64,000 bases of DNA from an uncultured Eubacteriales bacterium. GTDB taxonomy: Bacteria > Bacillota > Clostridia > Christensenellales > Aristaeellaceae. The notes beneath the pieces are model-generated. The model saw nothing but the letters and a program-made list of their open reading frames with translations. It searched no databases and was not told the DNA's origin. Numbering within the stretch: the first letter of the stretch is position 1; each line of letters opens with the position of its first letter. The stretch covers positions 107,211 to 171,210 of the forward strand of contig ONCV01000002.1 of NCBI GenBank assembly GCA_900316415.1, given 5' to 3'. Position numbers and translations under genes: made by a program. Of the stretch, positions 1 to 64,000 are shown in pieces.

Positions 1-195
1 GATTACCTCCGGGGCGTCATCGAGGCTGATGCGGTCCCGCACGTCGGCGGCATCCCCGAGCAGCGGCTCGACCTCGCCCACCGGTCCGCCCAGCACCACC
101 TGCAGCTCCGGATCCTTCCGCAGGGCCTCCAGCGTTCCCTCCACAATCGCCTGGGGCGCGTTGTCGCCCCCCATGGCGTCAACGTAGATTTTCAT
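1..195 (-). CDS. plsX: Phosphate acyltransferase PlsX, N-terminal part (runs off left edge)
   Basis: Manual translation from ATG at 195: MKIYVDAMGGDNAPQAIVEGTLEAL..., the PlsX N-terminal DAMGGD motif; GAAGGGAG RBS upstream. Not in the ORF track. Confidence 0.9.
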   Translation of the reverse strand, partial: MKIYVDAMGGDNAPQAIVEGTLEALRKDPELQVVLGGPVGEVEPLLGDAADVRDRISLDDAPEVI

Positions 196-220
196 GGTCC
201 TTCTCCCTTCTTCCGCCGCG

Positions 221-1666
221 TCAATAGGCCTTGGCGAAATACATCACCCGATGGGCCTTCTTCCCGCAGCAGACGCAGGTGTCCCCGAAGGCCTGCTTCT
301 CCTGATCGAAGGGCATGTTCCGGGAGGAGGCGTTGAACTTCTCCTTGATCTCATCCTCGCAGGCCTGCTCCCCGCACCACATGGCCCGGGCAAAGCCGGT
401 CTGCACCGCCGCCTCCAGCTCCTCCATGTTCCGGACGTCGACGGTATGCTCATCCCGGAAAGCCTTCGCCTGCTCATACATGGTTTTCTGGATCGAATCC
501 AGCAGCTCCGTCAGCTTTTCGCTCAGACCCTCCAGCGGCAGGGTGAACTTCTCCAGCGTATCCCGGCGGAACACCGTCACCACGCCGTTTTCCAGATCCC
601 GGGGCCCGACTTCCAGCCGGACGGGCACGCCCTTCAGCTCCCAGTCGTTGAACTTGAACCCGGGCGAAACGGTGTCCCGGTCGTCCAGCTTCACCCGGAA
701 GCCGGCGTTCTTCAGCTCCTGATACAGCTTTTCGCAGGCTTCCGTCACGCCGGCCCGGTGCGCCGCGATGGGCAGGATCACCGCCTGAATCGGCGCGATT
801 TTCGGCGGCAGCCGCAGGCCCCGCTCATCCCCGTGGGTCATGATGATGGCGCCGATGAGCCGGGTGCTGACGCCCCAGGAGGTCTCGTGGACGTATTCCA
901 GCTTGCCCTCCTTGCTCTGATACTGAATGTTGTACGCCTCGGCGAAATTGGTGCCGAAATTATGGCTGGTGCCGGCCTGCAGGGCTTTTCCGTCCTGCAT
1001 CATGGCCTCCATGGAGTAGGTGGCCCGGGCGCCGGCGAACTTCTCCTTGTCGCTCTTCCGGCCCACGTACACGGGCAGCGCCAGAACGTCCTCCGCCACC
1101 TCGCGGTAGACCTCCAGCATCCGCAGCGTCTCCTCCTCCGCCTCCTCGGCGGTGGCATGGATGGTATGTCCCTCCTGCCAGAGGAACTCACTGGTCCGCA
1201 GGAAGGGCCGGGTGGCCTTCTCCCACCGCATGACCGAGCACCACTGATTGTACATCATGGGCAGGTCGCGCCAGGTCTGCACCCATTTGGAATACATCGT
1301 GCAGAAGATGGTTTCGCTGGTCGGCCGGACCGCCAGCCGCTCCTGCAGCTTTTCCGTACCGCCCTGCGTGACCCAGGCCACCTCCGGCGCGAAGCCTTCC
1401 ACGTGCTCCGCCTCCTTCATCAGCAGGCTCTCCGGAATCAGCATGGGGAAATAGACGTTCTGGGCGCCGGTTTCCTTGAAGCGGGCATCCATCTCCTGCT
1501 GAATCCGCTCCCAGATCGCGTATCCGTAGGGTCGGATAATCATGCAGCCCCGGACCGGCGCGTAGTCGCACAGTTCCGTCTGCTTGATCACGTCCGTATA
1601 CCACTGGGAAAAGTCTTCATTCCGGGGCGTGATGTGGGTTACAAATTCCTGCTTGTCCTTCGCCAT
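221..1666 (-). CDS. proS: Proline--tRNA ligase (archaeal/eukaryote-like type)
   Basis: 481 aa; FSQWYTDVI, LAVRPTSET, YNQWCSVMRWE, FLRTSEFLWQEGHT, QAGTSH motifs; GGAGG RBS. Confidence 0.97.
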   Translation of the reverse strand: MAKDKQEFVTHITPRNEDFSQWYTDVIKQTELCDYAPVRGCMIIRPYGYAIWERIQQEMDARFKETGAQNVYFPMLIPESLLMKEAEHVEGFAPEVAWVTQGGTEKLQERLAVRPTSETIFCTMYSKWVQTWRDLPMMYNQWCSVMRWEKATRPFLRTSEFLWQEGHTIHATAEEAEEETLRMLEVYREVAEDVLALPVYVGRKSDKEKFAGARATYSMEAMMQDGKALQAGTSHNFGTNFAEAYNIQYQSKEGKLEYVHETSWGVSTRLIGAIIMTHGDERGLRLPPKIAPIQAVILPIAAHRAGVTEACEKLYQELKNAGFRVKLDDRDTVSPGFKFNDWELKGVPVRLEVGPRDLENGVVTVFRRDTLEKFTLPLEGLSEKLTELLDSIQKTMYEQAKAFRDEHTVDVRNMEELEAAVQTGFARAMWCGEQACEDEIKEKFNASSRNMPFDQEKQAFGDTCVCCGKKAHRVMYFAKAY

Positions 1667-1724
1667 CTGTGTTTCTCTCCTCCGCTTGCTTTCTGCTGCG
1701 CGGCGCTTCCGCCGCTTCCGTGAT

Positions 1725-2909
1725 TTATCTGGGCAGGCTCAGGGAATAGACCGTTTCCCCCGATGCCACCAGCGCCCGCCCGTCGGACGTCACCCCAAAG
1801 AAGGCGGTGATCTCCGTGTTCTCCGGCACCGGCATCCCGCTGACGAAGAACTGCTGGCTGTTGACATCCGCCCGGTACAGATACCGGGAACCGAACGCGT
1901 AGATATTTCCCCGCCAGATGCTGGCTCCGACGCAGTCGGTCGGCACCGTGTAACGCTTGTCCGAGCTGCCCTCCAGCACCCGCAGTTCCCGGATGGCCTG
2001 CACCCCGCTGGTCTGGCTGGTCCGGGCCATCAGCATCTTCGCCGCGCCGCGCTCGGGAATGTCGTAATCGATCAGCTTCCATCCATAGACCAGCATGGTG
2101 GCGTTGGTGTCCTGCACGCACTTGTAGTCGTAGGTGTAGCACTGCTGGGTATTGAAAACCCGGAGCCGGGCATTCTCGTAGACCACCTTGTAGGTCAGCG
2201 CCTCGCCCAGGCTCACCTCGCCGGTGTTCATCTTGCCCACCTGGAAGGTGTTCAGGATGGTGTTCGGCGCCGTGCCGAACACATCCAGGCTCAGCGTCCA
2301 GAGATATTCCCCCTGCTCCCCGAAGAAGCCGGTATCCAGGATCATCAGCCCGGAATAGGCCTCCTGCTCCACGTCGATCTGGGCGCCCTGCAGGTCCTTG
2401 ATGATCAGCTTTGGCTCCGTATCGGCGCCAACCACGACCGAGCAGTATCTTTCGCCCACGCGGACGAACTGCACCGTGCCTTCCAAGCTCTCATTGTAGG
2501 TGGCGTTTCCGTTCTGATCCACCAGGTACATCCGCATGCCGCTCCAGATCGCCACATGCTTCGGTCCGGCGCAGAAGGAGGCTTCCTCCCCCGCGGGGAA
2601 GGACCATCGGATCGTTCCCGTGGAGGACAGGCAGTGCAGGCTGGCGCCGTCGTAATAGAGCACGCCGTCCCGGAAGGGCGTGACGTTCTGATTGGCGAAG
2701 CAGGGAAGCTTCGCCGATCCTCCCTCGCCCCGGGGCCGCCCCCGGAGGAAGTGGAACCCCAGGAGAACCGCCAGGATCAGCGCGACCAGAATGATCCAGC
2801 TGCGGATCTGGCGGGACCGCCTCTGATCCTCCGTATACTTCTGTTCCGCCGCGTTCCGGCTGCGGGATCGGAGCAGCTGATCGCCATGTCTGTTTTTTGT
2901 TCGCGGCAT
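1725..2909 (-). CDS. Membrane-anchored beta-rich protein (possible DUF5711/beta-propeller family)
   Basis: 394 aa; basic N-terminus, one TM segment (WIILVALILAVLLGF), then repeated beta-strand-like segments; family call tentative. Confidence 0.55.
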   Translation of the reverse strand: MPRTKNRHGDQLLRSRSRNAAEQKYTEDQRRSRQIRSWIILVALILAVLLGFHFLRGRPRGEGGSAKLPCFANQNVTPFRDGVLYYDGASLHCLSSTGTIRWSFPAGEEASFCAGPKHVAIWSGMRMYLVDQNGNATYNESLEGTVQFVRVGERYCSVVVGADTEPKLIIKDLQGAQIDVEQEAYSGLMILDTGFFGEQGEYLWTLSLDVFGTAPNTILNTFQVGKMNTGEVSLGEALTYKVVYENARLRVFNTQQCYTYDYKCVQDTNATMLVYGWKLIDYDIPERGAAKMLMARTSQTSGVQAIRELRVLEGSSDKRYTVPTDCVGASIWRGNIYAFGSRYLYRADVNSQQFFVSGMPVPENTEITAFFGVTSDGRALVASGETVYSLSLPR

Positions 2910-2912
2910 GCC

Positions 2913-3752
2913 TTATCCGATCCTCCGGGCAGGGCAGTGCTCCACCGCGGCCAGCGCCCCGTCCATCCAATCCTCGTTGAACAGCTCAATCACGCCGGTA
3001 TCGCATTCCCGGGCCAGGGCCGGATCCATGGGGATCTGGGCCAGCAGGGGAATGGAATGCTGCTGCGCGATCTTTGCCGCCTGGCTCTCCCCAAAGGGAT
3101 AGAGCTTCCTTCCGCAGTCCGGGCAGGCGATCCAGCTCATGTTTTCCACCAGGCCCAGAACCGGGATGTTCATCATCTTCGCCATGTTCAGGGCCTTTTC
3201 CACGATCATGCCCACCAGTTCCTGGGGGCTGGTGACGATCAGGATGCCGTCCACCGGCAGGCTCTGGAACACGGTCAGCGGCACATCCCCGGTTCCCGGA
3301 GGCATATCCACGAACATGTAGTCCACCTCGCCCCAGACCACATCCGTCCAGAACTGCTTCACCGTTCCGCTGATCAGGCTGCCCCGCCAGACCACCGGAT
3401 CCGTGTCGTTTTCCAGCAGCAGATTGACACTCATCATTTTGATGCCCGTCCGGCTGACCGCGGGCAGGATTCCTTCATCGCTGCCCATGGCGGGGTCCCG
3501 CACACCGAACATTTTCGGGATGCTGGGTCCGGTAATGTCCCCGTCCAGAATCGCCGTGCGGAAGCCGTTCCGCTGGGCCAGCACCGCCATCAGGCCGGTC
3601 ACGAGGCTTTTTCCGACGCCCCCCTTGCCGCTGACCACAGCGATCACCTTTTTGATCCTGCTGTGGGCATTGGCCGGCTCCAGCAGGCTCTCCGTCTTCC
3701 GGCTGGCGCAGTCCACGCCGCAGGAGGAGCAGTCATGAGTACATTCCGACAT
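2913..3752 (-). CDS. Mrp/NBP35 family ATPase (Fe-S cluster carrier, ApbC-like)
   Basis: N-terminal CTHDCSSC, SGKGGVGKS Walker A, VDMPPGTGD, VENMS..CPDC. Confidence 0.93.
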   Translation of the reverse strand: MSECTHDCSSCGVDCASRKTESLLEPANAHSRIKKVIAVVSGKGGVGKSLVTGLMAVLAQRNGFRTAILDGDITGPSIPKMFGVRDPAMGSDEGILPAVSRTGIKMMSVNLLLENDTDPVVWRGSLISGTVKQFWTDVVWGEVDYMFVDMPPGTGDVPLTVFQSLPVDGILIVTSPQELVGMIVEKALNMAKMMNIPVLGLVENMSWIACPDCGRKLYPFGESQAAKIAQQHSIPLLAQIPMDPALARECDTGVIELFNEDWMDGALAAVEHCPARRIG

Positions 3753-3777
3753 TCCTGTTCACCTCTTCCACCAAATC

Positions 3778-5862
3778 TCAGTATCCAAAGAGCAGCACCA
3801 GCGTCCGTTCCCCGGCGACGCCATCCGCCGCCAGGCCGTTCTTCCGCTGGAAGGCCTTCACGGCCTCCACCGTCGCGTCGTCGTAGACGCCGGTGATGGA
3901 ATCCAGATAGCCGTCTGCCACGAGGCAGTCCTGAATCTCCACAACCAGCTCGCCCCGATCTCCCGGCCGGGCGGTCTGGTAATCCACGGACGCCGCCGTC
4001 GCGGGGATCGCGTCCGCGGAATAAAGCCGCGCCAGCGTGGCGCTGCCGGCCACCCCATCCACCGGAGTAAGCTTGTTCTGAATCTGGAACGCGCGCACCG
4101 CGTCCGCGGTGGTGGTTCCGTAGGTTCCGTCCAGCTTGCCGTCATAATAGCCCAGCTCGTACAGCGTATACTGCAGGTTCCGGACCGCGCTTCCTTCCTC
4201 CCCCTCCCGCAGGGCGGAATAGGAGATGGCTGCGCTGTCGCCGTACAGGGCCCGCTGGGTCGCCGGTCCGGCTTTCCCGTCCACGGTCAGGTTGTTCCGC
4301 AGCTGGAAGGCCATGACCGCCGCCGCGGTGCCTTCCCCGAAGCTTCCGTCCACCGAGCCGTTGTAGTAGCCCAGCTTCTTCAGCCGTTCCTGCAGCCTGC
4401 GCACCGCGTTGCCGGAGGTTCCCTCCTCCAGGGTCACATACCCCGTGGAGGCAATGTCCGACATGTTCACGCCGCTGTCCGCCGAGCGCTGCACCTGGGC
4501 GGAGGTATCCACCGGGGAACCTCCGTTCTTGATCGCGTCGTCCCCGTACAGCCGGTTCAGGGTCGCGGTGCCCGCCTTTCCGTCCGGAGTCAGGCCGTTG
4601 CGCTGCTGGAAGGCGAGCACCGCCGCCTCCGTCGCGATCCCGAAGGATCCGTCCACCGCGCCAGTCAGATAGCCCAGCTCCTTCAGCCGCTTCTGCAGCG
4701 TGCGCACCGCGTCGCCCTCGCTGCCCTTTTCCAGGGTTTCCCCGGTGCTGGCCGCGACGGTGGTCGCCCGGGCCGCGGAATCGGAATACAGGGCCCGGAG
4801 GGTATCCGGACCGGCGACGCCGTCCTCCCAGAGCCCCTTGGTTTTCTTCTGGAAGGCGCGAACCGCCGCCTCCGTGGCCGCGTCATAGGTGCCGGTCGCC
4901 CGGCCGCCCAGCCATCCCAGCTGGATCAGCCGGTTCTGCAGGGTCCGCACCTTCTGCCCGCTGGCGCCCAGCTGCAGGTAATAATCCTTGCTCAGGTTCG
5001 GCGTGGCCGTCGGCCGGGGCGTCGCGGTCGTCTTCGGCGTGGGCCGCGGGGTCGCGGTCGCCTTCGCCGTGGCCTTGGGCGTCGCCGTGGCGCTGGCCTG
5101 CTTTTTGGTCACGGCGGAGCTGGAGTTCAGCTTCTCCAGGGTCTTCTGGCCCGCCTTCCCGTCCGCGGTCAGCCCGTTGGCCTTCTGGAAGGCCTTCACG
5201 GCCGCCTCCGTGGCCGGACCGAAATCCCCGTCCGCGGATCCGTTATACCATCCCAGCTCCTTCAGCCGCCGCTGCAGCTGCTTCACCTCGTTCGAGTCCG
5301 TGAAGCCCCGCTGCAGGCTCTTCGGGGTCGGGGTCGGGGTCGCGGGCGGCGCGGTCACCACCTGAATGGTGGGCTTCGGCGTCGCCGTTCCCCCGCCGGA
5401 TCCGTCCGTAGCGCCGGTCTGGCCGGCCGGCGGCGTCCGGGTTTCCAGCGTCACGGTGCCCGTCTGAGCCGTCACGGCCGGCGCGGTCTGCGCGGGAGCG
5501 GCGCTTCCCTCCGGAACGGGCGAATCCGTCGCCCCGGACACCGTTCCCCACTCGCTCCATCCGCCGTTTCCGGAGGAGGAAGCGGTCGGCGTCGGCGTCG
5601 GCGCACTCGCTTCCGGAGCGGACCTGGTCGTCGCAATGACGCCGCCGTTCTGCGTGTTGAAAAGATTCTGGGTCTCCACCACCACGGTATCCGGCGTCAC
5701 CGCGACGGTCGCGGTGGGCGCCAGGGTCTGGAACATCAGGTTGCCGTTTCCGGTGGGATAGCCGGAATCGCTGATGTCATCCGGCGCGATATAGCATCCG
5801 GAAAGGAACAGACAGAGTCCGAGCAGCGCCAGCAGCGCCGCGATTTTCATCGTTCTTTTCAT
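3778..5862 (-). CDS. Lipoprotein with six peptidoglycan-binding (PG_binding_1) repeats
   Basis: Lipobox LFLSGC; Thr/Pro-rich linkers; six repeats of the form L..G..G..V..LQ..L..LGY..G..DG.FG..T..AV..FQ..NGL..DG.AG..T. Confidence 0.88.
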   Translation of the reverse strand: MKRTMKIAALLALLGLCLFLSGCYIAPDDISDSGYPTGNGNLMFQTLAPTATVAVTPDTVVVETQNLFNTQNGGVIATTRSAPEASAPTPTPTASSSGNGGWSEWGTVSGATDSPVPEGSAAPAQTAPAVTAQTGTVTLETRTPPAGQTGATDGSGGGTATPKPTIQVVTAPPATPTPTPKSLQRGFTDSNEVKQLQRRLKELGWYNGSADGDFGPATEAAVKAFQKANGLTADGKAGQKTLEKLNSSSAVTKKQASATATPKATAKATATPRPTPKTTATPRPTATPNLSKDYYLQLGASGQKVRTLQNRLIQLGWLGGRATGTYDAATEAAVRAFQKKTKGLWEDGVAGPDTLRALYSDSAARATTVAASTGETLEKGSEGDAVRTLQKRLKELGYLTGAVDGSFGIATEAAVLAFQQRNGLTPDGKAGTATLNRLYGDDAIKNGGSPVDTSAQVQRSADSGVNMSDIASTGYVTLEEGTSGNAVRRLQERLKKLGYYNGSVDGSFGEGTAAAVMAFQLRNNLTVDGKAGPATQRALYGDSAAISYSALREGEEGSAVRNLQYTLYELGYYDGKLDGTYGTTTADAVRAFQIQNKLTPVDGVAGSATLARLYSADAIPATAASVDYQTARPGDRGELVVEIQDCLVADGYLDSITGVYDDATVEAVKAFQRKNGLAADGVAGERTLVLLFGY

Positions 5863-5931
5863 CCGGGTTTCCGTCTCCTCCCTTCCCCTGCTCTTCTCCT
5901 CCGGCCCGCCCCCGGCGGGGCGGCTGCGCTG

Positions 5932-6474
5932 TCAGCCGCCGTCCGCGGGAAACAGCTCCTCAAAAGTGTTGTAATGATCCTCCGTATACCAGACCCGGCC
6001 CTCCGTGGAATAGATGATCCGGGTGGCGTTTCGCCTTCCCTTCGTATACCAGCAGTCCGCCTCGCGGTAGGAGATTCCCTTTCCCGTGGGCAGCTTTCCC
6101 TCAAAGTTCCCGAAATGATCCCCGCCGATGCTCTTCCCCGGGGCCACGTCGCTGACATAATTGTCCCTGCTGTCCCATCCCAGCGCCCGGGCCTCCAGCT
6201 TGGTGATGAAGTTCTCCGGCAGGGTCATGTCATGGGCGAACAGATAGTCCGCGATGCTCCGGGGATCGATGATCGGTCCGTCCGGAACCGGCGTCGGCGT
6301 CGGAGCATGCGCGGCCGCCGCCTCGGTCACCGCCGGGGAAGCCGTCGGATGGGAACGGTTCTTCTTTTTCGAACGGGCGGAAAGCCCTCCGTCCGCCCCC
6401 AGGGCGAAGCTCTCCGCCAGCACCAGCAGCAGCGCCAGGCCCAGGGCCAGAATCCGTTTTGCAAGCCGTTTCAT
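5932..6474 (-). CDS. Exported barnase/binase-like ribonuclease (N1/T1 family)
   Basis: Signal/anchor MKRLAKRILALGLALLLVL; domain tracks barnase: ADYL..LPENFITK.EA.ALGW..DVAPGKSIGGD.F.N.EGKLP..YREAD..RN..RI.YS..DHY. Start set at ATG 6474, 1 nt after the rlmH stop. Confidence 0.9.
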   Translation of the reverse strand: MKRLAKRILALGLALLLVLAESFALGADGGLSARSKKKNRSHPTASPAVTEAAAAHAPTPTPVPDGPIIDPRSIADYLFAHDMTLPENFITKLEARALGWDSRDNYVSDVAPGKSIGGDHFGNFEGKLPTGKGISYREADCWYTKGRRNATRIIYSTEGRVWYTEDHYNTFEELFPADGG

Positions 6475-6475
6475 C

Positions 6476-6955
6476 TTATTTGTGATACCTCTCTCCGGCA
6501 TTGATCTTCTCCGCCCGGTACAGCTGTTCCAGCAGCATCACCTTTGCCAGCTGATGGGGAAAGGTCATGCGGCTCATGCTCATCTCCGCGTCCGCACGGG
6601 CCAGCACATTGTCCCCCAGCCCCAGGCTGCCGCCGATCAGAAAGACCAGCCGCCCGGTTCCCCGAAGCTTCGCCTCCCGGATTTCTCCGGCCAGTTCCTC
6701 GCTGGATCGCTGCTTTCCGGGAATCGTCATCGCGATGACCCGGTCCCCGGGCTTCAGCCGCTGCAGCATATTTTCCCCTTCCCGGGTCCGGATCTGCCGC
6801 TCCTCCGCCGGGGAAGCGCCGTCCCGCTCCGGCAGATCCGGCAGTTCGATCTCTTCCACCCGGACGAACCGGCTCAGCCGCTTCAGGTATTCATCCGCCA
6901 TCTGCCGGAAGGGCTTCTCTCTCAGCTTTCCCACGGAGATGACCGCGATATTCAT
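6476..6955 (-). CDS. rlmH: 23S rRNA (pseudouridine1915-N3)-methyltransferase RlmH
   Basis: 159 aa from MNIAVISVGKL; FLIGGSLGL, SRMTFPHQL, EQLYRA..I..G..YHK. Confidence 0.95.
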   Translation of the reverse strand: MNIAVISVGKLREKPFRQMADEYLKRLSRFVRVEEIELPDLPERDGASPAEERQIRTREGENMLQRLKPGDRVIAMTIPGKQRSSEELAGEIREAKLRGTGRLVFLIGGSLGLGDNVLARADAEMSMSRMTFPHQLAKVMLLEQLYRAEKINAGERYHK

Positions 6956-7057
6956 CCCGAACCGCTCCCGAAGCTCCAACGCCTTCATCGGCGCCTGTTT
7001 TCGGCAAGGGACGTCTTTCGCCCCCGCCGCGGGGATTTCTCCGCCGTACCCTTCAGT

Positions 7058-7798
7058 TTATGCCTTCCCGCCTTCTTTGTCAAGGAACGCGTACAGGCCG
7101 ATTCCCGCGGCGATGGCCAGGTTCAGGGAATCCACCAGATCATTGCTGGGGATCCGGACCGGCTGACCCACCTTCGAAAATTCCGGAGGCAGCCCCCTGC
7201 CCTCGTTTCCGAAGATCAGGGTCCGGCGGCGGGGAACCCCCTTCTCCAGCGCCTCGCCCAGGGGGACGGAAGCATCCAGCATGAAGGGATAGTACATCCG
7301 GTCGCCCATCTCCTCCCGGTACGCCTCAAAGGAATCATACACCCGGACCCGCAGCCGGAAGAGGCTGCCCATGCTGGCCCGGACCGTCCGGGGATCGAAG
7401 AGATCCACACAGGGGCGCACCAGCGCCACGTCCCGGACCCCCAGGCCCAGGGCGGTGCGCAGGATCGTTCCCACGTTGCCGCTGTCCCCGGGCTGGTGCA
7501 GCAGCACCTGCGGTTCGTCCGGGTCCAGCCGGTCCGAGAATTTTCCGAAGACCGCGGCCGCGTAGCAGTTTTCCTTTCCGCTGATCCGTGCCAGGGCGCG
7601 ATCCGCCTCCTCCACCCGGACGCCGATTTCCCGGGCCCGGGCCGTCAGCTTTTCGATTCCTTCCCGTCCCACGGCCCCGGAATGCAAAAGCACCCGCCGG
7701 ACGCAGTCCGGCCGGGCGAGAAGGCATTCCATGCTGGGAAAGATCCCGGGAGCGTAGCTGTAATCCAGATCTGTTCTGTATCCACTCAGGGATGGCAT
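7058..7798 (-). CDS. TrmH/SpoU family RNA methyltransferase
   Basis: PGDSGNVGTILRT, LIFGNEGRGL, VRIP..DSLNLAIAAGI SPOUT motifs; start trimmed to MPSLSGY. Confidence 0.9.
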   Translation of the reverse strand: MPSLSGYRTDLDYSYAPGIFPSMECLLARPDCVRRVLLHSGAVGREGIEKLTARAREIGVRVEEADRALARISGKENCYAAAVFGKFSDRLDPDEPQVLLHQPGDSGNVGTILRTALGLGVRDVALVRPCVDLFDPRTVRASMGSLFRLRVRVYDSFEAYREEMGDRMYYPFMLDASVPLGEALEKGVPRRRTLIFGNEGRGLPPEFSKVGQPVRIPSNDLVDSLNLAIAAGIGLYAFLDKEGGKA

Positions 7799-7945
7799 CC
7801 TGTTCTCCCGCGCCGGCACGGCTCCGGCTCCTCTTTTCCCGCCGGCGCGCCGCGTAATTGCGCCGGCGGGGACGCAGCGCGGAGCGATGTCCCCGCGCTG
7901 CCGGTTTTTTGCTCCATTCCCGGAATCAGCTCCGGAGGAGCTGCC

Positions 7946-9772
7946 CTACAGGCATCCCGTGGACCGGAGCCAGCCCAGGGCATAACTGATGTTCAGCTGG
8001 GCCGCAGCCGCCAGCAGCAGCCAGGTGACCAGCTTTCCCGCCCGGAGATCCACCCGGTCCCGCAGAGCCTTCGGCGCCGTCACGGCCAGGGCCAGGGAAA
8101 TCCAGACCGGGATGAAATACCGGGCCTGCACGCCGGTAATTTCACCGCCCACCGGGGAGGAAACGATGAACTGGGTCGCGATCAAAATCAGCTCCGCGCC
8201 GAAGGCGATAGCCCCCAGGCCGATCCGCCGTCCCACCGTCAGCAGGTTCCGCTCGTCCTTCCGTCTCTCCCATACGCACAGAGGCGCGGCCACCAGCAGC
8301 AGCGCCAGATACAGCTGATTCCGATAGCCGTCATTTCCCAGATACGCCCAATGGGAAATGCCCCAGTTCATCAGGAAGTCCTGCGTTTTCCACATATCCC
8401 GGAAGGGCTTGATCGCTTCCGTTTCCGGATGGGCCAGAATATTGGCGATCTGGCCGGAGGCATCTGCGCCGGCAAAGCGCTCATCCCCGCCCTTGATCTC
8501 ATCGTAGGCGCCGGGTACCGCCACGGCGGCCAGGCACCAGGCGGTCAGAAGAATCACCAGCCCCCGGAACAGCCAGGCCTGCTTTTTTCCGCCCAGCCGA
8601 TCCGCGGGAATCATCAGCAGCGCGAGCACCGCCAGGCTGTAGGCGGGCTTGGCCAGGGTTCCGAAGACCAGCAGTGCCGTCATTCCCATCAACCGCGGCG
8701 CGGAGGCCGTTTCCTCCCGGTCGATGGTTTCCAGCACCAGCGCCAGCCCCAGCAGAATGCTGCCGATCACCATCGTGTCATAGGTCAGGCAAGTCATCAG
8801 GAACAGGATCGTGGGCATGGTTCCCGCCACCAGGAAGGTCGCCTTGTACCGCGGCGCATGCTTCACCGCCAGCGACGCCATGACCGCGTAGGCCAGGCTG
8901 CTGGCCAGGGTACCCGCCCGGTAAATGATGTCCCCGTTCCGCGTAAACAGCCGGACCAGGGATTCCCCGAGGATGGAGGGCAGGTATCCCGGGAACCAGG
9001 TGACAAGGTGCGCCAGCCACCGGGTCACGGATCCCGCGGCCGTGGACATGTCCTTCACCATGCCCTCGTGAACCTCCTCATCCCATCCCATCCAGGGGCT
9101 TCCCAGGTAGAACACGGGCTTCCGGAGGCAGACCAGCAGGCCGACCGTGAGGATCAGGGCGAAAACGCCCAGGGCGAGCAGATTTCCGTCCCATTTCTTT
9201 CGCGCGTTCCCCTTTTTCGCTTTTCCGCCCCCGGGAATCAGCGCCAGCAGCAGCAGTCCCGCGGCGAAATAGAGCGCCACCGGATTGCGGCGGATCGTGG
9301 TCCCGCTCTCGGACAGCGTGGGCGTGAAGTTCCCTTCCTCATCCTCGTCACCCTTGACCTTGATGGTTCCGTCGCCCTCCGCCCAGAGGGTCAGCTCATA
9401 GGTCTTTCCGGCGGAAAAGGAGCCGGTCAGCGTGATCCCGTCGGCGTCGCCCATCTCGTCGATGGCCTGACTCACGGAAGCCGCTTCCGTTCCGTCCTCC
9501 TCCGTCAGCCGGGCGTGAACCGTCATGCCCGCGGCCTTCTTCTTTCCGGACAGCGTGAACCCCAGTTCTCCGGGGTGCTCCGTCTCCGGCTTCCAGGTCC
9601 AGGTCAGCTTTCCGTCCGTGGGAATCTCCTGTTTCTTCCGTCCGCCCTCGCCCAGAAAGGTCTGCTCCTCCACGCTGGGAAGAAACAGATACCCGGCGCA
9701 GAGCAGCAGCGCCAGCGCCAGGCAGACGATCCGTCCCGTCCATCCGTTTTTCATTCCGATCCCGTCCTTCAT
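7946..9772 (-). CDS. DUF2142-like polytopic membrane protein (putative GT-C glycosyltransferase) with N-terminal extracellular domain
   Basis: WDEEVH loop motif, TYDT, AKPAY, GVQARYFIP; start ambiguous (9772 or 9754) because the longer ORF overlaps a hairpin. Confidence 0.7.
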   Translation of the reverse strand: MKDGIGMKNGWTGRIVCLALALLLCAGYLFLPSVEEQTFLGEGGRKKQEIPTDGKLTWTWKPETEHPGELGFTLSGKKKAAGMTVHARLTEEDGTEAASVSQAIDEMGDADGITLTGSFSAGKTYELTLWAEGDGTIKVKGDEDEEGNFTPTLSESGTTIRRNPVALYFAAGLLLLALIPGGGKAKKGNARKKWDGNLLALGVFALILTVGLLVCLRKPVFYLGSPWMGWDEEVHEGMVKDMSTAAGSVTRWLAHLVTWFPGYLPSILGESLVRLFTRNGDIIYRAGTLASSLAYAVMASLAVKHAPRYKATFLVAGTMPTILFLMTCLTYDTMVIGSILLGLALVLETIDREETASAPRLMGMTALLVFGTLAKPAYSLAVLALLMIPADRLGGKKQAWLFRGLVILLTAWCLAAVAVPGAYDEIKGGDERFAGADASGQIANILAHPETEAIKPFRDMWKTQDFLMNWGISHWAYLGNDGYRNQLYLALLLVAAPLCVWERRKDERNLLTVGRRIGLGAIAFGAELILIATQFIVSSPVGGEITGVQARYFIPVWISLALAVTAPKALRDRVDLRAGKLVTWLLLAAAAQLNISYALGWLRSTGCL

Positions 9773-9804
9773 TCTCTTTTCCATCCCGTGCATCCATGGC
9801 CTGC

Positions 9805-9837
9805 AAAAGCCGCCCGCGGTCATCCCGGGCGGCTTTT
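9805..9837 (-). terminator. Rho-independent terminator-like hairpin after the radical SAM gene
   Basis: Perfect 12-bp inverted repeat AAAAGCCGCCCG-9nt-CGGGCGGCTTTT; T-tail only 4 nt, so possibly weak or bidirectional. Confidence 0.65.
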
Positions 9838-9860
9838 GAGAAGGCAAGCCCGGCCGGGGC

Positions 9861-10859
9861 TTACCGCCGGTCTTTCAGCCGGTTCTTTTCATCCCCGCCG
9901 GAGCGGTTGGCCTTTTCCTGGTTTCCGGCCAGAATGTGCTTCACCAGCGTCATGCGGAATCCGGCGTCGATAAAGTCGCAGTGCTTGCAGAAGGGATAGT
10001 TCTGCCGGCCTTCCGCGATCGCCTCCCGCACCTTCCGAAGCTTCGGATTGTCCCAGCATTCCTTCAGGGACATGGTATGCAGATCCCCGAAATCCGTCAC
10101 CTCATAATTGTCGCAGCAGCAGAGCCCCGCCTTGCCGTTGGGCATGATCCACATGTCCGTAAAGGGCAGCAGGCAGGTTTCCTGAACGACCTTCTCCGTC
10201 GCCTGCTTGTTCGGGGCGGAGCCGGCCCGGTTGGTCAGCACCTCCTGCAGATACCGCATCTGGATGACGATGTCGATTCCCTCGAATTCCTCCGGGTGAT
10301 CCTTCGCGTAATCGTAGATCTCCTGGATATTCCGGTGCATTTTGTAGCTGTTGGCGTAGTTGTTGATGATCAGCTGATCCAGATAGGGCTGCAGCGCCTT
10401 CAGCTTCTCCATGTTCAGAATCAGCCCGTTGGTGGACATGAAGATGAAGCTCTCCGGCAGCTTTTCCCGGGCATACTGATGCATCTCCACGATCCGCTTG
10501 TCCAGCAGGGGCTCGTTGTTTCCGTACAGGGTCAGGTGTCCCCGGTATCCCCAGTCCGCCAGCTGGTCAATGATGGATTTGTACAGCTCCATGTCCATCA
10601 GCTGGAAGGGCCGCTTCTCCGCGTGAATGTTCGCCGTGCAGAAGGCGCAGGTGGAATTGCACCGGTTGATGGTCTCGATGTTGACCACGTTCGGCATGGG
10701 GGCTTCCTTCTGCTCCAGGAAGTATTTCGTATATTTCTCCTGCATCCGCCGCCGGGTCAGGAACTGAAGCTTCAGATACGCCTCGCTGGAAAGCCGCGGA
10801 TACTTCACCCGGGCCCAGAAGCCGAATTTTCCCAGAAAACTGCTGATTCGAACTGCCAT
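9861..10859 (-). CDS. Radical SAM protein with C-terminal SPASM/twitch domain
   Basis: CNSTCAFC (CxxxCxxC), YGNNEPLLD, C-terminal CLLPF..NG..LCCCD..G.L..W..CKHC. Confidence 0.9.
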   Translation of the reverse strand: MAVRISSFLGKFGFWARVKYPRLSSEAYLKLQFLTRRRMQEKYTKYFLEQKEAPMPNVVNIETINRCNSTCAFCTANIHAEKRPFQLMDMELYKSIIDQLADWGYRGHLTLYGNNEPLLDKRIVEMHQYAREKLPESFIFMSTNGLILNMEKLKALQPYLDQLIINNYANSYKMHRNIQEIYDYAKDHPEEFEGIDIVIQMRYLQEVLTNRAGSAPNKQATEKVVQETCLLPFTDMWIMPNGKAGLCCCDNYEVTDFGDLHTMSLKECWDNPKLRKVREAIAEGRQNYPFCKHCDFIDAGFRMTLVKHILAGNQEKANRSGGDEKNRLKDRR

Positions 10860-10892
10860 GATCGTTCTCCTGTCATGATGATGCGCGGCCGG

Positions 10893-12446
10893 TCAGGATT
10901 TTCCCACTTCATGGTATTCCTGCTCGGTGTTCACGCTCCAGATGTTCTTCTTGTCCTTCGCTCCGGAAAGGATATTCTTCACCGTTTCAAAGGAGGTGCA
11001 CATGCTGTGGTCAATGTTGTTGTACCGGTGCTGCCCGTTCCGGCCGACACAGTACAGATTGTCAATGGTATCCAGCCAGTCCCGCAGGCTGTCGATCCGG
11101 TCATAGGTGTCGAAATACGCCGGATAGGCCTTCTTCACCCGCTCCACGTGGAAGTCCAGCACCTCGTCCTCCCGGTCAATGAGGCCCAGCTCCACCATCT
11201 CATGGATGCCCATTCTGCCGAAGTCCTCGTCCGACATGGACCACATCGCGTCGCCTTCGTTGCAGAAGTATTCCAGCCCCATCCAGACCGTATGTTCCAG
11301 ATCCTGAACCATGTAGGGGGACCAGTTGTTGTAAATCTGGAAGCGGCCCATCTGAACGTGCCGGTCGTGCACATAGACCCAGTTGTCCGGCACGATGTTC
11401 CCGATGGTTTTGATCTTCGTCTTGTTCTCCAGCTTCAGCCGGGGGATCAGCACGCCCACGGTCATGTAATCCCGGTAGGGCAGGCCCTCCGCGATCGACC
11501 GGACCTCCTCCGGCACGTCATTCATGCCGTGGATCAGATCCTTCAGCGGCATGGAGGAGATGACGCAGTCCGCGGGCAGGAGCTTTTCCTCCCCGTCCTG
11601 AATCACCTTCAGCCCGGTCACCCGGCTGCCTTCCTTCACCACGCCGACGACCCGGCTGTTCAGCAGCACATGTCCGCCCCGCTTTTCAATCTCCGCGGCG
11701 GTGATCTCCCACAGCTGGCCGGGGCCGAGCTTCGGATAGGCGAATTCCTCGATCAGGGAGGTTTCGACCTTCCGGTTCTTCTGGTGGAACATCTTGCCGA
11801 AGATATCCTTCAGGATCGCCCGGATGCTCAGTCCCTTCACCCGCTGGGCTCCCCAGGAGGGATCGATCTCGCTCGGATGCCTTCCCCACAGGTTCTCGGT
11901 ATAGTGTTCAAAGAACATGGAGTACAGCTTTTTCCCGAAGCGGTTGATGTAGAAATCCTCCAGGGATTTTTCCTCCCGCTTGTGGAACAGGGTCTTCAGA
12001 TACGAAAAGCCCACGACGATCGTGGTTCCAAAGCCCATATTTTTGATGGTTTCCATCCGCAGCGAGATGGGATAGTCAAAAAACTTCGAATTGAAGAAGA
12101 TCCGGCTCAGCCGGTTCCGGCGCAGCATCACCCGATCCGTCTTCTCCGGATCGGGACCTCCCTCCCGGATCTGCGAAGTGCGGCCAAGCACCCGGTCGTC
12201 CCAGGGCAGGGCGCCCTGGGTGGGCAGCATCTGCTCCCACCAGGCATTCACCTCGGGCACCTTGGAGAAGAACCGGTGCCCGCCCATGTCCATGCGGTTT
12301 CCGTGCCAGGCCACCGTTTTGGAGATTCCGCCCACCTGCGGGCCCTCCTCCAGCACGGTCACCTCGTATTCATCCGATTGCCGCAGCAGCTCGTACCCCG
12401 CCGTCAGGCCCGCGGGACCGCCTCCAATGATCAGCGCTTTCTTCAT
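10893..12446 (-). CDS. FAD-dependent oxidoreductase, UDP-galactopyranose-mutase-like family
   Basis: IIGGGPAGL dinucleotide fold, GG..KT, DMGGHRFFSK, C-terminal GRNGQHRYNNIDHSM. Confidence 0.8.
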   Translation of the reverse strand: MKKALIIGGGPAGLTAGYELLRQSDEYEVTVLEEGPQVGGISKTVAWHGNRMDMGGHRFFSKVPEVNAWWEQMLPTQGALPWDDRVLGRTSQIREGGPDPEKTDRVMLRRNRLSRIFFNSKFFDYPISLRMETIKNMGFGTTIVVGFSYLKTLFHKREEKSLEDFYINRFGKKLYSMFFEHYTENLWGRHPSEIDPSWGAQRVKGLSIRAILKDIFGKMFHQKNRKVETSLIEEFAYPKLGPGQLWEITAAEIEKRGGHVLLNSRVVGVVKEGSRVTGLKVIQDGEEKLLPADCVISSMPLKDLIHGMNDVPEEVRSIAEGLPYRDYMTVGVLIPRLKLENKTKIKTIGNIVPDNWVYVHDRHVQMGRFQIYNNWSPYMVQDLEHTVWMGLEYFCNEGDAMWSMSDEDFGRMGIHEMVELGLIDREDEVLDFHVERVKKAYPAYFDTYDRIDSLRDWLDTIDNLYCVGRNGQHRYNNIDHSMCTSFETVKNILSGAKDKKNIWSVNTEQEYHEVGKS

Positions 12447-12531
12447 CTAACCTTCGTCCGCAGAATCCCCTGCGCCTCCTGTAGTTCGTTTCCGTCCCGG
12501 GCTTTCCTGTTTATCGAAAGCCGTACAGTTC

Positions 12532-12560
12532 AGTTTATCCCCCGCCTGTGTATTTGTCAA
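12532..12560 (-). promoter_or_regulatory. sigmaA-type promoter for the oxidoreductase/radical SAM unit
   Basis: TTGACA-17nt-TAAACT on the minus strand in the intergenic gap. Confidence 0.75.
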
Positions 12561-12619
12561 GGAAATGACCGCATGGGCGGGCCGCGGGCGCCGCGTTCCG
12601 CCCGGCGGCGGGGATCCCG

Positions 12620-12970
12620 TTACTTTTCCGCGCGGAGCCATTCCTCCCAGATCTCCGGCTGATAGCCCACCGTGACCCGGTTTCCGCTGCGAACCACCGG
12701 CGTCCGCAGCAGCCAGGGCGCCTCCTGAATCGCGGGAATCAGCAGGCTCTCCTGAACATAATAGCAGGCCGGGTGCTCCTTCACCTTCCGGTCCTCCCGG
12801 TCGATCAGCTTCTCCATGCCCACCTGCTGCAGCATCAGGCGGATTTCCCGCTCTCCCAGGGGATGCTTCTTCAGGTCCATCATCTGCACGGGGATCCGCC
12901 GTTCCCGGAAAAAGCGCTCCGCCTTCTGGACATCGAAATTCTTCTTGGCGCTGTAGATCTGGATGTTCAT
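12620..12970 (-). CDS. ArsC/Spx family protein
   Basis: 116 aa; KNFDVQKAERFF, LLRTPVVR..VTVGY. Confidence 0.8.
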   Translation of the reverse strand: MNIQIYSAKKNFDVQKAERFFRERRIPVQMMDLKKHPLGEREIRLMLQQVGMEKLIDREDRKVKEHPACYYVQESLLIPAIQEAPWLLRTPVVRSGNRVTVGYQPEIWEEWLRAEK

Positions 12971-12974
12971 GGCC

Positions 12975-13943
12975 CTACGCCCTCCCGTTGCGAATGTCCC
13001 GGCCCTGCAGCTGCAGCATCAGCACGTTGCGCCGGTCCGTGAGCCGGGACGCGATCCGCTCCGTATACCGTCCCTTCAGTTCCTCCGGGTTCAGGTTGGT
13101 GCTGATGACGGTGGCCAGGTTCCGGCGCTGCCGCTCGTTGATCAGGTTGAACAGCTGTTCGACGGTCACGTTCTGCATCAGCGGCTCGCTGCCCAGATCG
13201 TCCAGCATCAGCACCTCCGCGCCGATCACCTCTTCCAGGCCATCCTCCCCCTCGAAGTAGCTCCTGCGGGCCGTTTCCAGAAACTGATAAGCGGAAAGCA
13301 GCAGCACCTGGGTCCCCCGCCCGATCAGCCGGCTGGCCATGGCGTGCAGCAGGAAGGTTTTTCCCAGTCCGGATTTCCCGGAAAGCACCAGATCCCGCGG
13401 ATTCTGGCGGGGATACAGGTCCACCCATTTTTCGCACGCCTCCCGAACCAGCAGGATGCTTTCCCGCTGTGTAAAGGACGAGCCCTCCGTGCGCTCCTCC
13501 GGAAACAGCTCCGGATCAAAGTTCTCAAAGGTTTCCCGGCCGTCCTCCGGCAGGCCGATGGCCGCGCGCAGCTTTTCCTGATATCTTCTCTGCACGCAGC
13601 TGCACCGCTCCCGCACCCGGTCGCCCACAAAGCCCGTATCCCGGCACAGGGCACAGGAATAAACCGGCGAAAGATAATCCGCCGGATATCCGTGCTTTTC
13701 CAGGGCGAGATGAATTCTTCCGGAGATTTCCTCCATGCGTTCCGGCAGGTTTCCCGCGGCCGCGTGCCCCGCCAGGATGCCGCGCATGCCCTGCTGAATC
13801 AGCGCTTCCCGGCGCTCCATCAGCGCCGCGATCTCCGGCTCCCGGCTTCGGATCGTCTGCCGATGCTCCCGAGCGATGATCTCATTCCGCCGCCGCTGAT
13901 CCTCCAGATCCTGAAGCACCTGGTTCATCAGATCCTCTCGCAT
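12975..13943 (-). CDS. dnaC: DnaC/DnaI-like helicase-loader ATPase
   Basis: CALCRDTG..CSC Zn motif, SGKSGLGKT Walker A, LMLDDLG Walker B, ISTNL, ERIASRL; directly after dnaD. Confidence 0.85.
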   Translation of the reverse strand: MREDLMNQVLQDLEDQRRRNEIIAREHRQTIRSREPEIAALMERREALIQQGMRGILAGHAAAGNLPERMEEISGRIHLALEKHGYPADYLSPVYSCALCRDTGFVGDRVRERCSCVQRRYQEKLRAAIGLPEDGRETFENFDPELFPEERTEGSSFTQRESILLVREACEKWVDLYPRQNPRDLVLSGKSGLGKTFLLHAMASRLIGRGTQVLLLSAYQFLETARRSYFEGEDGLEEVIGAEVLMLDDLGSEPLMQNVTVEQLFNLINERQRRNLATVISTNLNPEELKGRYTERIASRLTDRRNVLMLQLQGRDIRNGRA

Positions 13944-15423
13944 GTAACAGTTCTCCCCTTCTCAGTCTTTCCAGCACCTCGTCCATGTTTTCCCCGGCGC
14001 CGGAATAATCCCGCTGACTGTATTGCTGCGCAGTCACCGTTTTCGCCGGCCGCGCGGGAGAATCCCCCCGGGCGCCTCCCGCCTGCTTTCTCCATTCCGC
14101 CATCGCCGCAGCCAGCTGTTCCTTCTCCCGGATCCCCCGGTCCGCGTAGTCCCGCAGGATTTTGTCCAGATAGAGCATGGGCCGTTCCTTCCCGCAGGCG
14201 GCTTCGGCGGCCATCAGAATGGCCTCCCGGCTGAAGCCCAGCTCGTTTTCCCAGGCGCTGACCATCTCCCGATCCTTCGCGCCCAGGCGATTCTTCATGC
14301 CCCAGATTTTGCGAAGCTCCAGCAGCAGCTCGCTCTGGGCGCGGAAACGGCGGATATAGTTTTCCGCGTCGCCCGCCGTCAGAATGCCCTTCTGCCGCCA
14401 GGACTCCAGCAACTTTTCCACATCCTCCGTCCGGCCCTCGGAGCGGCCGCATTCCCGGGCGGCCATCAGGATCAGCTGCTCCGGATAGGCCGCGGTCATC
14501 CCGCGGTACCACTGCAGCCCCTCCTCGCTGACGGTGCCGCCGCCCAGGGCCTTCAGCACCCGGCGCAGGCCTTCCGCCTCCTCCCGGCTGCGCAGGATCT
14601 CCCGCTCGTCAATCGGGCCGCCCGGAGCCGTCCGCTCCCGAATATTCCGCAGAATGCCGTCCAGGAAGCCCATGGAGGGATCCCCCTTCGCGGTTTCCGC
14701 GCAGGCCTCCTCCACCGCCTCGGGCGTGAAATGCCATTCCATGATCCATTTCCGGTAGAGCGCCAGCTGATCCTGGGAGGGCGGGTTCCGCCGCCCCAGC
14801 CGCTTCAGCACGGCCCGGGTCCCCTGATAGATCGCCTGATCCCGGGTCAGGAATTCCTCCGTCTCCTCCACCGTGCGGATGTTTTCCTTCGCCATTTCCA
14901 GCGCCACCTGTTCCGCGCTCTGGATCGTGAAATTCTTTCCCTTGTTCCGCTCCATATGCTTGAGCAGCATCAGCACCGCTTCCGGAGGCAGCTTCAGCTC
15001 CTCGACCCAGTCATAGCAGGTGCGGATCTCGCTGCCGTGAAGGCGCCGGCCGTTGTCGAACACGCTGTACAGGCTCTCCGCGAAGGCCTCGTATTCCGGA
15101 TCGAGCTGATTCACCGGCGCCAGGACCGCCTGCTGGCGCAGGCTCCGGTACTCATACTGGACCGGATCGTCGCTGATCCGGCGGACCAGGCCCCGCCGCT
15201 CCCAGTACCGATAGGCCCGGGCAATCTCCTCCCCGCTCAGGTTCAGCTCCTGCGCCATCCGCTCCAGGCTCATGTCCTTCTCCGGATGATAGCACCGCAT
15301 CAGACCGTACAGGTACACCCGCACGTCATCTCCCCGAGCCGCGGGAAGATACTCCTGAATAAACTGGTTTTCCACCGGCGTCACGTCAAACATCGCGTAC
15401 CGGTCCTCAAATCCGAAAAGCAC
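13882..15423 (-). CDS. dnaD: DnaD domain protein (replication initiation)
   Basis: TPVENQFIQEYLP.A.GD.V.VYLY N-terminus; repeated DnaD-type motifs (YLDKIL, FLDGILRN); GTG start with AAAGGAGG RBS. Confidence 0.85.
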   Translation of the reverse strand: MLFGFEDRYAMFDVTPVENQFIQEYLPAARGDDVRVYLYGLMRCYHPEKDMSLERMAQELNLSGEEIARAYRYWERRGLVRRISDDPVQYEYRSLRQQAVLAPVNQLDPEYEAFAESLYSVFDNGRRLHGSEIRTCYDWVEELKLPPEAVLMLLKHMERNKGKNFTIQSAEQVALEMAKENIRTVEETEEFLTRDQAIYQGTRAVLKRLGRRNPPSQDQLALYRKWIMEWHFTPEAVEEACAETAKGDPSMGFLDGILRNIRERTAPGGPIDEREILRSREEAEGLRRVLKALGGGTVSEEGLQWYRGMTAAYPEQLILMAARECGRSEGRTEDVEKLLESWRQKGILTAGDAENYIRRFRAQSELLLELRKIWGMKNRLGAKDREMVSAWENELGFSREAILMAAEAACGKERPMLYLDKILRDYADRGIREKEQLAAAMAEWRKQAGGARGDSPARPAKTVTAQQYSQRDYSGAGENMDEVLERLRRGELLHARGSDEPGASGSGGSAAAE

Positions 15424-15482
15424 GCGGGCTTCCTCCTTTCCGCTGCGGTTTTTCCCGTTCCGGTCACCCCTCGCCGCAATGG

Positions 15483-15830
15483 CTACAGCAGCACCGCCAC
15501 CGCGATGCCGGCCAGGATCAGCGCGGTTCCCAGAATCTTTTTCAGGGTCATCCTTTCATGAAAGATGATCACATCAAACGCAAAGATAAACAGATATCCC
15601 GTGGTTTCCAGCAGCGTTCCCTGGGAAACCTCCAGACCGCGGTAGGAATACACCGTCAGGAACGTCGATACCACAAAGATCAGATAGGCGCCGATGACCA
15701 GGGGATTCAGGTATTCCCCCAGGCGGGTTTCATGATTCTTCATGGCCGCCTTCTTCAACATCACCTGGGACACGGCGCTGATAAAGGTGCTGAAGACAAT
15801 GATGCCGGCATAAAGAAGCTTTTCATTCAT
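15483..15830 (-). CDS. Small 4-TM EamA/SMR-type transporter (ArnE/ArnF-like)
   Basis: 115 aa, four hydrophobic segments, SQVMLKKAA, FHERMT.KKILG. Confidence 0.75.
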   Translation of the reverse strand: MNEKLLYAGIIVFSTFISAVSQVMLKKAAMKNHETRLGEYLNPLVIGAYLIFVVSTFLTVYSYRGLEVSQGTLLETTGYLFIFAFDVIIFHERMTLKKILGTALILAGIAVAVLL

Positions 15831-16206
15831 GGCGCGCTTCCTCCCGGTTTCCGCCCCGGTCCTCCAGCGCGAAGAGCACCACGCCGCAGACGATCAGCAC
15901 CATGCCTGCCAGCCGCGCCGGGGTGATCGTTTCCCCGAAGATCACCCGGCCCCAGAAGACGCCCCAGACCACGACCACCGCCTTGTTGGCATAGGCCTGA
16001 AAGAGCGGAAAGACCTTCAGCACCTGCTGCCAGCCCAGCGCGTAAATCCCCAGGCAGAGAAAAATCAGCAGATAGCCCACCAGAAACTCCGCGCTGAGAA
16101 AGGCCGCGCCGGCGATTTTGCGGCTGATCACGCTGGTCAGCGAATAGATCAGGAACAGAACATGCATAAGCAGCAGCATCCCGGCCTTTCGTCCGGTTCC
16201 CTTCAT
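15823..16206 (-). CDS. Small 4-TM EamA/SMR-type transporter (partner subunit)
   Basis: 127 aa, four TM, WQQVLK.FPL..AY, IFGETIT; overlaps its neighbour. Confidence 0.75.
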   Translation of the reverse strand: MKGTGRKAGMLLLMHVLFLIYSLTSVISRKIAGAAFLSAEFLVGYLLIFLCLGIYALGWQQVLKVFPLFQAYANKAVVVVWGVFWGRVIFGETITPARLAGMVLIVCGVVLFALEDRGGNREEARHE

Positions 16207-16565
16207 GGACGGTCCTCCTCCCGGGCTTCCTCCCGTTCCTTTTTCTCCCGGATCGCCACCGTCTGGGCGGTTTCCGTGGTCTGCCGGTGCAGGTCGGAAA
16301 TCCGCTGATCCATCAGGAAAAGCTTGATGATCAGGAGAAAAATGACGATCAGGAACACCAGATTCGCCGCGCTCAGAACCCCGATCCGGGCGGCCAGCCC
16401 GGTCACCAGATCCGGCAGCAGCCCCATCAGCACCAGGATCAGGCTGAAAACCAGCCAGAACACGGAATCCTCCGTCCGCATCCGGCTTTTCCGTACGCGC
16501 AGCAGCACATACAGCGCCGTCAGAAGCGATCCGGCAATCAGCAAAATCCGCATGGTCAGCGACAT
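16203..16565 (-). CDS. DUF2304 family membrane protein (GacJ-like partner of polyprenyl-P-sugar synthase)
   Basis: 120 aa, 3 TM, RVRKSRM..EDSVFW, P..ANLVF; follows a short GT2. Confidence 0.8.
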   Translation of the reverse strand: MSLTMRILLIAGSLLTALYVLLRVRKSRMRTEDSVFWLVFSLILVLMGLLPDLVTGLAARIGVLSAANLVFLIVIFLLIIKLFLMDQRISDLHRQTTETAQTVAIREKKEREEAREEDRP

Positions 16566-16566
16566 C

Positions 16567-17262
16567 TTACAGCTTCTCCTTCCTGAACACCCACTGCAGG
16601 ATAAAGATGTTCATCCCCATCTGGGCCATGTACCGGAAGGATCTTCCCAGGCTCAGATAGCTCTCCCCCGCCTGTCTTTCCCGGATGGACACCGGGCATT
16701 CCCCGACCCGGGCGCCGCTGCGGATCAGGAACGCCAGGGTGTCCGGCTCCGGCCGGGCGGTGGCGGAGAATGCCATGTGCTCCATCACCCTTCGGCCATA
16801 CAGCCGCATGCCGCAGGTGGGATCCGTGATCCTCTTTCCCGTCGTCAGGCGGATGGCCCGCTCAATCATCGCGTTCCCCGCCATCCGAAGGCTTCGGGGG
16901 CGCTTTGCGGTCAGAAACCGGGATCCGATCACCAGGTCCAGCCCGTCCCGCTCCATCTTTTCCTTCATCGGCAGGATAAAGGCGGGATCATGCTGCCCGT
17001 CCGCGTCCAGCTGCATCACGGCGTCATAATCCCGCTCCCAGGCGTACCGAACCCCCGTCTGGAACGCGCCGGTCAGCCCCAGGTTGGTCGGAAGATCCAG
17101 CAGCGGATACCCCTCCCGCCGGCAAAGCTCCCCCGTTCCGTCCCCGGAGCCGTCATTCACGATGATAAAATCGACGCCCGGCGCCTTCTCCCGGATTTCC
17201 CGGATCGTTCCGGGCAGACTCTCCTCCTCGTTGTAGGCCGGTATGACCACCAGCAGTCTCAC
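16567..17262 (-). CDS. GT2 glycosyltransferase, Dol-P-Man synthase-like (polyprenyl-phosphate sugar synthase)
   Basis: IPAYNEE, VNDGSGD, NLGL.GA.QTG, QLDADGQHDP, ITDPTCGMR. Confidence 0.88.
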   Translation of the reverse strand: MRLLVVIPAYNEEESLPGTIREIREKAPGVDFIIVNDGSGDGTGELCRREGYPLLDLPTNLGLTGAFQTGVRYAWERDYDAVMQLDADGQHDPAFILPMKEKMERDGLDLVIGSRFLTAKRPRSLRMAGNAMIERAIRLTTGKRITDPTCGMRLYGRRVMEHMAFSATARPEPDTLAFLIRSGARVGECPVSIRERQAGESYLSLGRSFRYMAQMGMNIFILQWVFRKEKL

Positions 17263-17280
17263 GTCGTTCCCCCCGTCCGT

Positions 17281-18378
17281 TCAAAAACGATTCAACACGT
17301 CCAGCACGTACTGAATCTGCTCCTCCCGCATTCCAGGATACAGCGGAAGGCTGATCTCCGTTTCCGCCAGCTTCTCCGCCGCCGGGAAGTCTCCCCGCCG
17401 GTATCCCAGATCCCGGTACGCCTTCTGCAGATGCACGGGAATCGGATAATGAACCTGCGCGTGGATGCCCAGGTCCTCCAGCCGGGAGAGGAGCGCGTCC
17501 CGCCGGTCCGTCAGCACCGGGAAAATATGGTATCCGTTTCCCGCGTCCTTCTTCAGCAGGCGGATTTTGGGATTCCGGAGCCCGGCCTCGTAGAGGGCCG
17601 CGATCCTTCTGCGCTCCGCCACCCACTCCTCCAGATGGGGAAGCTTGGCCAGCAGCAGCGCCGCCTGCAGCTCATCCAGCCGGGAATTCACGCCCACTTC
17701 GTCATGATGGTATTTCTGCGTGGATCCGTAGTTCGCCAGGGAGCGCACCCGCTCCGCCAGCTCCGGATTGTCCGTCGTCACGCAGCCCGCGTCCCCCAGA
17801 GCTCCCAGGTTCTTTCCCGGATAGAAGGAGAAGCCCGCCGCGTCCCCCAGGGCGCCGGCCCGCCTTCCGTTCCGCGTCGCGCCGTGGGCCTGCGCGGCGT
17901 CCTCCACCAGCATCAGCCCATGCGCCCGGGCCAGGGCTTCAAAGCCCTCCATCTCCGCGATCCGGCCGTAGAGATGCACAGGCATGATTGCCTTCGTCCG
18001 CGGGGTGATCCGCTTTTCCGCCCCCTCCGGAGTCATCAGCGCGGTTTCCGGATCCGGATCCACCAGCACCGGGACGGCTCCCACATAAGAGATCGCCAGC
18101 ACACTGGCAATAAAGGTGTTGGCGGGCACCAGCACCTCGTCCCCGGGGCCGATCCCCCGGGCCAGCAGAATCAGGCGGAGCGCGTCCAGGCCGTTGCCCA
18201 CCCCCACGCAGTATTTCGCGCCGCTGTAGGCGGCAAAGGCCTGCTCAAAGGCCCGGTCCTCCTCCCCCAGGATGAACCAGTCCCGATCCATCACCCTTTT
18301 CCAGGCTGCCTCCAGCTCCGGGCGAATCGCGCTGTGAATCGTCCGGAATTCCTGATAGGGCACCTTCCATTCCGTCAT
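17281..18378 (-). CDS. DegT/DnrJ/EryC1/StrS PLP aminotransferase (FdtB/QdtB-like)
   Basis: VGVGNGLDAL, PVHLYG, EDAAQAHGA, FSFYPGKNLGALGDAG, NSRLDELQAA. Confidence 0.92.
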   Translation of the reverse strand: MTEWKVPYQEFRTIHSAIRPELEAAWKRVMDRDWFILGEEDRAFEQAFAAYSGAKYCVGVGNGLDALRLILLARGIGPGDEVLVPANTFIASVLAISYVGAVPVLVDPDPETALMTPEGAEKRITPRTKAIMPVHLYGRIAEMEGFEALARAHGLMLVEDAAQAHGATRNGRRAGALGDAAGFSFYPGKNLGALGDAGCVTTDNPELAERVRSLANYGSTQKYHHDEVGVNSRLDELQAALLLAKLPHLEEWVAERRRIAALYEAGLRNPKIRLLKKDAGNGYHIFPVLTDRRDALLSRLEDLGIHAQVHYPIPVHLQKAYRDLGYRRGDFPAAEKLAETEISLPLYPGMREEQIQYVLDVLNRF

Positions 18379-18421
18379 GTCTCCGTCTCCTTCCGCGCAT
18401 CCCGGGTTCTCCGCGATGTTC

Positions 18422-19876
18422 TCATGCCGGCGCCTTTTTCCCGCCTCGTCCCGCCCGGATTCTCCGGATCAGCGCTCCCGCTCCGTTCAGAAGGATCGCC
18501 GCGTCCAGCGTCATCAGCAGATACAGGGAGGGATAGAAGTACCGGAAATCATAGGCCGGCGTATCCAGCAGGTACGCAAGATAGTAGAACGCCGCCATGC
18601 CCAGCACCAGGGCGTTTTTCCTTCGGAGGGCTCCCTTTCGGAAATGCTCCGCGGCCGCCAGCAGCACGGTGATCAGGAAGGTCAGCCAGGGATGCTGGGT
18701 ATAGGGTCCCAGCCCCCGGATCGTCGCGATGACGGAATCAAAGAAGGCCTTCCGCTGGGAGGAATCGTTCATGCCGAATTCCGCCATCTGATCCCATCGG
18801 TCGTAGCTGTATTCGGAATCGTCCAGCAGGCCCTGAATGCCCAGGGAGCGCATCATCACATCCCATTTGACGCCCCACCAGATTCCCGGCTTTTCCATCA
18901 TCAGCTGCAGGTATTTGCGCACCGCGGTCATCGTCGCTCCGGGAGCGGACAGCTGCCCGGTGCCCAGATGATCCCCCCACATGAAGCTGCCGGCGGTGTA
19001 TTCGTTGCTCTCCTCCAGGGCGGCCCGGGTGGCGCCTTCCCCGCCGATTTCATCCAGATAGTCCCGGTATTCCGCCCGCTCCTCCTCCGGCATCCGCTGA
19101 ATGGCCGTCAGCATCTCCCACACGATACCCACGGAGGCCGTCGTCTGGGAATGCAGATCAAAAATCCAGGGTACCGCCTTGGTCATCAGCAGCCCGATGA
19201 TCAGCGCAAGGGCCAGGAAGCCCTTCCGGGCCTTCTGCAGATTGCAGCGGAGCAGGGCGAAGCCCAGCACCGGAAGAATGGTCAGGGCATTGGTCCGGTA
19301 CCCGAAGCAGACGAAGGAGGAAAACGCAACCAGCAGCCCCTCCAGAATCCGGTCCCCCCGGCATTTTTCCTCCCCGGCGTGCCAGTAAAGCAGCATCAGG
19401 GCAGTCATCCCGGTCAGGCAGCCGATGCCCGCCTCGTAATAGACGGACATGCCGTAAATCAGCGGACAGCAGGCGAACAGGAACGCCTGCAGCTTCCGGT
19501 GCTTCGGATTCAGCTCCCGGATCAGCAGAAAGGTGACCGCGAAGAAGGCAAAGGCCTGTCCGAAGGTGTACAGCGCCACGTGCCCCGTCAGGCCCCGGCT
19601 CATGGCCATGAAGAAGGACGGAATGATCGTGAAGGCGTTGTTGGTGTCCACGGGCATCCGCATGCCCTTCAGCGTGTTGACCATGGCGTGCAGCACCGCT
19701 CCGCTGGTCGCCACGCGCACATAGGAATCGGAATACCAGATTCCGGGATAGGAAATCAGCGTGCACAGCAGGGCCAGCACGCCGCTTCCGCACCAGACCG
19801 GCAGATTCCGTGCCGCGCACCGGACATAATAGCCCTCCCGGGAAAAGGCCGTTCCGATCCCCCGCTTCGCCTTCAT
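18422..19876 (-). CDS. Polytopic membrane protein, putative GT-C (DUF6020-like)
   Basis: YPGIWYSDSY acidic loop after TM1, R.NA motif, C-terminal DFRYFYP; ~10 TM. Confidence 0.6.
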   Translation of the reverse strand: MKAKRGIGTAFSREGYYVRCAARNLPVWCGSGVLALLCTLISYPGIWYSDSYVRVATSGAVLHAMVNTLKGMRMPVDTNNAFTIIPSFFMAMSRGLTGHVALYTFGQAFAFFAVTFLLIRELNPKHRKLQAFLFACCPLIYGMSVYYEAGIGCLTGMTALMLLYWHAGEEKCRGDRILEGLLVAFSSFVCFGYRTNALTILPVLGFALLRCNLQKARKGFLALALIIGLLMTKAVPWIFDLHSQTTASVGIVWEMLTAIQRMPEEERAEYRDYLDEIGGEGATRAALEESNEYTAGSFMWGDHLGTGQLSAPGATMTAVRKYLQLMMEKPGIWWGVKWDVMMRSLGIQGLLDDSEYSYDRWDQMAEFGMNDSSQRKAFFDSVIATIRGLGPYTQHPWLTFLITVLLAAAEHFRKGALRRKNALVLGMAAFYYLAYLLDTPAYDFRYFYPSLYLLMTLDAAILLNGAGALIRRIRAGRGGKKAPA

Positions 19877-20325
19877 CCGCCGATTCCTTTCTCCGGATCC
19901 TCTTCCGGGACGCCTTCCCGCTTTCCCCGCTCCGCCACCCAGGAAAGGAAGGCGCCATAATCCCGGATATAATCGGACTCGTCGTACAGCTGGTCCGCCA
20001 GAACCATCAGCACCGCGTCATCCGAAAAATCATGCATCACCCGCCAGATATCCGAGGACAGGTACAGCCCCCGGTTCGGCCGGTCCAGCACCACGGTCGC
20101 CTTCTCCGTCCCGTTGTCCAGCGAGATTTTGCAGCTTCCCCGGACACAGATCAGCACCTGCTTCAGCGTTTTGTGCGCGTGAAAGCCCCGGCTGATGCCC
20201 GGCTGGGTATTGTACATGAAATAGCAGCGGCGGATCGTGAAGGGAATGTTGCGGTTTTCCTCCAGCGCGATCAGGATTCCCCGCTCGTCCCCGTGCTCCT
20301 CAAAATCAAAGGTTGTAATCTCCAC
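19873..20325 (-). CDS. dTDP-4-keto-6-deoxyglucose 3,4-ketoisomerase (FdtA/QdtA cupin)
   Basis: GTG start with GAGGAGG RBS; DERG.L..LE..IPF.IRR.Y, RGFHAHK, Y.ESDYIRDY..F; the ORF-track N-terminal extension is spurious. Confidence 0.9.
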   Translation of the reverse strand: MEITTFDFEEHGDERGILIALEENRNIPFTIRRCYFMYNTQPGISRGFHAHKTLKQVLICVRGSCKISLDNGTEKATVVLDRPNRGLYLSSDIWRVMHDFSDDAVLMVLADQLYDESDYIRDYGAFLSWVAERGKREGVPEEDPEKGIGG

Positions 20326-20345
20326 CCCCGGAGCCTCCTCTGTCC

Positions 20346-21722
20346 TTATTTTCCCATCAGCACCCCGAATACGCCCATTTCCGTCAGGTCGTCCAGAATC
20401 GCCTGGCAGGCCGTGGTGGGGATGCCCACCAGAAAGCGGATCATTCCCTGCAGCAGGGGCTCCACCAGATCCGGCAGGAAGGACTGAATCTGCGTATCGT
20501 TGGACACGAACAGATCCAGCATGTTCTCCGGCTCCTCCTCCGCGCGGATGTCCGCCAGCACCTCCCCTTCGCGGGGCAGCAGGCTTCCCTCCAGCGTCAG
20601 CATCTCCGCTCCGGGCTCCATCTCCACGGTGGGTTTCCGGACCGTGACGGTCACGTGCCCGTTTTTCTCCCCGGTCAGATACGCGGAGAAGCCGGCGTTC
20701 GGAAGCAGGGTTCCGGTCAGGTTCAGGCTCAGAAGCGAGCTGCAGTCCATGGGCCAGACCGCCGGGAAGGAGGTCAGGGAGGCCTGCAGGTTCACCAGAT
20801 CCGGCTGCGCCAGCTCCTGCCCCAGAATCTGGGCGTTCAGCCGGCAGGTATACCAGTTTCCGTCCCGGTTTTCCGAAACGGAGAAAGCCGGAAGATACCC
20901 GGTTTGCATCTGCGGAAGAAACACCTCCCGCGAGGCGGAGGACGCATCCAGCTCCTCCCGGAAGATATCCCCGGTGGCCGTACGCCAGACCGTTTCCCCT
21001 TCCTGCTGCAGAATCCGGATTTCCCTGTCCTGCGCGATCTGCCGCGTGAAGTAATCCGGAATCTCCGCCAGGAATCCCCGGAAGGCTTCCTCCGCGTCCG
21101 AATCCTTGCATAGCGCGTCCGTCAGCATTTTCAGGGGCTCATCCCGCTCCAGCCGGTATTCCCAGCATTCCCGGAGGAAGGTCACCGCCTCCGGCGGAAT
21201 CACATCCTGCTCATCCCGCTGGGTCACCATCCAGCCCCAGTCAATCAGCGGCAGGTTCAGGCAGTATTTCCAGGTATAGGGGAACAGCAGCGCCGGATAC
21301 TGCAGCGGAATCCCCAGATGCTCGGACATCTTCGTGCAGAACCCCAGCATGGAGAAGTTGCTCAGCTTCACGGTCTTGTCCCCGAGCAGGCCGGAAGTCA
21401 GGTACATCAGATCCTCCGAGCCCCGGATCCGCAGATCAAAGGCGCCGGAGGGCGAGGCCTTCGGGATGATGGAAAGGTTCAGGTCAAACAGATCCCCTTC
21501 CTTCGCGGTCAGGATCGAGCCCTTCACCTCCATGGCGTCCAGCAGGTCCGCGTATCCCTGGATTCGTTCCGCGGTCTGATCCGTGAAGGCGTCCGTGTGC
21601 ATGAACATGACGAAGTCAAAATCGTATCCGGTTCCGGGAATCCCTTCCCCCTCTTCCGCGTCCGCGGAGAGAATCCCCGCCAGAAGACAAAGCAGCAGCG
21701 CCAGGGATAACAGCTTCTTCAC
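20346..21722 (-). CDS. Exported hypothetical protein
   Basis: GTG start with GGGAGG RBS; signal peptide MKKLLSLALLLCLLAGILSADA; acidic mature part, no family recognised. Confidence 0.65.
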   Translation of the reverse strand: MKKLLSLALLLCLLAGILSADAEEGEGIPGTGYDFDFVMFMHTDAFTDQTAERIQGYADLLDAMEVKGSILTAKEGDLFDLNLSIIPKASPSGAFDLRIRGSEDLMYLTSGLLGDKTVKLSNFSMLGFCTKMSEHLGIPLQYPALLFPYTWKYCLNLPLIDWGWMVTQRDEQDVIPPEAVTFLRECWEYRLERDEPLKMLTDALCKDSDAEEAFRGFLAEIPDYFTRQIAQDREIRILQQEGETVWRTATGDIFREELDASSASREVFLPQMQTGYLPAFSVSENRDGNWYTCRLNAQILGQELAQPDLVNLQASLTSFPAVWPMDCSSLLSLNLTGTLLPNAGFSAYLTGEKNGHVTVTVRKPTVEMEPGAEMLTLEGSLLPREGEVLADIRAEEEPENMLDLFVSNDTQIQSFLPDLVEPLLQGMIRFLVGIPTTACQAILDDLTEMGVFGVLMGK

Positions 21723-21755
21723 CGTGCCCGGCCTCCCTTCGATATTTCGGCCTTT

Positions 21756-21784
21756 ATGATACCCCAGTTTGCCGCATTCCGCAA
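21756..21784 (-). promoter_or_regulatory. sigmaA-type promoter (leftward arm of divergent pair)
   Basis: TTGCGG-17nt-TATCAT on the minus strand. Confidence 0.55.
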
Positions 21785-21828
21785 GCCTTCCCCCGAAATG
21801 TCCCGCCCGCCGTCCCGGAACGGAAGCC

Positions 21829-21857
21829 TTGTCAACCGGCTGGGAAAGGCATATAAT
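21829..21857 (+). promoter_or_regulatory. sigmaA-type promoter for the plus-strand cassette
   Basis: TTGTCA-17nt-TATAAT. Confidence 0.8.
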
Positions 21858-21936
21858 GAAGGAAGCCCTCCGGCCCGGCCGGAGGAGAATGCTCCCCGGC
21901 GAACGGCTTCGCCGGAGATTCTGAAAGAGGTATCGC

Positions 21937-22884
21937 ATGTCCCTGATTTCCGTGATTCTGCCTTCCTACAATGAGGAAGAAAACATTCACCGGGCCGTGG
22001 AACGGCTGTCGGAAACCCTTTCCCGGGAAGAGGTGGACTGGGAGCTGGTGTTCGTGAATGACGGCTCCCGGGACGGGACCTGGCAGCGGATCACGGAGGA
22101 GGCGAAGGGCAATCCGCATATTACCGGCGTTTCCTTCTCCCGAAATTTCGGGAAGGAGGCCGCAATCATGGCCGGCCTGGCCACCGCGAAGGGCGACTGC
22201 TGCGTGGTCATGGACTGCGATCTGCAGCATCCGCCGGAAACCGTGGTCGAGATGCTGCATCTGTGGCAGCAGGGGTACGAGGTGGTGGAAGGCGTCAAAC
22301 GCAGCCGCGGCCGGGAGAGCCGCCTCCACGCCCTCCTCGCGGGAACCTTTTACCGGATCATGAGCTCCGCCACCCGAATTGATATGTCCCGCGCTTCCGA
22401 TTTCAAGCTGATGGATCGGAAGGCGGTCAACGCCCTGCTCTCCCTGCCGGAGAAGAACGCCTTCTTCCGCGCCCTGTCCTCCTGGGTCGGCTTTAAAACC
22501 ACCAGCGTGGAGTTCGACGTGCGGGAGCGGGAGGCGGGCACCTCCAAGTGGAGCTCCCGGAGCCTGGCCGCCTACGCGATCCGGAATATTACCTCCTTTT
22601 CGTCCGCTCCGCTGCAGATCGTCACCTTCCTGGGCCTGATCATGCTGCTGCTGGCCGTTGCCCTGAGCATTCAGACCCTGATCCGTTATTTTTCCGGCAC
22701 AGCAGTGGAGGGCTTCACCACCGTGATCCTGCTGATCCTGCTGATCGGCAGCCTGCTGATGATCTCCCTGGGCATCATCGGCTATTACCTGGCACAGATC
22801 TACAAGGAACTGAAGGGACGGCCCCGTTACCTGATCTCCGAGGTGATTTCCGGGGGAACCGAAAATCCGGATGGGACGAAGTGA
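21937..22884 (+). CDS. GT2 glycosyltransferase, GtrB/YkcC-like undecaprenyl-P sugar synthase
   Basis: LPSYNEE, VNDGSRD, SRNFGKEAA..AGL, MDCDLQHPP, two C-terminal TM, GYYLAQIY.E.K.RP.Y. Confidence 0.9.
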   Translation: MSLISVILPSYNEEENIHRAVERLSETLSREEVDWELVFVNDGSRDGTWQRITEEAKGNPHITGVSFSRNFGKEAAIMAGLATAKGDCCVVMDCDLQHPPETVVEMLHLWQQGYEVVEGVKRSRGRESRLHALLAGTFYRIMSSATRIDMSRASDFKLMDRKAVNALLSLPEKNAFFRALSSWVGFKTTSVEFDVREREAGTSKWSSRSLAAYAIRNITSFSSAPLQIVTFLGLIMLLLAVALSIQTLIRYFSGTAVEGFTTVILLILLIGSLLMISLGIIGYYLAQIYKELKGRPRYLISEVISGGTENPDGTK

Positions 22885-22932
22885 CGCCAGCGCTGTTCCG
22901 GAGGCTGAGGCGGGGAAGGAAGGAGTTTTTCG

Positions 22933-24396
22933 GTGGCATTTAACACGTATGTTTTTATCTTCGCCTTCCTGCCCCTTTTTCTGCTGGCCTGTTTTACCCT
23001 CGGCCGCAGGGGGCTCCGCGTCCGGAAAGCGTTGATCATTCTGGGAAGCGCGGTCTTCTATCTGGCAGGAGGATGGCAGAGCGCGGCGGTGCTCGCCGTC
23101 AGCCTCGCGGTCAATTATGCCCTGGCCTTCCTGCTGCGGGGGAAGCCCGGGAAGCGGGGGCCGCTGGTGCTGGGGCTGCTGTTCAACGCCGGTCTCCTCT
23201 TCGGCTTCAAGTATCTGGACTTCGCGGCGGACAGCCTCCGCCTGTTCGCGGGGGAAAGCCCCGCCCGGCTGAACCTCTGGATGCCCCTGGGCATCAGCTT
23301 CTTCACCTTTCAGCAGATCATGTACCTTGTCTCCGTGAAGCGGGGCGACATCGAGGTCCGGCTTTCGGATTATCTGGCCTTCGTGCTGTTTTTTCCCAAG
23401 CTGATCATGGGGCCGCTCATGGAGCCGAAGGAGTTTCTCGCGCAGCTGAACGATTCATCCCGGGTCCGCCCGGACTGGGGAAATCTGGCCGCCGGGCTGA
23501 AGCTGTTCAGCCTGGGGCTGTTCAAAAAGGTGCTGCTGGCGGATACCTTCGCCCGGGCCGTGGAATGGGGCTTCGTCCACGGCGTCACCACCGCCGCGGG
23601 GCCACCCACGGCAACCTCCTACGACCTGCTGCTGGTCATGCTCTGCTATACCTTTCAGATCTACTTTGATTTCAGCGGATATTCCGATATGGCCATGGGC
23701 GTCGCCCGGATGATGAACCTGGAGCTGCCCCTGAATTTCGATTCCCCCTACCGGACCGTGTCCGTCCGGGATTTCTGGCACCGATGGCATATGACCCTGA
23801 CGTCCTTTCTGACAAAATACATCTACTATCCGCTGGGCGGAAGCCGGCGGGGAACGGTCCGCACCTGCGCGAACATCCTGCTGGTCTTTCTGATCAGCGG
23901 GCTCTGGCACGGGGCCAGCTGGACCTTTGTCCTCTGGGGCCTGCTCCACGGGCTGCTGCAGGTGCTGGAGCGGCTCTGCGAAAAGGGGCTGAAGCGGATT
24001 CCGGCCTTTCTCCGCTGGGGAATGACCTTTCTTTCCGTGAATCTGCTGTGGATGCTGTTCCGCGCGGAAAGCGTCCGGGACTGGCTGGGGATGATGGGCC
24101 GCATGCTCAGCCTGAGGTACCGGGTCATCAGCGACGGCCTGATCCGAACCTTCACCCTCCCGGAAGGAACCTTTCTGTCGCGGAGCCTGCACCTGACCCA
24201 TCTGACCGACCGTCTTCCCGGCCTCTGGATGGGGCTCTTTCTCGGCGCGGCGTTCCTGATCTGCCTGCTTCCCGGCAACAGCGCGCGGCGCATGGAAAAG
24301 CAGACTCCCTGGAACCTGATCCTCTGCGCGTTTCTCTTCGTCTGGGCGGTGCTGTGCCTGGGCGGAGAATCCCTGTTTGTCTACAATCAGTTCTGA
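22933..24396 (+). CDS. MBOAT family O-acyltransferase (AlgI/DltB-like)
   Basis: PLGISFFTFQ, LGLFKK.LLAD, QIYFDFSGYSDMA, NF.SPY, FW.RWHMTL, SGLWHGA. Confidence 0.93.
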   Translation: MAFNTYVFIFAFLPLFLLACFTLGRRGLRVRKALIILGSAVFYLAGGWQSAAVLAVSLAVNYALAFLLRGKPGKRGPLVLGLLFNAGLLFGFKYLDFAADSLRLFAGESPARLNLWMPLGISFFTFQQIMYLVSVKRGDIEVRLSDYLAFVLFFPKLIMGPLMEPKEFLAQLNDSSRVRPDWGNLAAGLKLFSLGLFKKVLLADTFARAVEWGFVHGVTTAAGPPTATSYDLLLVMLCYTFQIYFDFSGYSDMAMGVARMMNLELPLNFDSPYRTVSVRDFWHRWHMTLTSFLTKYIYYPLGGSRRGTVRTCANILLVFLISGLWHGASWTFVLWGLLHGLLQVLERLCEKGLKRIPAFLRWGMTFLSVNLLWMLFRAESVRDWLGMMGRMLSLRYRVISDGLIRTFTLPEGTFLSRSLHLTHLTDRLPGLWMGLFLGAAFLICLLPGNSARRMEKQTPWNLILCAFLFVWAVLCLGGESLFVYNQF

Positions 24397-24412
24397 GAAA
24401 GGAGGCGGCCCC

Positions 24413-25552
24413 TTGAAGAAGATGAAAAAAGGATGGGTTTCCGGTTTTCTGCTGCTGGTCGTTTGCGCGCTGGGAGCCGCCGCCCTCCTGGTCTTCCGGG
24501 TGGATCCCTTCTTTCATTACCACGCTCCGGATACAGACCGGTACTTTTATCCGCTGGACAACCAGCGCAGCCAGAATGACGGTATCCTCCGCCATTTTGC
24601 CTATGACGGTCTCATCACCGGAACCTCCATGACCGAAAACTGCAGCGCCTCCGAAGCGGAGCGTCTCTTTGGCGGCCGCTTCGTCAAGGTCTGCTACGAG
24701 GGCAGCACCTTTTATGAAACCGCCGCTGCCATCGCGAAGGCCGCCGCCCTGAATCCGGAGCTGAAAACGGTCATCCGCGGGCTCGATATGGATATGCTCC
24801 AGGAAAAGGCGGACCGGCGGCGGACGGATCTGGGCGATTTCCCGGATTATCTGTATGACAGCAACTGGTTCAACGACCTGGAATACCTGCTCAACCGGGA
24901 TGTGCTCTTCACCCGGGTTCTTCCCATGCTGCAGGAAAGCCGGCGCCCCGGCTTCACCCCGGGCATCACCTCCTTCGATGATTATTCGAACTGGATGGGG
25001 GATGGATACGGCTTCGGCTCCCACGCGGTCTTTCCCGAGGGGCTGACCGATCTCGGGCCGCAGACCCCCGTAGCGCTGACGCAGGAGGAGGCGGACACGA
25101 TCCGGGAGAACATCCGGCAGAACGTTGTGCTCCTGGCCCGGGAGCATCCGCAGATCACCTTTTACTGCTTTTTCCCACCCTACAGCGCCGCCTGGTGGCT
25201 GGCCTGGCGGAACGGGGACGGGATCGCGAAAAAAGTGGAAGCGGAGCGGATCGCCATTGAGGAGATGCTGACCTGCGGCAATATCTGGCTGTTCTCCTTC
25301 AACAGCTGTCCGGAGATCACCACGAATCTGAATTTTTACAAGGATATGAATCATTACGGGGAATGGATCAACAATCTGATTCTCCGGCGGATGGCCGCGG
25401 GGAAAAACCGGCTCACCCGGGAAAACTATGCCGCCTGCCTGGAGGCGGAATATGAATTCTATCAGAACTACGACTATTCCCGGCTGATCCAGCAGGAGGA
25501 TTATGCCGACGATACACAGGCCGCGGAGGCCGCGATGCGGCTGGAGCCGTAA
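24413..25552 (+). CDS. Membrane-anchored SGNH-like protein (DltD/AlgJ-type acyl-transfer partner)
   Basis: TTG start after AAAGGAGG; N-terminal TM; GTS motif and C-terminal KDMNHY (DxxH); follows the MBOAT gene. Confidence 0.65.
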   Translation: MKKMKKGWVSGFLLLVVCALGAAALLVFRVDPFFHYHAPDTDRYFYPLDNQRSQNDGILRHFAYDGLITGTSMTENCSASEAERLFGGRFVKVCYEGSTFYETAAAIAKAAALNPELKTVIRGLDMDMLQEKADRRRTDLGDFPDYLYDSNWFNDLEYLLNRDVLFTRVLPMLQESRRPGFTPGITSFDDYSNWMGDGYGFGSHAVFPEGLTDLGPQTPVALTQEEADTIRENIRQNVVLLAREHPQITFYCFFPPYSAAWWLAWRNGDGIAKKVEAERIAIEEMLTCGNIWLFSFNSCPEITTNLNFYKDMNHYGEWINNLILRRMAAGKNRLTRENYAACLEAEYEFYQNYDYSRLIQQEDYADDTQAAEAAMRLEP

Positions 25553-25597
25553 GGCCGGCGCCGGAAAACGGGCCGTGCCCATCCCATGAAGCCTTTC

Positions 25598-27151
25598 TCA
25601 GAAATTCACAATCAGCACATCCCGGATGACCTGGATGGAGCCCGGATCCGGATAATGCGGCAGCGCCTTTACCTCCGGCAGCTCCTCCAGCTCAAAGTTC
25701 CAGGAATAGACCGGCGTGAAGCCGCACCAGCGCTCCATCACGCTGACCCAGGCATAATCGCTCAGGAATTCCTGCGTATTGTACTGATAGGGCATGATCG
25801 TCACGGAATCGAACTCCGGAATATGCGTCACCGTCGGATCCGTCACCTTCCGGCCGTTCAGGAAGAGCACGGGACGATCGGCACGGTAATCCTCCGAGCT
25901 TTTGATCTGCGTGATCAGGGTCGTAAACCAGGAGATGGCCTCCTGCTGTTCAAAGGTGATCTTCAGATAGCATTCGTTGGCGTGGCGGGCATACAGAAGG
26001 CAGGTTCCCCCCAGCACCAGGGCGGACGCTCCGGCCAGAACGCGGCGTAGCGGGGGAAGCCGGAAATCCCGGTTCCGGTCCAGCAGAAAAAGGAACAGCA
26101 GGATCTGCAGCACCTGCGCGTAGGTCATCAGCCCGTGAACCTCCTCGCCCATGACGAAAATCAGGTTCACCGCCGCCGGAAAGGCCGCCAGCAGCAGGAT
26201 TGCCGGCAGGCTTCGGATCCCGTTCCGCTTCCAGGCGCGCGCCAGCAGGCGGGCGGCCAGAAGCAGATCGCCCAGGAGCATGATCTGATAGAAGGTATAC
26301 AGCCTGCCGGGATACATGTCCCACTCGGTGCCCCGGGACGGCAGGAAGAATTCCCGGTACGCCCTGCCCAACCGGGCCAGATAATCCGACAGGGTGGCGG
26401 TTCCGACCTCGCTCAGGCCCATATAATTCAGCATCTCCACCTGGAACCGGTTCAGGAAATACCGGTTGGCCAGCAGATAGAAGCCCATGGCCGCCGCCAT
26501 GCAGACCAGCTGAATCAGAACCCGCTTCAGGAAGCCGGACAGGGGCTGATCCGTCTCCAGCGCCGTCCGGAGGTCATCGAGGATCAGGATGGCCGGGATC
26601 AGGGGAAAATACGCCTGATAGACACCCACGGAGCAGCCGCCGAGCACAATCGCCGCCGCCCACGCCCACCAGCGGTTGACCCGGCAGAGCAGCCAGGCCG
26701 CCAGCACCGCGGCCAGCATGGCGAACATATAAAAATGCAGCGTATACACATAGGCAAACAGGCCGGTGATTGCGGGAAACGCCACCATCGCGCACCCCAG
26801 CGCAGCGCAGCAGCCCAGGCTCCGCAGCTTCAGCAGATCCGTCAGGAGGCAGGCCGCCGCCGCGATGCACAGGATGCCCAGAAAGCCGTTGTACATCGGC
26901 AGGCTGAAATGCCCGTCCAGATAAAAAATTTTCTCCAGCCAGGCCAGAAGATGCAGCATCCAGCGGCCCGAGGTCACAGTGCCGCCCACATCAAAAAGAA
27001 ACCGGATATCGTCATGGAAGGACAGCTTCTGGAACAGGGCCGTTCCGTGGGCCAGAATTCCGAAGATCAGCGCGCTGAGCCCGGCCGTCCGGATCTGCGG
27101 GGAAATATGGCCCGCCCAGGCGGGTTTTCTGTTTTCCGGGACATGCTCCAT
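25598..27151 (-). CDS. GtrII-like glucosyltransferase domain protein (GT-C)
   Basis: FHDD..TSGRW, GVYQAY, multiple TM followed by a soluble C-terminal tail. Confidence 0.75.
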   Translation of the reverse strand: MEHVPENRKPAWAGHISPQIRTAGLSALIFGILAHGTALFQKLSFHDDIRFLFDVGGTVTSGRWMLHLLAWLEKIFYLDGHFSLPMYNGFLGILCIAAAACLLTDLLKLRSLGCCAALGCAMVAFPAITGLFAYVYTLHFYMFAMLAAVLAAWLLCRVNRWWAWAAAIVLGGCSVGVYQAYFPLIPAILILDDLRTALETDQPLSGFLKRVLIQLVCMAAAMGFYLLANRYFLNRFQVEMLNYMGLSEVGTATLSDYLARLGRAYREFFLPSRGTEWDMYPGRLYTFYQIMLLGDLLLAARLLARAWKRNGIRSLPAILLLAAFPAAVNLIFVMGEEVHGLMTYAQVLQILLFLFLLDRNRDFRLPPLRRVLAGASALVLGGTCLLYARHANECYLKITFEQQEAISWFTTLITQIKSSEDYRADRPVLFLNGRKVTDPTVTHIPEFDSVTIMPYQYNTQEFLSDYAWVSVMERWCGFTPVYSWNFELEELPEVKALPHYPDPGSIQVIRDVLIVNF

Positions 27152-27168
27152 GTTGATTCTCTCCTTTT

Positions 27169-28833
27169 TCAGTTCATCCGGATCCGATGCTCCCGCAGGT
27201 CGAGCAGCACCGTTCCGTCCGCGCCGGCTTCTTCGTTCGGGGCGGATGCCGCTCCGAGAAGCCGGAAGCCGCGGCCTCCGCGCAGATAATAATCCGCCAT
27301 GTATTCATGATAGCCGGTGGCCTCCGGGGCATTCAGCAGAACCGTGACCTCCCGGTCCTTCGGAATCTCCCCGCCGCGAAGCGTATCCGCAAAGGCCCAG
27401 GCATCCGGAAAATCCCGGTATTCCTCCTCCAGCGGCGCCAGGCGCGTCATATTCATGCCCAGCGCCAGCGCAAGGAACCCCGCGGCCAGAACCAGGAGCG
27501 CCCTGTTCTTCGCGCCTCCCTCCCGGAAAACGGCGGGAGCGGTTTTGGCGCCGCAGAAAAGCAAAACCCCCGCCAGTGCGCAGATCATGGTGCCGTTGTA
27601 GCGGATGAAGTCGCCCCCGTTCTGGGCCAGGATCTCCCCGATTCCCATGCTGCAGAAATACATCGCCAATATGCCGGCGTCATACAGGAGCAGGGCAAGG
27701 GCGCCCAGGCGCAGCACGGGCTGCACGCGGCTCCGTTCCGCCCGGGGGAGCGCAAGGCCCAGGCACAGCAGGGCGGGCAGGAGCCAGAGGGCATGGTTCT
27801 TCATCGGGGAGAAGGCCACGGGCAGCAGGACGGAAAGAATGCTCCCCAGGTCCCCGAGCCGGCTTCGCAGCGTCCCGTAATAAACCGAAAGGGACATGAA
27901 ATGCTTTCCGTAATCCGTGAAGGTCAGTTTGAGATGCACCCGCCAAAATAGATAGGCCAGAAGCGGGAGCAGCAACCCTGCCAGGCCGAAGGACAGCTTC
28001 GTTTTCCGGCGGAAGACCCGGATCAGAATCAGTCCCAGCATGCCGAGGGACAAAAACAGGCCGCTGTTTTTGATCAGGGTGCAGCAGGAAAGAATCAGGC
28101 CGAGCTCTCCCCCGTGCTTTCCCGTCTCCTCCCTGTGTTTCAGCAGCAGCAGGGCGGCGGCCAGGAAGGACGCGCCGAGCAGGTTGTCCACCGACAGGGT
28201 ATCCAGCGGCGTGGTATAGAACCAGAAGGCGGGAATCAGCAGGGTGATCAGCGTCCTCCCGACCCATCCGTCTCCCGGGGCGGCCTGCAGCGCCATCAGG
28301 AAGGAGAGCAGCATCACCGCCTGCGAAAGCAGCAGCGTCTCTCCGGCGTCCCCCGCCGCCTTTCCGCAGAAATACAGGAAGCAGGCGGTTCCCGGCGGAT
28401 AGCTGGGAAACATCATTCCGTCCTCCGGAAGCGGAAGGCGGTCTTCGGAAAGCAGCACCCGGGCGGCAAGGCCCCAATGGGAGAAATCATCATAGCTGTA
28501 AAGAAAATGCCCCCGGAGCAGCACGGCCGCGAGGGCACACAGCGCGCAGAAGGACCCCATCATCCAGACAAAGGGCCGGATTTCCCTTCCGTTTCTGTTT
28601 TTCAGGTCTTTCCGGAGAAAAGGAACGCCAAACCCGGCAAAGCAGGCGATGCCCAGCCACAGCAGCGCCCCGGCCGCCTGCGGAAGGACGCCCAGCAGGC
28701 CTCCCGCGCAGAGGGCGACGGAGATCAAGCTCACGGTTACCGCAGGATAAAAGGCGGGATGAAGCTCCCTCCGGATAAACCGGAGCGCCAGAAAAAAGCC
28801 GAGCAGCGAAATCAGAACAGGCAGCCCATTCAC
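27169..28833 (-). CDS. Polytopic membrane protein, putative GT-C
   Basis: YSYDDFSHW, YPPG, L.VDNLLG, IKNSG, RYN; paralogue of 47884-49611. Confidence 0.6.
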   Translation of the reverse strand: MNGLPVLISLLGFFLALRFIRRELHPAFYPAVTVSLISVALCAGGLLGVLPQAAGALLWLGIACFAGFGVPFLRKDLKNRNGREIRPFVWMMGSFCALCALAAVLLRGHFLYSYDDFSHWGLAARVLLSEDRLPLPEDGMMFPSYPPGTACFLYFCGKAAGDAGETLLLSQAVMLLSFLMALQAAPGDGWVGRTLITLLIPAFWFYTTPLDTLSVDNLLGASFLAAALLLLKHREETGKHGGELGLILSCCTLIKNSGLFLSLGMLGLILIRVFRRKTKLSFGLAGLLLPLLAYLFWRVHLKLTFTDYGKHFMSLSVYYGTLRSRLGDLGSILSVLLPVAFSPMKNHALWLLPALLCLGLALPRAERSRVQPVLRLGALALLLYDAGILAMYFCSMGIGEILAQNGGDFIRYNGTMICALAGVLLFCGAKTAPAVFREGGAKNRALLVLAAGFLALALGMNMTRLAPLEEEYRDFPDAWAFADTLRGGEIPKDREVTVLLNAPEATGYHEYMADYYLRGGRGFRLLGAASAPNEEAGADGTVLLDLREHRIRMN

Positions 28834-28872
28834 CGGTTTTCCTCCTTTCCTCCCGTCCTTCCCGGCGCGGTC

Positions 28873-29616
28873 TTACGCCCCGGCGCCGAAAACCGTCCGG
28901 CTGACCGGACTGCGCAGAAAGGCGTTCAGATCCTCCGGAATTCCAAGGCCATGCATTTTCTCCCCCACATTGTGGAAAACGATTCGCTTTCCGTCGGCGA
29001 TCATTTCGTTATAGACCGGCGCGACGTAGAACTCTCCGTTGACCCGGATGTCCTTTTCGATCATCCGGTGGGCATACCGCACGAAGTCCCGGCCATGGGC
29101 ATAATTGTAGATGCCCACCGTGGCTTCCTCCGAAATGACCTCCTTTTCCCGGACCATCGTCACAAAGCCCTGTTCATCGAACCGGATGTAGCTCCATTTG
29201 GGATCCGAGGCAGGCATGGTCATGATCAGGCCGTCCGCGTCCCCCAGGGCCGCGTTGTAGCGGTTGATATCCGTGTCCACATACTGGTCGCTGTTGGCGA
29301 TCATCAGGGGATCCCCGCTGTCGATCCATTCTTCGGCCAGCAGGACGGTGCAGGCCGCACCCTCCGTCACCCGATCAATGGGAAGAATGACGCAGCCGGG
29401 GGCGAGGGAGGTCAGCAGCTGATCCATCCGATACTGTTCCAGCTGATCCTGCAGGCAAATGAAGATAAACCGGTGGCTGCAGGACGGAGTGATGTTCCGG
29501 ATGACATATTCGATCATGGGATGCCCGTGCACATCGATCAGGGGCTTGGGCATCCGATAGCCCGCCCGGGCAAAGCGGGAGCCCCGGCCCGCCATGGGAA
29601 TGACAATGTTCATCAT
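28873..29616 (-). CDS. Nucleotidyltransferase-fold protein (NTP_transferase, capsule-type)
   Basis: IPMAGRGSRF..GY..PKPLI, TEGAACTVL, ANSDQ, EK..IS..ATVGIY, RVNGEFYVAPVYN. Confidence 0.8.
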   Translation of the reverse strand: MMNIVIPMAGRGSRFARAGYRMPKPLIDVHGHPMIEYVIRNITPSCSHRFIFICLQDQLEQYRMDQLLTSLAPGCVILPIDRVTEGAACTVLLAEEWIDSGDPLMIANSDQYVDTDINRYNAALGDADGLIMTMPASDPKWSYIRFDEQGFVTMVREKEVISEEATVGIYNYAHGRDFVRYAHRMIEKDIRVNGEFYVAPVYNEMIADGKRIVFHNVGEKMHGLGIPEDLNAFLRSPVSRTVFGAGA

Positions 29617-30344
29617 GGCCGGCCCCGCTCCTTCAGCCGCTCCGCGTATTCATCGATTTTTTCCGGGGAATAAAAGGAATGGTACTGCTCCTTGGCAATC
29701 TCGTACCAGGCGATCCGCTTTCCCATCAGGATCAGCTCATTGATGGCGGAGGAAAGATAGTATTTTCCGTTCAGGTGATTCTGCTTCAGCAGCACCCGCT
29801 TGGCCGCCTCCACATAATCCCTGCCCTTCCGGAAATAGAAAAGCCCCGTCAGGGCGTCCCGGGACAGGGGGCGTTTCTCCGCCACCTCCACGACCCAGTC
29901 CCCGTCCTTCTTGGCGTAGCTGTACCGGGGGTGGATATCCGGAAAAAGGATAACGCCCGCGTCCGCGTTCTTCCCGGCGAAGGAATCCACCGCCAGCTGG
30001 TAATCCAGATCCATCACCTGATCCCCGTTGGAGATAATCAGGGGCTGATCGTTCTCGATGCTGCCGATGGCCATCAGGCAGGTACAGAGCGCCCCTGCCG
30101 TCTGATTCCGCAGCTGGATCACCCGGCTGTCCGGGGCGAGCACCTTCACAGACAAATCCAGGTGAAACTGCTGGCAGTCCTCCTGGGAAAACACAAAGAT
30201 GAACTGCTTTTCCGGCAGGCTTTCATAGTCCTCCACCACGCGCTCGAGGATCGTCTTTCCCCCGATTTCATACAGGGGCTTGGGGAAAAAGCTGTCCCTG
30301 AAAAAGGCGGAGGTTCCCATGGAGGGAATCAGGATATTGATCAT
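29613..30344 (-). CDS. Second nucleotidyltransferase-fold paralogue with degenerate N-terminal motif
   Basis: IPSMGTSAFF..FPKPL, TAGALCTCL, NGDQ, EKRPLS, NGKYY. Confidence 0.75.
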   Translation of the reverse strand: MINILIPSMGTSAFFRDSFFPKPLYEIGGKTILERVVEDYESLPEKQFIFVFSQEDCQQFHLDLSVKVLAPDSRVIQLRNQTAGALCTCLMAIGSIENDQPLIISNGDQVMDLDYQLAVDSFAGKNADAGVILFPDIHPRYSYAKKDGDWVVEVAEKRPLSRDALTGLFYFRKGRDYVEAAKRVLLKQNHLNGKYYLSSAINELILMGKRIAWYEIAKEQYHSFYSPEKIDEYAERLKERGRP

Positions 30345-30997
30345 GGCCGGCCCTCCCCGATCTTCCGCATAATGTTCTCATAATTGACATCGTAGACGCT
30401 GGCAACCTCCAGCACCGCGGCGCCGCTGGCCTTCCCGGCCTGAATGCCCTTGGGATTGTCCTCCACGACCAGGCATTCCTCCGGCCGGAGGCCGAACCGT
30501 TCCATCGCGGTCAGATACATCTCCGGGTCGGGCTTGGCCTTCCGGACATCCTCATTGGAGACGATCAGATCCACGTATTCCATCAGGCTCGCCTTCTCCA
30601 TCATCAGCTCGATCGTGGAGCGGATGGAATTGGAGCAGACCGCGATCCGGTATCCCTCCTGCTTCAGCCGGGAAAGGGCATACTCATGGTGGAACAGGGG
30701 ATGGCACCTCTGGTGAATCAGCTCGGCGGTATACATCTGCTTGAGCTGATTGATGAAGCTGTGCAGCTCCGTGGGCAGGAACTGCCCCTCGCTCAGCATC
30801 TGAAGCTTGACCCGGGTCGGAAGCCCGTCAAAGGTGTGCAGATGATCGTACCGGCTGATTTCCACGCCGAAGAGGCCGAGGGCCTTGTTCAGCGCCTCGT
30901 AATGCCAGTCCTTCGCGTCGATCAGCACCCCGTCCATATCAAAAAGGATCGCCCGGATCCGGCTGCCCGGGCTGAATGATGCTTCCTGTTCGCGCAT
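30341..30997 (-). CDS. HAD family phosphatase (beta-PGM-like)
   Basis: FDMDGVL, CSNS, KPDPE, VEDN..G; start trimmed to the ATG after the GAAGGAG RBS. Confidence 0.88.
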   Translation of the reverse strand: MREQEASFSPGSRIRAILFDMDGVLIDAKDWHYEALNKALGLFGVEISRYDHLHTFDGLPTRVKLQMLSEGQFLPTELHSFINQLKQMYTAELIHQRCHPLFHHEYALSRLKQEGYRIAVCSNSIRSTIELMMEKASLMEYVDLIVSNEDVRKAKPDPEMYLTAMERFGLRPEECLVVEDNPKGIQAGKASGAAVLEVASVYDVNYENIMRKIGEGRP

Positions 30998-31052
30998 TTT
31001 CTGCTCCTTCTGTCCCTCCCGCCGGGAGGGGGCGGAATCAAATTCCCGCAAA

Positions 31053-31081
31053 AGTATACCATAACCCCGGAGCCGGAGCAA
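31053..31081 (-). promoter_or_regulatory. sigmaA-type promoter with extended -10
   Basis: TTGCTC-17nt-TATACT with TG upstream of the -10. Confidence 0.65.
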
Positions 31082-31091
31082 GGTTTCCCCC

Positions 31092-32420
31092 TTACTTCAG
31101 CGCGTCCTGACGGATGGTCTCGCAGATCTTCCGCGTCGCGCCGAAGCCCTCCGCCTCCTGATGCTTCCGGGCGCATTCCGCCCGGATTTCCTTCAGGGCG
31201 TCCCTTCCCGCGTACAGCTCGTCCAGCGTCTTCTCCACCTCTTCCCAGGTGTTCAGCCAGTACATGCCCGGCTTCAGCCGCTCCACGAAGCAGTCGTTCA
31301 CGCCGTTGCTCGCGCAGTAGACAATGGGGTGTCCGGTATAATAATAATCGATCATCATGGAGGAGGAATCGGAGATCAGCACATCCGAGGAGAACATCTG
31401 GGGATAGAAATCGCGGCTTTCATCGATCTGGAAATCCCCCCGGCTGAATTCCTCCCGGACCTGCTTCTCCCCTTCCTCGGTCAGTTCCCCGGTGCTGCGC
31501 CATTCCCGGAAGGCCTGGGGATGGGGACGGAACATGAGCTCCACGCCCTCGTGGGCCCTGCACCAGGCCATCAGGGGCTCCCGGTAGGTAAAGAAATGGC
31601 AGTTGCCCTCCCCGGTGGTCCAGCGGGGGGTCCAGAGAATCTTGAAGCTCTTTTCATGATGCCACAGGGTGCATTTCCCCGCCAGGTTTTCGCCCAGGCG
31701 CTCCAGCCGGGGATGCCCGGTCACCCGGATCTGGCAGACGTTCGGCCCGCCCTTCTCCAGCCGGCCCTCCACGAATTTCCGGTCGTCCTCGTTCTGGGCA
31801 AAATAGAAGGACAGATCCCGCATGAAGTCCACCGGCGTGCACTGCTCCGCCCGGGGCTCCAGATCCACCATCACGTAGTAGGTCAGATAGCAGATCTTTG
31901 CGTACCGGGCGACGGCACTGCTCAGCAGGCAGTCCGGCCGGGCGATGTTGTAGGGCTGCTGATAGAACACATAGTCCGGCTCCAAAGTGCGCAGATCCAG
32001 CCATTTTCCGGTATTATAGTCATATCCGTGAACGCAGTTTTCCCCGGCCCAGAATTCCTCCGCCCCTTCGCTCTCAAAATGCTCGTGAAAATAGCCCCAG
32101 CCCCGGATCTTGTTTCTCTGGGGGACGGCCAGGATCCGCACCCGGAAGAGCGGATCCGCCTTCAGGGTTTCGTAGACGTCCTTCAGCGTCGTCCAGAGGG
32201 GCGGCCGGTGGCAGATGAAAACCACGTTCACCTTTTCCCCCGCCGCCTTTTTCCGGGCCAGCCGCGCGTCAATTTCCTCCTTCGCCTTCCGCATCCGTTT
32301 CTCATCCCGTTTCCAGCGAAGCTTCAGCAGTCCGGCCTTTCGCAGCGTCTCCCAGACATAGGGAACCCGAATCACCCTGTCCACAATATTCATTCCAGGA
32401 AATGCCTCCTCCTTCTCCAT
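31092..32420 (-). CDS. CDP-glycerol glycerophosphotransferase (TagB/TagF) family protein
   Basis: YQQPY, TGHPR, ILWTPRW, FRPHP, SDVLISD.SS. Confidence 0.75.
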   Translation of the reverse strand: MEKEEAFPGMNIVDRVIRVPYVWETLRKAGLLKLRWKRDEKRMRKAKEEIDARLARKKAAGEKVNVVFICHRPPLWTTLKDVYETLKADPLFRVRILAVPQRNKIRGWGYFHEHFESEGAEEFWAGENCVHGYDYNTGKWLDLRTLEPDYVFYQQPYNIARPDCLLSSAVARYAKICYLTYYVMVDLEPRAEQCTPVDFMRDLSFYFAQNEDDRKFVEGRLEKGGPNVCQIRVTGHPRLERLGENLAGKCTLWHHEKSFKILWTPRWTTGEGNCHFFTYREPLMAWCRAHEGVELMFRPHPQAFREWRSTGELTEEGEKQVREEFSRGDFQIDESRDFYPQMFSSDVLISDSSSMMIDYYYTGHPIVYCASNGVNDCFVERLKPGMYWLNTWEEVEKTLDELYAGRDALKEIRAECARKHQEAEGFGATRKICETIRQDALK

Positions 32421-32450
32421 CCTTCCGTCCCGGAACCGTTCCGGCGGGAT

Positions 32451-34403
32451 TCAGCCCTTCCGCTCCTCTCCGGCTTCGCTTCTTTCCCGCAGGATCATCA
32501 GCATGCACGCCATCGCCGGCAGGAAGGACGTGATGGGCAGCATGTAGCGGCCGTAATTGCCGTTGGAAGGCCCCACAAACTGCACCCCCAGCGTCAGGAT
32601 CGGAACCACGCACAGGGCAAGCAGGACACCTTTTCCTTTCCCCCGGCGTCCCAGCGCCCAGCAAAGCAGCACAATCAAGCCCCATGTATACAGTCCCGCC
32701 GTCATCATGGCGCCGAGGACGGGAACCTGAAAGAGCCCGGCCTCCACGATGGAGTCACTGATCAGGCGGCCGCGCAGGTTCCAGTCCGGCAGGGAAAAGC
32801 TTTTCCCCAGCGGCGCGATCTTCGCGTTCGCCAGGGAACACGCGCGGTCCGACCAGCCATAGCTGTAATAGTTCATCTTCTCCTCCGCGGGATAGAGGAA
32901 CTGGTAATAATTCCCGTAGGTGGCCTGCGCCGCGGAATCCGGATAGCGGATCGCCAATGCGGCCCAGGCGCGGAAGAAGGCGGCCCGGTCTGCGCCGGAC
33001 GCCCCGTTCCGGTAGAGGCTCTTCACCGGGTCCGACTCATTCATGTCGTAGCTGTCCGCGAGCGCGTCATACTCCAGCACCCCGTCGATCGCTGCCCGCT
33101 CATCCTCCGTGATTCCTTCCGGATGCTCCCGGGCGATCCGCGCCGTCTGCTGAAAGGGCACGGACAGCGCCTCCCGGGTGCTCCCGGGGGTGAACCCCAG
33201 CGCCGGATACAGGCCCCGGTAGATCCCCGCGGAAAGGATCACCGACGCCAGCGTCAGGCACAGCACCCGCTTCCGGTTCTTCCGATCCGCCCAGGCAATC
33301 AGCAGCCCCGCAATCAGCAGCACGTACCGGCCCTCGTTCCGCAGCAGAATCATGCCGACCGCCGCCAGCCCGCAGGCGATCAGGGACTTCCGCTCTGCTC
33401 CCTCCGTACGGATTCGGAAGATCCCGCCCATCAGGAACAGGAAGCAGGCGGCGTAGCATCCGTCCTTGGTCACCAGCATCAGCAGGTTATGCTGCTGGGG
33501 CTGGAAAAAGGCGTAGAGCGTCAGAAAAGCCAGCACTCCCGATGCCGCCCGCGTCCGGGCCAGGGAGGAAATCACCCAGGCGCAGGCGGACAGCATCAGC
33601 GCCGCCTGCCCCAGGGTGAACAGAAAGAGTCCCGCGTTCAGGGAATGGAAAACCGAATCACCCAGCAGCAGGAAGGCATGCAGGCACAGGGTGTACAGAA
33701 CGGAGTGATGCTGGTTGATGAATATGCCCGGTCGCATCACGGTGTCCGCGGTCAGGTATTCCACGCCGGAATCCTGCAGTTCGCCGTAGGCCTGGACGAT
33801 GACGGACCAGGTATCCCCCATGAACATGCCCGGGAAGGAGATCAGCATGCGCGGGATATACAGGACGCACAGCGTCAGAAAGGGCGTCAGAAAGGAATGC
33901 TCCCGAAACATCCGGCCATACCGGCGCAGGGGATGCAGCCCCTTCGGGCTTTCCAGCTTTCCCCGCGCTTCCGTCTCCGGCCGGGTGATCCGCAGCGTGT
34001 CCAGATAATGATACGCGATTTTCAGCCCGCAGTGGAAAACCACCGTCCAGGAGGCGACGGTCAGCGCCGTTTTCAGAAGCTGCCCGTCTCCCAGCCCTCC
34101 CAGCATGCTCCAGCTTCCCTCCCGGGAAAAGGCGTATCCGAGGGCCATGTTCAGGGCGAAAAAGACGGCGGGCACCCGGATCGCCCAGGGCCGTACCGCG
34201 GTCCCGGCCCGGTCCGCCTGCCGCAGAAGCAGGTAAACCCCGGGAAGGATCAGCGTCCGGGAAAGCTCCATGCCCCGGAAGGAGCCGATCAGGTTCAGCG
34301 TGATCTGATGCAGCCCCGTGCTTTCGCCGTGGCTGGCCAGATCCAGGCTCAGCCCCGCATAAACCAGGAGGGCCGTCAGCATCCATTTGACCTGTTTTTT
34401 CAT
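32451..34403 (-). CDS. DUF6020-like polytopic membrane protein (putative GT-C)
   Basis: FPG.FMGDT..Q..NQHHSVLYT, TKD, LRNEG, EALSVPFQQTAR, RYMLP. Confidence 0.72.
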   Translation of the reverse strand: MKKQVKWMLTALLVYAGLSLDLASHGESTGLHQITLNLIGSFRGMELSRTLILPGVYLLLRQADRAGTAVRPWAIRVPAVFFALNMALGYAFSREGSWSMLGGLGDGQLLKTALTVASWTVVFHCGLKIAYHYLDTLRITRPETEARGKLESPKGLHPLRRYGRMFREHSFLTPFLTLCVLYIPRMLISFPGMFMGDTWSVIVQAYGELQDSGVEYLTADTVMRPGIFINQHHSVLYTLCLHAFLLLGDSVFHSLNAGLFLFTLGQAALMLSACAWVISSLARTRAASGVLAFLTLYAFFQPQQHNLLMLVTKDGCYAACFLFLMGGIFRIRTEGAERKSLIACGLAAVGMILLRNEGRYVLLIAGLLIAWADRKNRKRVLCLTLASVILSAGIYRGLYPALGFTPGSTREALSVPFQQTARIAREHPEGITEDERAAIDGVLEYDALADSYDMNESDPVKSLYRNGASGADRAAFFRAWAALAIRYPDSAAQATYGNYYQFLYPAEEKMNYYSYGWSDRACSLANAKIAPLGKSFSLPDWNLRGRLISDSIVEAGLFQVPVLGAMMTAGLYTWGLIVLLCWALGRRGKGKGVLLALCVVPILTLGVQFVGPSNGNYGRYMLPITSFLPAMACMLMILRERSEAGEERKG

Positions 34404-34418
34404 CCTGTCCGCCGCTCC

Positions 34419-36272
34419 TTATCGATAGACTTCAATGCAGGTATTGATCACCCCGGAGAAGGCCGCAAACAGCATGAAGGCGAAGAGAAGCCCGTTGTAC
34501 AGCGCGGGGTTCACCCGGTTCCGGGTCCGGTTGGAGCCCATCAGCGACATCGCCGGATAGATGAAGGGAATCAGGTACCTCCCCTGCACCCCGTCAAAGG
34601 ATTCGCTGCCCACCTCCGAGAACCAGACGTACATGGAGGTCATCATCAGCAGCAGCGTTCCGAACAGGATCCCCTGCCCCAGCGCCCGAACCCCCGCCGG
34701 GGGAAGCAGGCCCTCCTCCGACTGGTCCGTAAACGCGGCGACAGCCAGAATCATCATGATCAGGGTCATGCTGGTTCCGGCACCCATATATCCGAAGGAG
34801 CTCAGGGCCTCCCATTTGTCATTGAAATCCAGGTACTCCTCCAGATTGTGCCAGAGGATGAGGGCATAATCCAGCGGATGGCTCAGGATGAACTGCACCT
34901 GACCGAAGGTGTTCACATCCCCCACCGCCCGGTCGTCCCCCTGTCCGCCGCTCCGGCTCATGGGCACGAGGATATAGAGCATGACCAGCACCACCGCCGC
35001 CAGGATCAGCAGCGTATAGTTCCGGCGGTGCTTCCGATCCCGGAACTTGCTTTTCGGAAGGAAGAGAAAGATCAGCAGAATCGGAAAATAAATCGCCTTC
35101 GCGTAGCAGGCGGTCAGCATGCCGGCCAGCATCACGGCCACATCGCTGTTCTTCAGCTTCCGGTCCCGCTCCTGCCACTGCGCCACCCAGTAGCTGAAGC
35201 TGAGTGCGATTCCGATAATGACCCCGGGATCGTAGCTGTAATTCGCCGCCAGAAAGACGCTGCTGGGCGTCATCAGCGCCAGGGCCAGGATCATCTTTCC
35301 GCTCCGGAGCCGGCGGATGGCAAAAAAGCCGATCAGCGCATAGGCCGCCAGCCCGGTGAACCGGCCCAGACTCCAGATATCCCAGAAGCGCAGGCCGAGC
35401 ACCCGGCCAAGGAAGAGCCCCAGCCCCTGCGTGCCCATCCAGTATTCCTTGGGATCCATATGAAAGCCCGTGGTGGCAAAAACGGCTCCCCGGGCGTATT
35501 TCTCATCCTGTTCCGCCAGGAAGGCGTCCCGGAGCTCCAGATGGTTCTCCCGGCGGTTGTATTCCTGCATGGAATCCCATTCCGCGCCGGTGAACCGGAC
35601 ATGGCCCAGGGTGGAATAGTTCATGGCATGCTGAAAATGGAACCCGTCGTCGAGAGCCACCCGGCTCGCGTCCGGCAGATACCAGGCCATGATTCCGCCG
35701 TAAAGCAGCACCAGGATCAGGAAAAACACCTCCGGCTTTTTCCCCAGGGTGCGCCGGAAGGTGACCAGACTTCCTGCGCAGATCCCGATCACCGCGCAGA
35801 CGGTCCGGGTAATGTAATTGTCCCGCTGATAGGCGTCCCAGATCCAGGCCTTGCTGAGAAAGAAGGCCACCGTTCCCGTCAGCGCAAAGCAGCCCAGCAG
35901 CTTCAGATTCCGGGCTTTCTCCTCCGTAAGCACCCGCTTCAGGCGCCGCAGGCCATCCCCCGCATGGGCGATCAGCCGCTTTCCGAGCCCCAGGGGAAAC
36001 AGGATTGTCAGCACGGCCATTTGCAGCACGAATTCCACCAGGAACCGCGGTCCGTTCCATTCCTCCCGCAGCGCCGGCCGGCCGGAGGAATGAAGATAGG
36101 TCTCCCCCCGTTCCGTCAGCGTCGGGTCGGAGGGAATCTCCACCTCCATATCCGTAAAGATGGGCGGAAGCGTTTTCTGCAGAACCAGCTCCAGCGCCGC
36201 AGCCAGCGCCAGCGCGGCCAGCACCAGCGCCAGCGCCCGAAGCATGTATTTTTTTTGAAGGTATTTTTTCAT
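34419..36272 (-). CDS. DUF2142-like polytopic membrane protein (putative GT-C)
   Basis: LDDGFH, GRF.GL..Y, YSYD, KAIY, GVQGRYLIP. Confidence 0.75.
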   Translation of the reverse strand: MKKYLQKKYMLRALALVLAALALAAALELVLQKTLPPIFTDMEVEIPSDPTLTERGETYLHSSGRPALREEWNGPRFLVEFVLQMAVLTILFPLGLGKRLIAHAGDGLRRLKRVLTEEKARNLKLLGCFALTGTVAFFLSKAWIWDAYQRDNYITRTVCAVIGICAGSLVTFRRTLGKKPEVFFLILVLLYGGIMAWYLPDASRVALDDGFHFQHAMNYSTLGHVRFTGAEWDSMQEYNRRENHLELRDAFLAEQDEKYARGAVFATTGFHMDPKEYWMGTQGLGLFLGRVLGLRFWDIWSLGRFTGLAAYALIGFFAIRRLRSGKMILALALMTPSSVFLAANYSYDPGVIIGIALSFSYWVAQWQERDRKLKNSDVAVMLAGMLTACYAKAIYFPILLIFLFLPKSKFRDRKHRRNYTLLILAAVVLVMLYILVPMSRSGGQGDDRAVGDVNTFGQVQFILSHPLDYALILWHNLEEYLDFNDKWEALSSFGYMGAGTSMTLIMMILAVAAFTDQSEEGLLPPAGVRALGQGILFGTLLLMMTSMYVWFSEVGSESFDGVQGRYLIPFIYPAMSLMGSNRTRNRVNPALYNGLLFAFMLFAAFSGVINTCIEVYR

Positions 36273-36343
36273 TCTCTCGCTCCAAATCCTTCCGGAAAGC
36301 GGTTCCGCCGCTTTCCCGCGGGGCTCCTGCCCGGCACCGCTTC

Positions 36344-36372
36344 ATTATACGGGTTCCCCCGGACAAATGCAA
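36344..36372 (-). promoter_or_regulatory. sigmaA-type promoter
   Basis: TTGCAT-17nt-TATAAT on the minus strand. Confidence 0.78.
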
Positions 36373-36390
36373 GCCGGGCCGGGAAGACCC

Positions 36391-38145
36391 TTATTCCGCC
36401 GTGCCCAGGTGGGCGTGAAGCATCGGGAGAGAGGTTTCATACCGGCCGTTCAGGTAGGCCCGGATCATTTCCACATAATAGTCAAAAAAGCCCTCCGGGC
36501 TGCCGAAAACGTCGACCGCCCAGTCCGGGCCGTTCCGCGCCACCTGCGCCGCCATCAGGGGACGGTAGCGCGCGGCGATCCGGTCCAGAACCGGCTGGAA
36601 ATGCTCCGGCGCGAAAACGTTCTCCCGCAGTTCCTCAAACCGGCGGACGAATCGGACCCGGAAATCCCCGTTCCGCACGAGCCGCTGAAACAGGCCGGTA
36701 AAACCCTCCGCCGGACGCTCCAGAACGATGCCCAGCGTGTCCTCATCAAAACCCGGATCCTCGCCCATCATCCGATACAGGCCCATGGAATATTCGGTAT
36801 CGTACAGCAGAAAGCGCCACCGGCAGTCCCCGTACTCGTTTCCCTCCTCCGGGAGCCGGCTGCGCCAGATGCGCCAGTTGTTTTCTCCCTCATCGCCGAA
36901 GATGCCGTCATTGTTGTCCGTATAGAGATTGACGATGGCATAATCGATAAAGCTGTCCAGATCCAGCATCTGGCCGATCCGCTCATAGCTTTCCGGATCC
37001 GTCAGATCCGCTTTGCCCGCCTCCATCAGCTCGTCGTAAAGCGCCAGATCCTCCGGCCAGCCTTCCTCCAGCTCGCCGGTCTTGATCATCACCACGTTCT
37101 TTTTGGGGATGTCATAATTGTCGGCAAGGTAGTCGTCGCAGTAATCCTCCGTGATCGCGTACAGCCCCCAGTATTCCCCGTCCAGATACACCTCACAGGG
37201 CTCGGAGGCCTGGGTGGAAAAGCGGCAGGAACGGACCAGCTCCTGCAGGAAGGGATCCCGCAGCATGCTGCTCTGATTGTCATTTCCCCCGTTGCGCAGG
37301 GTAAAGCTCTTCATTTTTTCCAGCGGCGCTCCGTCCCGCTCCCGCACCAGGCCGTCGATCAGCGCGCCGTCCACGTTCTTCCCGCCGTATTCCTTGCGCG
37401 CGGTCAGGCGGAAGCTCTTCTGATAGTAACTGCGGGTCGCGGTTCCCATGAGACGCAGCCCGAGGTCCTGGGAAAGCAGCAGCTTTCCGTCCGGGTCGAT
37501 GACGTCCAGATGCGCAGGCCGCTCCCATTCCCGCCCGCGCTGGGCATAATTGGCGGGAAGCTCCCAGGTCGGCGTCTGATCCGCGTCGGGCGTCCTCTCC
37601 CGCCATTCCCGGTAAGTCCGTCCCAGGACATAGATCCCCTCTTCCGGATCAAAGAGTGCCTCCGGGTTCAGCAGTACGGACACCGTCCTGACCCCGGTTT
37701 CCGGCAGGCCCACCAGATAGCTCGCGGAGGCGACCTCCCCCCGGCGGCCCTTTCCGTCAAAGCAGGCCGCCCGGATCACCTGGCATTTCCGGACATTCCC
37801 CGGCCGGTATTTCGAGTCCGGCGAGAACAGCGCTGGATCCACGGCGGCCAGCACATTGGGCTCCTCCGTGCGGTTTTCCATCGGGATCGGCTCCCGGTAT
37901 TCCGGGGAGGCATCCGTCGGCAGGCTGCCGTCCGTTGTGTAATGGATGTGCAGTCCTTCCCCGCCTCCGCTGATTTCCAGTGAAAACGCTTCCGGGTACG
38001 CCCCGGAGGGCCTGCTGAACACTGGAACCGGAAACTCCGGGATCACCAGGTATTCGCTGAACACCGGACAGGCTTCCTCCGCGGACCCGCCCGCCAGAAG
38101 AAGGCAGAGCAGAAGACAGATCAACCCTCTTCCCCGTTTGCGCAT
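36391..38145 (-). CDS. Exported CotH kinase family protein with N-terminal chitobiase-C/Fn3-like module
   Basis: Signal peptide; FS.PSG.Y..IHYTTDGS.P; GREWERP, G..TRS..QKSF, LRNGGND, NGEY.GLY-like LDGEYWGLY, NNWR.WR, WRFLLYDTE. Confidence 0.82.
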   Translation of the reverse strand: MRKRGRGLICLLLCLLLAGGSAEEACPVFSEYLVIPEFPVPVFSRPSGAYPEAFSLEISGGGEGLHIHYTTDGSLPTDASPEYREPIPMENRTEEPNVLAAVDPALFSPDSKYRPGNVRKCQVIRAACFDGKGRRGEVASASYLVGLPETGVRTVSVLLNPEALFDPEEGIYVLGRTYREWRERTPDADQTPTWELPANYAQRGREWERPAHLDVIDPDGKLLLSQDLGLRLMGTATRSYYQKSFRLTARKEYGGKNVDGALIDGLVRERDGAPLEKMKSFTLRNGGNDNQSSMLRDPFLQELVRSCRFSTQASEPCEVYLDGEYWGLYAITEDYCDDYLADNYDIPKKNVVMIKTGELEEGWPEDLALYDELMEAGKADLTDPESYERIGQMLDLDSFIDYAIVNLYTDNNDGIFGDEGENNWRIWRSRLPEEGNEYGDCRWRFLLYDTEYSMGLYRMMGEDPGFDEDTLGIVLERPAEGFTGLFQRLVRNGDFRVRFVRRFEELRENVFAPEHFQPVLDRIAARYRPLMAAQVARNGPDWAVDVFGSPEGFFDYYVEMIRAYLNGRYETSLPMLHAHLGTAE

Positions 38146-38188
38146 CCGACGTTTCTCCTTTCCCGATCCGCTTTCTCCGGTGGATTCC

Positions 38189-39775
38189 CTATTCCGCCCC
38201 GCGGGGCTCCGCCGCAGTCCCTTCCTCCTCCCGCCGTCCGGTCAGAAGCACCAGCAGCGCCGGCGCGACCCAGATGGAATAGTGGAAGAAGCGGGCGCCG
38301 TCCCACCAGGAGTACAGCACCAGCATCGTCACCAGGTTGTAGCACAGAAGGCTCAGAACCGGCACAATCCGGAGCCAGCTTTCCTTCCGGAGCAGCGAAT
38401 GCCGCGCCAGCAGCACGGTCAGCAGCAGCAGGATTGTCACCCCGCTGTGCAGGAAGCTGTGGGGAGCCAGGAAGTACATCAGGCGCCGGTACTGATCCAT
38501 GACTTCCCGCATCCAGGGAATGCCGTGATCCTCCAGCCCCAGGTTCTGCTGACCAAGGTACACCCCGCCGTCCACCAGATGATCCGGAAAGATGCCGTAG
38601 GCAATCGAGGTCGTCTCCACCAGCGCCTTCAGGGTTTCCTTCGGCGCCTCCCGGATCGCGGCGGCCATCCGCCCGAGCACCTGCGCAAAGCCCGCCTGCG
38701 CCACGACCTCCTTATGGGTCCGGGGATCCCAGTCCACCCAGTTGTAGACGCCCCAGGTATAGTTTTCCTCCCAGACCTCCTTCGGCGCCACCTCATAGGC
38801 AAAGGCGAGCAGATCCCCGTCCAGCCGCTCCGGCCGGTATTTCACCGCGCCGCCGATCACGGACATGGGCAGACCCATGGTCTGGGAACTGTGATCCTCC
38901 CCCTTCTGTACCCCCACTGCGGAATACAGCGGTCCCCGGACGCCTGCAAAAATCACCAGCGCTGCCCCCGCCAGAGCTGCGGCGCGCCGGCGGCTGACGC
39001 ACAGCGCCGCGCCGACGGCACAGGGAATCGCGAAGAGGAAGCCGTTGTGCCGCACCAGGGAGATCACCGCCAGCAGCGCCGCGAAGGCGGCCAGCCGGAA
39101 GGGGTTCTTCAGCCATTTTCCCCGGGAGAAATAGATGCGCGCGTTCATGCAGGCCAGCATCATCGCGCAGATGCCGAAGGTCTCATCCTTGTATCCGTAC
39201 ATCAGATAGGACTGGGTAATGGGATTCAGCAGGATCACCGCAAGGCTGACCAGCGCCCACAGGGTGTTCGCGTACCTCCGCACCGTATCGCACAGATAGG
39301 TCAGCGCCGCGGAAAACAGCAGGATCTGAAACAGGATGACAGAGGGAAACCAGCCCCCCGTCAGGGCCATCGGAAGCCAGAGAGCCAGGAAGGTATGCGC
39401 CGCCGGATAATAATCATTGTAATTTCCGCTCAGTACCTGCTCCATCTGGGACGCGGGATCCCCCTCAAACCCGCCGGGATTGACTGCCAGGAAGCAAAAG
39501 CCCAGAATCAGCAGACTGCATCCGAAACAGATTCCCCGGAACAGCCAGGGGGACAGCGGATCCCCGATGGAGCGGGTCCGGGGTTTCCACGCCCGGACCG
39601 CCTTCAGGATCAGCGGCGCCAGTGCGGCGGAAAAGCCCGCCGCCAGCCACATCCTTCCCGTCAGCCGATGCAGCTCCACCTCGCAAAAGTCCGTATACAC
39701 CGCTGTTCCCAGCACAAAAAGAAGCCACAGCCCGTAGATCAGCGTGTTCAGCGTCCACTCATGCCTTTTCCTCAC
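38189..39775 (-). CDS. DUF6020-like polytopic membrane protein (putative GT-C)
   Basis: NPGGFEGD..Q..SG.Y.D.YP..HT, YKDE, RHNG, ARFF. Confidence 0.68.
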   Translation of the reverse strand: MRKRHEWTLNTLIYGLWLLFVLGTAVYTDFCEVELHRLTGRMWLAAGFSAALAPLILKAVRAWKPRTRSIGDPLSPWLFRGICFGCSLLILGFCFLAVNPGGFEGDPASQMEQVLSGNYNDYYPAAHTFLALWLPMALTGGWFPSVILFQILLFSAALTYLCDTVRRYANTLWALVSLAVILLNPITQSYLMYGYKDETFGICAMMLACMNARIYFSRGKWLKNPFRLAAFAALLAVISLVRHNGFLFAIPCAVGAALCVSRRRAAALAGAALVIFAGVRGPLYSAVGVQKGEDHSSQTMGLPMSVIGGAVKYRPERLDGDLLAFAYEVAPKEVWEENYTWGVYNWVDWDPRTHKEVVAQAGFAQVLGRMAAAIREAPKETLKALVETTSIAYGIFPDHLVDGGVYLGQQNLGLEDHGIPWMREVMDQYRRLMYFLAPHSFLHSGVTILLLLTVLLARHSLLRKESWLRIVPVLSLLCYNLVTMLVLYSWWDGARFFHYSIWVAPALLVLLTGRREEEGTAAEPRGAE

Positions 39776-39829
39776 GCGTCGTCCTTCTCCTTCCGTATTT
39801 CCTGCCTTTTCGGCCGCCCCGCAGGGTTC

Positions 39830-40390
39830 TCAGGAGGATGTCCAGGGCCGGGGTACCCCCCGTTTCACCAGAAACGCCTGCTCCGCCAGCTTCGCCAGGG
39901 GCGCATCGGACAGGGAGTCGGAATAGAACCGGTCCAGCCGCGCCTCCGGCATCATCTCCCGCAGTCGCCGCACCTTTTCCTCTCCCTTGCAGTTCTCGCC
40001 CCGGAAAACCCCGCTGCGGGGATCCACCCGGGAGGCGATCAGGAAGCGGATTCCCAGCCGGTCGCAGGCGGGCTGCAGCAGGAATTCTGGGGAAGCGGAG
40101 AGCACCAGATCGTCCTCCCGGTGCTGGACCAGATACCAGGGATAGATCTTTTCCAGATGCCGGTCCCAGAAATCCTCTGTCATCCTTTCCGTCTCCAGGG
40201 CGGAGAAGAAGCGGAAAAAGGCCTGCTTCATCTGTGTTTTGCTGATTCGGCCCGTCCTGTAGCGCAGCGCTGCCGCCGCCTGCCCCGGAAGATACCGGAT
40301 CAGGGCGGGGTGGCGTTTCAGGGCAAACAGGCAGAAGTCCAGCGAGCTGTCTCCCCGGTAGATCGTTCCGTCAAAGTCGTACGCGTTCAT
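39830..40390 (-). CDS. HAD-IB family phosphatase
   Basis: YDFDGTIY.GDS, SASP, NC.GEEKV, FYSDS.SD.PL. Confidence 0.88.
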   Translation of the reverse strand: MNAYDFDGTIYRGDSSLDFCLFALKRHPALIRYLPGQAAAALRYRTGRISKTQMKQAFFRFFSALETERMTEDFWDRHLEKIYPWYLVQHREDDLVLSASPEFLLQPACDRLGIRFLIASRVDPRSGVFRGENCKGEEKVRRLREMMPEARLDRFYSDSLSDAPLAKLAEQAFLVKRGVPRPWTSS

Positions 40391-40415
40391 TTCGCGGATC
40401 CTCCGGCCTCAGAAA

Positions 40416-41279
40416 TCAGAAGACATACAGGATCAGGATCATCGCCGCCAGGTACAGCCCGGTCAGCACCAGCAGCACCGGGTCGTGCAGGAGCACCTCC
40501 ACCGGATCCCCGTCCGACTTTCGCTCCACATTCAGGCTGTACTTCAGGGTAATCAGCAGCACGATCGGAACGGTGAAGATCAGATGATCGGTATGATAGG
40601 CAGCCCGGGTCGTCCCGTCCATGCTCCAGAGGGCGTAGAACACATGGGCCAGCGTGAGGCACATGCTCATGCTTCTGTCCAGGAAGGAGACGGGATAGGC
40701 GTTCAGCACTTCCCGGGTTTCTCCGCCGCCCATTCTCCGCAGCTCATTTCGCCGCTTTCCCAGCGCGAGATAGAAGGACAGGGCCATCACCGTCAGATAC
40801 ATCCAGTTGGAAATCTGAATGCCCGTAATCAGCGCACCGTAGACCATCCGGATCAGGAATCCGGATACCAGAATGGTGATGTCCACAATGGGATAGTTCT
40901 TCCAACCGAAGCTGTAGCCCAGGTTCAGCCCCAGATACAGGAGCAGCAGCGCCGTGGCCAGCGGCTGAAAGACGATTCCGTTCAGAATCATGGCGATTCC
41001 GAACAGCGCCGCCGCCAGGATCCGGGCGTTCCGCACGGAGATCTCCCCCGAGGCGATGGGCCGCCCGCATTTGACCGGATGCAGCCGGTCCTTCTCCCGG
41101 TCCTGTATGTCATTGATGATATAGATGACGGAAGAGATCAGGCAGAAGGCCAGGAAGGCCAGCAGACCGGGTCCGGTCCGATCCGGCTCAAACAGCTTTC
41201 CGCTGCAGGCCAGCGCCGCCAGTACCAGCAGGTTCTTGATATAGTGATGAACCCGCATCAGCCGCAGATAGGATTTCAC
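40416..41279 (-). CDS. UbiA-family decaprenyl-phosphate phosphoribosyltransferase-like protein
   Basis: R.HHYIKN, YIINDIQD...DRLHP.K..RPIASG, LK..PIVD-like WKNYPIVD, GKRR.EL, DP.E.LL.D. Confidence 0.85.
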   Translation of the reverse strand: MKSYLRLMRVHHYIKNLLVLAALACSGKLFEPDRTGPGLLAFLAFCLISSVIYIINDIQDREKDRLHPVKCGRPIASGEISVRNARILAAALFGIAMILNGIVFQPLATALLLLYLGLNLGYSFGWKNYPIVDITILVSGFLIRMVYGALITGIQISNWMYLTVMALSFYLALGKRRNELRRMGGGETREVLNAYPVSFLDRSMSMCLTLAHVFYALWSMDGTTRAAYHTDHLIFTVPIVLLITLKYSLNVERKSDGDPVEVLLHDPVLLVLTGLYLAAMILILYVF

Positions 41280-41295
41280 AAGGCATTCCTCCCGG

Positions 41296-43374
41296 TCAGA
41301 CGGGATAATGGGAGATCGCGAAGCGAATCATTTCCACCATTCCCGGCACGTTCACCGCCAGCATGCCCGCGCATGCCGCGGCCGTCGCGGCAGGCAGCAG
41401 GAAGCACGTTTTCAGCTTTTCCTCCGCCTTCTCCGCCAGCTGAAAGAGCAGCACCATATAGGCCCACCCGAAATAGAGCGAATACAGAATCAGGCCGTTT
41501 TCCTGGGTTCCCCATCCGAAGAGGAGCAGCATCGTGATGGACAGGAGGATCCAGTATCCCGCCAGCTGGCTGCTCCGCTTTTTCCGGTTCCAGAGGAAGC
41601 TGATCACCGCCAGCCCGAAGAGAATCACCCCCGTCCAGTGGATGGAGGAAATCGGACCCAACTGCCAGGAAAGGGCCTTGTCCGCGTTCGGCAGAATCGC
41701 GGTCAGCGGTGCCAGAAAGCAGTTCCGGACAAAGGCGGTATACTGGTTCAGCCGGTCCGGAAAGGCGAGATCCTCTCCCGTAAACTGGGAAAGAAACCGG
41801 ATGTTGTAGCCCAGGCTGTAATAGATGTCAAAGCGGCAGAAGGCCAGCGTCAGCGCCAGGAATTCCAGGCCGCGCCGGAAGGCGTCCAGAAACCATTCCT
41901 TCGGGTGCTTCCAGGGGCTGTGTCCGGACAGGAACGGCAGCAGCGCCAGGTTGGTCAGTATCGTGCCTCCCGCTCCGAAGAAGGCCAGCCGCTCCGCGGG
42001 CTCCTTCCGGCAGATCCGGCAGATGCAGAGGGTCAGCCAGAAATACGCTATGATATACTGCTCGATCATCAGGGTAAAGAGCATCTGGGTATAGCTGCAG
42101 AACAGGAAAACCAGGAAGCAGATCCGTCCGCGCCGATCCAGCTCCAGCGCCCGGGCCAGCAGAAGCTGCGCCGCAAACAGCATCCCCACCATGACCGCGT
42201 TGATCAGAATCGCCCGGACGGCCGCCGAACCGGTCAGGCTTCCCAGCAGATACGGAAGGCCGATAAAGGGCGCCGCGAACACGGCGAACAGCGGCTGGCG
42301 CAGATCGTTCTCGCTCTGGGTCAGCGCAAGGAATGCGTTCTGCTTCATCAGGTCCGGCGAATCGCTGCTGTAGATGATATCGAACAGATAGTCCGTTCCG
42401 TAAAAGGCGTCCGACCGCGCAAAGGAAGATGCCATCACGCCCAGGGACAGAATCAGCAGCAGTCCGTAAAGCGCGGCTTCCGCTCCGCGGATTCCGTCAA
42501 AGATGCGCATCCCCCGGAGGATGGAAATCAGCCGGTCCCAGAAAAACAGAACCCCCAGAAAAACGCACGGAAGGGCCGCCGCTGCCAGCACCGCGCTCAG
42601 CCCGTTCAGAAACCCCGCGGAAACCGGAAGCACTTCCTGCAGCACTGCGAAGTTCTCCGCCTCCGCCCAGTAGGACCGATAAAACGAGAGCTCCCCCAGG
42701 CAGATTCCCGCCGCGGTCGCCAGGGAAAAAAGACACAGGCCCTTCCCTTTTCCCCGGACTGTCTTCGTCAGAGGCGGAACCTGGGAGGCCAGCAGCAGCG
42801 AGGCCAGGAACGAGATCTGCATGCCGTTGGCATAGCCGGGATTCGCCGTCGCGTTCAGCATGAAGAACGCGACGGCAGAAGCCGGGAGGAAGGCGTTCGC
42901 CCTCAGGTTCGAAAGAATCACGGCCTTCCGCGGCTCCGGCAGGTATTTTTTCATGATTCGCAGCGTTCCCCGGACGATCAGGCAGGCCAGCGCATTCATG
43001 CCCCAGGCCGCCACCACGCACAGCGCGATCCCCCCGATCAGCAGCAGGGTGGATACCGTCGTCCCGAGGGAGGCCGCCACCGCGCTCAGCTTGCTGGAAT
43101 GAACCCAGGTGGCATAGAAATTCCGGTATCCGGCAATCAGCAGCTGAAGGGTCAGAATTCCGCAGGTGATCCGCATCGCGGTCAGCGACGCGGTCGTGGG
43201 CCGCTCCTCCCTCCGGACCGTCAGCCGGATCAGCAGCGCGAATCCCGCTGCGATCAGCACATACGAAGGGATCGACAGGGACAGGAAAAGGGCCAGCACG
43301 GCCAGCCCGGAGATCAGGAAAAGCACGTCCTCCCCTCTGAACCGTCTTCCGGCCGCAGGCCTTCCCTCTTTCAT
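41296..43374 (-). CDS. Large polytopic membrane protein, possible GT-C
   Basis: More than 14 hydrophobic segments; SSDSP loop, RQPLF, IEQY; GGAGG RBS; family not recognised. Confidence 0.55.
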   Translation of the reverse strand: MKEGRPAAGRRFRGEDVLFLISGLAVLALFLSLSIPSYVLIAAGFALLIRLTVRREERPTTASLTAMRITCGILTLQLLIAGYRNFYATWVHSSKLSAVAASLGTTVSTLLLIGGIALCVVAAWGMNALACLIVRGTLRIMKKYLPEPRKAVILSNLRANAFLPASAVAFFMLNATANPGYANGMQISFLASLLLASQVPPLTKTVRGKGKGLCLFSLATAAGICLGELSFYRSYWAEAENFAVLQEVLPVSAGFLNGLSAVLAAAALPCVFLGVLFFWDRLISILRGMRIFDGIRGAEAALYGLLLILSLGVMASSFARSDAFYGTDYLFDIIYSSDSPDLMKQNAFLALTQSENDLRQPLFAVFAAPFIGLPYLLGSLTGSAAVRAILINAVMVGMLFAAQLLLARALELDRRGRICFLVFLFCSYTQMLFTLMIEQYIIAYFWLTLCICRICRKEPAERLAFFGAGGTILTNLALLPFLSGHSPWKHPKEWFLDAFRRGLEFLALTLAFCRFDIYYSLGYNIRFLSQFTGEDLAFPDRLNQYTAFVRNCFLAPLTAILPNADKALSWQLGPISSIHWTGVILFGLAVISFLWNRKKRSSQLAGYWILLSITMLLLFGWGTQENGLILYSLYFGWAYMVLLFQLAEKAEEKLKTCFLLPAATAAACAGMLAVNVPGMVEMIRFAISHYPV

Positions 43375-43415
43375 GATGCTCCTCCTCCGCAGCAAATGAT
43401 ATTCCTGAATAGATT

Positions 43416-43444
43416 ATTATAGGGCAGCGCCGTCTGTTTTGCAA
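43416..43444 (-). promoter_or_regulatory. sigmaA-type promoter
   Basis: TTGCAA-17nt-TATAAT on the minus strand in a 74-bp gap. Confidence 0.78.
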
Positions 43445-43448
43445 ACCG

Positions 43449-45218
43449 TCAGCTTCCCGGCTCCGCTCTCCGGATCAGCACATATCCGTTTTCCAGGCGT
43501 TCCGGTTCGGACAGCGGAAAATCAAAGTACGCGGCCGGGAGCGCGCTGTTCTCCCCGTCGGTGAAAATAACGTCCGGCCTTTTCTCCGGGCGAAGGTCAT
43601 AGTACCTCTTCAGCCGGGTCATGGTTTCCCCGCTCACGGTCCGGTCCCAGCCGTTGTTGATGGAGCCCAGCCAGCCGGAAAACGCGGCCACTCCGTTCCG
43701 GTTCATCAGGTACGGCCAGGTCTCCGCCGTCAGAAACAGCACCCTTTTGTCCTGGATCTGCGCGGCGTCCCGGTACATCCGTTCATAGTTCTCCGCGTCC
43801 TCCGCCGTGGCCACGATGCCCTTCTGGGGGCCTGCTTCCAGCATCCGCTGCTCCTCATACTCCATGAGCCCCGGCTCCTGAAACACGGTCTGGTACCGCA
43901 GCGGGATCTCGTATCGCATCTGGAAACCGAAGCAGATCAGCGCCGCGGCGCAGGAAAGCGCCGTCAGGATCCGGCCTTCCCGGGCCATCCGGTGGTTCTC
44001 CTCCTGAAGCTCCCTGCAGTACATGCCCATCAGGACCAGACCGGCGGAGGAGGAGATCGCGCCGGCGGAGGAGATGGCATAGAATCCCGTGTTGCTGGTG
44101 CAATGCAGGCAGAAGGTATACAGGATTCCCGGAACCAGCCAGAACCAGCCCAGCTGCCGGATCCGGCGGCTTCGGGTCACCGCCAGGACATAGATTCCCG
44201 GAAAGGTCAGCGGCAGCATCAGGTAGTTCAGGTAGGGTTCCTCCACCAGAAATTGCCGCAGGCTGAGCAGAGAGGCCGCGCATACCGCCCAGAAGAAGGC
44301 CGGATGCCGGCGGATCCGGGTCAGAACCGCCAGAACCGCCGTGAGGATCATCAGCAGCGGGAAGAACCGGTTGGCCTGCCAGAGGGCGGTCACATAGCCG
44401 CTTCCCTTCTGCAGCAGGGAAAAAGGAGCGTGCTCCTCATCCTGCAGGGCATGCTGCAGGGAGGTCCCCAGCTCCGAAAGGGAAGCGCGGGACAGAAGAA
44501 CTGCGAGGAAAACCGCCGCCAGGATGCCCGCCCCCAGCGTGAAATCCTGCCAGCATTGCCGGGCCTCCCTTCGGTCCGCGGAAAGGAGCGGCGCCTTTCC
44601 CCGCATCAGCCGGATCCCCAGCGCCAGGGAATAGCCCCCATAGATCAGCATCAGGTAGGGGCAGCACAGCACCGCCCCGGCAAAAAACAGCCCGGCGAGC
44701 GCGTGCTGGATCCGCCGGTGCCTCCGGGCGCAGAGGAGAAACACCGCCGCGTTCATCAGATACAGAATTCCCAGGGAATTATAGGAGAAAGCCATGATGC
44801 CGAACGGCGCATAACACAGCAGGAACAGCGAAGCGCACATGGCCCCGGCCGGATGAAAGGCACGCATCCGGAAATACAGAAAAAGGCAGGCGGCGCCCCA
44901 CATCCCCGTGTAAAGCACCCGGAAGGTCAGCAGCATTCCGTCGGTGTTCCCCGCCAGCAGCAGGTAGGCTCCCACTTCCGGAATCATGGTGAAGGAGGAA
45001 AACTGGGTCAGGTGCCACTCCTCCAGCAGCATCCGGTCCCCGTGCAGCAGCCGGAAGGGCGTTACCAGATAAAAGGCTTCATCCGGGCTGGCCAGCCCGT
45101 ACCGGCATTTCCGGAAAAGCATGATCCACAGGGCCAGAAAGGCGCAGAAAAACAGTCCCTCGGAGACTGCCTTTTTCCGGAAGCCGGTCTTTTCCGGCGT
45201 GAGTGCTGGCCCTTTCGT
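43449..45218 (-). CDS. Polytopic membrane protein, putative GT-C; probable ACG start
   Basis: SPDEAFY loop; ORF track starts at ATG 45122, but the frame is open 32 codons further to an ACG 7 nt after AAGGAGG. Confidence 0.6.
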   Translation of the reverse strand, partial: TKGPALTPEKTGFRKKAVSEGLFFCAFLALWIMLFRKCRYGLASPDEAFYLVTPFRLLHGDRMLLEEWHLTQFSSFTMIPEVGAYLLLAGNTDGMLLTFRVLYTGMWGAACLFLYFRMRAFHPAGAMCASLFLLCYAPFGIMAFSYNSLGILYLMNAAVFLLCARRHRRIQHALAGLFFAGAVLCCPYLMLIYGGYSLALGIRLMRGKAPLLSADRREARQCWQDFTLGAGILAAVFLAVLLSRASLSELGTSLQHALQDEEHAPFSLLQKGSGYVTALWQANRFFPLLMILTAVLAVLTRIRRHPAFFWAVCAASLLSLRQFLVEEPYLNYLMLPLTFPGIYVLAVTRSRRIRQLGWFWLVPGILYTFCLHCTSNTGFYAISSAGAISSSAGLVLMGMYCRELQEENHRMAREGRILTALSCAAALICFGFQMRYEIPLRYQTVFQEPGLMEYEEQRMLEAGPQKGIVATAEDAENYERMYRDAAQIQDKRVLFLTAETWPYLMNRNGVAAFSGWLGSINNGWDRTVSGETMTRLKRYYDLRPEKRPDVIFTDGENSALPAAYFDFPLSEPERLENGYVLIRRAEPGS

Positions 45219-45295
45219 GGTTCTTCCTCCTTCCGTCCCGCCGCCCGCGGGCGGCTTCGGGGCCGGAGCCCCGGCAGGCGTTTGTTCTGCGCCGT

Positions 45296-46804
45296 CTATG
45301 GAATATGGAATGTGATCCGGCTCCAGATCCGCGCCGGCGCGCCGGTATAGAAATCCGTATAGCTGAAGTCCTCCGGAACGATGAACAGAAGGAGCACCAT
45401 CAGCAGGCAGCCGAAGGCCGCCAGGCAGATTTTCCAGCTGCGCCGGGGGGATGGGCGCTGCGCGTACCAGACGCCGATTCCCAGGAAGGAACCCATGCTC
45501 AGCAGATACAGGACGTCCCCCTTGTATCGCTCCAGGATCACCGGAGACCAGAGCACCTGGAAGAAATTCGTCAGAAACACCGAGGCGATCAGGAAGGCCA
45601 GGAAGCCGTACAGTCCTTCTCTTTTCAGGCTCCTCCCGACGGATCCGCGCAGGGCCAGAAGGGAGAAGAACAGCAGCGGGCAGCAGGGAAAAACGCCGAT
45701 GCCCAGGGGAAGGAAGGGGAAGACCGGATCCAGCGCCGGAACCGCGAAGAGGGCATTCCAGGTCTGCACCAGAATCCGGACGAGATCCTGGAAGCCCTGG
45801 ATATGCCCGTACCGGCTCTGATCCGCCGTGGTCAGCTGATAGGCCTGCCCGAATTCAAAGGGGGATCCGAAGCGGGCGTAGTTATAGGCCATCAGCCCCG
45901 CCGCCACCAGCGCATAGGGCAGGGCGGCGGCAAGCAGCAGGCCGATCCGCCCCCGGGTGATCTTCTCCCTCTTCAGGAAGCGGAAGGCCATGGGAAGAAC
46001 CACCGCGTTCGCCAGGGCGAGGGGCGGCCTGCATCCGAAGGTTAGCGCCCCCAGCAGGGAGCCTCCCAGCGCCCAGCCCAGCACGGCCCGGTTCGGTTTT
46101 TTCTCCCGGAAGGCCCGGGAAAAGCAGAAAATGCTCCAGATCTCCAGCATCATTCCGCAGGCCACCGGCGTCTCATACAGGGTCGGAAATTTCGCCGGGA
46201 ACAGAACGGACAGCAGGGAGAACAGCACCAGCAGCGCGATCAGCATGCCCAGGGTCATCTGCGGAAAATACTTTTTCGCCAGGGAACGGAAGCAGGCCAG
46301 CAGCCCGATCAGGAAAGCCGCTGTGAAGAACTGCGTCGCGTGAACGGAAAGCAGCGGCTGCCCGGTCAGCAGCCGATAGGGCAGAAAAGCCAGAAAGACA
46401 GGCACGATGCCGAAGTACATATAGAAGCGTCCCTGATAAAACGCGTGATCCAGCGGATACTTGATATCCATCCCGTCCCGGAGCGCCGCATCGTAGGGAT
46501 TCTCCATTTCATACAGCCGGGGATCCGCGGTCACGTCCAGATCCAGCCGCCCCTGCAGAATGGATTCCGTCATCATTTCGTACTGACCGTTATGCAGGAT
46601 AATCTCACCGTTCCAGACGGGGGAAAGCGTCATCACGAAAACGGAGAGCACGATCAGAACCAGCAGGATGCCGATCAGCAGCGCATGATGCTTCCGCGTC
46701 AGGGATCCGACGGAAATCCGATGCAGCGCTGACTTCGGCCGGATCAGAAAAAGGCTGACGGCCAGGAAGGCCCAGAACGCCACTCCCTCCAGGATCTCCT
46801 TCAC
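45296..46804 (-). CDS. Polytopic membrane protein, putative GT-C
   Basis: QYE..ES..G.L..DP..ENPYD..R..DHA.Y.G.FYMYFG.VP, CRP, NYARFG.PFEFG..YQLT, ERY; paralogue of 59206-60723. Confidence 0.62.
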   Translation of the reverse strand: MKEILEGVAFWAFLAVSLFLIRPKSALHRISVGSLTRKHHALLIGILLVLIVLSVFVMTLSPVWNGEIILHNGQYEMMTESILQGRLDLDVTADPRLYEMENPYDAALRDGMDIKYPLDHAFYQGRFYMYFGIVPVFLAFLPYRLLTGQPLLSVHATQFFTAAFLIGLLACFRSLAKKYFPQMTLGMLIALLVLFSLLSVLFPAKFPTLYETPVACGMMLEIWSIFCFSRAFREKKPNRAVLGWALGGSLLGALTFGCRPPLALANAVVLPMAFRFLKREKITRGRIGLLLAAALPYALVAAGLMAYNYARFGSPFEFGQAYQLTTADQSRYGHIQGFQDLVRILVQTWNALFAVPALDPVFPFLPLGIGVFPCCPLLFFSLLALRGSVGRSLKREGLYGFLAFLIASVFLTNFFQVLWSPVILERYKGDVLYLLSMGSFLGIGVWYAQRPSPRRSWKICLAAFGCLLMVLLLFIVPEDFSYTDFYTGAPARIWSRITFHIP

Positions 46805-46820
46805 CTTCCGTTTCCTCCCT

Positions 46821-47804
46821 TCAGCTTCTTTCGTCCGTTCCGCCGCCGTGCCCTCCGGCCGGCCGCTCCCGTCGGTTCACGAGGGCTGTTTTCCAGTCCA
46901 GCATTCCGGTGTACAGGAAGAACGGCGCGTACCGGACCCGGTACCAGGCGCGTTTCCCGGCGGAAAGCTTCGGCCAGCGCGCCAGGGTCCGGTAATACTG
47001 CAGACCATGGCGTTTCAGCAGGTTATAGGCCCCCTGCAGGGGGCCGAAGCGGCGGTCGAACGGGAAAATGAACTGATCGTAGATCCGGAACATATCCTCC
47101 ATGAAGGCTTCCCCGTAATGCCCGGAACTGCTGACGCCGCTGAGCCCGTACCGGACGACGACCTCATCCAGATACGCAAAGGCCACCCCGTTGCTGGTCA
47201 GGATCAGCCAGTACGGATAATCCTCAATCAGCCGGATGCTCTCCGGATAATATCCGTTTTTCTCGAACACGTCCCGCTTCAGCATCACGGCCGGCGCCGG
47301 CAGGAAATTCCGGGAAAACAGCCGGTTCCGCGTCTGCTCCATCGTGTAGGATTTCAGCAGGTCGTAATCCGACTCACAGCTGAGCAGGTGATCCACCGTC
47401 CTTCCGTCCGGAGTCACCCCCTGCAGCCTGCCGAAGCAGACCCCCTTCCCGGTTTCCTCCAGGCACCTCACCAGATCGCCCAGGGCCCCGGGATGGGCAA
47501 ACTCATCCTCCGGAGCGATGGAAAACACATATTCGCCGTGGGATGCCCGGATCGCATCGTTGCTGTTCCGGACGGTACCCACATTTTCCCCGTGGGAAAC
47601 CCAGATGATTTCCCGAATGGCTTCCGTCCTGCGCTTTTCCAGATATTCCTCGACCCGGGGCTTCCATTCCGCGTAATCCGGGGACGCATCATCCGAAAAC
47701 ACCAGCTCCAGGGCGGGATAGTCCTGGGTCAGAAGGCTGTCCAGGGTCGGGAACACCCGGGACAGATTGCGATAGCTCAGGATCATCACGGACACCAGCT
47801 TCAC
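46821..47804 (-). CDS. GT2 family glycosyltransferase (nucleotide-sugar type)
   Basis: SVMILSY, SDDASPD, N.GT..N.N, GEY, IEDYP.W, Y..SGVSS. Confidence 0.85.
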   Translation of the reverse strand: MKLVSVMILSYRNLSRVFPTLDSLLTQDYPALELVFSDDASPDYAEWKPRVEEYLEKRRTEAIREIIWVSHGENVGTVRNSNDAIRASHGEYVFSIAPEDEFAHPGALGDLVRCLEETGKGVCFGRLQGVTPDGRTVDHLLSCESDYDLLKSYTMEQTRNRLFSRNFLPAPAVMLKRDVFEKNGYYPESIRLIEDYPYWLILTSNGVAFAYLDEVVVRYGLSGVSSSGHYGEAFMEDMFRIYDQFIFPFDRRFGPLQGAYNLLKRHGLQYYRTLARWPKLSAGKRAWYRVRYAPFFLYTGMLDWKTALVNRRERPAGGHGGGTDERS

Positions 47805-47883
47805 TGCTTCCCGTCTCCTTTGTCTTCCGTCTTTTTCTCCGCTCCTCCGGGGAAGCGAAGGGCGGCCCGTGCCGGAACGGTTC

Positions 47884-49611
47884 TCACCGAAGCAGCACCA
47901 GGTCGTTTTTCTCCTGCTCCGGATACTCCCGGTGCAGCCATTCCCGCATTACCGGATTCTCCCGGTCATGATTCAGCAGGTACTGTGCCCGGCTGATCCA
48001 CTTCAGGCTCTCCGGCCCGGACTGCTCAAACACGTCAATATTGCTGTCCGGGAACAGATACATCCCCAGGAAATAGAAATAGTCGCTGTCCCAGTCCTCA
48101 ATCAGGATGGCATAATCCCCCTTCTCGGGCAGATCATTTTCCGCCTTCAGCTTCTCCATCCAGTTCCGGACCTCCAACCCGTTGTAGATCCCGATCCGGT
48201 ACGGCCGGTAATCATAAACCCCCCGGGACGTGTCCTCGGAGTTCCAGGAGAGGCCGAGCAGGGAGGCGCTCATCAGCAGGGCCAGCCCGGCGGAAACCGG
48301 CCGGCGCAGCGGCTCCTCCCGCAGGAGGCTCATCCCCAGCGCCGTCAGCAGATAGACCATGGCAATGACAATGGTTTTTTCGTACCGGATCAGGCTGGTC
48401 AGCTGCAGCGCCTCCATCCGGGTCATGCTGAGGATGTACATCAGCTGCAGGCCGATCTGCCAGGCCGCGTACATTCCGAGGATCAGGGCGGCGGCTTTGC
48501 CGAACGCCCTCCGGCGATCCTTTCGGATCAGCAGGCACCCGGCGCCGATCAGCGCCAGAAGCAGGACGCAGAACCACAGCGCTTTCCAGCGGACCGCGAA
48601 GCGGGTCACCTCCAGGATGATGTATTTCACGTCCTCCACGGTCTTTTCCCCCAACGCCTCCTGCCACCAGGAGGAGGAAAGGGAATGCTTGGAGGCCTCC
48701 GCCGCCGGATAGGTGACCGCGCAATGCCAGTTCCAGAGCGGCATGCTCGCAAAGCCCGCCGCCGCGCAGACCGCCCCCGTTCCGAAGCGATGCTGTTTTC
48801 CCGCGTAATAGAGGTACACCAACGCGACAAGCAGCCCGAAGAAGGCCGCGGAGTTTTTGATCTGCAGGATCCAGACCAGATAAAGGAACACGGCCGGGGC
48901 CGCCTTCGCCGGCTGATCCCGGTTCGCATGCACGAACAGCAGCGCGCACATCCCCGTCAGGGGCAGCAGCGTATCCACCAGGAGCTCCGTGACCTGCACG
49001 TTGTAGGAGAGCAGGAAGTTGCCCGCAAAAAGCGCCAGCACCAGCCCGATCCACCGGTTTCCCCGGCACAGCTGAAACAGCGGCATCAGGCAGGTCAGCA
49101 TCACGTATCCCTGCGCCAGCATCCACAGGGTCTCTCCCCCGCCGGTCAGCCTTCCCGCGAAGTATACATACATGGTGCTCCCCAGCGGATAGGCCCAGTA
49201 GGTAATCCCCGTCATGCCCGGATCCGGAAACCGATCCATCCGCAGCATCTTCTTCACCACCAGCGCCCAGTGGGAGAAGTTGTCATAGTGCGTAAAAATC
49301 CTCCCGCGAACGCAGAGACAGAGTCCCGCCATTCCCAGGAGGAGAAACAGATATTCGATTTTCAGCCAGGTCTTCAGATTCCTTCCCTTTTCCCGGAACG
49401 TATAGTATGCCAGCCCGGTCAGCCCGGCCGCCTCCAGCGCGGCCGCCATTCCCAGCAGCCCGTGCAGCAGTCCTGCCGCGAGCAACAGGAACACCTGCAG
49501 CGCCACCGTCAGGCTGGGAAGAAAGCTTTCATGAAAACGGACGCGGTGCCGGAGAATCTCCCATGTCCCGATCGTGGACAGCACGAACAGGATCATCCGA
49601 ATCACAGCCAT
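47884..49611 (-). CDS. Polytopic membrane protein, putative GT-C
   Basis: YDNFSHW, YPLG, LLVDTLL, IKNS, RYE; paralogue of 27169-28833. Confidence 0.6.
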   Translation of the reverse strand: MAVIRMILFVLSTIGTWEILRHRVRFHESFLPSLTVALQVFLLLAAGLLHGLLGMAAALEAAGLTGLAYYTFREKGRNLKTWLKIEYLFLLLGMAGLCLCVRGRIFTHYDNFSHWALVVKKMLRMDRFPDPGMTGITYWAYPLGSTMYVYFAGRLTGGGETLWMLAQGYVMLTCLMPLFQLCRGNRWIGLVLALFAGNFLLSYNVQVTELLVDTLLPLTGMCALLFVHANRDQPAKAAPAVFLYLVWILQIKNSAAFFGLLVALVYLYYAGKQHRFGTGAVCAAAGFASMPLWNWHCAVTYPAAEASKHSLSSSWWQEALGEKTVEDVKYIILEVTRFAVRWKALWFCVLLLALIGAGCLLIRKDRRRAFGKAAALILGMYAAWQIGLQLMYILSMTRMEALQLTSLIRYEKTIVIAMVYLLTALGMSLLREEPLRRPVSAGLALLMSASLLGLSWNSEDTSRGVYDYRPYRIGIYNGLEVRNWMEKLKAENDLPEKGDYAILIEDWDSDYFYFLGMYLFPDSNIDVFEQSGPESLKWISRAQYLLNHDRENPVMREWLHREYPEQEKNDLVLLR

Positions 49612-49672
49612 GGGTTCTCCCCTTCCGCCCGGATTCCGGGAGCCGCATTTTCCGCCGGCTTCCGGTGGCAGA

Positions 49673-49701
49673 ATTATACCGCAGTTTTCAGGGAGTGTAA
49701 A
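49673..49701 (-). promoter_or_regulatory. sigmaA-type promoter
   Basis: TTTACA-17nt-TATAAT on the minus strand, just after the transaldolase stop. Confidence 0.78.
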
Positions 49702-49705
49702 GTTT

Positions 49706-50428
49706 TCACTCCCGCAGGATGGAGAAGCCCAGGCTCTTCGCGTCCCTCGCGAACATCTGCACCGTCTCCAGGGAATACTGCTCCAGGCTTTTTCCGAAGT
49801 CGCCCAGCTTGCCCAGCAGATCGTTGGTCACGGTAATGATGTCGCAGCCGCAGCGGTCCGCCTGCACGATGTTCAGCGTCTCCCGGGGAGAAGCCCAGAG
49901 GAGCTCCACGCCCTCCTTCGCATGGCAGATCTGGGCCGCGACCGTCATGATCGGTTCCGGATCCACGCCGGCATTGGCGATTCTGCCCGCGAAGACCGAC
50001 ACATAGTTATGGGTTCCCTCCGCAAAGGCATCCACGGCTTCCATCACCTGACGGATGGTGAAGACCGCCGTCACGTTCAGGTTGATTCCCTGCTTCGACA
50101 GCTGCCGGATCAGCGGGATGCTGCTCTCCCCCCTGGAATTGGTGATCGGAATCTTCACCATCACGTTCTTTCCCAGGGCGGAGAGCACCGCGGCCTCCTT
50201 CGCCATGGTCTCAAAGTCGTCCGAAAACACCTCCAGGGACAGGGACAGATCCGGAATGGCCTTCACCATCTCCCCGGCGAAGGCCACATAGTCCTTCACG
50301 CCCGCCTTCTTCATCAGCGTCGGATTGGTGGTAAAGCCCTTCACGATGCCCTTGGCGTATTCCGCCTTCATGGCCTCGCTGTCCGCGCCGTCGGCAAAAA
50401 TCTTGACTTTCAGATCGGATACGTTCAT
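49706..50428 (-). CDS. tal: Transaldolase (small TalC-type)
   Basis: IFADGA, GFTTNPTL, SLEV (Glu), MVKIP (Schiff-base Lys), SVFAGR (Phe), LWASPRE. Confidence 0.9.
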   Translation of the reverse strand: MNVSDLKVKIFADGADSEAMKAEYAKGIVKGFTTNPTLMKKAGVKDYVAFAGEMVKAIPDLSLSLEVFSDDFETMAKEAAVLSALGKNVMVKIPITNSRGESSIPLIRQLSKQGINLNVTAVFTIRQVMEAVDAFAEGTHNYVSVFAGRIANAGVDPEPIMTVAAQICHAKEGVELLWASPRETLNIVQADRCGCDIITVTNDLLGKLGDFGKSLEQYSLETVQMFARDAKSLGFSILRE

Positions 50429-50430
50429 GT

Positions 50431-51006
50431 TCAGTCCTCCTCACATTTCAGCGCATTCACCATCAGATGCCACACGACCCCCTGCCAGCCCTCCGCGTGG
50501 GGGGTGATCCGGGTTTCGTCCACCACGGGAACCAGCACGCACGCGTCCGCCGTCTGCTTCGTGTATCCGCCGTTCCGGGACACGATGCCGATAATGGAAG
50601 CACCCTTCTCCCGGGCCAGCTTCAGGGCATTGACGATGTTCAGGGAAGCGGTTTCGCTCCCGCCGCCCACGGACAGCACCATCAGCGCATCCTTCTCCGA
50701 CAGATGGCTGACCCGCAGCCAGGCCTCAAAGGTCGTCTCCCAGCCCTCGTCATTGGTCCGGGCGGTGAGCTCGGAAACATTGTCCGTCGGCGCATAGGTC
50801 TCGATGCCGCCGATCTTCCGGAAATCGTTCACCGCGTGGGAGGCGTTCGCCGCGCTTCCGCCCACCCCCAGGATGAACAGCCGGCCTTCCCGCCGCTTCG
50901 TTTCCCGCAGGATTTCAATCGCCCGTCCGATCTCTTCCTGGGAAATCTTCTCACAGATCTCCCGCGTCTGTTCCAGATAGGTCCGGATGTACATTGCCGT
51001 CTTCAT
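50431..51006 (-). CDS. SIS-domain phosphosugar isomerase (GmhA-like)
   Basis: LGVGGSAANASHAVND, TARTNDEG, LSVGGG, PH.EG.Q. Confidence 0.85.
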   Translation of the reverse strand: MKTAMYIRTYLEQTREICEKISQEEIGRAIEILRETKRREGRLFILGVGGSAANASHAVNDFRKIGGIETYAPTDNVSELTARTNDEGWETTFEAWLRVSHLSEKDALMVLSVGGGSETASLNIVNALKLAREKGASIIGIVSRNGGYTKQTADACVLVPVVDETRITPHAEGWQGVVWHLMVNALKCEED

Positions 51007-51027
51007 CAGTCTTCTCTCCTTTGCCGT

Positions 51028-51906
51028 TTATCTCCCGGGTTTGTCCCAGTTGTCTCCCCGATCCTGGGGAATGATTCTCCGCAGGGTGTAGATATCCCCG
51101 TTCCGCATCTTTTCGACCCGCTCCGGCGTGAAATGTTCCCAGTCATCCCAGACGGCGGAGATCAGCCGGCCCGTGATTCCGTCGCTTTCCGGGGAGGCCA
51201 GGAAGGCGCAGAGCCGCGCTGCGGTTTCGGGCGGTACGCCGCCCTTTTCCTTCCGTTCCAGCGCCTTCGCGTATTCCGCCTTTCCGACGGCATCCTCGCC
51301 GGCCTGAAGCGTTTCCTCCAGCATCCGGCCGTTCATCGCTCCCGGCGCAATGGCGTTGATTTCAATGTGATCATCCCGCGTTTCCCGGGCAATGGTTTCC
51401 GTCAGGCGAACCAGTCCGGTCTTCGCGACGGCGTAGGCGCTGTAATTCTCCCGGGGGCCGGTGGCGCCGCCGCCCGACAGATTGACGATTTTTCCCCCGT
51501 CCTGCTTCTTCATCAGGGGAAGCACCTCATGAATCAGATGGGCCGGGGTCAGCAGATCCGTGGCCAGCGTCCGCTTCCACTGCTCCCAGGGGTTCTCCTC
51601 CATCGGTCCGATGGGTCCCTGCACCGCCGCGTTGTTCACGAGGATATCGATCCGCCCCATCCGGGCCAGCGCCTGCCGGATCATTTCCTCCGCGGTGCTT
51701 TCCTCCGCCAGGTCCCCCGCAAAGGAGAACACCGCCTGTTCCGGCTCCCGCCTCTCCCGGCGCAGCGCTTCACAGACCTTTTCCAGATCGGCCGCATTCC
51801 GCGCGCAAAGGAAAACGCATGCCCCCTGCGCAACGAATTCCCGGGCGATGGCTTCTCCCAGCCCCCGGCTCGCGCCGGTAATCACCGCGCATTTATTCCG
51901 CAGCAT
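51028..51906 (-). CDS. Short-chain dehydrogenase/reductase (SDR)
   Basis: TGASRGLG, VNNAA, NLSGGG, YAVAK (YxxxK), IAPG; start at the ATG after GAAGGAGG. Confidence 0.9.
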   Translation of the reverse strand: MLRNKCAVITGASRGLGEAIAREFVAQGACVFLCARNAADLEKVCEALRRERREPEQAVFSFAGDLAEESTAEEMIRQALARMGRIDILVNNAAVQGPIGPMEENPWEQWKRTLATDLLTPAHLIHEVLPLMKKQDGGKIVNLSGGGATGPRENYSAYAVAKTGLVRLTETIARETRDDHIEINAIAPGAMNGRMLEETLQAGEDAVGKAEYAKALERKEKGGVPPETAARLCAFLASPESDGITGRLISAVWDDWEHFTPERVEKMRNGDIYTLRRIIPQDRGDNWDKPGR

Positions 51907-53215
51907 TCGGAACCTCCTTCGCAAACTCCATCAGATTCCCCGCGATCCTTTCCGGCTTCCGGCATCCGCACATCATGCAAAGATCACACTTGTACCTTCC
52001 CAGGAAGGCGGTATGCACGCCCGCCGCCTGTCCGCAGAGCACATCCGTGGCGGAATCCCCCACCATCCAGGACCGCTCCCGGTCGATCCGGTATTTCTCC
52101 GTCAGCCGCTCAATCAGCCCCGGCTTCGGCTTCCGGCAGGAGCAGTCGCGGATCAGCCAGGTTTCCCGGGTTCGGGCGGAGGCTTTTCCGTAGTGCGGGC
52201 ACATCTCCACGTCGGTGATTTCAACCCCGGCCTTCCGCATTTCCTCCACAAGGCGCCGGTTGATCTCGCAGAGGGTGGTATAGCGGGTCTTGCCCTTGGC
52301 CGCGGCCGGCTGATTGGTGACCACAAAGAGCAGATATCCCTTCTCCTGCAGCAGCTTCAGCGCTTCCGGAGCCTCCGGCATCAGCCGGAACTGATCCCAT
52401 TTCAGCGGGGAGTCCAGCTGATCAATGTCATCGTTCCAGACGATTTCATTGATCACGCCGTCCCGGTCCAGAAAGACCGCAGGGCGCGGCTGTCCCCAGC
52501 GCCGGGCGGCATAGGCCCGAAACTCCGCCAGGGAGCCCGGGGTTCCGATCTCATAAAACCGGCGCTCCGTCTCGCAGCAGGCCAGCTTCCCCTCCCTGGA
52601 AAGCCGCTGCTGAAGATCGCTCAGGTCAAACGCCTCCCGCGGTTCCTCTTCGAAGAGACTCCGGCTGAACGCGCCGATCCCGTAGTCAATGAAATCCATT
52701 TCCGGGGACGGATTCCGCTTGTCGTACCGCAGGATCTCCCCGTCCCGGCAAAGGACATTGCTCCGGTCGAAACGGCCCTGGTTCCGCATCACGGTCATCA
52801 GGGCGGGCTTTCCCGCCGCAAGCCCCTCCCGGAATCGGACAAGCACCTCCGGATAATGAACGTCCATGAAGGAATCGCCATAGATCAGGAGGAAGGTTTC
52901 CTCCAACAGGGGAAGCGCCTTCCGGATGGCCCCCCCCGTGCCCAGCAGCTTTTCTCCGTCGCGGGAATACCGGATTTCCACTCCGAAGCGGCTGCCGTCG
53001 CCGTAGTATTCCTCAATCTGCTCCGCCCGGTAGCCCAGGCAGAACAGGAAGCGGCGGAAGCCCGCCTGCCTCATGATCTCCAGCTGATAGCTGAAGAAGG
53101 GCTTCCCTTCCACCTCCATAAGAGGCTTGGGACAGTCCCGGGTGCAGGCGCCGAGCCGGGTGCCCAGTCCGCCCATGAGCACGACCACCTGCGTGTTTTC
53201 GCACAGTGCTTCCAT
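51893..53215 (-). CDS. Fusion: HddC-like sugar-1-P nucleotidyltransferase + GmhB-like sugar bisphosphate phosphatase
   Basis: N-half GGLGTRL..PKPL, LLGTGGA, YGDS; C-half FLDRDGV, VTNQ, CPH, C.CRKPKPG, MVGDS.TD. Confidence 0.88.
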   Translation of the reverse strand: MEALCENTQVVVLMGGLGTRLGACTRDCPKPLMEVEGKPFFSYQLEIMRQAGFRRFLFCLGYRAEQIEEYYGDGSRFGVEIRYSRDGEKLLGTGGAIRKALPLLEETFLLIYGDSFMDVHYPEVLVRFREGLAAGKPALMTVMRNQGRFDRSNVLCRDGEILRYDKRNPSPEMDFIDYGIGAFSRSLFEEEPREAFDLSDLQQRLSREGKLACCETERRFYEIGTPGSLAEFRAYAARRWGQPRPAVFLDRDGVINEIVWNDDIDQLDSPLKWDQFRLMPEAPEALKLLQEKGYLLFVVTNQPAAAKGKTRYTTLCEINRRLVEEMRKAGVEITDVEMCPHYGKASARTRETWLIRDCSCRKPKPGLIERLTEKYRIDRERSWMVGDSATDVLCGQAAGVHTAFLGRYKCDLCMMCGCRKPERIAGNLMEFAKEVPNAAE

Positions 53216-53217
53216 GC

Positions 53218-54195
53218 TCAGACCACCACCCGCGTTCCCTGCGGATCAAAGCGGAAACGGACTTCCATCAGGCCCGCCTTTTTCATCGCGTGGCGCAGCT
53301 GCTGCTTGTTCCGGCAATAGAACATGAGGAATCCACCGCCGCCGGCCCCGATCAGCTTTCCGCCCAGGGCACCGTTCTTCAGCGCGTACTCGTACCATTC
53401 ATCGATCTGCGGATTGCTCATGCCGCCGGAGCGGCGCTTCTTGTGCTCCCAGTGCACATTCATGATGTCCGCGAAGTCCTCCAGCCGGCCTTCCTCCAGG
53501 GCTTTTTTGCTGTCATAGCCCATCTGCTTCACGTCATGCAGGTTCTGAATCATGTCCGAGTCCTTTTTCCGGCTCTTCTGATCCTGATCCACCAGGATGC
53601 TGGACGCGGAATGGGAGTACCCGGTGAAGAACATGGCCAGGTTGTCCTCCAGATTATACAGATCCTCATCGCTGATATGCAGGGGCTCCACCCAGACATA
53701 GCCATCCTTCCGGAAGGTCATGCAGGTGAGGCCGCCGTAGGCGGCAATATACTGATCCTGCTTGCCGATATGCTCGCCCAGCTTCTCGATCTCCACCGTG
53801 CAGGCCTCTTCCGCCAGGGTCCGGGTGCTGACGATGTCCCCCTTGTAGATATGCAGTGCCTTCAGCAGCGCGGTCGTGAAGCTTCCGGAGGAGCCCAGTC
53901 CGGTTCCCGCCGGAATGTCCGCCAGGGAGGTGATTTCGATGGCCGGGCTCTTCAGATCCAGCAGGTTCAGGGCCTCCCGGATAATGGGATGCTGGATCTC
54001 CCCGTTGGAGGTCACATGCTCGATCTTCGAATACTTCAGCCAGAGCTCATTGACGAAGTTCCGGTTCAGGGTAATATAGACATACTTGTCAATGGCCGCA
54101 GAAATCAGGAACCCTTCATGCTCCGAATAATAGGAGGCCAGATCCGTTCCGCCCCCGCCCAGGGAAATCCGCAGCGGGCTTTTGGTAATGATCAT
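53218..54195 (-). CDS. GHMP kinase, HddA-like sugar-phosphate kinase
   Basis: PLRISLGGGGTD, PAGTGLGSSG, GKQDQY, GGKLIGAGGGGF. Confidence 0.9.
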   Translation of the reverse strand: MIITKSPLRISLGGGGTDLASYYSEHEGFLISAAIDKYVYITLNRNFVNELWLKYSKIEHVTSNGEIQHPIIREALNLLDLKSPAIEITSLADIPAGTGLGSSGSFTTALLKALHIYKGDIVSTRTLAEEACTVEIEKLGEHIGKQDQYIAAYGGLTCMTFRKDGYVWVEPLHISDEDLYNLEDNLAMFFTGYSHSASSILVDQDQKSRKKDSDMIQNLHDVKQMGYDSKKALEEGRLEDFADIMNVHWEHKKRRSGGMSNPQIDEWYEYALKNGALGGKLIGAGGGGFLMFYCRNKQQLRHAMKKAGLMEVRFRFDPQGTRVVV

Positions 54196-55193
54196 CTGTT
54201 CCGTCCCTCCTTCGCATAAATCGCGTCCACCGCGCGAAGCGCCTCATAGGCGTCCGTAATGTCCCCCATGGAAAGCCCCTGCCCGGACTCCACGGCCCGG
54301 GTGATTTCCCGGAATTCCAGCTCCCAGGAGTTCTCCCCCCGCGGGAATTCATAGATGGTCGTTTCCGGCGGCCCCATCTCAGGCAGCATCTGATAGTAGC
54401 TCAGCCGCTCCACCCCGTAGCTTCCGCCCAGGCCGTCAATCGCCAGCTTCGCGCCTCGGCAGTAAATCTCGAAGGAGAACATGTTCTTCCATTCCGTACA
54501 GCTCACCTGCAGCCAGGCCGCCCGGCCGTCCTCCTTCCGCAGGGCGATGAATCCGTTGTCATCCACGGGCATATCCCAGAAATAGGTTCCGGTAAACCCG
54601 TCCACCCGCTGAAAGTCCCCCATGAACCACCGGGACAGGTCGATCAGGTGAACGCCCTGATCAATCAGCTCGCCGCCTCCGGAGAGCTCCGGATTTGCCC
54701 GCCATTCCCGGTCATATCCCACGCGTCCGCCATGGCCGTACCGGCCGCGGATAAACATGACCGGGCCGATCTGATCCGGCCGGGAATCGATAAGTTCCCG
54801 CGCCTTCAGCAGCGCGGGGTGGTACCGGTGATTGAATCCCACCTTCACCAGCACCCCCTGCTCCCGGGCCTTTTCGATAATCGGCAGCAGTTCCGCCGCG
54901 GAGCGGGCCGCGGGCTTCTCCACGATCACATGCTTTCCGTGGGAAACGGCGAAGAGCGTAATCGGCGCCAGCATCTTCACGACGGTGGCCACCACGATCA
55001 GGTCGGCGCCGCTGTGCAGGATCAGATCCTCATAGCTGTCCGTCAGGTAAACGTCCTTCAGCCCGAACCGCTCCGCCAGGCGCTCCGCCGCGGCCCGGTT
55101 CACATCGCACAGGCCGGTGATCGTGTGCGGCGCGTGCACCGCCGCGGCGCGCTTTCCGCCGATCAGGCCGCAGCCGATAATGCCTACCTTCAT
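54192..55193 (-). CDS. Gfo/Idh/MocA family oxidoreductase
   Basis: GIIGCG.IG, HV.VEKP, VGFNHRYHP, GGGELIDQGVH.ID; start trimmed to MKVGII. Confidence 0.9.
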   Translation of the reverse strand: MKVGIIGCGLIGGKRAAAVHAPHTITGLCDVNRAAAERLAERFGLKDVYLTDSYEDLILHSGADLIVVATVVKMLAPITLFAVSHGKHVIVEKPAARSAAELLPIIEKAREQGVLVKVGFNHRYHPALLKARELIDSRPDQIGPVMFIRGRYGHGGRVGYDREWRANPELSGGGELIDQGVHLIDLSRWFMGDFQRVDGFTGTYFWDMPVDDNGFIALRKEDGRAAWLQVSCTEWKNMFSFEIYCRGAKLAIDGLGGSYGVERLSYYQMLPEMGPPETTIYEFPRGENSWELEFREITRAVESGQGLSMGDITDAYEALRAVDAIYAKEGRNR

Positions 55194-56146
55194 TTTCTCG
55201 CCTCCAGAAGCCAGGGATTCTCCGTCAGATAGTCCACCGTCCGCTCGACCGCCTGCCGGATGGTCAGCCGGGGTTTCCAGCCGGTGGACCGGATCTTTGC
55301 CGTATCCAGGTAGATGAAGGGGCTGTCCCCCACCCATCCCCGTTTTCCGCCGGTGAAGGTGAATTCCGGCTGCAGGCCCATCCGGGCGGCAATCCAGGAC
55401 GCGGAATCCCGGACCTCACAGTATTCATCCGTTCCCAGGTTGTAGATATGGACCCCCGGATCGTCCTGCCCGATCACGGTCAGGATCGCGTCCAGGCAGT
55501 CCCCGATATAGAGATAGGATTTCCGCTGGTGCCCGTCTCCGAGGATCTGCAGGGAGGCAGGGTTTTCCTTCAGCCGTTTGACAAAATCAAACACGTGTCC
55601 GTGGGGATAGCGCTCCCCCAGCAGGGAAACGAAGCGGAAAATATATCCCGTGAAGCCGTATCCCCCGCAATAGGAAGTAATCATGCCTTCCCCATAGGCC
55701 TTGGACGCCGCGTACAGCGAGGTCTGCACCGGGAAGGGGCAGGTTTCCGGCGTGGGGAACACCTCCGGTTCCCCGTAGACGGAGCCGGTGGAGGAAAAGG
55801 CGATCCGGCGGACGCCCGCCGCCCGCATGGCCTCCAGCACCTGGAAGGTTCCCCGGGCATTCTGCTCAAACACAAAATCCGGATGATCCAGATTGTTCCG
55901 GATGTCCGCGTTGGCTGCGAAATGGAAGACGAAATCGCACCCCGCCATGGCCCGCGTCAGCGCCGGCCGGTCCAGGATATCCCCCTCCGCCAGCCGGAAC
56001 CGTTCGTTCTCCATGGCGGAGGCCAGGAACCGCCGCATGCCCGTGGTGAAATTGTCATAGACCACCACTTCGTGTCCGTCCCGCAGCAGCCGGTCCGCCA
56101 TGTTGGAGCCGACGAAACCGGCCCCGCCCGTGATCAGAAATCTCAT
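55190..56146 (-). CDS. NAD-dependent epimerase/dehydratase (extended SDR)
   Basis: TGGAGFVGS, FHFAA, FSST.SVYG, YAASK, GDG.Q.K.Y.Y..D. Confidence 0.92.
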   Translation of the reverse strand: MRFLITGGAGFVGSNMADRLLRDGHEVVVYDNFTTGMRRFLASAMENERFRLAEGDILDRPALTRAMAGCDFVFHFAANADIRNNLDHPDFVFEQNARGTFQVLEAMRAAGVRRIAFSSTGSVYGEPEVFPTPETCPFPVQTSLYAASKAYGEGMITSYCGGYGFTGYIFRFVSLLGERYPHGHVFDFVKRLKENPASLQILGDGHQRKSYLYIGDCLDAILTVIGQDDPGVHIYNLGTDEYCEVRDSASWIAARMGLQPEFTFTGGKRGWVGDSPFIYLDTAKIRSTGWKPRLTIRQAVERTVDYLTENPWLLEARK

Positions 56147-56161
56147 GTCCTTCCCTCTCCC

Positions 56162-57475
56162 TCACTGTGGCATCCTGTACAGATAACGGTACCGGATGAA
56201 GCTTTTGATCCAGAGAATCGGATCCTGGATCATCCGAACCTTTTTGCCTTCCTTCACGCCCCGGGAAACATAGTTGATCGGGATCTCCCGGGGAATATAT
56301 CCCTTCCGGATCAGCTTGATGATGATCTCCCAGTCAATCTCAAAGCGGTTTCCGTCAAATTCCAGGCCATACAGGCACTCCCTCCGGAACAGCTTGAACA
56401 TGGTGAAGGGGTCCTTCAGCTTCGTATGGCAGCCCCGGTTGATCAGTCCCGTAAAGAAGATCTGTCCCAGGTTCATCACGAACGCCCGCAGTTTCTCGCC
56501 GCTCCCGAACTTCCGCATGTGCCAGTCCCCGGTATGCCGGGAGCCCAGGACAAAGGCCTCCTGATCGTGCACCAGGGGATACAGCAGCTTGTCATAATCG
56601 TTGATATCGTATTCCAGATCCCCGTCCTGAATCGTGATGAAGTCCCCGGTGGCTTCCCGGAAGCCGTTCCGGACGGCATGCCCCTTCCCCCGGGGCTTGT
56701 CCTCGTAGATCGCCCGCACCTCCGGATGCTCGGCGGCAAATCGGGCGACCTCCTCCCGGGTGCCGTCGCTGGAATTGCTCTCGATGATGATCAGTTCCTT
56801 CCGCAGGCCCAGGCCGGACAGATCCTTCCCGTACACGGCGTCCAGGAGAAAACGGACCGTATTTTTTTCGTTATAGACCGGAATGATGAAGGAAAGAACC
56901 TTTTCCTTCCGCACTTCCTTTCGGCTGCAGCGGACGAAAACGCCGTCCGGATTCGCCTCCCGGATGGTGATCTCTCCGAAGCCGCATTTGCAGAGCAGGT
57001 TCTCCAGCGTTTTCCGGGAAAAAAACTGAAGCCGTTTCTGTTCGAACGCATCCCAGGACTGCTTCGCATGCCGGGCATGCGAACTGTCCGTCACCGGCAC
57101 AAACAGAAAAAGCTTCCCTTCCGGTTTCAGTTTTGCATGGGCGCTGCGCAGCAGACGCTCCGGGTCATTCACCATGTCCAGGCAGTCCAGCAGCATGCTT
57201 TCCAGCGACCCGTCCGCTTCCCGCTCAAGCTCCTCCCCGGAGGAAAAGGTCGGAACCGCCGCAGGCTCCCCGGCATCCCCCACCCGCGTCCGGAAGGACG
57301 AAAAATCCTCCGCGCGATAAAGCGGCTGAAGCTCCATCAGCCGGGTGTTCTGGGGATTGGAAAACATGTGCCCGCATTCCGCGCAGGCGGAAATCACCCT
57401 TCCCGCGGCGACAAACCGATACTCCAGGCGGGCGGAAGAACATACAGGGCAAGACTGAACCAATAACTCCTCCAT
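56162..57475 (-). CDS. Fusion: Zn-ribbon/methyltransferase-like remnant + DPM-synthase-like GT2
   Basis: N-terminal CPVC..CAEC and DP..L...LKPEG.L..VP; C-terminal IPVYNE, GKG.AV..G, QDGDLEYD, VLGSR, FEID.E. Confidence 0.8.
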   Translation of the reverse strand: MEELLVQSCPVCSSARLEYRFVAAGRVISACAECGHMFSNPQNTRLMELQPLYRAEDFSSFRTRVGDAGEPAAVPTFSSGEELEREADGSLESMLLDCLDMVNDPERLLRSAHAKLKPEGKLFLFVPVTDSSHARHAKQSWDAFEQKRLQFFSRKTLENLLCKCGFGEITIREANPDGVFVRCSRKEVRKEKVLSFIIPVYNEKNTVRFLLDAVYGKDLSGLGLRKELIIIESNSSDGTREEVARFAAEHPEVRAIYEDKPRGKGHAVRNGFREATGDFITIQDGDLEYDINDYDKLLYPLVHDQEAFVLGSRHTGDWHMRKFGSGEKLRAFVMNLGQIFFTGLINRGCHTKLKDPFTMFKLFRRECLYGLEFDGNRFEIDWEIIIKLIRKGYIPREIPINYVSRGVKEGKKVRMIQDPILWIKSFIRYRYLYRMPQ

Positions 57476-57556
57476 GACGGCTGTCCTTCTTCCCTCCGTA
57501 ATCCCGGCTGCGCTGCCTGAAGGCAATGCGCCCCTGATTCTTGCACGTACGGAAAC

Positions 57557-57585
57557 ATGATATCATATTTCATCCGGGATGTCCA
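57557..57585 (-). promoter_or_regulatory. sigmaA-type promoter with extended -10 heading the 8-gene sugar cassette
   Basis: TGGACA-17nt-TATCAT with TG; the -10 lies within the palindrome ATGATATCAT. Confidence 0.6.
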
Positions 57586-57622
57586 ATGGCGATTGTCTGT
57601 GTGCCGGTCCGGGTGCCGTTGT

Positions 57623-59185
57623 CTATGCGTCCGTCCGGGTGCACCGAACCAGAACCCCCTTGCCCTGATAGATTTCCTCCGTCTCATAGCCCATCTGCCG
57701 GAAGGCGGCGAGGAACTCACTGTAGCTTCCGACAAAATTGCTGCTGGTGCCGAGATAGTAGAATTCATTCTCCTCAAAGATTCCGGTATCGCTCAGGCGG
57801 GAAATCACCTCCCCTGCGCTGGTGAAATTCATCCAGTCGCCGGAGGTCACCAGCTGCTGCAGATACTCCTCCTTCCAGGCGGGGTCATGCATCAGATAAT
57901 ACACAAAGATGACCTCCGAATGGGAGTGGACGATCGTTCTCTTTTCGTAAGCCTTCTCCGCCATCCAGGCGGTTTCCGCTTCCCGGACCTGATCCTTGGG
58001 CTCCATCCGGGTCATCATCCGGATTCCCGATGCGCAGTACGGCACCAGCAGCAGCGCGGCCAGCGCCAGCGCAATCCGGCGTGTCCGGGTCGTTCTCCTT
58101 CCGGCTTCCTGCAGCAGCAGGAAGGTCCCGCCGATTCCAAACAGGAGCAGCAGGGGAAGATAGAACAGGACATACCTGCCGCTCATATTCTCGGTTCCCA
58201 GCGTGCCGTCCCACACATTATATCCGTAGAAGGAGCAGGCGACCGCCGCAAAGAGCACCACCCAGATGCAGGCGCACACCGCTAGCAGGCAGAGCAGCAG
58301 GGACTTCATCCTTCCCCGGGGCATCAGCAGCGCCGCGGCGGCGGCCCCCGTCAGGAACAGAATCCAGATGGCTCCACCGATTTCCCCTCCGGCAGCGCGG
58401 CAGAGAAGGTGCCAGAATTCCCAGACGAAATCCCGGAGCGGTCCGCCGTGGAAAAAGACCGGCGAATGGCTCACCTCCATCGTTCCCTGATGCTGGATCT
58501 GCGGAATCAGGAAGAAGATCACCAGGGGGATCGCCAGCAGCACCGCTCCGCCGGAAAAAAGCAGCATCTGCTTTCTCTTCGTCCCGTCCTTCCACATCCG
58601 GATCATCAGCGCCAGATACAGGGGCACCACCGCGAATGCCGCGCCGTACTGGCTGTAGACGGACAGGCAGGCGCAGAGAAAGAAGCCCGCCAGGGAGCCC
58701 GTCCCTTTCTCCAGAAATGCCTTCACGAAGAAGAACAGGGTCCAGCACAGAAAGCAAAGCACCAGGTTGTACTCCGCGCATTCCAGGGCATATTCCATCA
58801 CCTGTCCCGTAAACAGGTAGGCCGCGGTTCCCGCCGCCGCCCAGAGCGGATCCGTCATTTTCCGGAAGGCCAGAAACAGGCCGATCCCGCCCGCCAGCGT
58901 GGTCAGAATGCCCGCCAGCCGGAAGCCGAACTCGGAATCAAACGCGAGCAGCCACAGATGCATCAGCACGTTGTACAGCGGCGGCTGAAAGGTCTCCGTG
59001 ATCCGTTCGTACATATTCTGCGTCTCGCTCCAACCGGGCACCGGACCGGATACCACGCTGGAATAAAAGTACTCCACGCCCTCGTCATACCACAGGCCGG
59101 AACGGGTGGCATTCAGGCACAGCAGCACCAGCGCGGCCAGCAGCACAATCGCCGCCGGAACCCATTTAACCGCCTTTGCTTTCAT
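57623..59185 (-). CDS. GT-C (GT39/ArnT-like) polytopic membrane glycosyltransferase
   Basis: LWYDE after TM1, QPPLY..L.H.W, E...Y, GRY. Confidence 0.72.
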   Translation of the reverse strand: MKAKAVKWVPAAIVLLAALVLLCLNATRSGLWYDEGVEYFYSSVVSGPVPGWSETQNMYERITETFQPPLYNVLMHLWLLAFDSEFGFRLAGILTTLAGGIGLFLAFRKMTDPLWAAAGTAAYLFTGQVMEYALECAEYNLVLCFLCWTLFFFVKAFLEKGTGSLAGFFLCACLSVYSQYGAAFAVVPLYLALMIRMWKDGTKRKQMLLFSGGAVLLAIPLVIFFLIPQIQHQGTMEVSHSPVFFHGGPLRDFVWEFWHLLCRAAGGEIGGAIWILFLTGAAAAALLMPRGRMKSLLLCLLAVCACIWVVLFAAVACSFYGYNVWDGTLGTENMSGRYVLFYLPLLLLFGIGGTFLLLQEAGRRTTRTRRIALALAALLLVPYCASGIRMMTRMEPKDQVREAETAWMAEKAYEKRTIVHSHSEVIFVYYLMHDPAWKEEYLQQLVTSGDWMNFTSAGEVISRLSDTGIFEENEFYYLGTSSNFVGSYSEFLAAFRQMGYETEEIYQGKGVLVRCTRTDA

Positions 59186-59205
59186 GGTCTACTCCTTCCT
59201 CTTCC

Positions 59206-60723
59206 CTACCAGTTGAGGTTAAAGGTGATTCTGCTCCAGATCCAGTCCGTGGTTCCCTGGAAGTAGGAGGTATAGCTGAAGTCGTCCGGCACCAGAAAAA
59301 GCAGCACGACCAGCGCAATGCAGAAGCAGGCCGCCAGGCACGCCTTCCAGCTGGCGGCAGCCGGCTTCGCCTGCCTGGAGAACCATTCCCCGATCCCCAT
59401 GAACGCCCCGATGCTCAGAAGATAGAGCACATCGCTCTTGTGCCGCTCCACGATCAGCGGAACCCACATGGCCTGAAACAGGACCACGATGACCACCGCA
59501 GCCACCAGCACCGTCTGAAAGCCCCCCATATCCTTTTCCCGGGAAATTCTTCTCCCCGCGGGGCTCAGGCAGGTAAACGCCGCGAACAGCGCAGGGCAGC
59601 AGCTGACCGCGCCGATTCCGATCGGAAGGAACGGGAAGGCCGTCTCCAGCCGGGGAACGGCGAACAGGGTGTTCCAGGTGACCACCAGAACCCGGACCAG
59701 GTCATTCAGGCCGTGAATGCTTCCCAGGCTGGTCTGGTCATCATTCGTCAGCTGATAACGCTGCCCGAATTCAAAGGGGTTTTCGAACCTTGCATAATTG
59801 TACCACATCAGGCCTGCCGCCACCACCAGGTAGGGGGAAGCCGCCCACAGAAGCTGCCCGGCCCGCCGAAGAGTAAGCTTCTTCCCCTTCATGTACTGAA
59901 TCACCATCGGAAGGACGACCAGATTGGCCAGGGCCAGGGGCGGTCTGCAGCCGAAGGTGAGGGCGCCGCAAAGGGATCCCCAGAACGCCCAGCGGATCGC
60001 GGACTGTTCAGTCCTTTTCTCCCAGACTGCCCGGGAGAAAAAGTACAGGCTCCATACCTCCAGCATCATGCCGCAGGCAATGGGGGTCTGATACAGCGTG
60101 GGAAACTTGGTCACATAAACCGTGGACAGCATGGAAAACAGAATGATCAGCAGGATCAGAAGCCCGATGGTCATCTGCGGAAACTTTTTCCGGGCGAGCC
60201 AGAGGAAATAGACCGCCAGCCCGATCATGAACACCGCGGCGAAAAGCTGGCTCGCGTGTACGGAGGGAAGCGCCTGCCCTGTCAGGAGCCGATAGGGCAG
60301 GAATGCGAGGAAAACCGGCACCACACCGAAATACATATAGAACCGGCCGTGATAGTAGGCGTGATCCAGCAGGTACGGAACCTCCTCCCGGTCCCTCAGC
60401 GCCGTATCATAGGGGTTCTCCATGGCCAGCAGCTTCGGATCCGGCTCCATATCAAAATCCAGCCGATGGTTCAGGAATGATTCCGTGATCCGCTCGTATT
60501 CATCCATGTAATCCACCATGGAACCATTCCACATGGGGGAGAGCATCGAGCAGAAGAGCATCACGCAGATCAGCACCGCCACCGTCAGCACGATCCAGAT
60601 CCGGTGTTTTCCCCGGATCTCCGCCACCGCAGTCCGGTGAAGGGCCGCCTTCGGCCGGATCAGGAACAGGCCTGCTCCGATTCCTCCCCAGAACAGAATC
60701 CCTGTCAGTATACTTTTAATCAT
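59206..60723 (-). CDS. Polytopic membrane protein, putative GT-C
   Basis: DEYE..ES, DP..MENPYD, DHAYY.GRFYMYFG.VP, NYARF..PFEFG..YQLT; paralogue of 45296-46804. Confidence 0.62.
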   Translation of the reverse strand: MIKSILTGILFWGGIGAGLFLIRPKAALHRTAVAEIRGKHRIWIVLTVAVLICVMLFCSMLSPMWNGSMVDYMDEYERITESFLNHRLDFDMEPDPKLLAMENPYDTALRDREEVPYLLDHAYYHGRFYMYFGVVPVFLAFLPYRLLTGQALPSVHASQLFAAVFMIGLAVYFLWLARKKFPQMTIGLLILLIILFSMLSTVYVTKFPTLYQTPIACGMMLEVWSLYFFSRAVWEKRTEQSAIRWAFWGSLCGALTFGCRPPLALANLVVLPMVIQYMKGKKLTLRRAGQLLWAASPYLVVAAGLMWYNYARFENPFEFGQRYQLTNDDQTSLGSIHGLNDLVRVLVVTWNTLFAVPRLETAFPFLPIGIGAVSCCPALFAAFTCLSPAGRRISREKDMGGFQTVLVAAVVIVVLFQAMWVPLIVERHKSDVLYLLSIGAFMGIGEWFSRQAKPAAASWKACLAACFCIALVVLLFLVPDDFSYTSYFQGTTDWIWSRITFNLNW

Positions 60724-61793
60724 CCGGGTTTCTCCTCTCCGCGGTCATTTCCCGCTGTTTTGCCTTTTCCCCGCCGCCGTATCCTTCCCTCAATCGGTCC
60801 GAACACGGCCGCCAGCAGAACGCAGAACAGCAACGTCAGCGGGAAGCACACCAGAAGCCGGATCCAGGGAAGCCGCGCAGGCACCAGCAGGGTGCTGATC
60901 CCGGCGGAAGCATAGAACGCGAAGGACTGATACAGGAAAACCGTTGTGGTCCGATGTGAAAAGCAATCCACCAGCCGGGACAGCACCGGAACGCGCTGCG
61001 CCCGGTCCATCGCGGCGTCCAGGCCCTTTCTGCCGGCCAGCAGAAGGCTCATCCAGAAGATGGAGAACACCAGGAAAACCGGATCGGGCGGAAATTTATG
61101 CACCTGCATGTCCAGATTCTGCCCCGCCAGTCGCAGCCCCAGAAGCGCCAGCGCGGAGAGGGCCGCCGGGAGATACCAGCGGGCGGTCCCCGCCCGGCGG
61201 ATCTCCGGATAGTAAAGCCCCGCGAAGGTCCACAGCAGATAGAAGGCCGGATACCGAAGCCATCCCGCCTCTGCTTTCAGCGAAAGGGCATACAGCAGCC
61301 CCAGCGCGAAAGCGCAGGCGATTCCCCCTGCCCGGCTTTTTCTCATCTCCCGAAGCAGCGGAAGAACCGCTGTCACCGCCAGATAGACCGGAACGAACCA
61401 GACCGCGTAATCCAGATAGGGCAGCTCCGTGATCTGCCGATTGATGGGAAGAATCCAGGAAAGCAGAATCCGGAGAGCTTCCTTTCCCTCCACCGCTCCG
61501 GCGGTTCCGGCGGCGTGCGCAATGGAGAGCGCCGCGCAGATCAGCGCATACACCCAGTAGGGAATCAGGATCCGGAGCCATCTCTTCCGGACAAATGTCC
61601 AGGGGGACTCTTCCCTGGAATACCCGCTCGACGCGCCGGTCACAAAGAAAAACAGCGGCATCTCAAAGAGCAGCAGGGACTTGTAGAGATTGATTCTCGC
61701 GGAAGAAAAGAAATCCGGCCAGTAGAGCGCGTGAACGACAATCACCTGCAGCATCGCCAGGCAGCGGAGGTGATCCAGCGTCTTATCTCTCAT
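60720..61793 (-). CDS. Acyltransferase-3 (OafA-like) family protein
   Basis: R...LD.LR..AM..VI..H, MPLFFF.TG, KR..RILIPY, WF; start trimmed to MRDKTLD. Confidence 0.85.
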   Translation of the reverse strand: MRDKTLDHLRCLAMLQVIVVHALYWPDFFSSARINLYKSLLLFEMPLFFFVTGASSGYSREESPWTFVRKRWLRILIPYWVYALICAALSIAHAAGTAGAVEGKEALRILLSWILPINRQITELPYLDYAVWFVPVYLAVTAVLPLLREMRKSRAGGIACAFALGLLYALSLKAEAGWLRYPAFYLLWTFAGLYYPEIRRAGTARWYLPAALSALALLGLRLAGQNLDMQVHKFPPDPVFLVFSIFWMSLLLAGRKGLDAAMDRAQRVPVLSRLVDCFSHRTTTVFLYQSFAFYASAGISTLLVPARLPWIRLLVCFPLTLLFCVLLAAVFGPIEGRIRRRGKGKTAGNDRGEEKPG

Positions 61794-63322
61794 CTGTTTT
61801 CCCTCTGCTTGGCCAGAACCCGGTAGAAGAAGGAATCCGAAACGTCCGTGCACAGGAAATAATTCACTTCCTCCTTCGCGTTCAGAACGGAACCATACTC
61901 ATCCCGTACCACGGGCCGGTATCCGTTCAGCCGGAATTCCGCAAACCCTCTCTTCATTTCCGTCGCGCCGGTCAGGGCGCCGATGGTCAGCGCCGCTACC
62001 AGCGCCCAGGACAGCAGCCGCCGCTGCCGGGGAGACGGCTGGGTCAGGAATCGGATGCAGTACACGCACAGGAGGGTCAGCGCCGGGGTGGACGCGCGCA
62101 TCACAAAATCATTGTAATTCGCTCCCATCTGAAACAGGGGAATCAGGGCCAGCGAAGCGCAGGACAGCAGGAAAACCGGATCCTTCCGGAACCGGGAAAA
62201 CAGAATCGCCGCATAGATTCCCCATTCGATTCCCAGGAACAGAACATATTTGTACAGATAATTTCCCAGGGTCGGATAATACTCCCGATACATTTCCACG
62301 TGGAAGGGATCCCCGCCCACCGCGTGGTTGGAGGTCAGGAACAGCAGCATGGGGATCATGCCCAGCACCGCCAGGAGATTTTCCGGACTGAAAACCATTT
62401 TCCACACGGCCTTCCGGTTCCGGTTTCGAACCAGGGCCACGCAGAAGCATCCGGCGCACAGCACCACCAGGCCCACCAGCGGGAACGGCGCGTATGGCAG
62501 GCAGATCAGCCCGATCAGGGCATACGTCCGGATATCCCCGGCGGAATGGAGGAAGAGCAGGGTCATGATCCAGGCGGGCACCGCCTGATTGTAAACCCAG
62601 AAAAGGGAGGTGGTCATGCTGGGATACTCCCAGGTCACGGACCACCATTCGATATGGGGGGACCATTCCTCCCGCAGGAAGCAGATCAGCCCGTCCATGC
62701 CGGAAAAGAAGATGAACAGCAGCACGACGCCCGCCACATGTTCGCCCCTCCGCAGATACGAAAGCAGCAGCAGAAAGGCCAGCAGCAGCAGCCAGACCGT
62801 CTGCAGAAACTGCATCATGTTCGCCAGCGTCCAGGCGAACGCAGGGCCGAACAGCAGTCCGCCGCCCTTTCCCAGCAGCGCGGGCAGGATCCAGTATCCC
62901 AGATAATAGGTCAGGGCGCTGTCGGTCTCCGGAAAGTACACCGGCCAGGGATGATCCAGCAGGTCGTGCAGGATCGCGTTCCGGTTGTTGAAGTCCAGGC
63001 TCTGGGCAAAGAATCCCCCGATGCCGGACAGATACGTCCATGCCGCGGCCGCCAGCAGGCAGAAGAGCAGAGAGCCTGGGGACAGTTCAAAGGCATCCCC
63101 ATCCGCCTTTCCGGGAAGTTCCGCCGGCCTTTCATCGTTCAGTCCTTTCCGGTAAAAAAACACCGCTGCCCCCAGCACGGCGCTGCTGAGCAGGCCAAAA
63201 TACCATCTCAGATGGGTCAGGTAAAACAGAACCGTCGGCGCAGCCAGGGAGAGCACGGCCGCGGTTTTCAGCCCGCTGATGGAAAGCCGGACGCGCGTCC
63301 CTCCGCCCTTTCGCAACGGCAT
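61790..63322 (-). CDS. Polytopic membrane protein, putative GT-C
   Basis: D...RNAI..DL...PWPV, YY.G.W...A, W..NQ..P.W, DF.MR; AAGGAGG RBS. Confidence 0.6.
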   Translation of the reverse strand: MPLRKGGGTRVRLSISGLKTAAVLSLAAPTVLFYLTHLRWYFGLLSSAVLGAAVFFYRKGLNDERPAELPGKADGDAFELSPGSLLFCLLAAAAWTYLSGIGGFFAQSLDFNNRNAILHDLLDHPWPVYFPETDSALTYYLGYWILPALLGKGGGLLFGPAFAWTLANMMQFLQTVWLLLLAFLLLLSYLRRGEHVAGVVLLFIFFSGMDGLICFLREEWSPHIEWWSVTWEYPSMTTSLFWVYNQAVPAWIMTLLFLHSAGDIRTYALIGLICLPYAPFPLVGLVVLCAGCFCVALVRNRNRKAVWKMVFSPENLLAVLGMIPMLLFLTSNHAVGGDPFHVEMYREYYPTLGNYLYKYVLFLGIEWGIYAAILFSRFRKDPVFLLSCASLALIPLFQMGANYNDFVMRASTPALTLLCVYCIRFLTQPSPRQRRLLSWALVAALTIGALTGATEMKRGFAEFRLNGYRPVVRDEYGSVLNAKEEVNYFLCTDVSDSFFYRVLAKQRENR

Positions 63323-63417
63323 TTCTGCATTCCTCCTTTTCCGTCTTCCCGCCTTCCGGAAGGCGGGAAGAAAACTCCCTCATGAATTCGCTCCGCGGGC
63401 AGGCGGAGCGTGTTTTC

Positions 63418-64000
63418 TCAGAGGGGTTCCTTTTTGTCCCGCTTCATGTCCTTCCGCAGCCTGCGGAAATCCCCCACCGCCTTCCAGCCGATGCGGAAGA
63501 TTTTCCGCAGGTTGATGGAGTTTTTCCCGGCCTTCCGGGGGCTGAAGGAAATCGGCAGGAACAGAACCTTTTCCCCGTAGCGCACAAAATAGGCGGTCAT
63601 CATGATGTTCGGCAGGTTGAAATCCCGGGGAAGCCTGTCGATATATTTCTTCAGGAGTTCGGAGCGCATCAGCCGGAACGGGGCGTTCGCGTCCCGCACC
63701 CGGACGCCGAAGATCAGCCACAGCAGGAAGCATACGATCTTCTCCACCCATTTCCGGGCCAGTCCGTCACCCCGGTGCGGCCGTCTCCCCAGAATGGCGT
63801 CGTACTCGCCGCACTTCTCCCAGAAAGCCCCGAATTCCGCGGGATCGGTCTGCCCATCCGAATCCGTCTGGAAAACCCAGTCCGCCCCGTGTTCGATGGC
63901 ATACCGGTATCCGTACAGAACCGCGGATCCATGTCCGCCGTTTTCCTTGGAAACCGGAAGAAGCAGCGGACGGCTCTCCGCGAGGGCCTGCAGCCGCTCC
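63418..64000 (-). CDS. GT2 DPM-synthase-like glycosyltransferase, C-terminal part (runs off right edge)
   Basis: Manual translation: ENGGHGSAV..GY, FQTDSDGQTDP, G.R, DANAPFRLM, ending ...DKKEPL*. Confidence 0.85.
   Translation of the reverse strand, partial: ERLQALAESRPLLLPVSKENGGHGSAVLYGYRYAIEHGADWVFQTDSDGQTDPAEFGAFWEKCGEYDAILGRRPHRGDGLARKWVEKIVCFLLWLIFGVRVRDANAPFRLMRSELLKKYIDRLPRDFNLPNIMMTAYFVRYGEKVLFLPISFSPRKAGKNSINLRKIFRIGWKAVGDFRRLRKDMKRDKKEPL

What the first reader, a model, noticed from the sequence alone, without database searches (positions are those of the whole stretch)
15483..20325. Arn-like module for a 3-amino-3,6-dideoxyhexose in a monoderm
Seen: a coupled run of FdtA/QdtA ketoisomerase -> GT-C-like protein -> FdtB/QdtB-like aminotransferase -> short DPM-like GT2 -> DUF2304 -> two different 4-TM EamA/SMR proteins. 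No N-acetyl or N-formyl transferase is present in the module. Established: FdtA+FdtB give dTDP-Fuc3N (QdtA/B give Qui3N). In arnBCADTEF, an aminotransferase, a GT2, a heterodimeric small flippase (ArnE/F) and a GT-C (ArnT) put a cationic amino sugar on lipid A. Inference: an analogous system adds Fuc3N/Qui3N, possibly with a free amine, to a Gram-positive surface polymer via undecaprenyl-P. This could alter surface charge and cationic-peptide resistance.
Basis: partly seen in the sequence, partly recalled or inferred. Interest (0 to 1): 0.62.

Follow-up and report, generated by a model that had tools for sequence, protein, structure and literature searches.

The report
Lipid-linked amino-sugar surface decoration operon
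A ruminant-gut Clostridia bacterium has a tightly packed operon that most likely makes a rare 3-amino sugar, loads it on a membrane lipid carrier, flips it outward and attaches it to a cell-surface polymer; the scheme is known, but the final enzyme is new and no N-acetylating enzyme is present.

Summary
Seven coupled minus-strand genes lie at 15483-20325. In order they are an FdtA-type ketoisomerase, a 484-aa polytopic protein, a QdtB/FdtB-type C-3 aminotransferase, a short GT2, DUF2304, and two unlike 4-TM EamA half-proteins. An eighth conserved gene, a 458-aa secreted protein, lies just upstream.

"Arn-like" is right as logic but wrong as membership. The GT2+DUF2304 pair is the GacI/GacJ (S. 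pyogenes) or PpgS/Rv3632 (M. tuberculosis) type of polyprenyl-phosphate sugar synthase. The 484-aa protein models confidently as a GT-C fold. It belongs to a small unnamed family of about 280 clusters.

In eight related species the close subfamily always co-occurs with FdtA, usually in the same shuffled module. The EamA pair is linked to FdtA in four species and is replaced by GtrA in others. For the sugar, the closest precedent is Xanthomonas wxc region 3, which makes Fuc3NAc side branches.

The free-amine idea is unresolved. No module carries an acyltransferase, and this genome has no QdtC. However, five of eight relatives encode a QdtC orthologue 4-14 kb away, and all nine genomes have a YdjC deacetylase.

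Verdict: a new variant of a known kind, of moderate interest.

The parts
20346..21722 (-). Conserved 458-aa secreted or membrane-anchored protein of unknown function ('U458'). It is probably the first gene of the operon; whether it belongs to the pathway is uncertain.
   Evidence: It has an N-terminal hydrophobic segment. There is no Pfam or NCBIfam hit. It has 39 homologue clusters, all unannotated. It is syntenic with the module in L001, L002, L006, L038 and L057. The AF2 model has pLDDT 86 but no meaningful fold match. The 92%-identical relative calls the gene at 457 aa.
19873..20325 (-). FdtA/QdtA-type dTDP-4-keto-6-deoxyglucose 3,4-ketoisomerase, 150 aa
   Evidence: PF05523 5.3e-48. Best solved relative is A. 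thermoaerophilus FdtA 2pa7 at 6.5e-42, with QdtA at 1.5e-30. The RGFHAHK His pair is conserved. It is the only FdtA in the genome.
18422..19876 (-). 484-aa polytopic membrane protein ('MEM484'), a GT-C-fold glycosyltransferase of an unnamed family. It is the proposed transferase that moves the sugar from polyprenyl-P to the surface acceptor.
   Evidence: There is no Pfam, NCBIfam or PDB sequence hit. The AF2 model has pLDDT 90.7. The meaningful Foldseek PDB hits are all GT-C enzymes (Pmt4, STT3, Pmt1/2, ArnT, AftB, ALG3; probability 0.9-1.0, best E 8.7e-3, TM at most 0.45). Asp50 is invariant in YPGIWYSDSYVR, just after TM1. Family members give weak hits to DUF6044, O_anti_polymase and PMT_2. 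The family has 280 clusters among 1.84 billion representatives. One relative is fused to GtrA.
17281..18378 (-). QdtB/FdtB-type PLP-dependent dTDP-3-keto-6-deoxyhexose C-3 aminotransferase, 365 aa
   Evidence: PF01041 2.5e-118. The top solved relatives are all C-3 aminotransferases: QdtB 3frk 4.5e-121, DesV 2oga and WlaRG 5u1z. C-4 enzymes score lower. The SFYPGKNLG lysine motif is visible in the translation.
16567..17262 (-). Short soluble GT2 (231 aa) of the GacI/PpgS type, a polyprenyl-phosphate sugar synthase
   Evidence: PF00535 9e-25. The best NCBIfam hit is PpgS at 2.6e-25, below its cut-off. The only PDB relatives are ArnC, DPMS and GtrB. There are no TM segments. A DAD..QHD motif is present in the translation.
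16203..16565 (-). DUF2304 small membrane protein with three TM segments, a GacJ/Rv3632-type activator of the GT2
   Evidence: PF10066 1.1e-25. Three TM segments. It always lies directly after the short GT2 in relatives. GacJ and Rv3632 stimulate GacI and PpgS (bioRxiv 10.1101/180810).
15823..16206 (-). EamA/SMR-like 4-TM half-transporter 1 (127 aa), a candidate flippase subunit
   Evidence: EamA 2e-4. ArnE 1e-4, below its cut-off. Orthologues paired with half 2 lie next to FdtA in L006, L038, L055 and L056.
15483..15830 (-). EamA/SMR-like 4-TM half-transporter 2 (115 aa), a candidate flippase subunit
   Evidence: EamA 6.4e-9. ArnF 1.4e-3, below its cut-off. Four TM segments. It has no significant similarity to half 1. 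It is paired with half 1 in four other genomes.

Best explanation
The operon encodes an extracytoplasmic ('three-component'-type) glycosylation pathway for a 3-amino-3,6-dideoxyhexose. The proposed steps are below.

1. RmlA and RmlB, encoded elsewhere in the genome, make dTDP-4-keto-6-deoxyglucose.
2. The FdtA-like isomerase moves the keto group to C-3. A galacto product is slightly favoured, but the C-4 configuration is unresolved.
3. The QdtB/FdtB-like aminotransferase makes dTDP-3-amino-3,6-dideoxyhexose.
4. The short GT2, activated by its DUF2304 partner as GacI is by GacJ, transfers the sugar to undecaprenyl phosphate at the inner face of the membrane.
5. The two EamA half-proteins, acting as a heterodimer like ArnE/ArnF, flip the lipid-linked sugar.
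6. The 484-aa GT-C-fold enzyme transfers it to an unidentified cell-envelope acceptor, either a wall polysaccharide or teichoic-acid-like polymer or a surface protein.

What is shown here: the gene content, the family and fold assignments, the conserved linkage, and probable transcription in rumen samples.

What is inferred: the lipid intermediate, the flipping, the acceptor and the N-acylation state.

For this genome I slightly favour loading of the unacylated amine (about 0.4), because no QdtC/FdtC-type enzyme exists here. N-acetylation by an unrecognised enzyme is nearly as likely.
For: **Family and fold assignments**
- Isomerase, aminotransferase, GT2 and DUF2304.
- GT-C fold of the 484-aa protein.
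- An invariant Asp sits in the first outer loop, after a K/R-rich N-terminus.
- The experimental precedent is GacJ/Rv3632 stimulating GacI/PpgS, and GacL (GT-C) using the Und-P-sugar.

**Precursor supply**
- RmlA and RmlB lie at C19:31001-33125.
- They are adjacent to the module in L002, L006, L012, L055 and L057.

**Linkage**
- All 8 genomes with a MEM484 homologue of at least 54% identity have a closely similar FdtA. Only 2-3 of 21 genomes with remote homologues do, and 23 of 400 in the class sample do. Fisher p = 3e-10, uncorrected for phylogeny.
- The genes sit together in different orders in the window, L038, L001, L002, L006, L010 and L057.
- In 14 other FdtA-bearing genomes of the class, DUF2304 is never within 48 kb of FdtA.

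**Flippase**
- The EamA pair is contiguous with FdtA in L056, 2.6 kb from DegT-FdtA in L055, and inside the module in L006 and L038.
- GtrA takes its place in L001, L002, L010 and L057.
- One remote MEM484 homologue is fused to GtrA.

**Independent partner for the neighbouring GT2**
- The neighbouring GtrB-like GT2 (21937-22884) has its own GtrII-like GT-C at 25598-27151.

**Expression**
- Bovine and sheep metatranscriptome contigs cover the module and cross the gene junctions EamA2-EamA1-DUF2304-GT2, GT2-DegT and MEM484-FdtA.
Against: - There is no biochemical evidence. The GT-C fold match is weak in E-value (best 8.7e-3, TM at most 0.45).
- The curated NCBIfam cut-offs for PpgS, ArnC, ArnE and ArnF are not reached.
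- All characterised polyprenyl-P amino-sugar synthases (ArnC, PpgS, GacI) take N-acylated donors (my own knowledge, plus for GacI and PpgS). No acylating enzyme is assigned here.
- The acceptor is unknown.
- Metatranscriptome contigs may include DNA.
- In some relatives (G404, G402, G406) the module is split over several loci.
Confidence: 0.7

Rival explanations
1. The machinery is the same, but the sugar is N-acetylated in the cytoplasm by an unlinked acetyltransferase. The lipid-linked donor is then Und-P-Fuc3NAc or Und-P-Qui3NAc, as in Xanthomonas wxc region 3 and as with GacI, PpgS and ArnC. The conserved YdjC (NaxD-family) deacetylase may then unmask the amine on the carrier.
For: - A true QdtC orthologue (PDB QdtC 3fs8, 1.5e-87) is present in 5 of 8 relatives, 4-14 kb from module genes. 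Three of these genomes have a single FdtA.
- A YdjC orthologue is present in 9 of 9 genomes. It lies on the FdtA contig in 6 of them and 4 kb from the module in G407 and G408.
- All characterised lipid-P amino-sugar synthases use N-acylated donors (established knowledge; for GacI and PpgS).
Against: - This genome (97% complete), G401 and G403 have the full module but no QdtC orthologue or remnant.
- The places where QdtC sits in relatives are intact here without it.
- The remaining LbH and GNAT proteins are a PglD/NeuD-type enzyme inside a diNAcBac-like cluster, a LacA-like O-acetyltransferase, a GlmU-C-like protein, CysE and a generic GNAT.
- The only formyltransferase matches are two proteins of 204 and 338 aa, whose sizes fit PurN and Fmt; this identity was not tested.
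- No module in any genome carries an acyltransferase, whereas at least 10 of 16 conventional FdtA loci of the class do, adjacent or fused.
Confidence: 0.35
2. The 484-aa protein is not a sugar transferase that uses a monophosphate donor. It is a Wzy-like polymerase or a ligase, and the amino sugar enters a conventional cytoplasmically built repeat unit.
For: - Ten of 38 family members hit PF01901 O_anti_polymase weakly (best 8e-4), and one hits Wzy_C.
- In L006 a Wzx-like gene (Polysacc_synt) and further GT2s lie inside the locus.
Against: - The top fold matches are GT-C enzymes, not Wzy or WaaL.
- The protein is consistently adjacent to polyprenyl-P-type GT2s (GacI-like or GtrB-like) and to GtrA or EamA candidates, even in remote relatives.
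- No priming phosphoglycosyltransferase or chain-length regulator lies in the module.
Confidence: 0.1
3. The genes are a chance mosaic in a large glycan island. The GT2/DUF2304, the EamA pair and the 484-aa protein would then serve a different sugar from the one made by FdtA and the aminotransferase.
For: - The window is a glycan island of at least 80 kb with several GT2 and GT-C sets.
- In G404 and G402 the parts lie in separate loci.
- L012 has RmlA-RmlB-GT2-DUF2304-MEM484 without FdtA or DegT.
Against: - The genes overlap or nearly abut in the window.
- The same set recurs in different orders in seven loci.
- The close MEM484 subfamily co-occurs with FdtA in 9 of 9 genomes.
- The FdtA-DUF2304 linkage is absent elsewhere in the class.
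Confidence: 0.05

Closest known systems
GacI/GacJ/GacK/GacL of Streptococcus pyogenes (GlcNAc side chain of the group A carbohydrate)
   Same: A short GT2 makes an Und-P-sugar. A DUF2304 three-TM partner lies immediately downstream and stimulates it. There is a dedicated flippase candidate. A GT-C enzyme adds the sugar to a wall polysaccharide of a monoderm.
   Different: The sugar there is GlcNAc from UDP-GlcNAc, with no dedicated sugar-synthesis genes. The flippase candidate is Wzx-like (GacK), not an EamA pair. GacL belongs to a different GT-C family. Here two dTDP-sugar enzymes are embedded in the operon.
PpgS (Rv3631) / Rv3632 / Rv3779 of Mycobacterium tuberculosis (GalN on arabinogalactan)
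   Same: PpgS is the best NCBIfam match of the GT2. Rv3632 is the DUF2304 activator. A GT-C enzyme transfers the sugar. The end product is an amino sugar with a free amine (last two points from my own knowledge).
   Different: The donor there is UDP-GalNAc loaded as the N-acetyl form, and the carrier is decaprenyl-P. The PpgS model scores 89 bits against a cut-off of 370, so this GT2 is not an equivalog.
Xanthomonas campestris / X. hortorum wxc region 3 (wxcK, wxcL, wxcM, wxcN, wxcO)
   Same: It has the same sugar family. A FdtB-type aminotransferase, a GT2 and a FdtA-type isomerase are clustered with membrane proteins, and they give Fuc3NAc side branches that are added after the rhamnan main chain.
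   Different: It is a Gram-negative O antigen. The isomerase is fused to an N-acetyltransferase (WxcM), so the sugar is N-acetylated. There is no DUF2304, no EamA pair, and different membrane proteins. The lipid-linked intermediate has not, to my knowledge, been shown.
Arn pathway (ArnB, C, A, D, T, E, F) for Ara4N on lipid A
   Same: The logic is the same: a DegT aminotransferase, a polyprenyl-P GT2 (ArnC is the best solved relative of the GT2), a pair of unlike 4-TM half-transporters (weak ArnE/ArnF hits) and a GT-C enzyme (ArnT is among the fold hits).
   Different: There is no ArnA-type formyltransferase/decarboxylase and no ArnD in the module. The sugar is a dTDP-hexose aminated at C-3, not a UDP-pentose aminated at C-4. 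There is no lipid A. All Arn equivalog cut-offs are missed by a wide margin.
FdtA/B/C and QdtA/B/C pathways of S-layer glycans (Aneurinibacillus, Thermoanaerobacterium)
   Same: The isomerase and aminotransferase are the closest solved relatives.
   Different: Those pathways include the N-acetyltransferase (FdtC or QdtC) and feed cytoplasmic glycosyltransferases. Here QdtC is absent from the genome, and the sugar enzymes are wired to a lipid-carrier GT2.

Membership tests
Three-component extracytoplasmic glycosylation (Gtr / GacIJKL / CsbB-GtcA-YfhO kind) | A GT2 that makes a polyprenyl-monophosphate sugar | tested here: inconclusive
   Sequence supports it. The only solved relatives are ArnC, DPMS and GtrB, and the best NCBIfam hit is PpgS. 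No curated cut-off is reached, and the activity is untested.
Three-component extracytoplasmic glycosylation (Gtr / GacIJKL / CsbB-GtcA-YfhO kind) | A GT-C-fold transferase encoded with the GT2 | tested here: met
   The AF2 model has pLDDT 90.7. The meaningful Foldseek matches are all GT-C enzymes at probability 0.9-1.0, although E is at best 8.7e-3. The protein is adjacent to or near the GT2 in seven loci.
Three-component extracytoplasmic glycosylation (Gtr / GacIJKL / CsbB-GtcA-YfhO kind) | A small membrane protein or proteins as flippase candidate | tested here: met
   Two 4-TM EamA halves are present. They are linked to FdtA in four other genomes and are exchanged for GtrA in others. Flipping itself is untestable here.
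GacI/GacJ- or PpgS/Rv3632-type synthase pair | A DUF2304 three-TM protein immediately downstream of a short TM-less GT2 | tested here: met
   PF10066 scores 90 bits against a cut-off of 25.5. Three TM segments are predicted, and the GT2 has none. The two genes are 1 nt apart. The pairing is kept in all relatives.
PpgS equivalog (NF058614) | Score at or above the curated cut-off (370 bits) | tested here: not met
   The score is 89.2 bits.
Arn pathway | ArnC, ArnE and ArnF equivalogs at the curated cut-offs | tested here: not met
   ArnC scores 52 against 529, ArnE 22.5 against 92, and ArnF 19.1 against 99.
Arn pathway | N-formylation (ArnA) followed by deformylation on the carrier (ArnD) | tested here: not met
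   There is no formyltransferase in the module. The genome's only PF00551 matches are two proteins of 204 and 338 aa, sizes that fit PurN and Fmt; their identity was not tested. No PF01522 gene was seen in the module.
Arn pathway | Lipid A as acceptor | tested here: not met
   There is no LpxC in a genome that is 97% complete.
FdtA/QdtA 3,4-ketoisomerase (PF05523) | Pfam gathering score and the catalytic His pair | tested here: met
   The score is 162.6 bits against a cut-off of 23. RGFHAHK aligns with the His49/His51 region of FdtA. Whether the product is gluco or galacto cannot be told.
QdtB/FdtB C-3 aminotransferase | DegT fold, and closest to characterised C-3 rather than C-4 enzymes | tested here: met
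   QdtB scores 407 bits, DesV 347 and WlaRG 338, against 185 for ArnB and 229 for perosamine synthase.
Complete Fdt/Qdt pathway (A+B+C) | A QdtC/FdtC-type N-acetyltransferase in the genome | tested here: not met
   There is no orthologue in this genome. The best tblastn hit has 24% identity, to a NeuD-like LbH protein. Orthologues are present in 5 of 8 relatives.
Xanthomonas wxc region 3 type | An isomerase fused to, or accompanied by, an acetyltransferase (WxcM), next to the GT2 and aminotransferase | tested here: not met
   The isomerase is a 150-aa single domain. There is no acetyltransferase in the module.

The most novel reading that the evidence does not exclude
The GT2/DUF2304 pair loads an unacylated dTDP-3-amino-3,6-dideoxyhexose directly onto undecaprenyl phosphate. 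The new GT-C family then places a cationic sugar on the wall of a monoderm. This would happen without the acylate-then-deacylate cycle that every characterised lipid-linked amino-sugar pathway uses (Arn, PpgS, Francisella Flm/NaxD, Bordetella Lgm). The EamA pair would be the first ArnE/F-like heterodimeric flippase assigned in a Gram-positive-type envelope.
Probability: 0.35. Interest if true: 0.7.

Novelty: new variant of a known kind. Interest (0 to 1): 0.5.

Why it matters
**A new GT-C family.** If the reading holds, it defines a small GT-C glycosyltransferase family with no Pfam, CAZy-style or NCBIfam name. It also extends three-component surface glycosylation to 3-amino-3,6-dideoxyhexoses in monoderm gut bacteria.

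**Evidence on flippases.** EamA half-transporter pairs and GtrA replace one another in the same pathway. This natural experiment bears on the still unproven identity of lipid-linked-sugar flippases.

**A defined comparison for the acylation question.** Some genomes carry the same module with QdtC and others without it. That contrast can test whether a polyprenyl-P sugar synthase can take a free-amine donor.

**Abundance and expression.** The organism recurs across bovine and sheep gut metagenomes: 20 runs from 11 studies hold 65-100% of the stretch's sampled words. The genes appear to be expressed in rumen and sheep-gut samples. The sugar is therefore likely a real surface feature relevant to phage, host and peptide interactions in the rumen.

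Tried and rejected
- **Sequence searches with the 484-aa protein.** Pfam, NCBIfam and PDB sequence searches returned nothing. Only the fold gave a class.
- **U458.** The fold search gave only spurious porin-like matches (TM at most 0.3), so no function was assigned.
- **Promoters and terminators.** The scan gave no usable operon boundaries. The only strong promoter match drives the divergent GtrB-like gene.
- **My own gene caller.** The greedy caller picked antisense ORFs in these high-GC loci. I dropped it for the relatives and used homology mapping and precomputed gene calls instead.
- **Other routes to N-acylation in this genome.**
  - The only formyltransferase matches are two proteins of 204 and 338 aa, sizes that fit PurN and Fmt.
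  - The hexapeptide proteins belong to a PglF/E/D/C-like cluster, or are a GlmU-C-like protein or CysE.
  - The GNAT hit is generic.
- **Outer membrane.** A hidden outer membrane was rejected because there is no LpxC.
- **Second sugar pathway.** The 2,3-dehydratase pathway seen in relatives is absent from this genome.
- **Literature.** A search for FdtA + GT-C + undecaprenyl found no paper.
- **FdtA versus QdtA.** I considered assigning the stereochemistry from similarity scores but rejected this as unsafe. The isomerase is nearer FdtA and the aminotransferase is nearer QdtB.

Full report
**1. What is in the sequence**

The finding's coordinates and gene list are correct. Seven minus-strand genes run from 20325 down to 15483.

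| Gene | Coordinates | Size |
|---|---|---|
| FdtA-like isomerase (GTG start, GGAGG upstream) | 19873-20325 | 150 aa |
| Polytopic protein, 'MEM484' | 18422-19876 | 484 aa |
| DegT aminotransferase | 17281-18378 | 365 aa |
| GT2 without TM segments | 16567-17262 | 231 aa |
| DUF2304, three TM segments | 16203-16565 | 120 aa |
| EamA half 1 | 15823-16206 | 127 aa |
| EamA half 2 | 15483-15830 | 115 aa |

Starts and stops overlap as ATGA at the FdtA/MEM484 junction, by 4 nt at DUF2304/EamA1 and by 8 nt at EamA1/EamA2. Elsewhere the genes lie 1-43 nt apart. Pfam confirms FdtA (5e-48), DegT (2.5e-118), GT2 (9e-25), DUF2304 (1e-25) and EamA (2e-4 and 6e-9). The two EamA halves have no significant similarity to each other.

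Upstream, 20 nt before FdtA, ends a gene for a 458-aa protein with an N-terminal hydrophobic segment (20346-21722). It has no family assignment.

The genome is 2.53 Mb in 44 contigs, 60.7% G+C and 97% complete. It has no LpxC, so 'monoderm' is reasonable. Its nearest database relatives are uncultured Clostridia from ruminant guts.

**2. What the parts are**

- **Isomerase.** The best solved relative is FdtA of A. thermoaerophilus (2pa7, 6.5e-42), with the RGFHAHK histidine pair conserved. QdtA is more distant at 1.5e-30.
- **Aminotransferase.** The best solved relatives are QdtB (3frk, 4.5e-121), DesV and WlaRG, all C-3 aminotransferases of dTDP-3-keto-6-deoxyhexoses. C-4 enzymes score far lower. 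The pair should therefore make a dTDP-3-amino-3,6-dideoxyhexose. Whether it is Fuc3N or Qui3N cannot be told from similarity.
- **Precursor.** RmlA and RmlB are at C19:31001-33125. They lie directly beside the module in several relatives.
- **GT2.** The only solved relatives are ArnC, dolichyl-P-mannose synthase and GtrB. The best NCBIfam model is PpgS, the mycobacterial polyprenyl-P-GalNAc synthase, although far below its cut-off.
- **DUF2304.** This is the family of GacJ and Rv3632. [quoted passage not shown] Rv3632 stimulates PpgS (bioRxiv 10.1101/180810).
- **MEM484.** It has no sequence-level family. An AlphaFold model built from 38 homologues is confident (pLDDT 90.7, pTM 0.90). Its meaningful Foldseek matches in the PDB are all GT-C enzymes: Pmt4, STT3, Pmt1/2, ArnT, AftB, ALG3, AftD and Emb. 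Probabilities are 0.9-1.0, but E-values are weak (best 8.7e-3) and TM-scores low (at most 0.45). An invariant Asp50 lies in YPGIWYSDSYVR directly after TM1, which follows a K/R-rich N-terminus. This is the position expected for the first outer loop of a GT-C enzyme. Individual family members give weak hits to DUF6044, O_anti_polymase and PMT_2. A profile search of 1.84 billion representatives found only 280 clusters, so the family is small and unnamed.

**3. Comparative evidence**

A scan of one genome per species found 31 loci with MEM484 relatives, nearly all labelled Clostridia or Bacilli (one MAG is labelled Bacteroides) and mostly from ruminant or rabbit gut samples.

*Co-occurrence with FdtA.* All eight genomes whose homologue is at least 54% identical also carry a closely similar FdtA (about 1e-48). 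Only two or three of the 21 genomes with remote homologues do. In a sample of the class, 23 of 400 genomes do. Fisher p is 3e-10, uncorrected for relatedness.

*Gene order.* In the window, L038, L001, L002, L006, L010/L011 and L057, the genes FdtA, DegT, short GT2 and DUF2304 sit together, usually with MEM484, but in different orders. That argues for functional rather than accidental linkage.

*Specificity of the wiring.* In 14 other FdtA-bearing genomes of the class, DUF2304 is never within 48 kb of FdtA. Wiring this sugar to a GacI/J-type synthase is therefore specific to this clade.

- The pair is contiguous with FdtA in L056.
- It lies 2.6 kb from DegT-FdtA in L055.
- It lies inside the module in L006 and L038.
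- Where it is missing, a GtrA-family gene lies beside the module (L001, L002, L010, L057). L006 and L055 have both.
- One remote MEM484 relative is fused to GtrA.

This exchange is the best available argument that the EamA pair is the carrier-lipid flippase candidate.

*Remote relatives and the neighbouring GT2.* Remote MEM484 relatives sit directly after GtrB-like GT2 genes, which again fits a GT-C enzyme that uses polyprenyl-P-sugars. The GtrB-like GT2 that diverges from the operon in the window (21937-22884) has its own GtrII-like GT-C at 25598-27151. It therefore need not be MEM484's partner.

**4. Expression**

The stretch is present in 20 gut, metagenome and fermentation DNA runs from 11 studies, most of them labelled bovine, sheep or simply gut. 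Contigs from four bovine and sheep metatranscriptomes match at 95-100% identity and cross gene junctions:
- 15177-16884 spans EamA2, EamA1, DUF2304 and part of the GT2.
- 16919-17698 spans the GT2/DegT junction.
- 19764-20067 spans the MEM484/FdtA junction.

This fits a polycistronic transcript, but DNA carry-over cannot be excluded.

**5. The N-acylation question**

*For a free amine.*
- No acetyl- or formyltransferase lies in the module, either in the window or in any of the seven module loci examined.
- As a control, I took 16 conventional FdtA loci from the same class. At least ten carry an LbH or GNAT acyltransferase, adjacent or fused to FdtA.
- This genome has no QdtC/FdtC-type gene or remnant.
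- The positions that hold QdtC in relatives are intact here without it.
- The remaining candidates are a PglD/NeuD-type enzyme inside a PglF/E/D/C-like cluster, a LacA-like O-acetyltransferase, a GlmU-C-like protein, CysE and a generic GNAT. The only formyltransferase matches are two proteins whose sizes fit PurN and Fmt.

*Against a free amine.*
- A true QdtC orthologue (3fs8, 1.5e-87) exists in five of the eight relatives, 4-14 kb from module genes. Three of those genomes have a single FdtA.
- All nine genomes keep one YdjC-family gene, the family of the Francisella NaxD deacetylase (from memory). It lies 4 kb from the module in G407 and G408, and on the same contig in six genomes.
- Every characterised lipid-linked amino-sugar pathway loads an N-acylated sugar (for GacI and PpgS; Arn and Flm from my own knowledge).

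I therefore treat the free amine as about even odds for this genome. It is not established.

**6. Comparison with known systems**

The closest mechanistic relatives are GacIJKL of S. pyogenes and PpgS-Rv3632-Rv3779 of M. tuberculosis.

The closest for the sugar is Xanthomonas wxc region 3: wxcK aminotransferase, wxcL GT2, wxcM acetyltransferase/isomerase fusion, wxcN and wxcO. It gives Fuc3NAc branches that are added after the rhamnan main chain (PMC12573098; PMC4878081).

Arn is a good analogy but fails every membership test that could be run.

The present module differs from all of these in four ways:
- dedicated dTDP-3-amino-sugar enzymes are wired to a GacI/J-type synthase;
- it has an ArnE/F-like pair in a monoderm;
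- it has an unnamed GT-C family;
- it has no acyltransferase.

**7. Verdict**

The module is a new variant of a known kind. I put 0.7 on the lipid-linked three-component mechanism and about 0.35-0.4 on a donor that is never acylated. The acceptor is unknown. Interest is 0.5.

Noticed in passing
window 20346-21722 (-): A 458-aa protein with an N-terminal signal or anchor segment has no family or fold match (AF2 pLDDT 86). It belongs to a narrow family of 39 clusters. It travels with the module in six genomes, usually just after a nucleotidyltransferase gene and before GtrA or FdtA. Its function is unknown; it could be an accessory factor or the acceptor.
   Followed up: partly
window 21937-27151: This is a second, divergent glycosylation set. 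It contains a GtrB/PgfS-like GT2 with two C-terminal TM segments (21937-22884), an MBOAT/DltB-like acyltransferase (22933-24396), an unassigned 391-aa ORF (24377-25552) and a GtrII-like GT-C on the other strand (25598-27151). The GT2-MBOAT trio also lies near the module in L001 and L038.
   Followed up: partly
L060 3030-13802 (G407) and L061 (G408); also L058, L059: Relatives carry a second FdtA-like/DegT pair. It sits next to an NDP-hexose 2,3-dehydratase, a GFO-type reductase, a GtrB-like GT2 and a divergent DUF2142 GT-C. This looks like a lipid-linked route for a 3-amino-2,3,6-trideoxyhexose, a sugar type known mainly from antibiotics. The window's genome lacks the dehydratase.
   Followed up: partly
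own genome C25:182111-183004 (about 11 kb beyond the window's end); L010 18996-19889; L012 15748-16713: A single YdjC-family (NaxD-like) putative deacetylase is conserved in all nine genomes of the clade. It always lies in the same glycan region, and next to GtrA and the module in G407 and G408. Its substrate is unknown.
   Followed up: partly
L056 2378-8113 (G404) versus window 7946-15830: In G404, FdtA-EamA1-EamA2 runs straight into the flavoprotein / radical SAM-SPASM / DUF2142 unit. In the window, a DnaD-like gene (13882-15423), a DnaC/IstB-like ATPase (12975-13943) and an ArsC/Spx-like gene (12620-12970) lie between them. Replication-type genes therefore sit in the middle of a glycan island.
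   Followed up: no
own genome C18:81790-87987 (L037 1790-7987): Another candidate lipid-linked module contains an ATP-grasp enzyme, a DegT aminotransferase, two GtrB-like GT2 genes and a 669-aa fusion of nucleotidyltransferase, cytidylyltransferase and PEP mutase. This suggests a phosphonate-bearing surface glycan.
   Followed up: no
own genome C19:584-8147 (L035): This is a PglF/PglE/PglD/PglC-like set: a CapD-type 4,6-dehydratase, a LegC-family aminotransferase, a NeuD/PglD-type acetyltransferase and a small phosphoglycosyltransferase. It looks like priming with a diNAcBac-type sugar.
   Followed up: partly
window 63418-64000 and beyond (C25:170628-171839): A second short GT2 (243 aa, 3e-15 to the module's GT2) is followed by a GtrA-family gene. 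It is cut by the window's end.
   Followed up: no
L052 6420-8048 (G336): In an unrelated Clostridia genome, FdtA lies next to a 542-aa DUF6056 membrane protein. This may be another uncharacterised membrane glycosyltransferase tied to this sugar.
   Followed up: no

Follow-up and report, generated by a model that had tools for sequence, protein, structure and literature searches.

The locus raises the question of which sugar its enzymes would make, and whether the transaldolase (TAL) at its end is a step of that pathway. Within the window (the whole stretch of DNA that was analysed, 64,000 nucleotides), eight close-packed genes occupy 49706-57475 on the minus strand. The features of this cassette and its edges are as follows.

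57623..59185, minus strand: PMT_2-type GT-C membrane glycosyltransferase (PF13231), directly upstream of the cassette
57557..57585, minus strand: sigma-70-like promoter candidate upstream of the GT2 gene (TGGACA-17-TATCAT, extended -10 TG, 10/12 hexamer matches)
56162-57475, minus strand: GT2 of the DPM-synthase/ArnC/AglJ type, putative polyprenyl-phosphate sugar synthase (PF00535 at residues 212-385 of a 454-aa ORF)
55190-56146, minus strand: NAD epimerase, an extended SDR of the GDP-sugar 4-epimerase (GDP-Gal4E) subgroup (Pfam/NCBIfam and PDB matches)
54192-55193, minus strand: Gfo/Idh/MocA NAD(P) sugar oxidoreductase (Gfo), 333 aa (PF01408/PF22725)
53218-54195, minus strand: GHMP anomeric sugar-phosphate kinase, HddA-like (NF049969 HddA, 169 bits against a cut-off of 600)
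51893-53215, minus strand: NTP_transferase and HAD-IIIA GmhB-like fusion (PF00483 and HAD families)
51028-51906, minus strand: classical SDR (adh_short), 292 aa, with a C-terminal extension (PF00106/PF13561)
50431-51006, minus strand: SIS_2-domain ketose-/aldose-phosphate isomerase, distantly GmhA-like (Pfam SIS_2; family signature HAVNDFRK)
49706-50428, minus strand: transaldolase of the TIGR02134 family (Pfam TAL_FSA; TIGR02134 356.8 bits against a cut-off of 282)
49673..49701, minus strand: sigma-70-like promoter candidate for the next membrane-protein gene (TTTACA-17-TATAAT, 11/12 hexamer matches)

All eight open reading frames lie on the minus strand in the order given by the first-pass annotation, from GT2 to TAL, and their Pfam and NCBIfam assignments agree with it. 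The genes had been described as overlapping or abutting, and the junctions within the cassette do measure -14 to +21 nt, with a GGAGG-like ribosome-binding site before each ATG. The description of the cassette as promoter-bounded held in part. Both promoter-like sites exist, but a scan of the region returned three such sites against 2.7 +/- 1.7 expected by chance, and the one support for these two candidates is that they fall in the two larger gaps between genes (147 and 94 nt). The scan found no terminator-like site on the minus strand in either gap, and one metatranscriptome contig, 97% identical, covers 57419-57612 and crosses the -35 box of the candidate upstream of GT2. Promoter bounding is therefore only plausible, and transcription may read through into the cassette from the PMT_2 gene upstream. 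The reading we favour is that the eight genes constitute one operon with a self-contained pathway, which would start from sugar phosphates of central metabolism and carry a GDP-activated higher-carbon aldose to a lipid carrier.

Enzyme families of the cassette

The TAL gene follows the SIS gene after 2 nt. Aligned to the Thermoplasma TAL 3S0C, the window TAL has the Asp (FADGAD), Glu (SLEV), Schiff-base Lys (VKIP), Thr (NVTAVF) and Phe/Arg (SVFAGR), and these catalytic residues are invariant in 83 family members, bearing out the earlier assignment of true-transaldolase Glu and Phe residues. The SIS enzyme belongs to a family of 299 clusters (50% identity) at E <= 1e-30. Its best PDB match is C. 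jejuni GmhA 1TK9 (E = 4e-12), and it scores 57 bits against the TIGR00441 GmhA cut-off of 209. His57, Asp61, Glu172 and His180 are invariant; the Zn site is His/Asp/Glu/His, whereas that of GmhA is His/Glu/Gln/His, and the phosphate loop is remodelled or inserted (SVGGG...S.N).

The kinase matches 3K85, WcbL 4USK and 4N3O in the PDB, and its homologues in related loci of many phyla share a median identity of 62% (37-73%). In the fusion, a sugar-1-phosphate nucleotidyltransferase (NT; residues about 1-238) precedes a HAD phosphatase (about 239-440); outside Firmicutes the two are separate genes. The fusion scored 121.7 bits for GmhB (cut-off 178), 94.7 for HddC (300) and 114.7 for MurU (250), with PDB matches to MurU 4Y7T, HddC 5XHW and GmhB 2GMW. 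All four canonical heptose equivalog models (GmhA, HddA, GmhB and HddC) were missed by wide margins.

Over its full length the epimerase matches 3EHE (E = 8e-80) and PhGal4E_1 8RDG (E = 7e-75). It keeps Y-x3-K, the His182 equivalent and the RGW-GD motif, and has STGSVYG, not the dehydratase motif TDEVYG. The closest solved relatives of Gfo are sugar C3 dehydrogenases, namely DgpA 7XR9 and levoglucosan dehydrogenase 6A3F. The SDR met no NCBIfam equivalog cut-off; Gfo and SDR occur together in 28 of the 32 Gfo-positive related loci, and extended cassettes keep the SDR gene adjoining the Gfo gene.

From its ATG start the GT2 is 437 aa long and is called alike in two independent assemblies. Its N-terminus combines a Zn-ribbon with a degenerate Methyltransf_23 half-domain (PF13489, residues 113-183 of the 454-aa ORF), and a GT2 of the same fused architecture is found at locus L124. 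GT2 homologues come after TAL in loci L010, L057, L100, L124, L168 and L171. The best NCBIfam match of the GT2 is AglJ, and its best PDB matches are 5MLZ (dolichol-P-mannose synthase) and 9HWJ (ArnC). Around the cassette extends a 55-kb island with teichoic-type genes and genes for glycosyltransferases, GT-C-like membrane proteins and a polyprenyl-P phosphoribosyltransferase; GtrII, DUF2142 and DUF6020 membrane proteins are also encoded in the window, and no GtrA homologue was detected there. Relatives of the module elsewhere add GtrA-type (GtrA_DPMS_TM) and GtrB-type genes. Because the GT2 is related to DPM synthase and ArnC, adjoins a PMT_2 GT-C gene and is accompanied in relatives by GtrA/GtrB-type genes, the lipid-carrier role proposed for it fits. 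The PMT_2 enzyme is a candidate user of the lipid-linked sugar.

Distribution of the module

The main new result is that the cassette is a widespread orthologous module and no local oddity: an uncharacterised gene set of this rumen Firmicute is conserved in many bacterial phyla and in methanogenic archaea. A literature search found no publication on it. TAL, SIS, kinase, phosphatase and NT recur as a set in Lachnospiraceae, Solirubrobacterales, Rhizobium, Lawsonia, cyanobacteria, Verrucomicrobiota, Bacteroidota, Acidobacteriota and Methanomicrobiales (metagenome-assembled genomes, MAGs, with loci L057, L072, L076 and L078), frequently with an epimerase, Gfo, SDR or UDP-glucose-dehydrogenase-like (UGDH-like) gene added. 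In other genomes the module is set among housekeeping genes, with GT2 and GtrA alongside.

The core set, with or without these additions, was present in 38 of 70 long genome loci, all of them found through TAL. Among 30 long metagenome loci entered via SIS, any TAL was found in 25, HAD in 27, kinase in 25, NT in 22, Gfo in 16 and SDR in 13. TAL lay within 1.5 kb of SIS in 25 of these 30, once as a different subfamily, and five (about one in six) had no TAL within 8 kb. The starts of TAL and SIS were no more than 1.5 kb apart in 31 of 38 genome loci and in all 24 metagenome loci, and dozens of loci in unrelated phyla, differing in the order of their genes, show this adjacency. Because TAL accompanies SIS in 25 of the 30 SIS-entered loci, it is a core step and no passenger. 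The neighbourhood survey that the first-pass annotation had suggested thus finds TAL to be an integral, conserved part of the pathway across many phyla, which argues against its simpler alternative that TAL only boosts the supply of sedoheptulose-7-P (S7P). At locus L118 a TAL of another subfamily (26% identity) occupies the same position, in what looks from the sequence like a non-orthologous replacement.

Among the carriers, rhizobia and cyanobacteria have a complete pentose-phosphate pathway. The Methanomicrobiales model species M. hungatei has no transketolase, and archaea generally have no erythrose-4-P (E4P)/S7P route (PMC5241800). If the MAGs resemble M. hungatei, the Methanomicrobiales carriers would have fructose-6-P and ribose-5-P but no E4P, since an order without transketolase would not make it.

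Proposed pathway and its product

The sequences show the gene families, their close packing, the conserved module and the integral TAL; each chemical step, like the nucleotide, the number of carbons and the lipid carrier, is inferred. TAL would move a C3 unit from fructose-6-P (or S7P) onto an aldose phosphate, and the SIS enzyme would convert the resulting ketose phosphate to an aldose phosphate. The GHMP kinase would phosphorylate this at C1, the HAD domain would take off the distal phosphate, and the fused NT would yield an NDP-sugar, probably a GDP-sugar. The GDP-Gal4E-type epimerase would invert C4, the Gfo and SDR pair would remodel another centre via oxidation then reduction, and the DPM-synthase-like GT2 would place the sugar on polyprenyl phosphate for neighbouring GT-C enzymes acting on the cell-wall glycan. 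In our preferred version ribose-5-P would be the acceptor, and an octulose-8-P intermediate would lead to GDP-octose by the logic of LmbR/N/P/K/O.

We regard GDP-octose as the product with evenly divided confidence. The leaning towards it comes from the integral TAL, the lincosamide-like gene content and the presence of the module in an archaeal order reported to have no transketolase, the last argument drawing on M. hungatei and general archaeal statements, not on the MAGs themselves. The only characterised pathway with a dedicated TAL, SIS isomerase, kinase, phosphatase and guanylyltransferase leads to GDP-octose (PMC5854111, PMC4351081, PMC7014725). The four missed heptose models, the difference of the SIS Zn site from that of GmhA and the placing of the epimerase in the GDP-sugar 4-epimerase subgroup also count for this reading. 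Against it, SIS, kinase, phosphatase and NT all find their best database matches among heptose enzymes, and the likeness to octose enzymes is at family level only. Cassette TALs formed no clade separate from stand-alone TALs of the same family, with no specificity-determining positions or sequence specialisation, and there are the five SIS loci without a nearby TAL. To our knowledge a linear aldo-octose has not been reported in any bacterial or archaeal glycan, and a literature search on octoses found none.

A close rival, possible although we put the balance somewhat against it, has the same architecture with S7P as substrate and a GDP-heptose of non-manno configuration, such as D-glycero-D-galacto-heptose, as product. 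It accounts for best matches to GmhA, HddA, GmhB and HddC, for the unspecialised TAL and for a GDP-sugar 4-epimerase in the core set; SIS loci without TAL are expected if S7P from general metabolism is enough. D-glycero-D-galacto-heptose has been found in Eubacterium saburreum (Lachnospiraceae), in N-glycans of the archaeon Thermoplasma, and in Chromobacterium and Pectinatus (PMC11407970), a patchy spread that resembles that of the cassette. We found no description of its pathway in the literature. However, TAL is kept in 83% of loci, even through non-orthologous replacement, an extra reversible TAL should add little S7P where one already exists, and all four heptose cut-offs were missed. We know of no characterised GDP-/ADP-heptose cluster with a transaldolase. 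The module also occurs in an archaeal order reported to have no transketolase and hence no E4P (PMC5241800).

It is quite improbable that TAL is a housekeeping pentose-phosphate enzyme standing at the operon end by chance, with no specific part. TIGR02134 TALs do occur outside any such cassette in Streptococcus, Mammaliicoccus, Sporolactobacillus, Carnobacterium and Treponema, often with PTS genes as neighbours, and on a closed Methanoregulaceae contig one copy stands by itself, adjoining phosphoglycerate mutase. Chance placement is countered by the TAL-SIS adjacency across unrelated phyla, by a TAL as frequent in SIS loci as kinase and NT, and by the substituted subfamily at L118. That the cassette belongs to a lincosamide-like secondary-metabolite cluster and not to a cell-envelope system is scarcely credible, for although its gene content resembles lmbK-L-M-N-Z-P-O-R (PMC4351081, PMC7014725), no aminotransferase, NRPS-like, thiol-conjugation or resistance genes occur in it or its conserved relatives, the 55-kb island surrounds it, and elsewhere the module keeps company with housekeeping genes, GT2 and GtrA.

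Comparison with known systems

The lincosamide sugar sub-cluster lmbK-L-M-N-Z-P-O-S-R encodes a phosphatase, dehydrogenase, epimerase, isomerase, oxidoreductase, kinase, nucleotidyltransferase, aminotransferase and transaldolase, and the likeness first claimed for the cassette holds in gene content, at family level only (PMC4351081, PMC7014725). In Streptomyces lincolnensis and S. caelestis, LmbR (transaldolase), LmbN (isomerase), LmbP (kinase), LmbK (phosphatase) and LmbO (guanylyltransferase) are followed by LmbM (epimerase), LmbL (dehydrogenase) and LmbZ (oxidoreductase). Compared by family, both systems are overlapping co-directional blocks of the same enzymes with a dedicated TAL, and both plausibly tailor at the GDP-sugar level with a GalE-like epimerase and oxidoreductases. 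Unlike the lincosamide module, the cassette lacks an LmbS-type aminotransferase and any amino-acid or thiol chemistry, is coupled to a polyprenyl-P-type GT2 and to GT-C enzymes, and occurs at cell-envelope loci across many phyla and in archaea. In the window it includes an additional classical SDR but not the UGDH-like dehydrogenase borne by many relatives.

With the canonical heptose pathway (GmhA/HddA/GmhB/HddC) the cassette shares step order, superfamilies and nearest solved structures. It differs in its scores (57/209, 169/600, 122/178 and 95/300 bits to equivalog cut-off), its integral TAL, its fused NT-phosphatase and its altered SIS Zn site and phosphate loop. Where C. jejuni uses a C4-dehydrogenase, cupin epimerase and C4-reductase (PMC10680097), the cassette would tailor with a GDP-Gal4E-type 4-epimerase and a Gfo/SDR pair. 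The epimerase matches the GDP-Gal4E subgroup (Pyrococcus horikoshii PhGal4E_1, Archaeoglobus 3EHE, Pyrobaculum 3AW9) over the full length and shares its catalytic motifs, although where PhGal4E_1 has Pro80 the window enzyme has Ala. Members of that subgroup are described as promiscuous, with no natural substrate named in the part of the source consulted (PMC12171764), whereas the window epimerase stands in a defined pathway context. The lipid-linked monosaccharide systems (GtrA/GtrB/GtrV, ArnC/ArnT, Dol-P-Man synthase/PMT and archaeal AglJ) are resembled in that a DPM-synthase/ArnC/AglJ-like GT2 adjoins a PMT_2 GT-C, but by inspection C-terminal membrane helices are absent from the window GT2, which bears a degenerate methyltransferase-like N-terminal domain.

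Layout and transcription of the cassette

The first-pass annotation had placed eight genes between 49706 and 57585, and ORF reading together with Pfam and NCBIfam searches confirmed both the genes, all on the minus strand, and their order. The same ATG-start genes are called in independent assemblies of the organism, a Firmicute of 60-63% G+C from the guts of sheep, goats and cattle whose nearest genome in the transaldolase scan described below is a goat-ileum 'Clostridia bacterium' MAG. A GGAGG-type ribosome site is present at every start, and intergene gaps run from -14 to +21 nt, with only 2 nt between the isomerase and transaldolase genes.

Genes of the cassette in order (minus strand, 49706-57475), with Pfam and NCBIfam families and protein lengths
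GT2 glycosyltransferase, 437 aa
Extended-SDR epimerase, 318 aa
Gfo/Idh/MocA oxidoreductase, 333 aa
GHMP kinase, 325 aa
Nucleotidyltransferase-phosphatase fusion (NTP_transferase and HAD-IIIA), 440 aa
Classical SDR, 292 aa
SIS isomerase (SIS_2), 191 aa
Transaldolase (TAL_FSA), 240 aa

The annotation had also described the cassette as bounded by promoters. The hexamers are present at 57585..57557 and 49701..49673, but the number of promoter-like sites in the region is what chance would give (3 in 9.5 kb, against 2.7 +/- 1.7 expected); both candidates do fall in intergenic gaps, of which the region has just two of real size, and this is no more than suggestive. Because neither gap contains a minus-strand terminator-like site, and because a rumen/bovine-gut metatranscriptome contig (97% identical, covering 57419-57612) runs across the start of the GT2 gene and the putative -35 box, the cassette may also be transcribed by read-through from the PMT_2 gene upstream. 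This contig suggests either such read-through or DNA carry-over. Only five short metatranscriptome contigs were recovered in all, too sparse a set to define an operon transcript.

A widespread module with an integral transaldolase

The module recurs in many lineages, whether its gene neighbourhoods are surveyed from the transaldolase or from the SIS isomerase, and our main new result is that the cassette is a widespread, conserved module. For the transaldolase survey one genome per species was scanned with a transaldolase alignment, and for the isomerase survey metagenome contigs were matched with an SIS alignment; in each case the best 80 of more than 580 matches were kept. Gene content was read by tblastn with the window proteins, using pragmatic identity thresholds to call orthologues, and loci of at least 9 kb were counted. 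On this basis the transaldolase survey yielded an SIS orthologue in 38 of 70 loci, and these 38 also carry the HAD phosphatase (36), the kinase (34), the nucleotidyltransferase (32) and an epimerase of the GDP-sugar 4-epimerase (GDP-Gal4E) type (24). The Gfo-type and SDR genes are each found in 16, and occur together in 15.

Carriers in the transaldolase survey
Lachnospiraceae, Eubacterium, Oscillospiraceae
Cyanobacteria (Phormidium tenue, Drouetiella)
Verrucomicrobiota, Lentisphaerae, Bacteroidota, Ignavibacteria, Acidobacteriota
Alphaproteobacteria, Holosporaceae, Spirochaetia, Brevinematales, Melainabacteria, Margulisbacteria
Archaea: Methanoregula and Methanospirillum MAGs

Individual carriers
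Lawsonia intracellularis (pig pathogen) plasmid 3: annotated by PGAP as SIS domain protein, HAD-IIIA hydrolase, transaldolase, nucleotide sugar dehydrogenase, SDR, Gfo/Idh/MocA, 'galactokinase' and nucleotidyltransferase
Rhizobium jaguaris chromid: epimerase, UDP-glucose-dehydrogenase-like protein (UGDH), SDR, Gfo, kinase, nucleotidyltransferase, SIS, HAD, transaldolase
Solirubrobacterales closed contig: SIS, HAD, transaldolase, GT2, Gfo, UGDH, SDR, epimerase, kinase, nucleotidyltransferase, GtrA

The GT2 of Lawsonia plasmid 3 is 51% identical to that of the window. On one side of the Solirubrobacterales module is a gene for an aminoacyl-tRNA synthetase with class I tRNA-synt_1 domains, and on the other a gene for a lyase of the fumarase class. 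When an actinobacterial-looking SIS was used as a query, Solirubrobacterales MAGs were returned and Streptomyces was not among the matches listed. Carriers span rumen and gut Clostridia, soil Actinomycetota and Acidobacteriota, rhizobia, cyanobacteria and methanogens. Homologue lists examined for named cultured carriers of known glycan chemistry gave MAG names only; Lawsonia and Rhizobium came from plasmid and chromid records. We know of no published glycan structure from Lawsonia or Rhizobium that bears on the cassette.

Across related loci, median identity to the window protein is 58% for the isomerase (range 45-80%) and 62% for the kinase (37-73%). About one third of the loci with a kinase have a copy that shares only 35-55% identity with the window protein, which suggests a second GHMP type. 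Clustered at 50% identity, the isomerase family (E <= 1e-30) falls into 299 groups; at the same E-value a database clustered at 90% identity holds more than 7,900 such proteins among the best 8,000 scored candidates. All-against-all clustering of neighbouring ORFs revealed no further universally conserved gene; it yielded only GtrB-like or methyltransferase-fused GT2s, a second epimerase type, the UGDH-like dehydrogenase, GtrA, LPG_synthase_TM proteins and occasional methyltransferases. Conserved neighbours that might reveal the product (aminotransferases, dehydratases, ribose-5-P enzymes) were sought and none was found. Abundant and widespread as the module is, its proteins bear only generic database names, such as 'SIS domain-containing protein' or 'galactokinase', and our literature search for it, or for a transaldolase-linked heptose or octose glycan cluster, retrieved no description.

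The transaldolase is integral to the module. It is present in 25 of the 30 loci of the isomerase survey (HAD 27, kinase 25, nucleotidyltransferase 22), and in all 24 that bear an orthologous copy its start lies within 1.5 kb of that of the isomerase. In the related locus L118 the cassette position (9905-10690, plus strand) is taken by a transaldolase of another subfamily, 26% identical to that of the window with the Glu, Lys and Phe signature kept. This looks like a non-orthologous replacement, which would indicate selection for transaldolase activity.

The window protein is a bona fide TIGR02134 member (356.8 bits, cut-off 281.95), and aligned to the Thermoplasma transaldolase it has the catalytic Asp, the Glu of SLEV, the Schiff-base Lys of VKIP, the Thr, and the Phe and Arg of SVFAGR. 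Together these uphold its earlier assignment as a true transaldolase rather than a fructose-6-P aldolase. Solo TIGR02134 proteins, typically beside PTS/BglG-type genes, are found in Streptococcus, Mammaliicoccus, Sporolactobacillus, Carnobacterium and Treponema; no alignment column separates them from the cassette-linked proteins, and in a neighbour-joining tree the two interleave with no separate cassette clade. For these reasons the cassette enzyme appears by sequence to be an ordinary transaldolase, the special point being its fixed coupling to the isomerase.

Two settings of the solo genes were also recorded. In several Bacilli loci (L022, L027, L040, L044 and others) the gene adjoins a PTS IIB/IIC pair and a BglG-like regulator, which suggests that lactic acid bacteria use the family in catabolism. 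Another solo copy lies beside a cofactor-independent phosphoglycerate mutase on a 2.4-Mb Methanoregulaceae contig (L070, 9995-10711, plus strand); as far as we know archaea are generally said to lack transaldolase, so its presence there was unexpected.

Enzyme relationships and the carbon number of the product

The nearest solved structures to the sugar-phosphate enzymes are GmhA, heptokinases, MurU/HddC and GmhB (E-values 1e-12 to 1e-49). These enzymes are GDP-heptose-like, yet every one scores below the corresponding equivalog threshold by a wide margin: 57.1 bits for the isomerase against GmhA (TIGR00441, cut-off 209.45), 169 for the kinase against HddA (NF049969, 600), 121.7 for the HAD part against GmhB (NF006506, 178) and 94.7 for the nucleotidyltransferase part against HddC (NF049965, 300). 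The HAD part does pass HAD-IIIA and histidinol-phosphatase-type domain models, and the kinase scores 134-170 bits against heptokinases in the PDB. At the active site the isomerase has His57/Asp61/Glu172/His180 where GmhA has His/Glu/Gln/His, so that the Glu and Gln of the Zn site are exchanged for Asp and Glu; in the phosphate loop STSGNS gives way to SVGGG(S/N)-insert-S-x-N. As judged from weak structure-database alignments, the identity of the cassette isomerase and kinase to canonical GmhA and HddA appears much lower than that within the module. The WcbL structure, with mannose as its sole ligand, was uninformative as a guide to 7-phosphate contacts in the kinase.

The epimerase aligns over its full length with Archaeoglobus fulgidus 3EHE (E = 8e-80) and Pyrococcus horikoshii PhGal4E_1 (8RDG, E = 7e-75). 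It keeps the Tyr-x3-Lys pair, the equivalent of His182 and the RGW-GD motif, has Ala in place of Pro80 of PhGal4E_1, and has no 4,6-dehydratase Asp-Glu pair. The GDP-Gal4E subgroup was recently defined, and its description assigns the Trp of the motif to GDP stacking (PMC12171764). By its full-length similarity and these residues the window protein is a bona fide member, and this kinship gives the strongest indication that the nucleotide is GDP and that C4 is inverted. Among solved structures the Gfo protein stands closest to sugar C3 dehydrogenases; no informative relative of the classical SDR was found.

Weighing the arguments for each product, we regard the case for GDP-octose as evenly poised, with GDP-heptose a close but somewhat less probable rival. 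To our knowledge no characterised heptose cluster includes a transaldolase, which counts for octose, as does the finding that the isomerase and kinase form distinct orthologous groups with altered active-site loops. A second, reversible transaldolase should add little sedoheptulose-7-P (S7P) where one already exists, yet the rhizobial and cyanobacterial cassettes keep theirs. In the lincosamide pathway LmbR transfers a C3 unit from fructose-6-P (F6P) or S7P onto ribose-5-P, and LmbN isomerises the octulose-8-P; this also favours octose as the only characterised route that joins a dedicated transaldolase to an SIS isomerase, an anomeric kinase, a phosphatase and a guanylyltransferase (PMC5854111, PMC7014725, PMC4351081). 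The presence of the cassette in Methanomicrobiales MAGs argues in the same direction: Methanospirillum hungatei has no transketolase, and the erythrose-4-P (E4P)/S7P route is missing from archaea in general (PMC5241800), so that in this lineage, if M. hungatei and archaea generally are a guide, F6P and ribose-5-P would be on hand as transaldolase substrates and E4P would not.

For GDP-heptose, the best matches of the cassette enzymes are heptose enzymes, the transaldolase is unspecialised and is missing from one locus in six, and no prokaryotic glycan is known to us to contain a linear aldo-octose. D-glycero-D-galacto-heptose, by comparison, is known from Eubacterium saburreum (Lachnospiraceae), Thermoplasma, Chromobacterium and Pectinatus (PMC11407970). 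It is the very sugar that would result if a gluco-forming isomerase acted ahead of a GDP-sugar 4-epimerase. A hexose bisphosphate route was rejected since F6P requires no dedicated transaldolase, and an antibiotic cluster was rejected for its wrong gene context.

Were the product an octose, no pathway outside antibiotic biosynthesis would have been seen before this one to make an eight-carbon aldose, and the cassette would point to an unrecognised class of surface sugars; were it a heptose, the cassette would probably account for the making of non-manno heptoses, D-glycero-D-galacto-heptose among them, for which a pathway is missing. In both cases it provides a transaldolase-coupled isomerase family, a natural context for 'promiscuous' GDP-sugar 4-epimerases, a genetic marker for an unusual envelope sugar and a defined, testable enzyme set. 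A wider proposal, to which we give slightly less than even credence, builds on the octose: that a primary-metabolism GDP-octose pathway extends across Bacteria and methanogenic Archaea, that aldo-octoses delivered via polyprenyl-phosphate are overlooked components of envelope glycans, and that the octose module of Streptomyces lincosamide clusters was recruited from this ancient envelope pathway.

Proposed sugar delivery and comparison with known systems

The GT2 gene is the first of the operon, with the PMT_2 (GT-C) gene directly upstream. Its product matches Pyrococcus dolichol-P-mannose synthase (5MLZ, 63 bits), ArnC and AglJ best, all under equivalog cut-offs, and has no obvious membrane helices. 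The first ~200 residues comprise a CxxC...CxxC ribbon and half of a Methyltransf_23 domain. Within 56900-57475 (minus strand), encoding the N-terminal ~190 aa, the Zn-ribbon (CPVC...CAEC) is followed by the C-terminal half only of this domain, in which SAM motif I could not be recognised. The identical fusion architecture is present at L124, a distant metagenome locus, and in a Methanoregula locus (L057) an intact Methyltransf_23 gene sits between the HAD and transaldolase genes.

Other features of the window
9861-12446, minus strand: radical SAM/SPASM protein and a 517-aa FAD amine-oxidase-like protein (782 bits to an NCBIfam 'hypothetical protein' equivalog), both adjoining a DUF2142 membrane protein
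12975-15423: DnaB_2- and DnaI-type replication genes
16567-21111, minus strand: GT2 gene, DegT/EryC1 aminotransferase, unassigned 484-aa ORF and FdtA (WxcM-like) protein
36391-38145, minus strand: CotH kinase-family protein with CHB_HEX_C and Fn3-associated domains, amid glycan genes
39830-41279, minus strand: UbiA-family protein, passing the decaprenyl-phosphate phosphoribosyltransferase equivalog (228.8 against 207 bits), and adjacent HAD-IB phosphatase gene
45296-46804 and 59206-60723, minus strand: two ~500-aa polytopic membrane proteins flanking the cassette, 57% identical to each other, no significant Pfam match
Surrounding 55 kb: further GT-C-like proteins (DUF2142 twice, DUF6020, GtrII), several GtrB-like GT2s and one CDP-glycerol-type transferase

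No GtrA homologue was detected in the window; in relatives, GtrA, a GtrB-like GT2 or a methyltransferase-fused GT2 adjoins the module. Given these neighbours and the PMT_2/GT-C genes of the window, the most economical reading is that the GT2 would transfer the sugar to polyprenyl phosphate for use by GT-C enzymes outside the membrane. The flanking ~500-aa paralogues may be GT-C-like transferases or polymerases. In two very distant carriers, Lawsonia plasmid 3 (L171) and the Methanoregula locus L057, an LPG_synthase_TM membrane protein directly follows the transaldolase/GT2 genes and may be an extra component of some versions of the system, such as a flippase or acceptor-side factor. The genes at 16567-21111 look like ones serving a 3-amino-3,6-dideoxyhexose, hence a second unusual sugar in the island. 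The UbiA/HAD-IB pair resembles the mycobacterial DPPR synthase and phosphatase, but its setting is the cell-wall island of a Firmicute, with many GT-C-like proteins.

We rate the cassette as an NDP-higher-carbon-sugar pathway with a built-in transaldolase step, probably coupled to lipid-linked glycan modification. The lincosamide-like content proposed in the first-pass annotation held at the family level: transaldolase, SIS isomerase, GHMP-type kinase, HAD phosphatase, nucleotidyltransferase, GalE-like epimerase and Gfo-type oxidoreductase lie in one block (lmb functions and order from PMC4351081, PMC7014725). Compared by family, the lmbK-L-M-N-Z-P-O-S-R block equals the extended cassette in content, save for the aminotransferase. 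Unlike the lincosamide clusters, the window cassette has no LmbS-type aminotransferase and no lincosamide condensation or resistance context; neither the cassette nor the conserved genes around 68 related loci include an aminotransferase, and the window has a single DegT gene (17281-18378), ~32 kb from the cassette and close to the FdtA-like gene. The GDP-heptose pathway, for its part, draws on housekeeping S7P with no transaldolase in its cluster, whereas the module includes one in most isomerase-centred loci, and the cassette proteins fall below all four of its equivalog thresholds (GmhA, HddA, GmhB, HddC). The cassette would work like the early lincosamide sugar pathway, which it resembles at the family level, and like the GDP-heptose pathway, and by the tests run is a member of neither.
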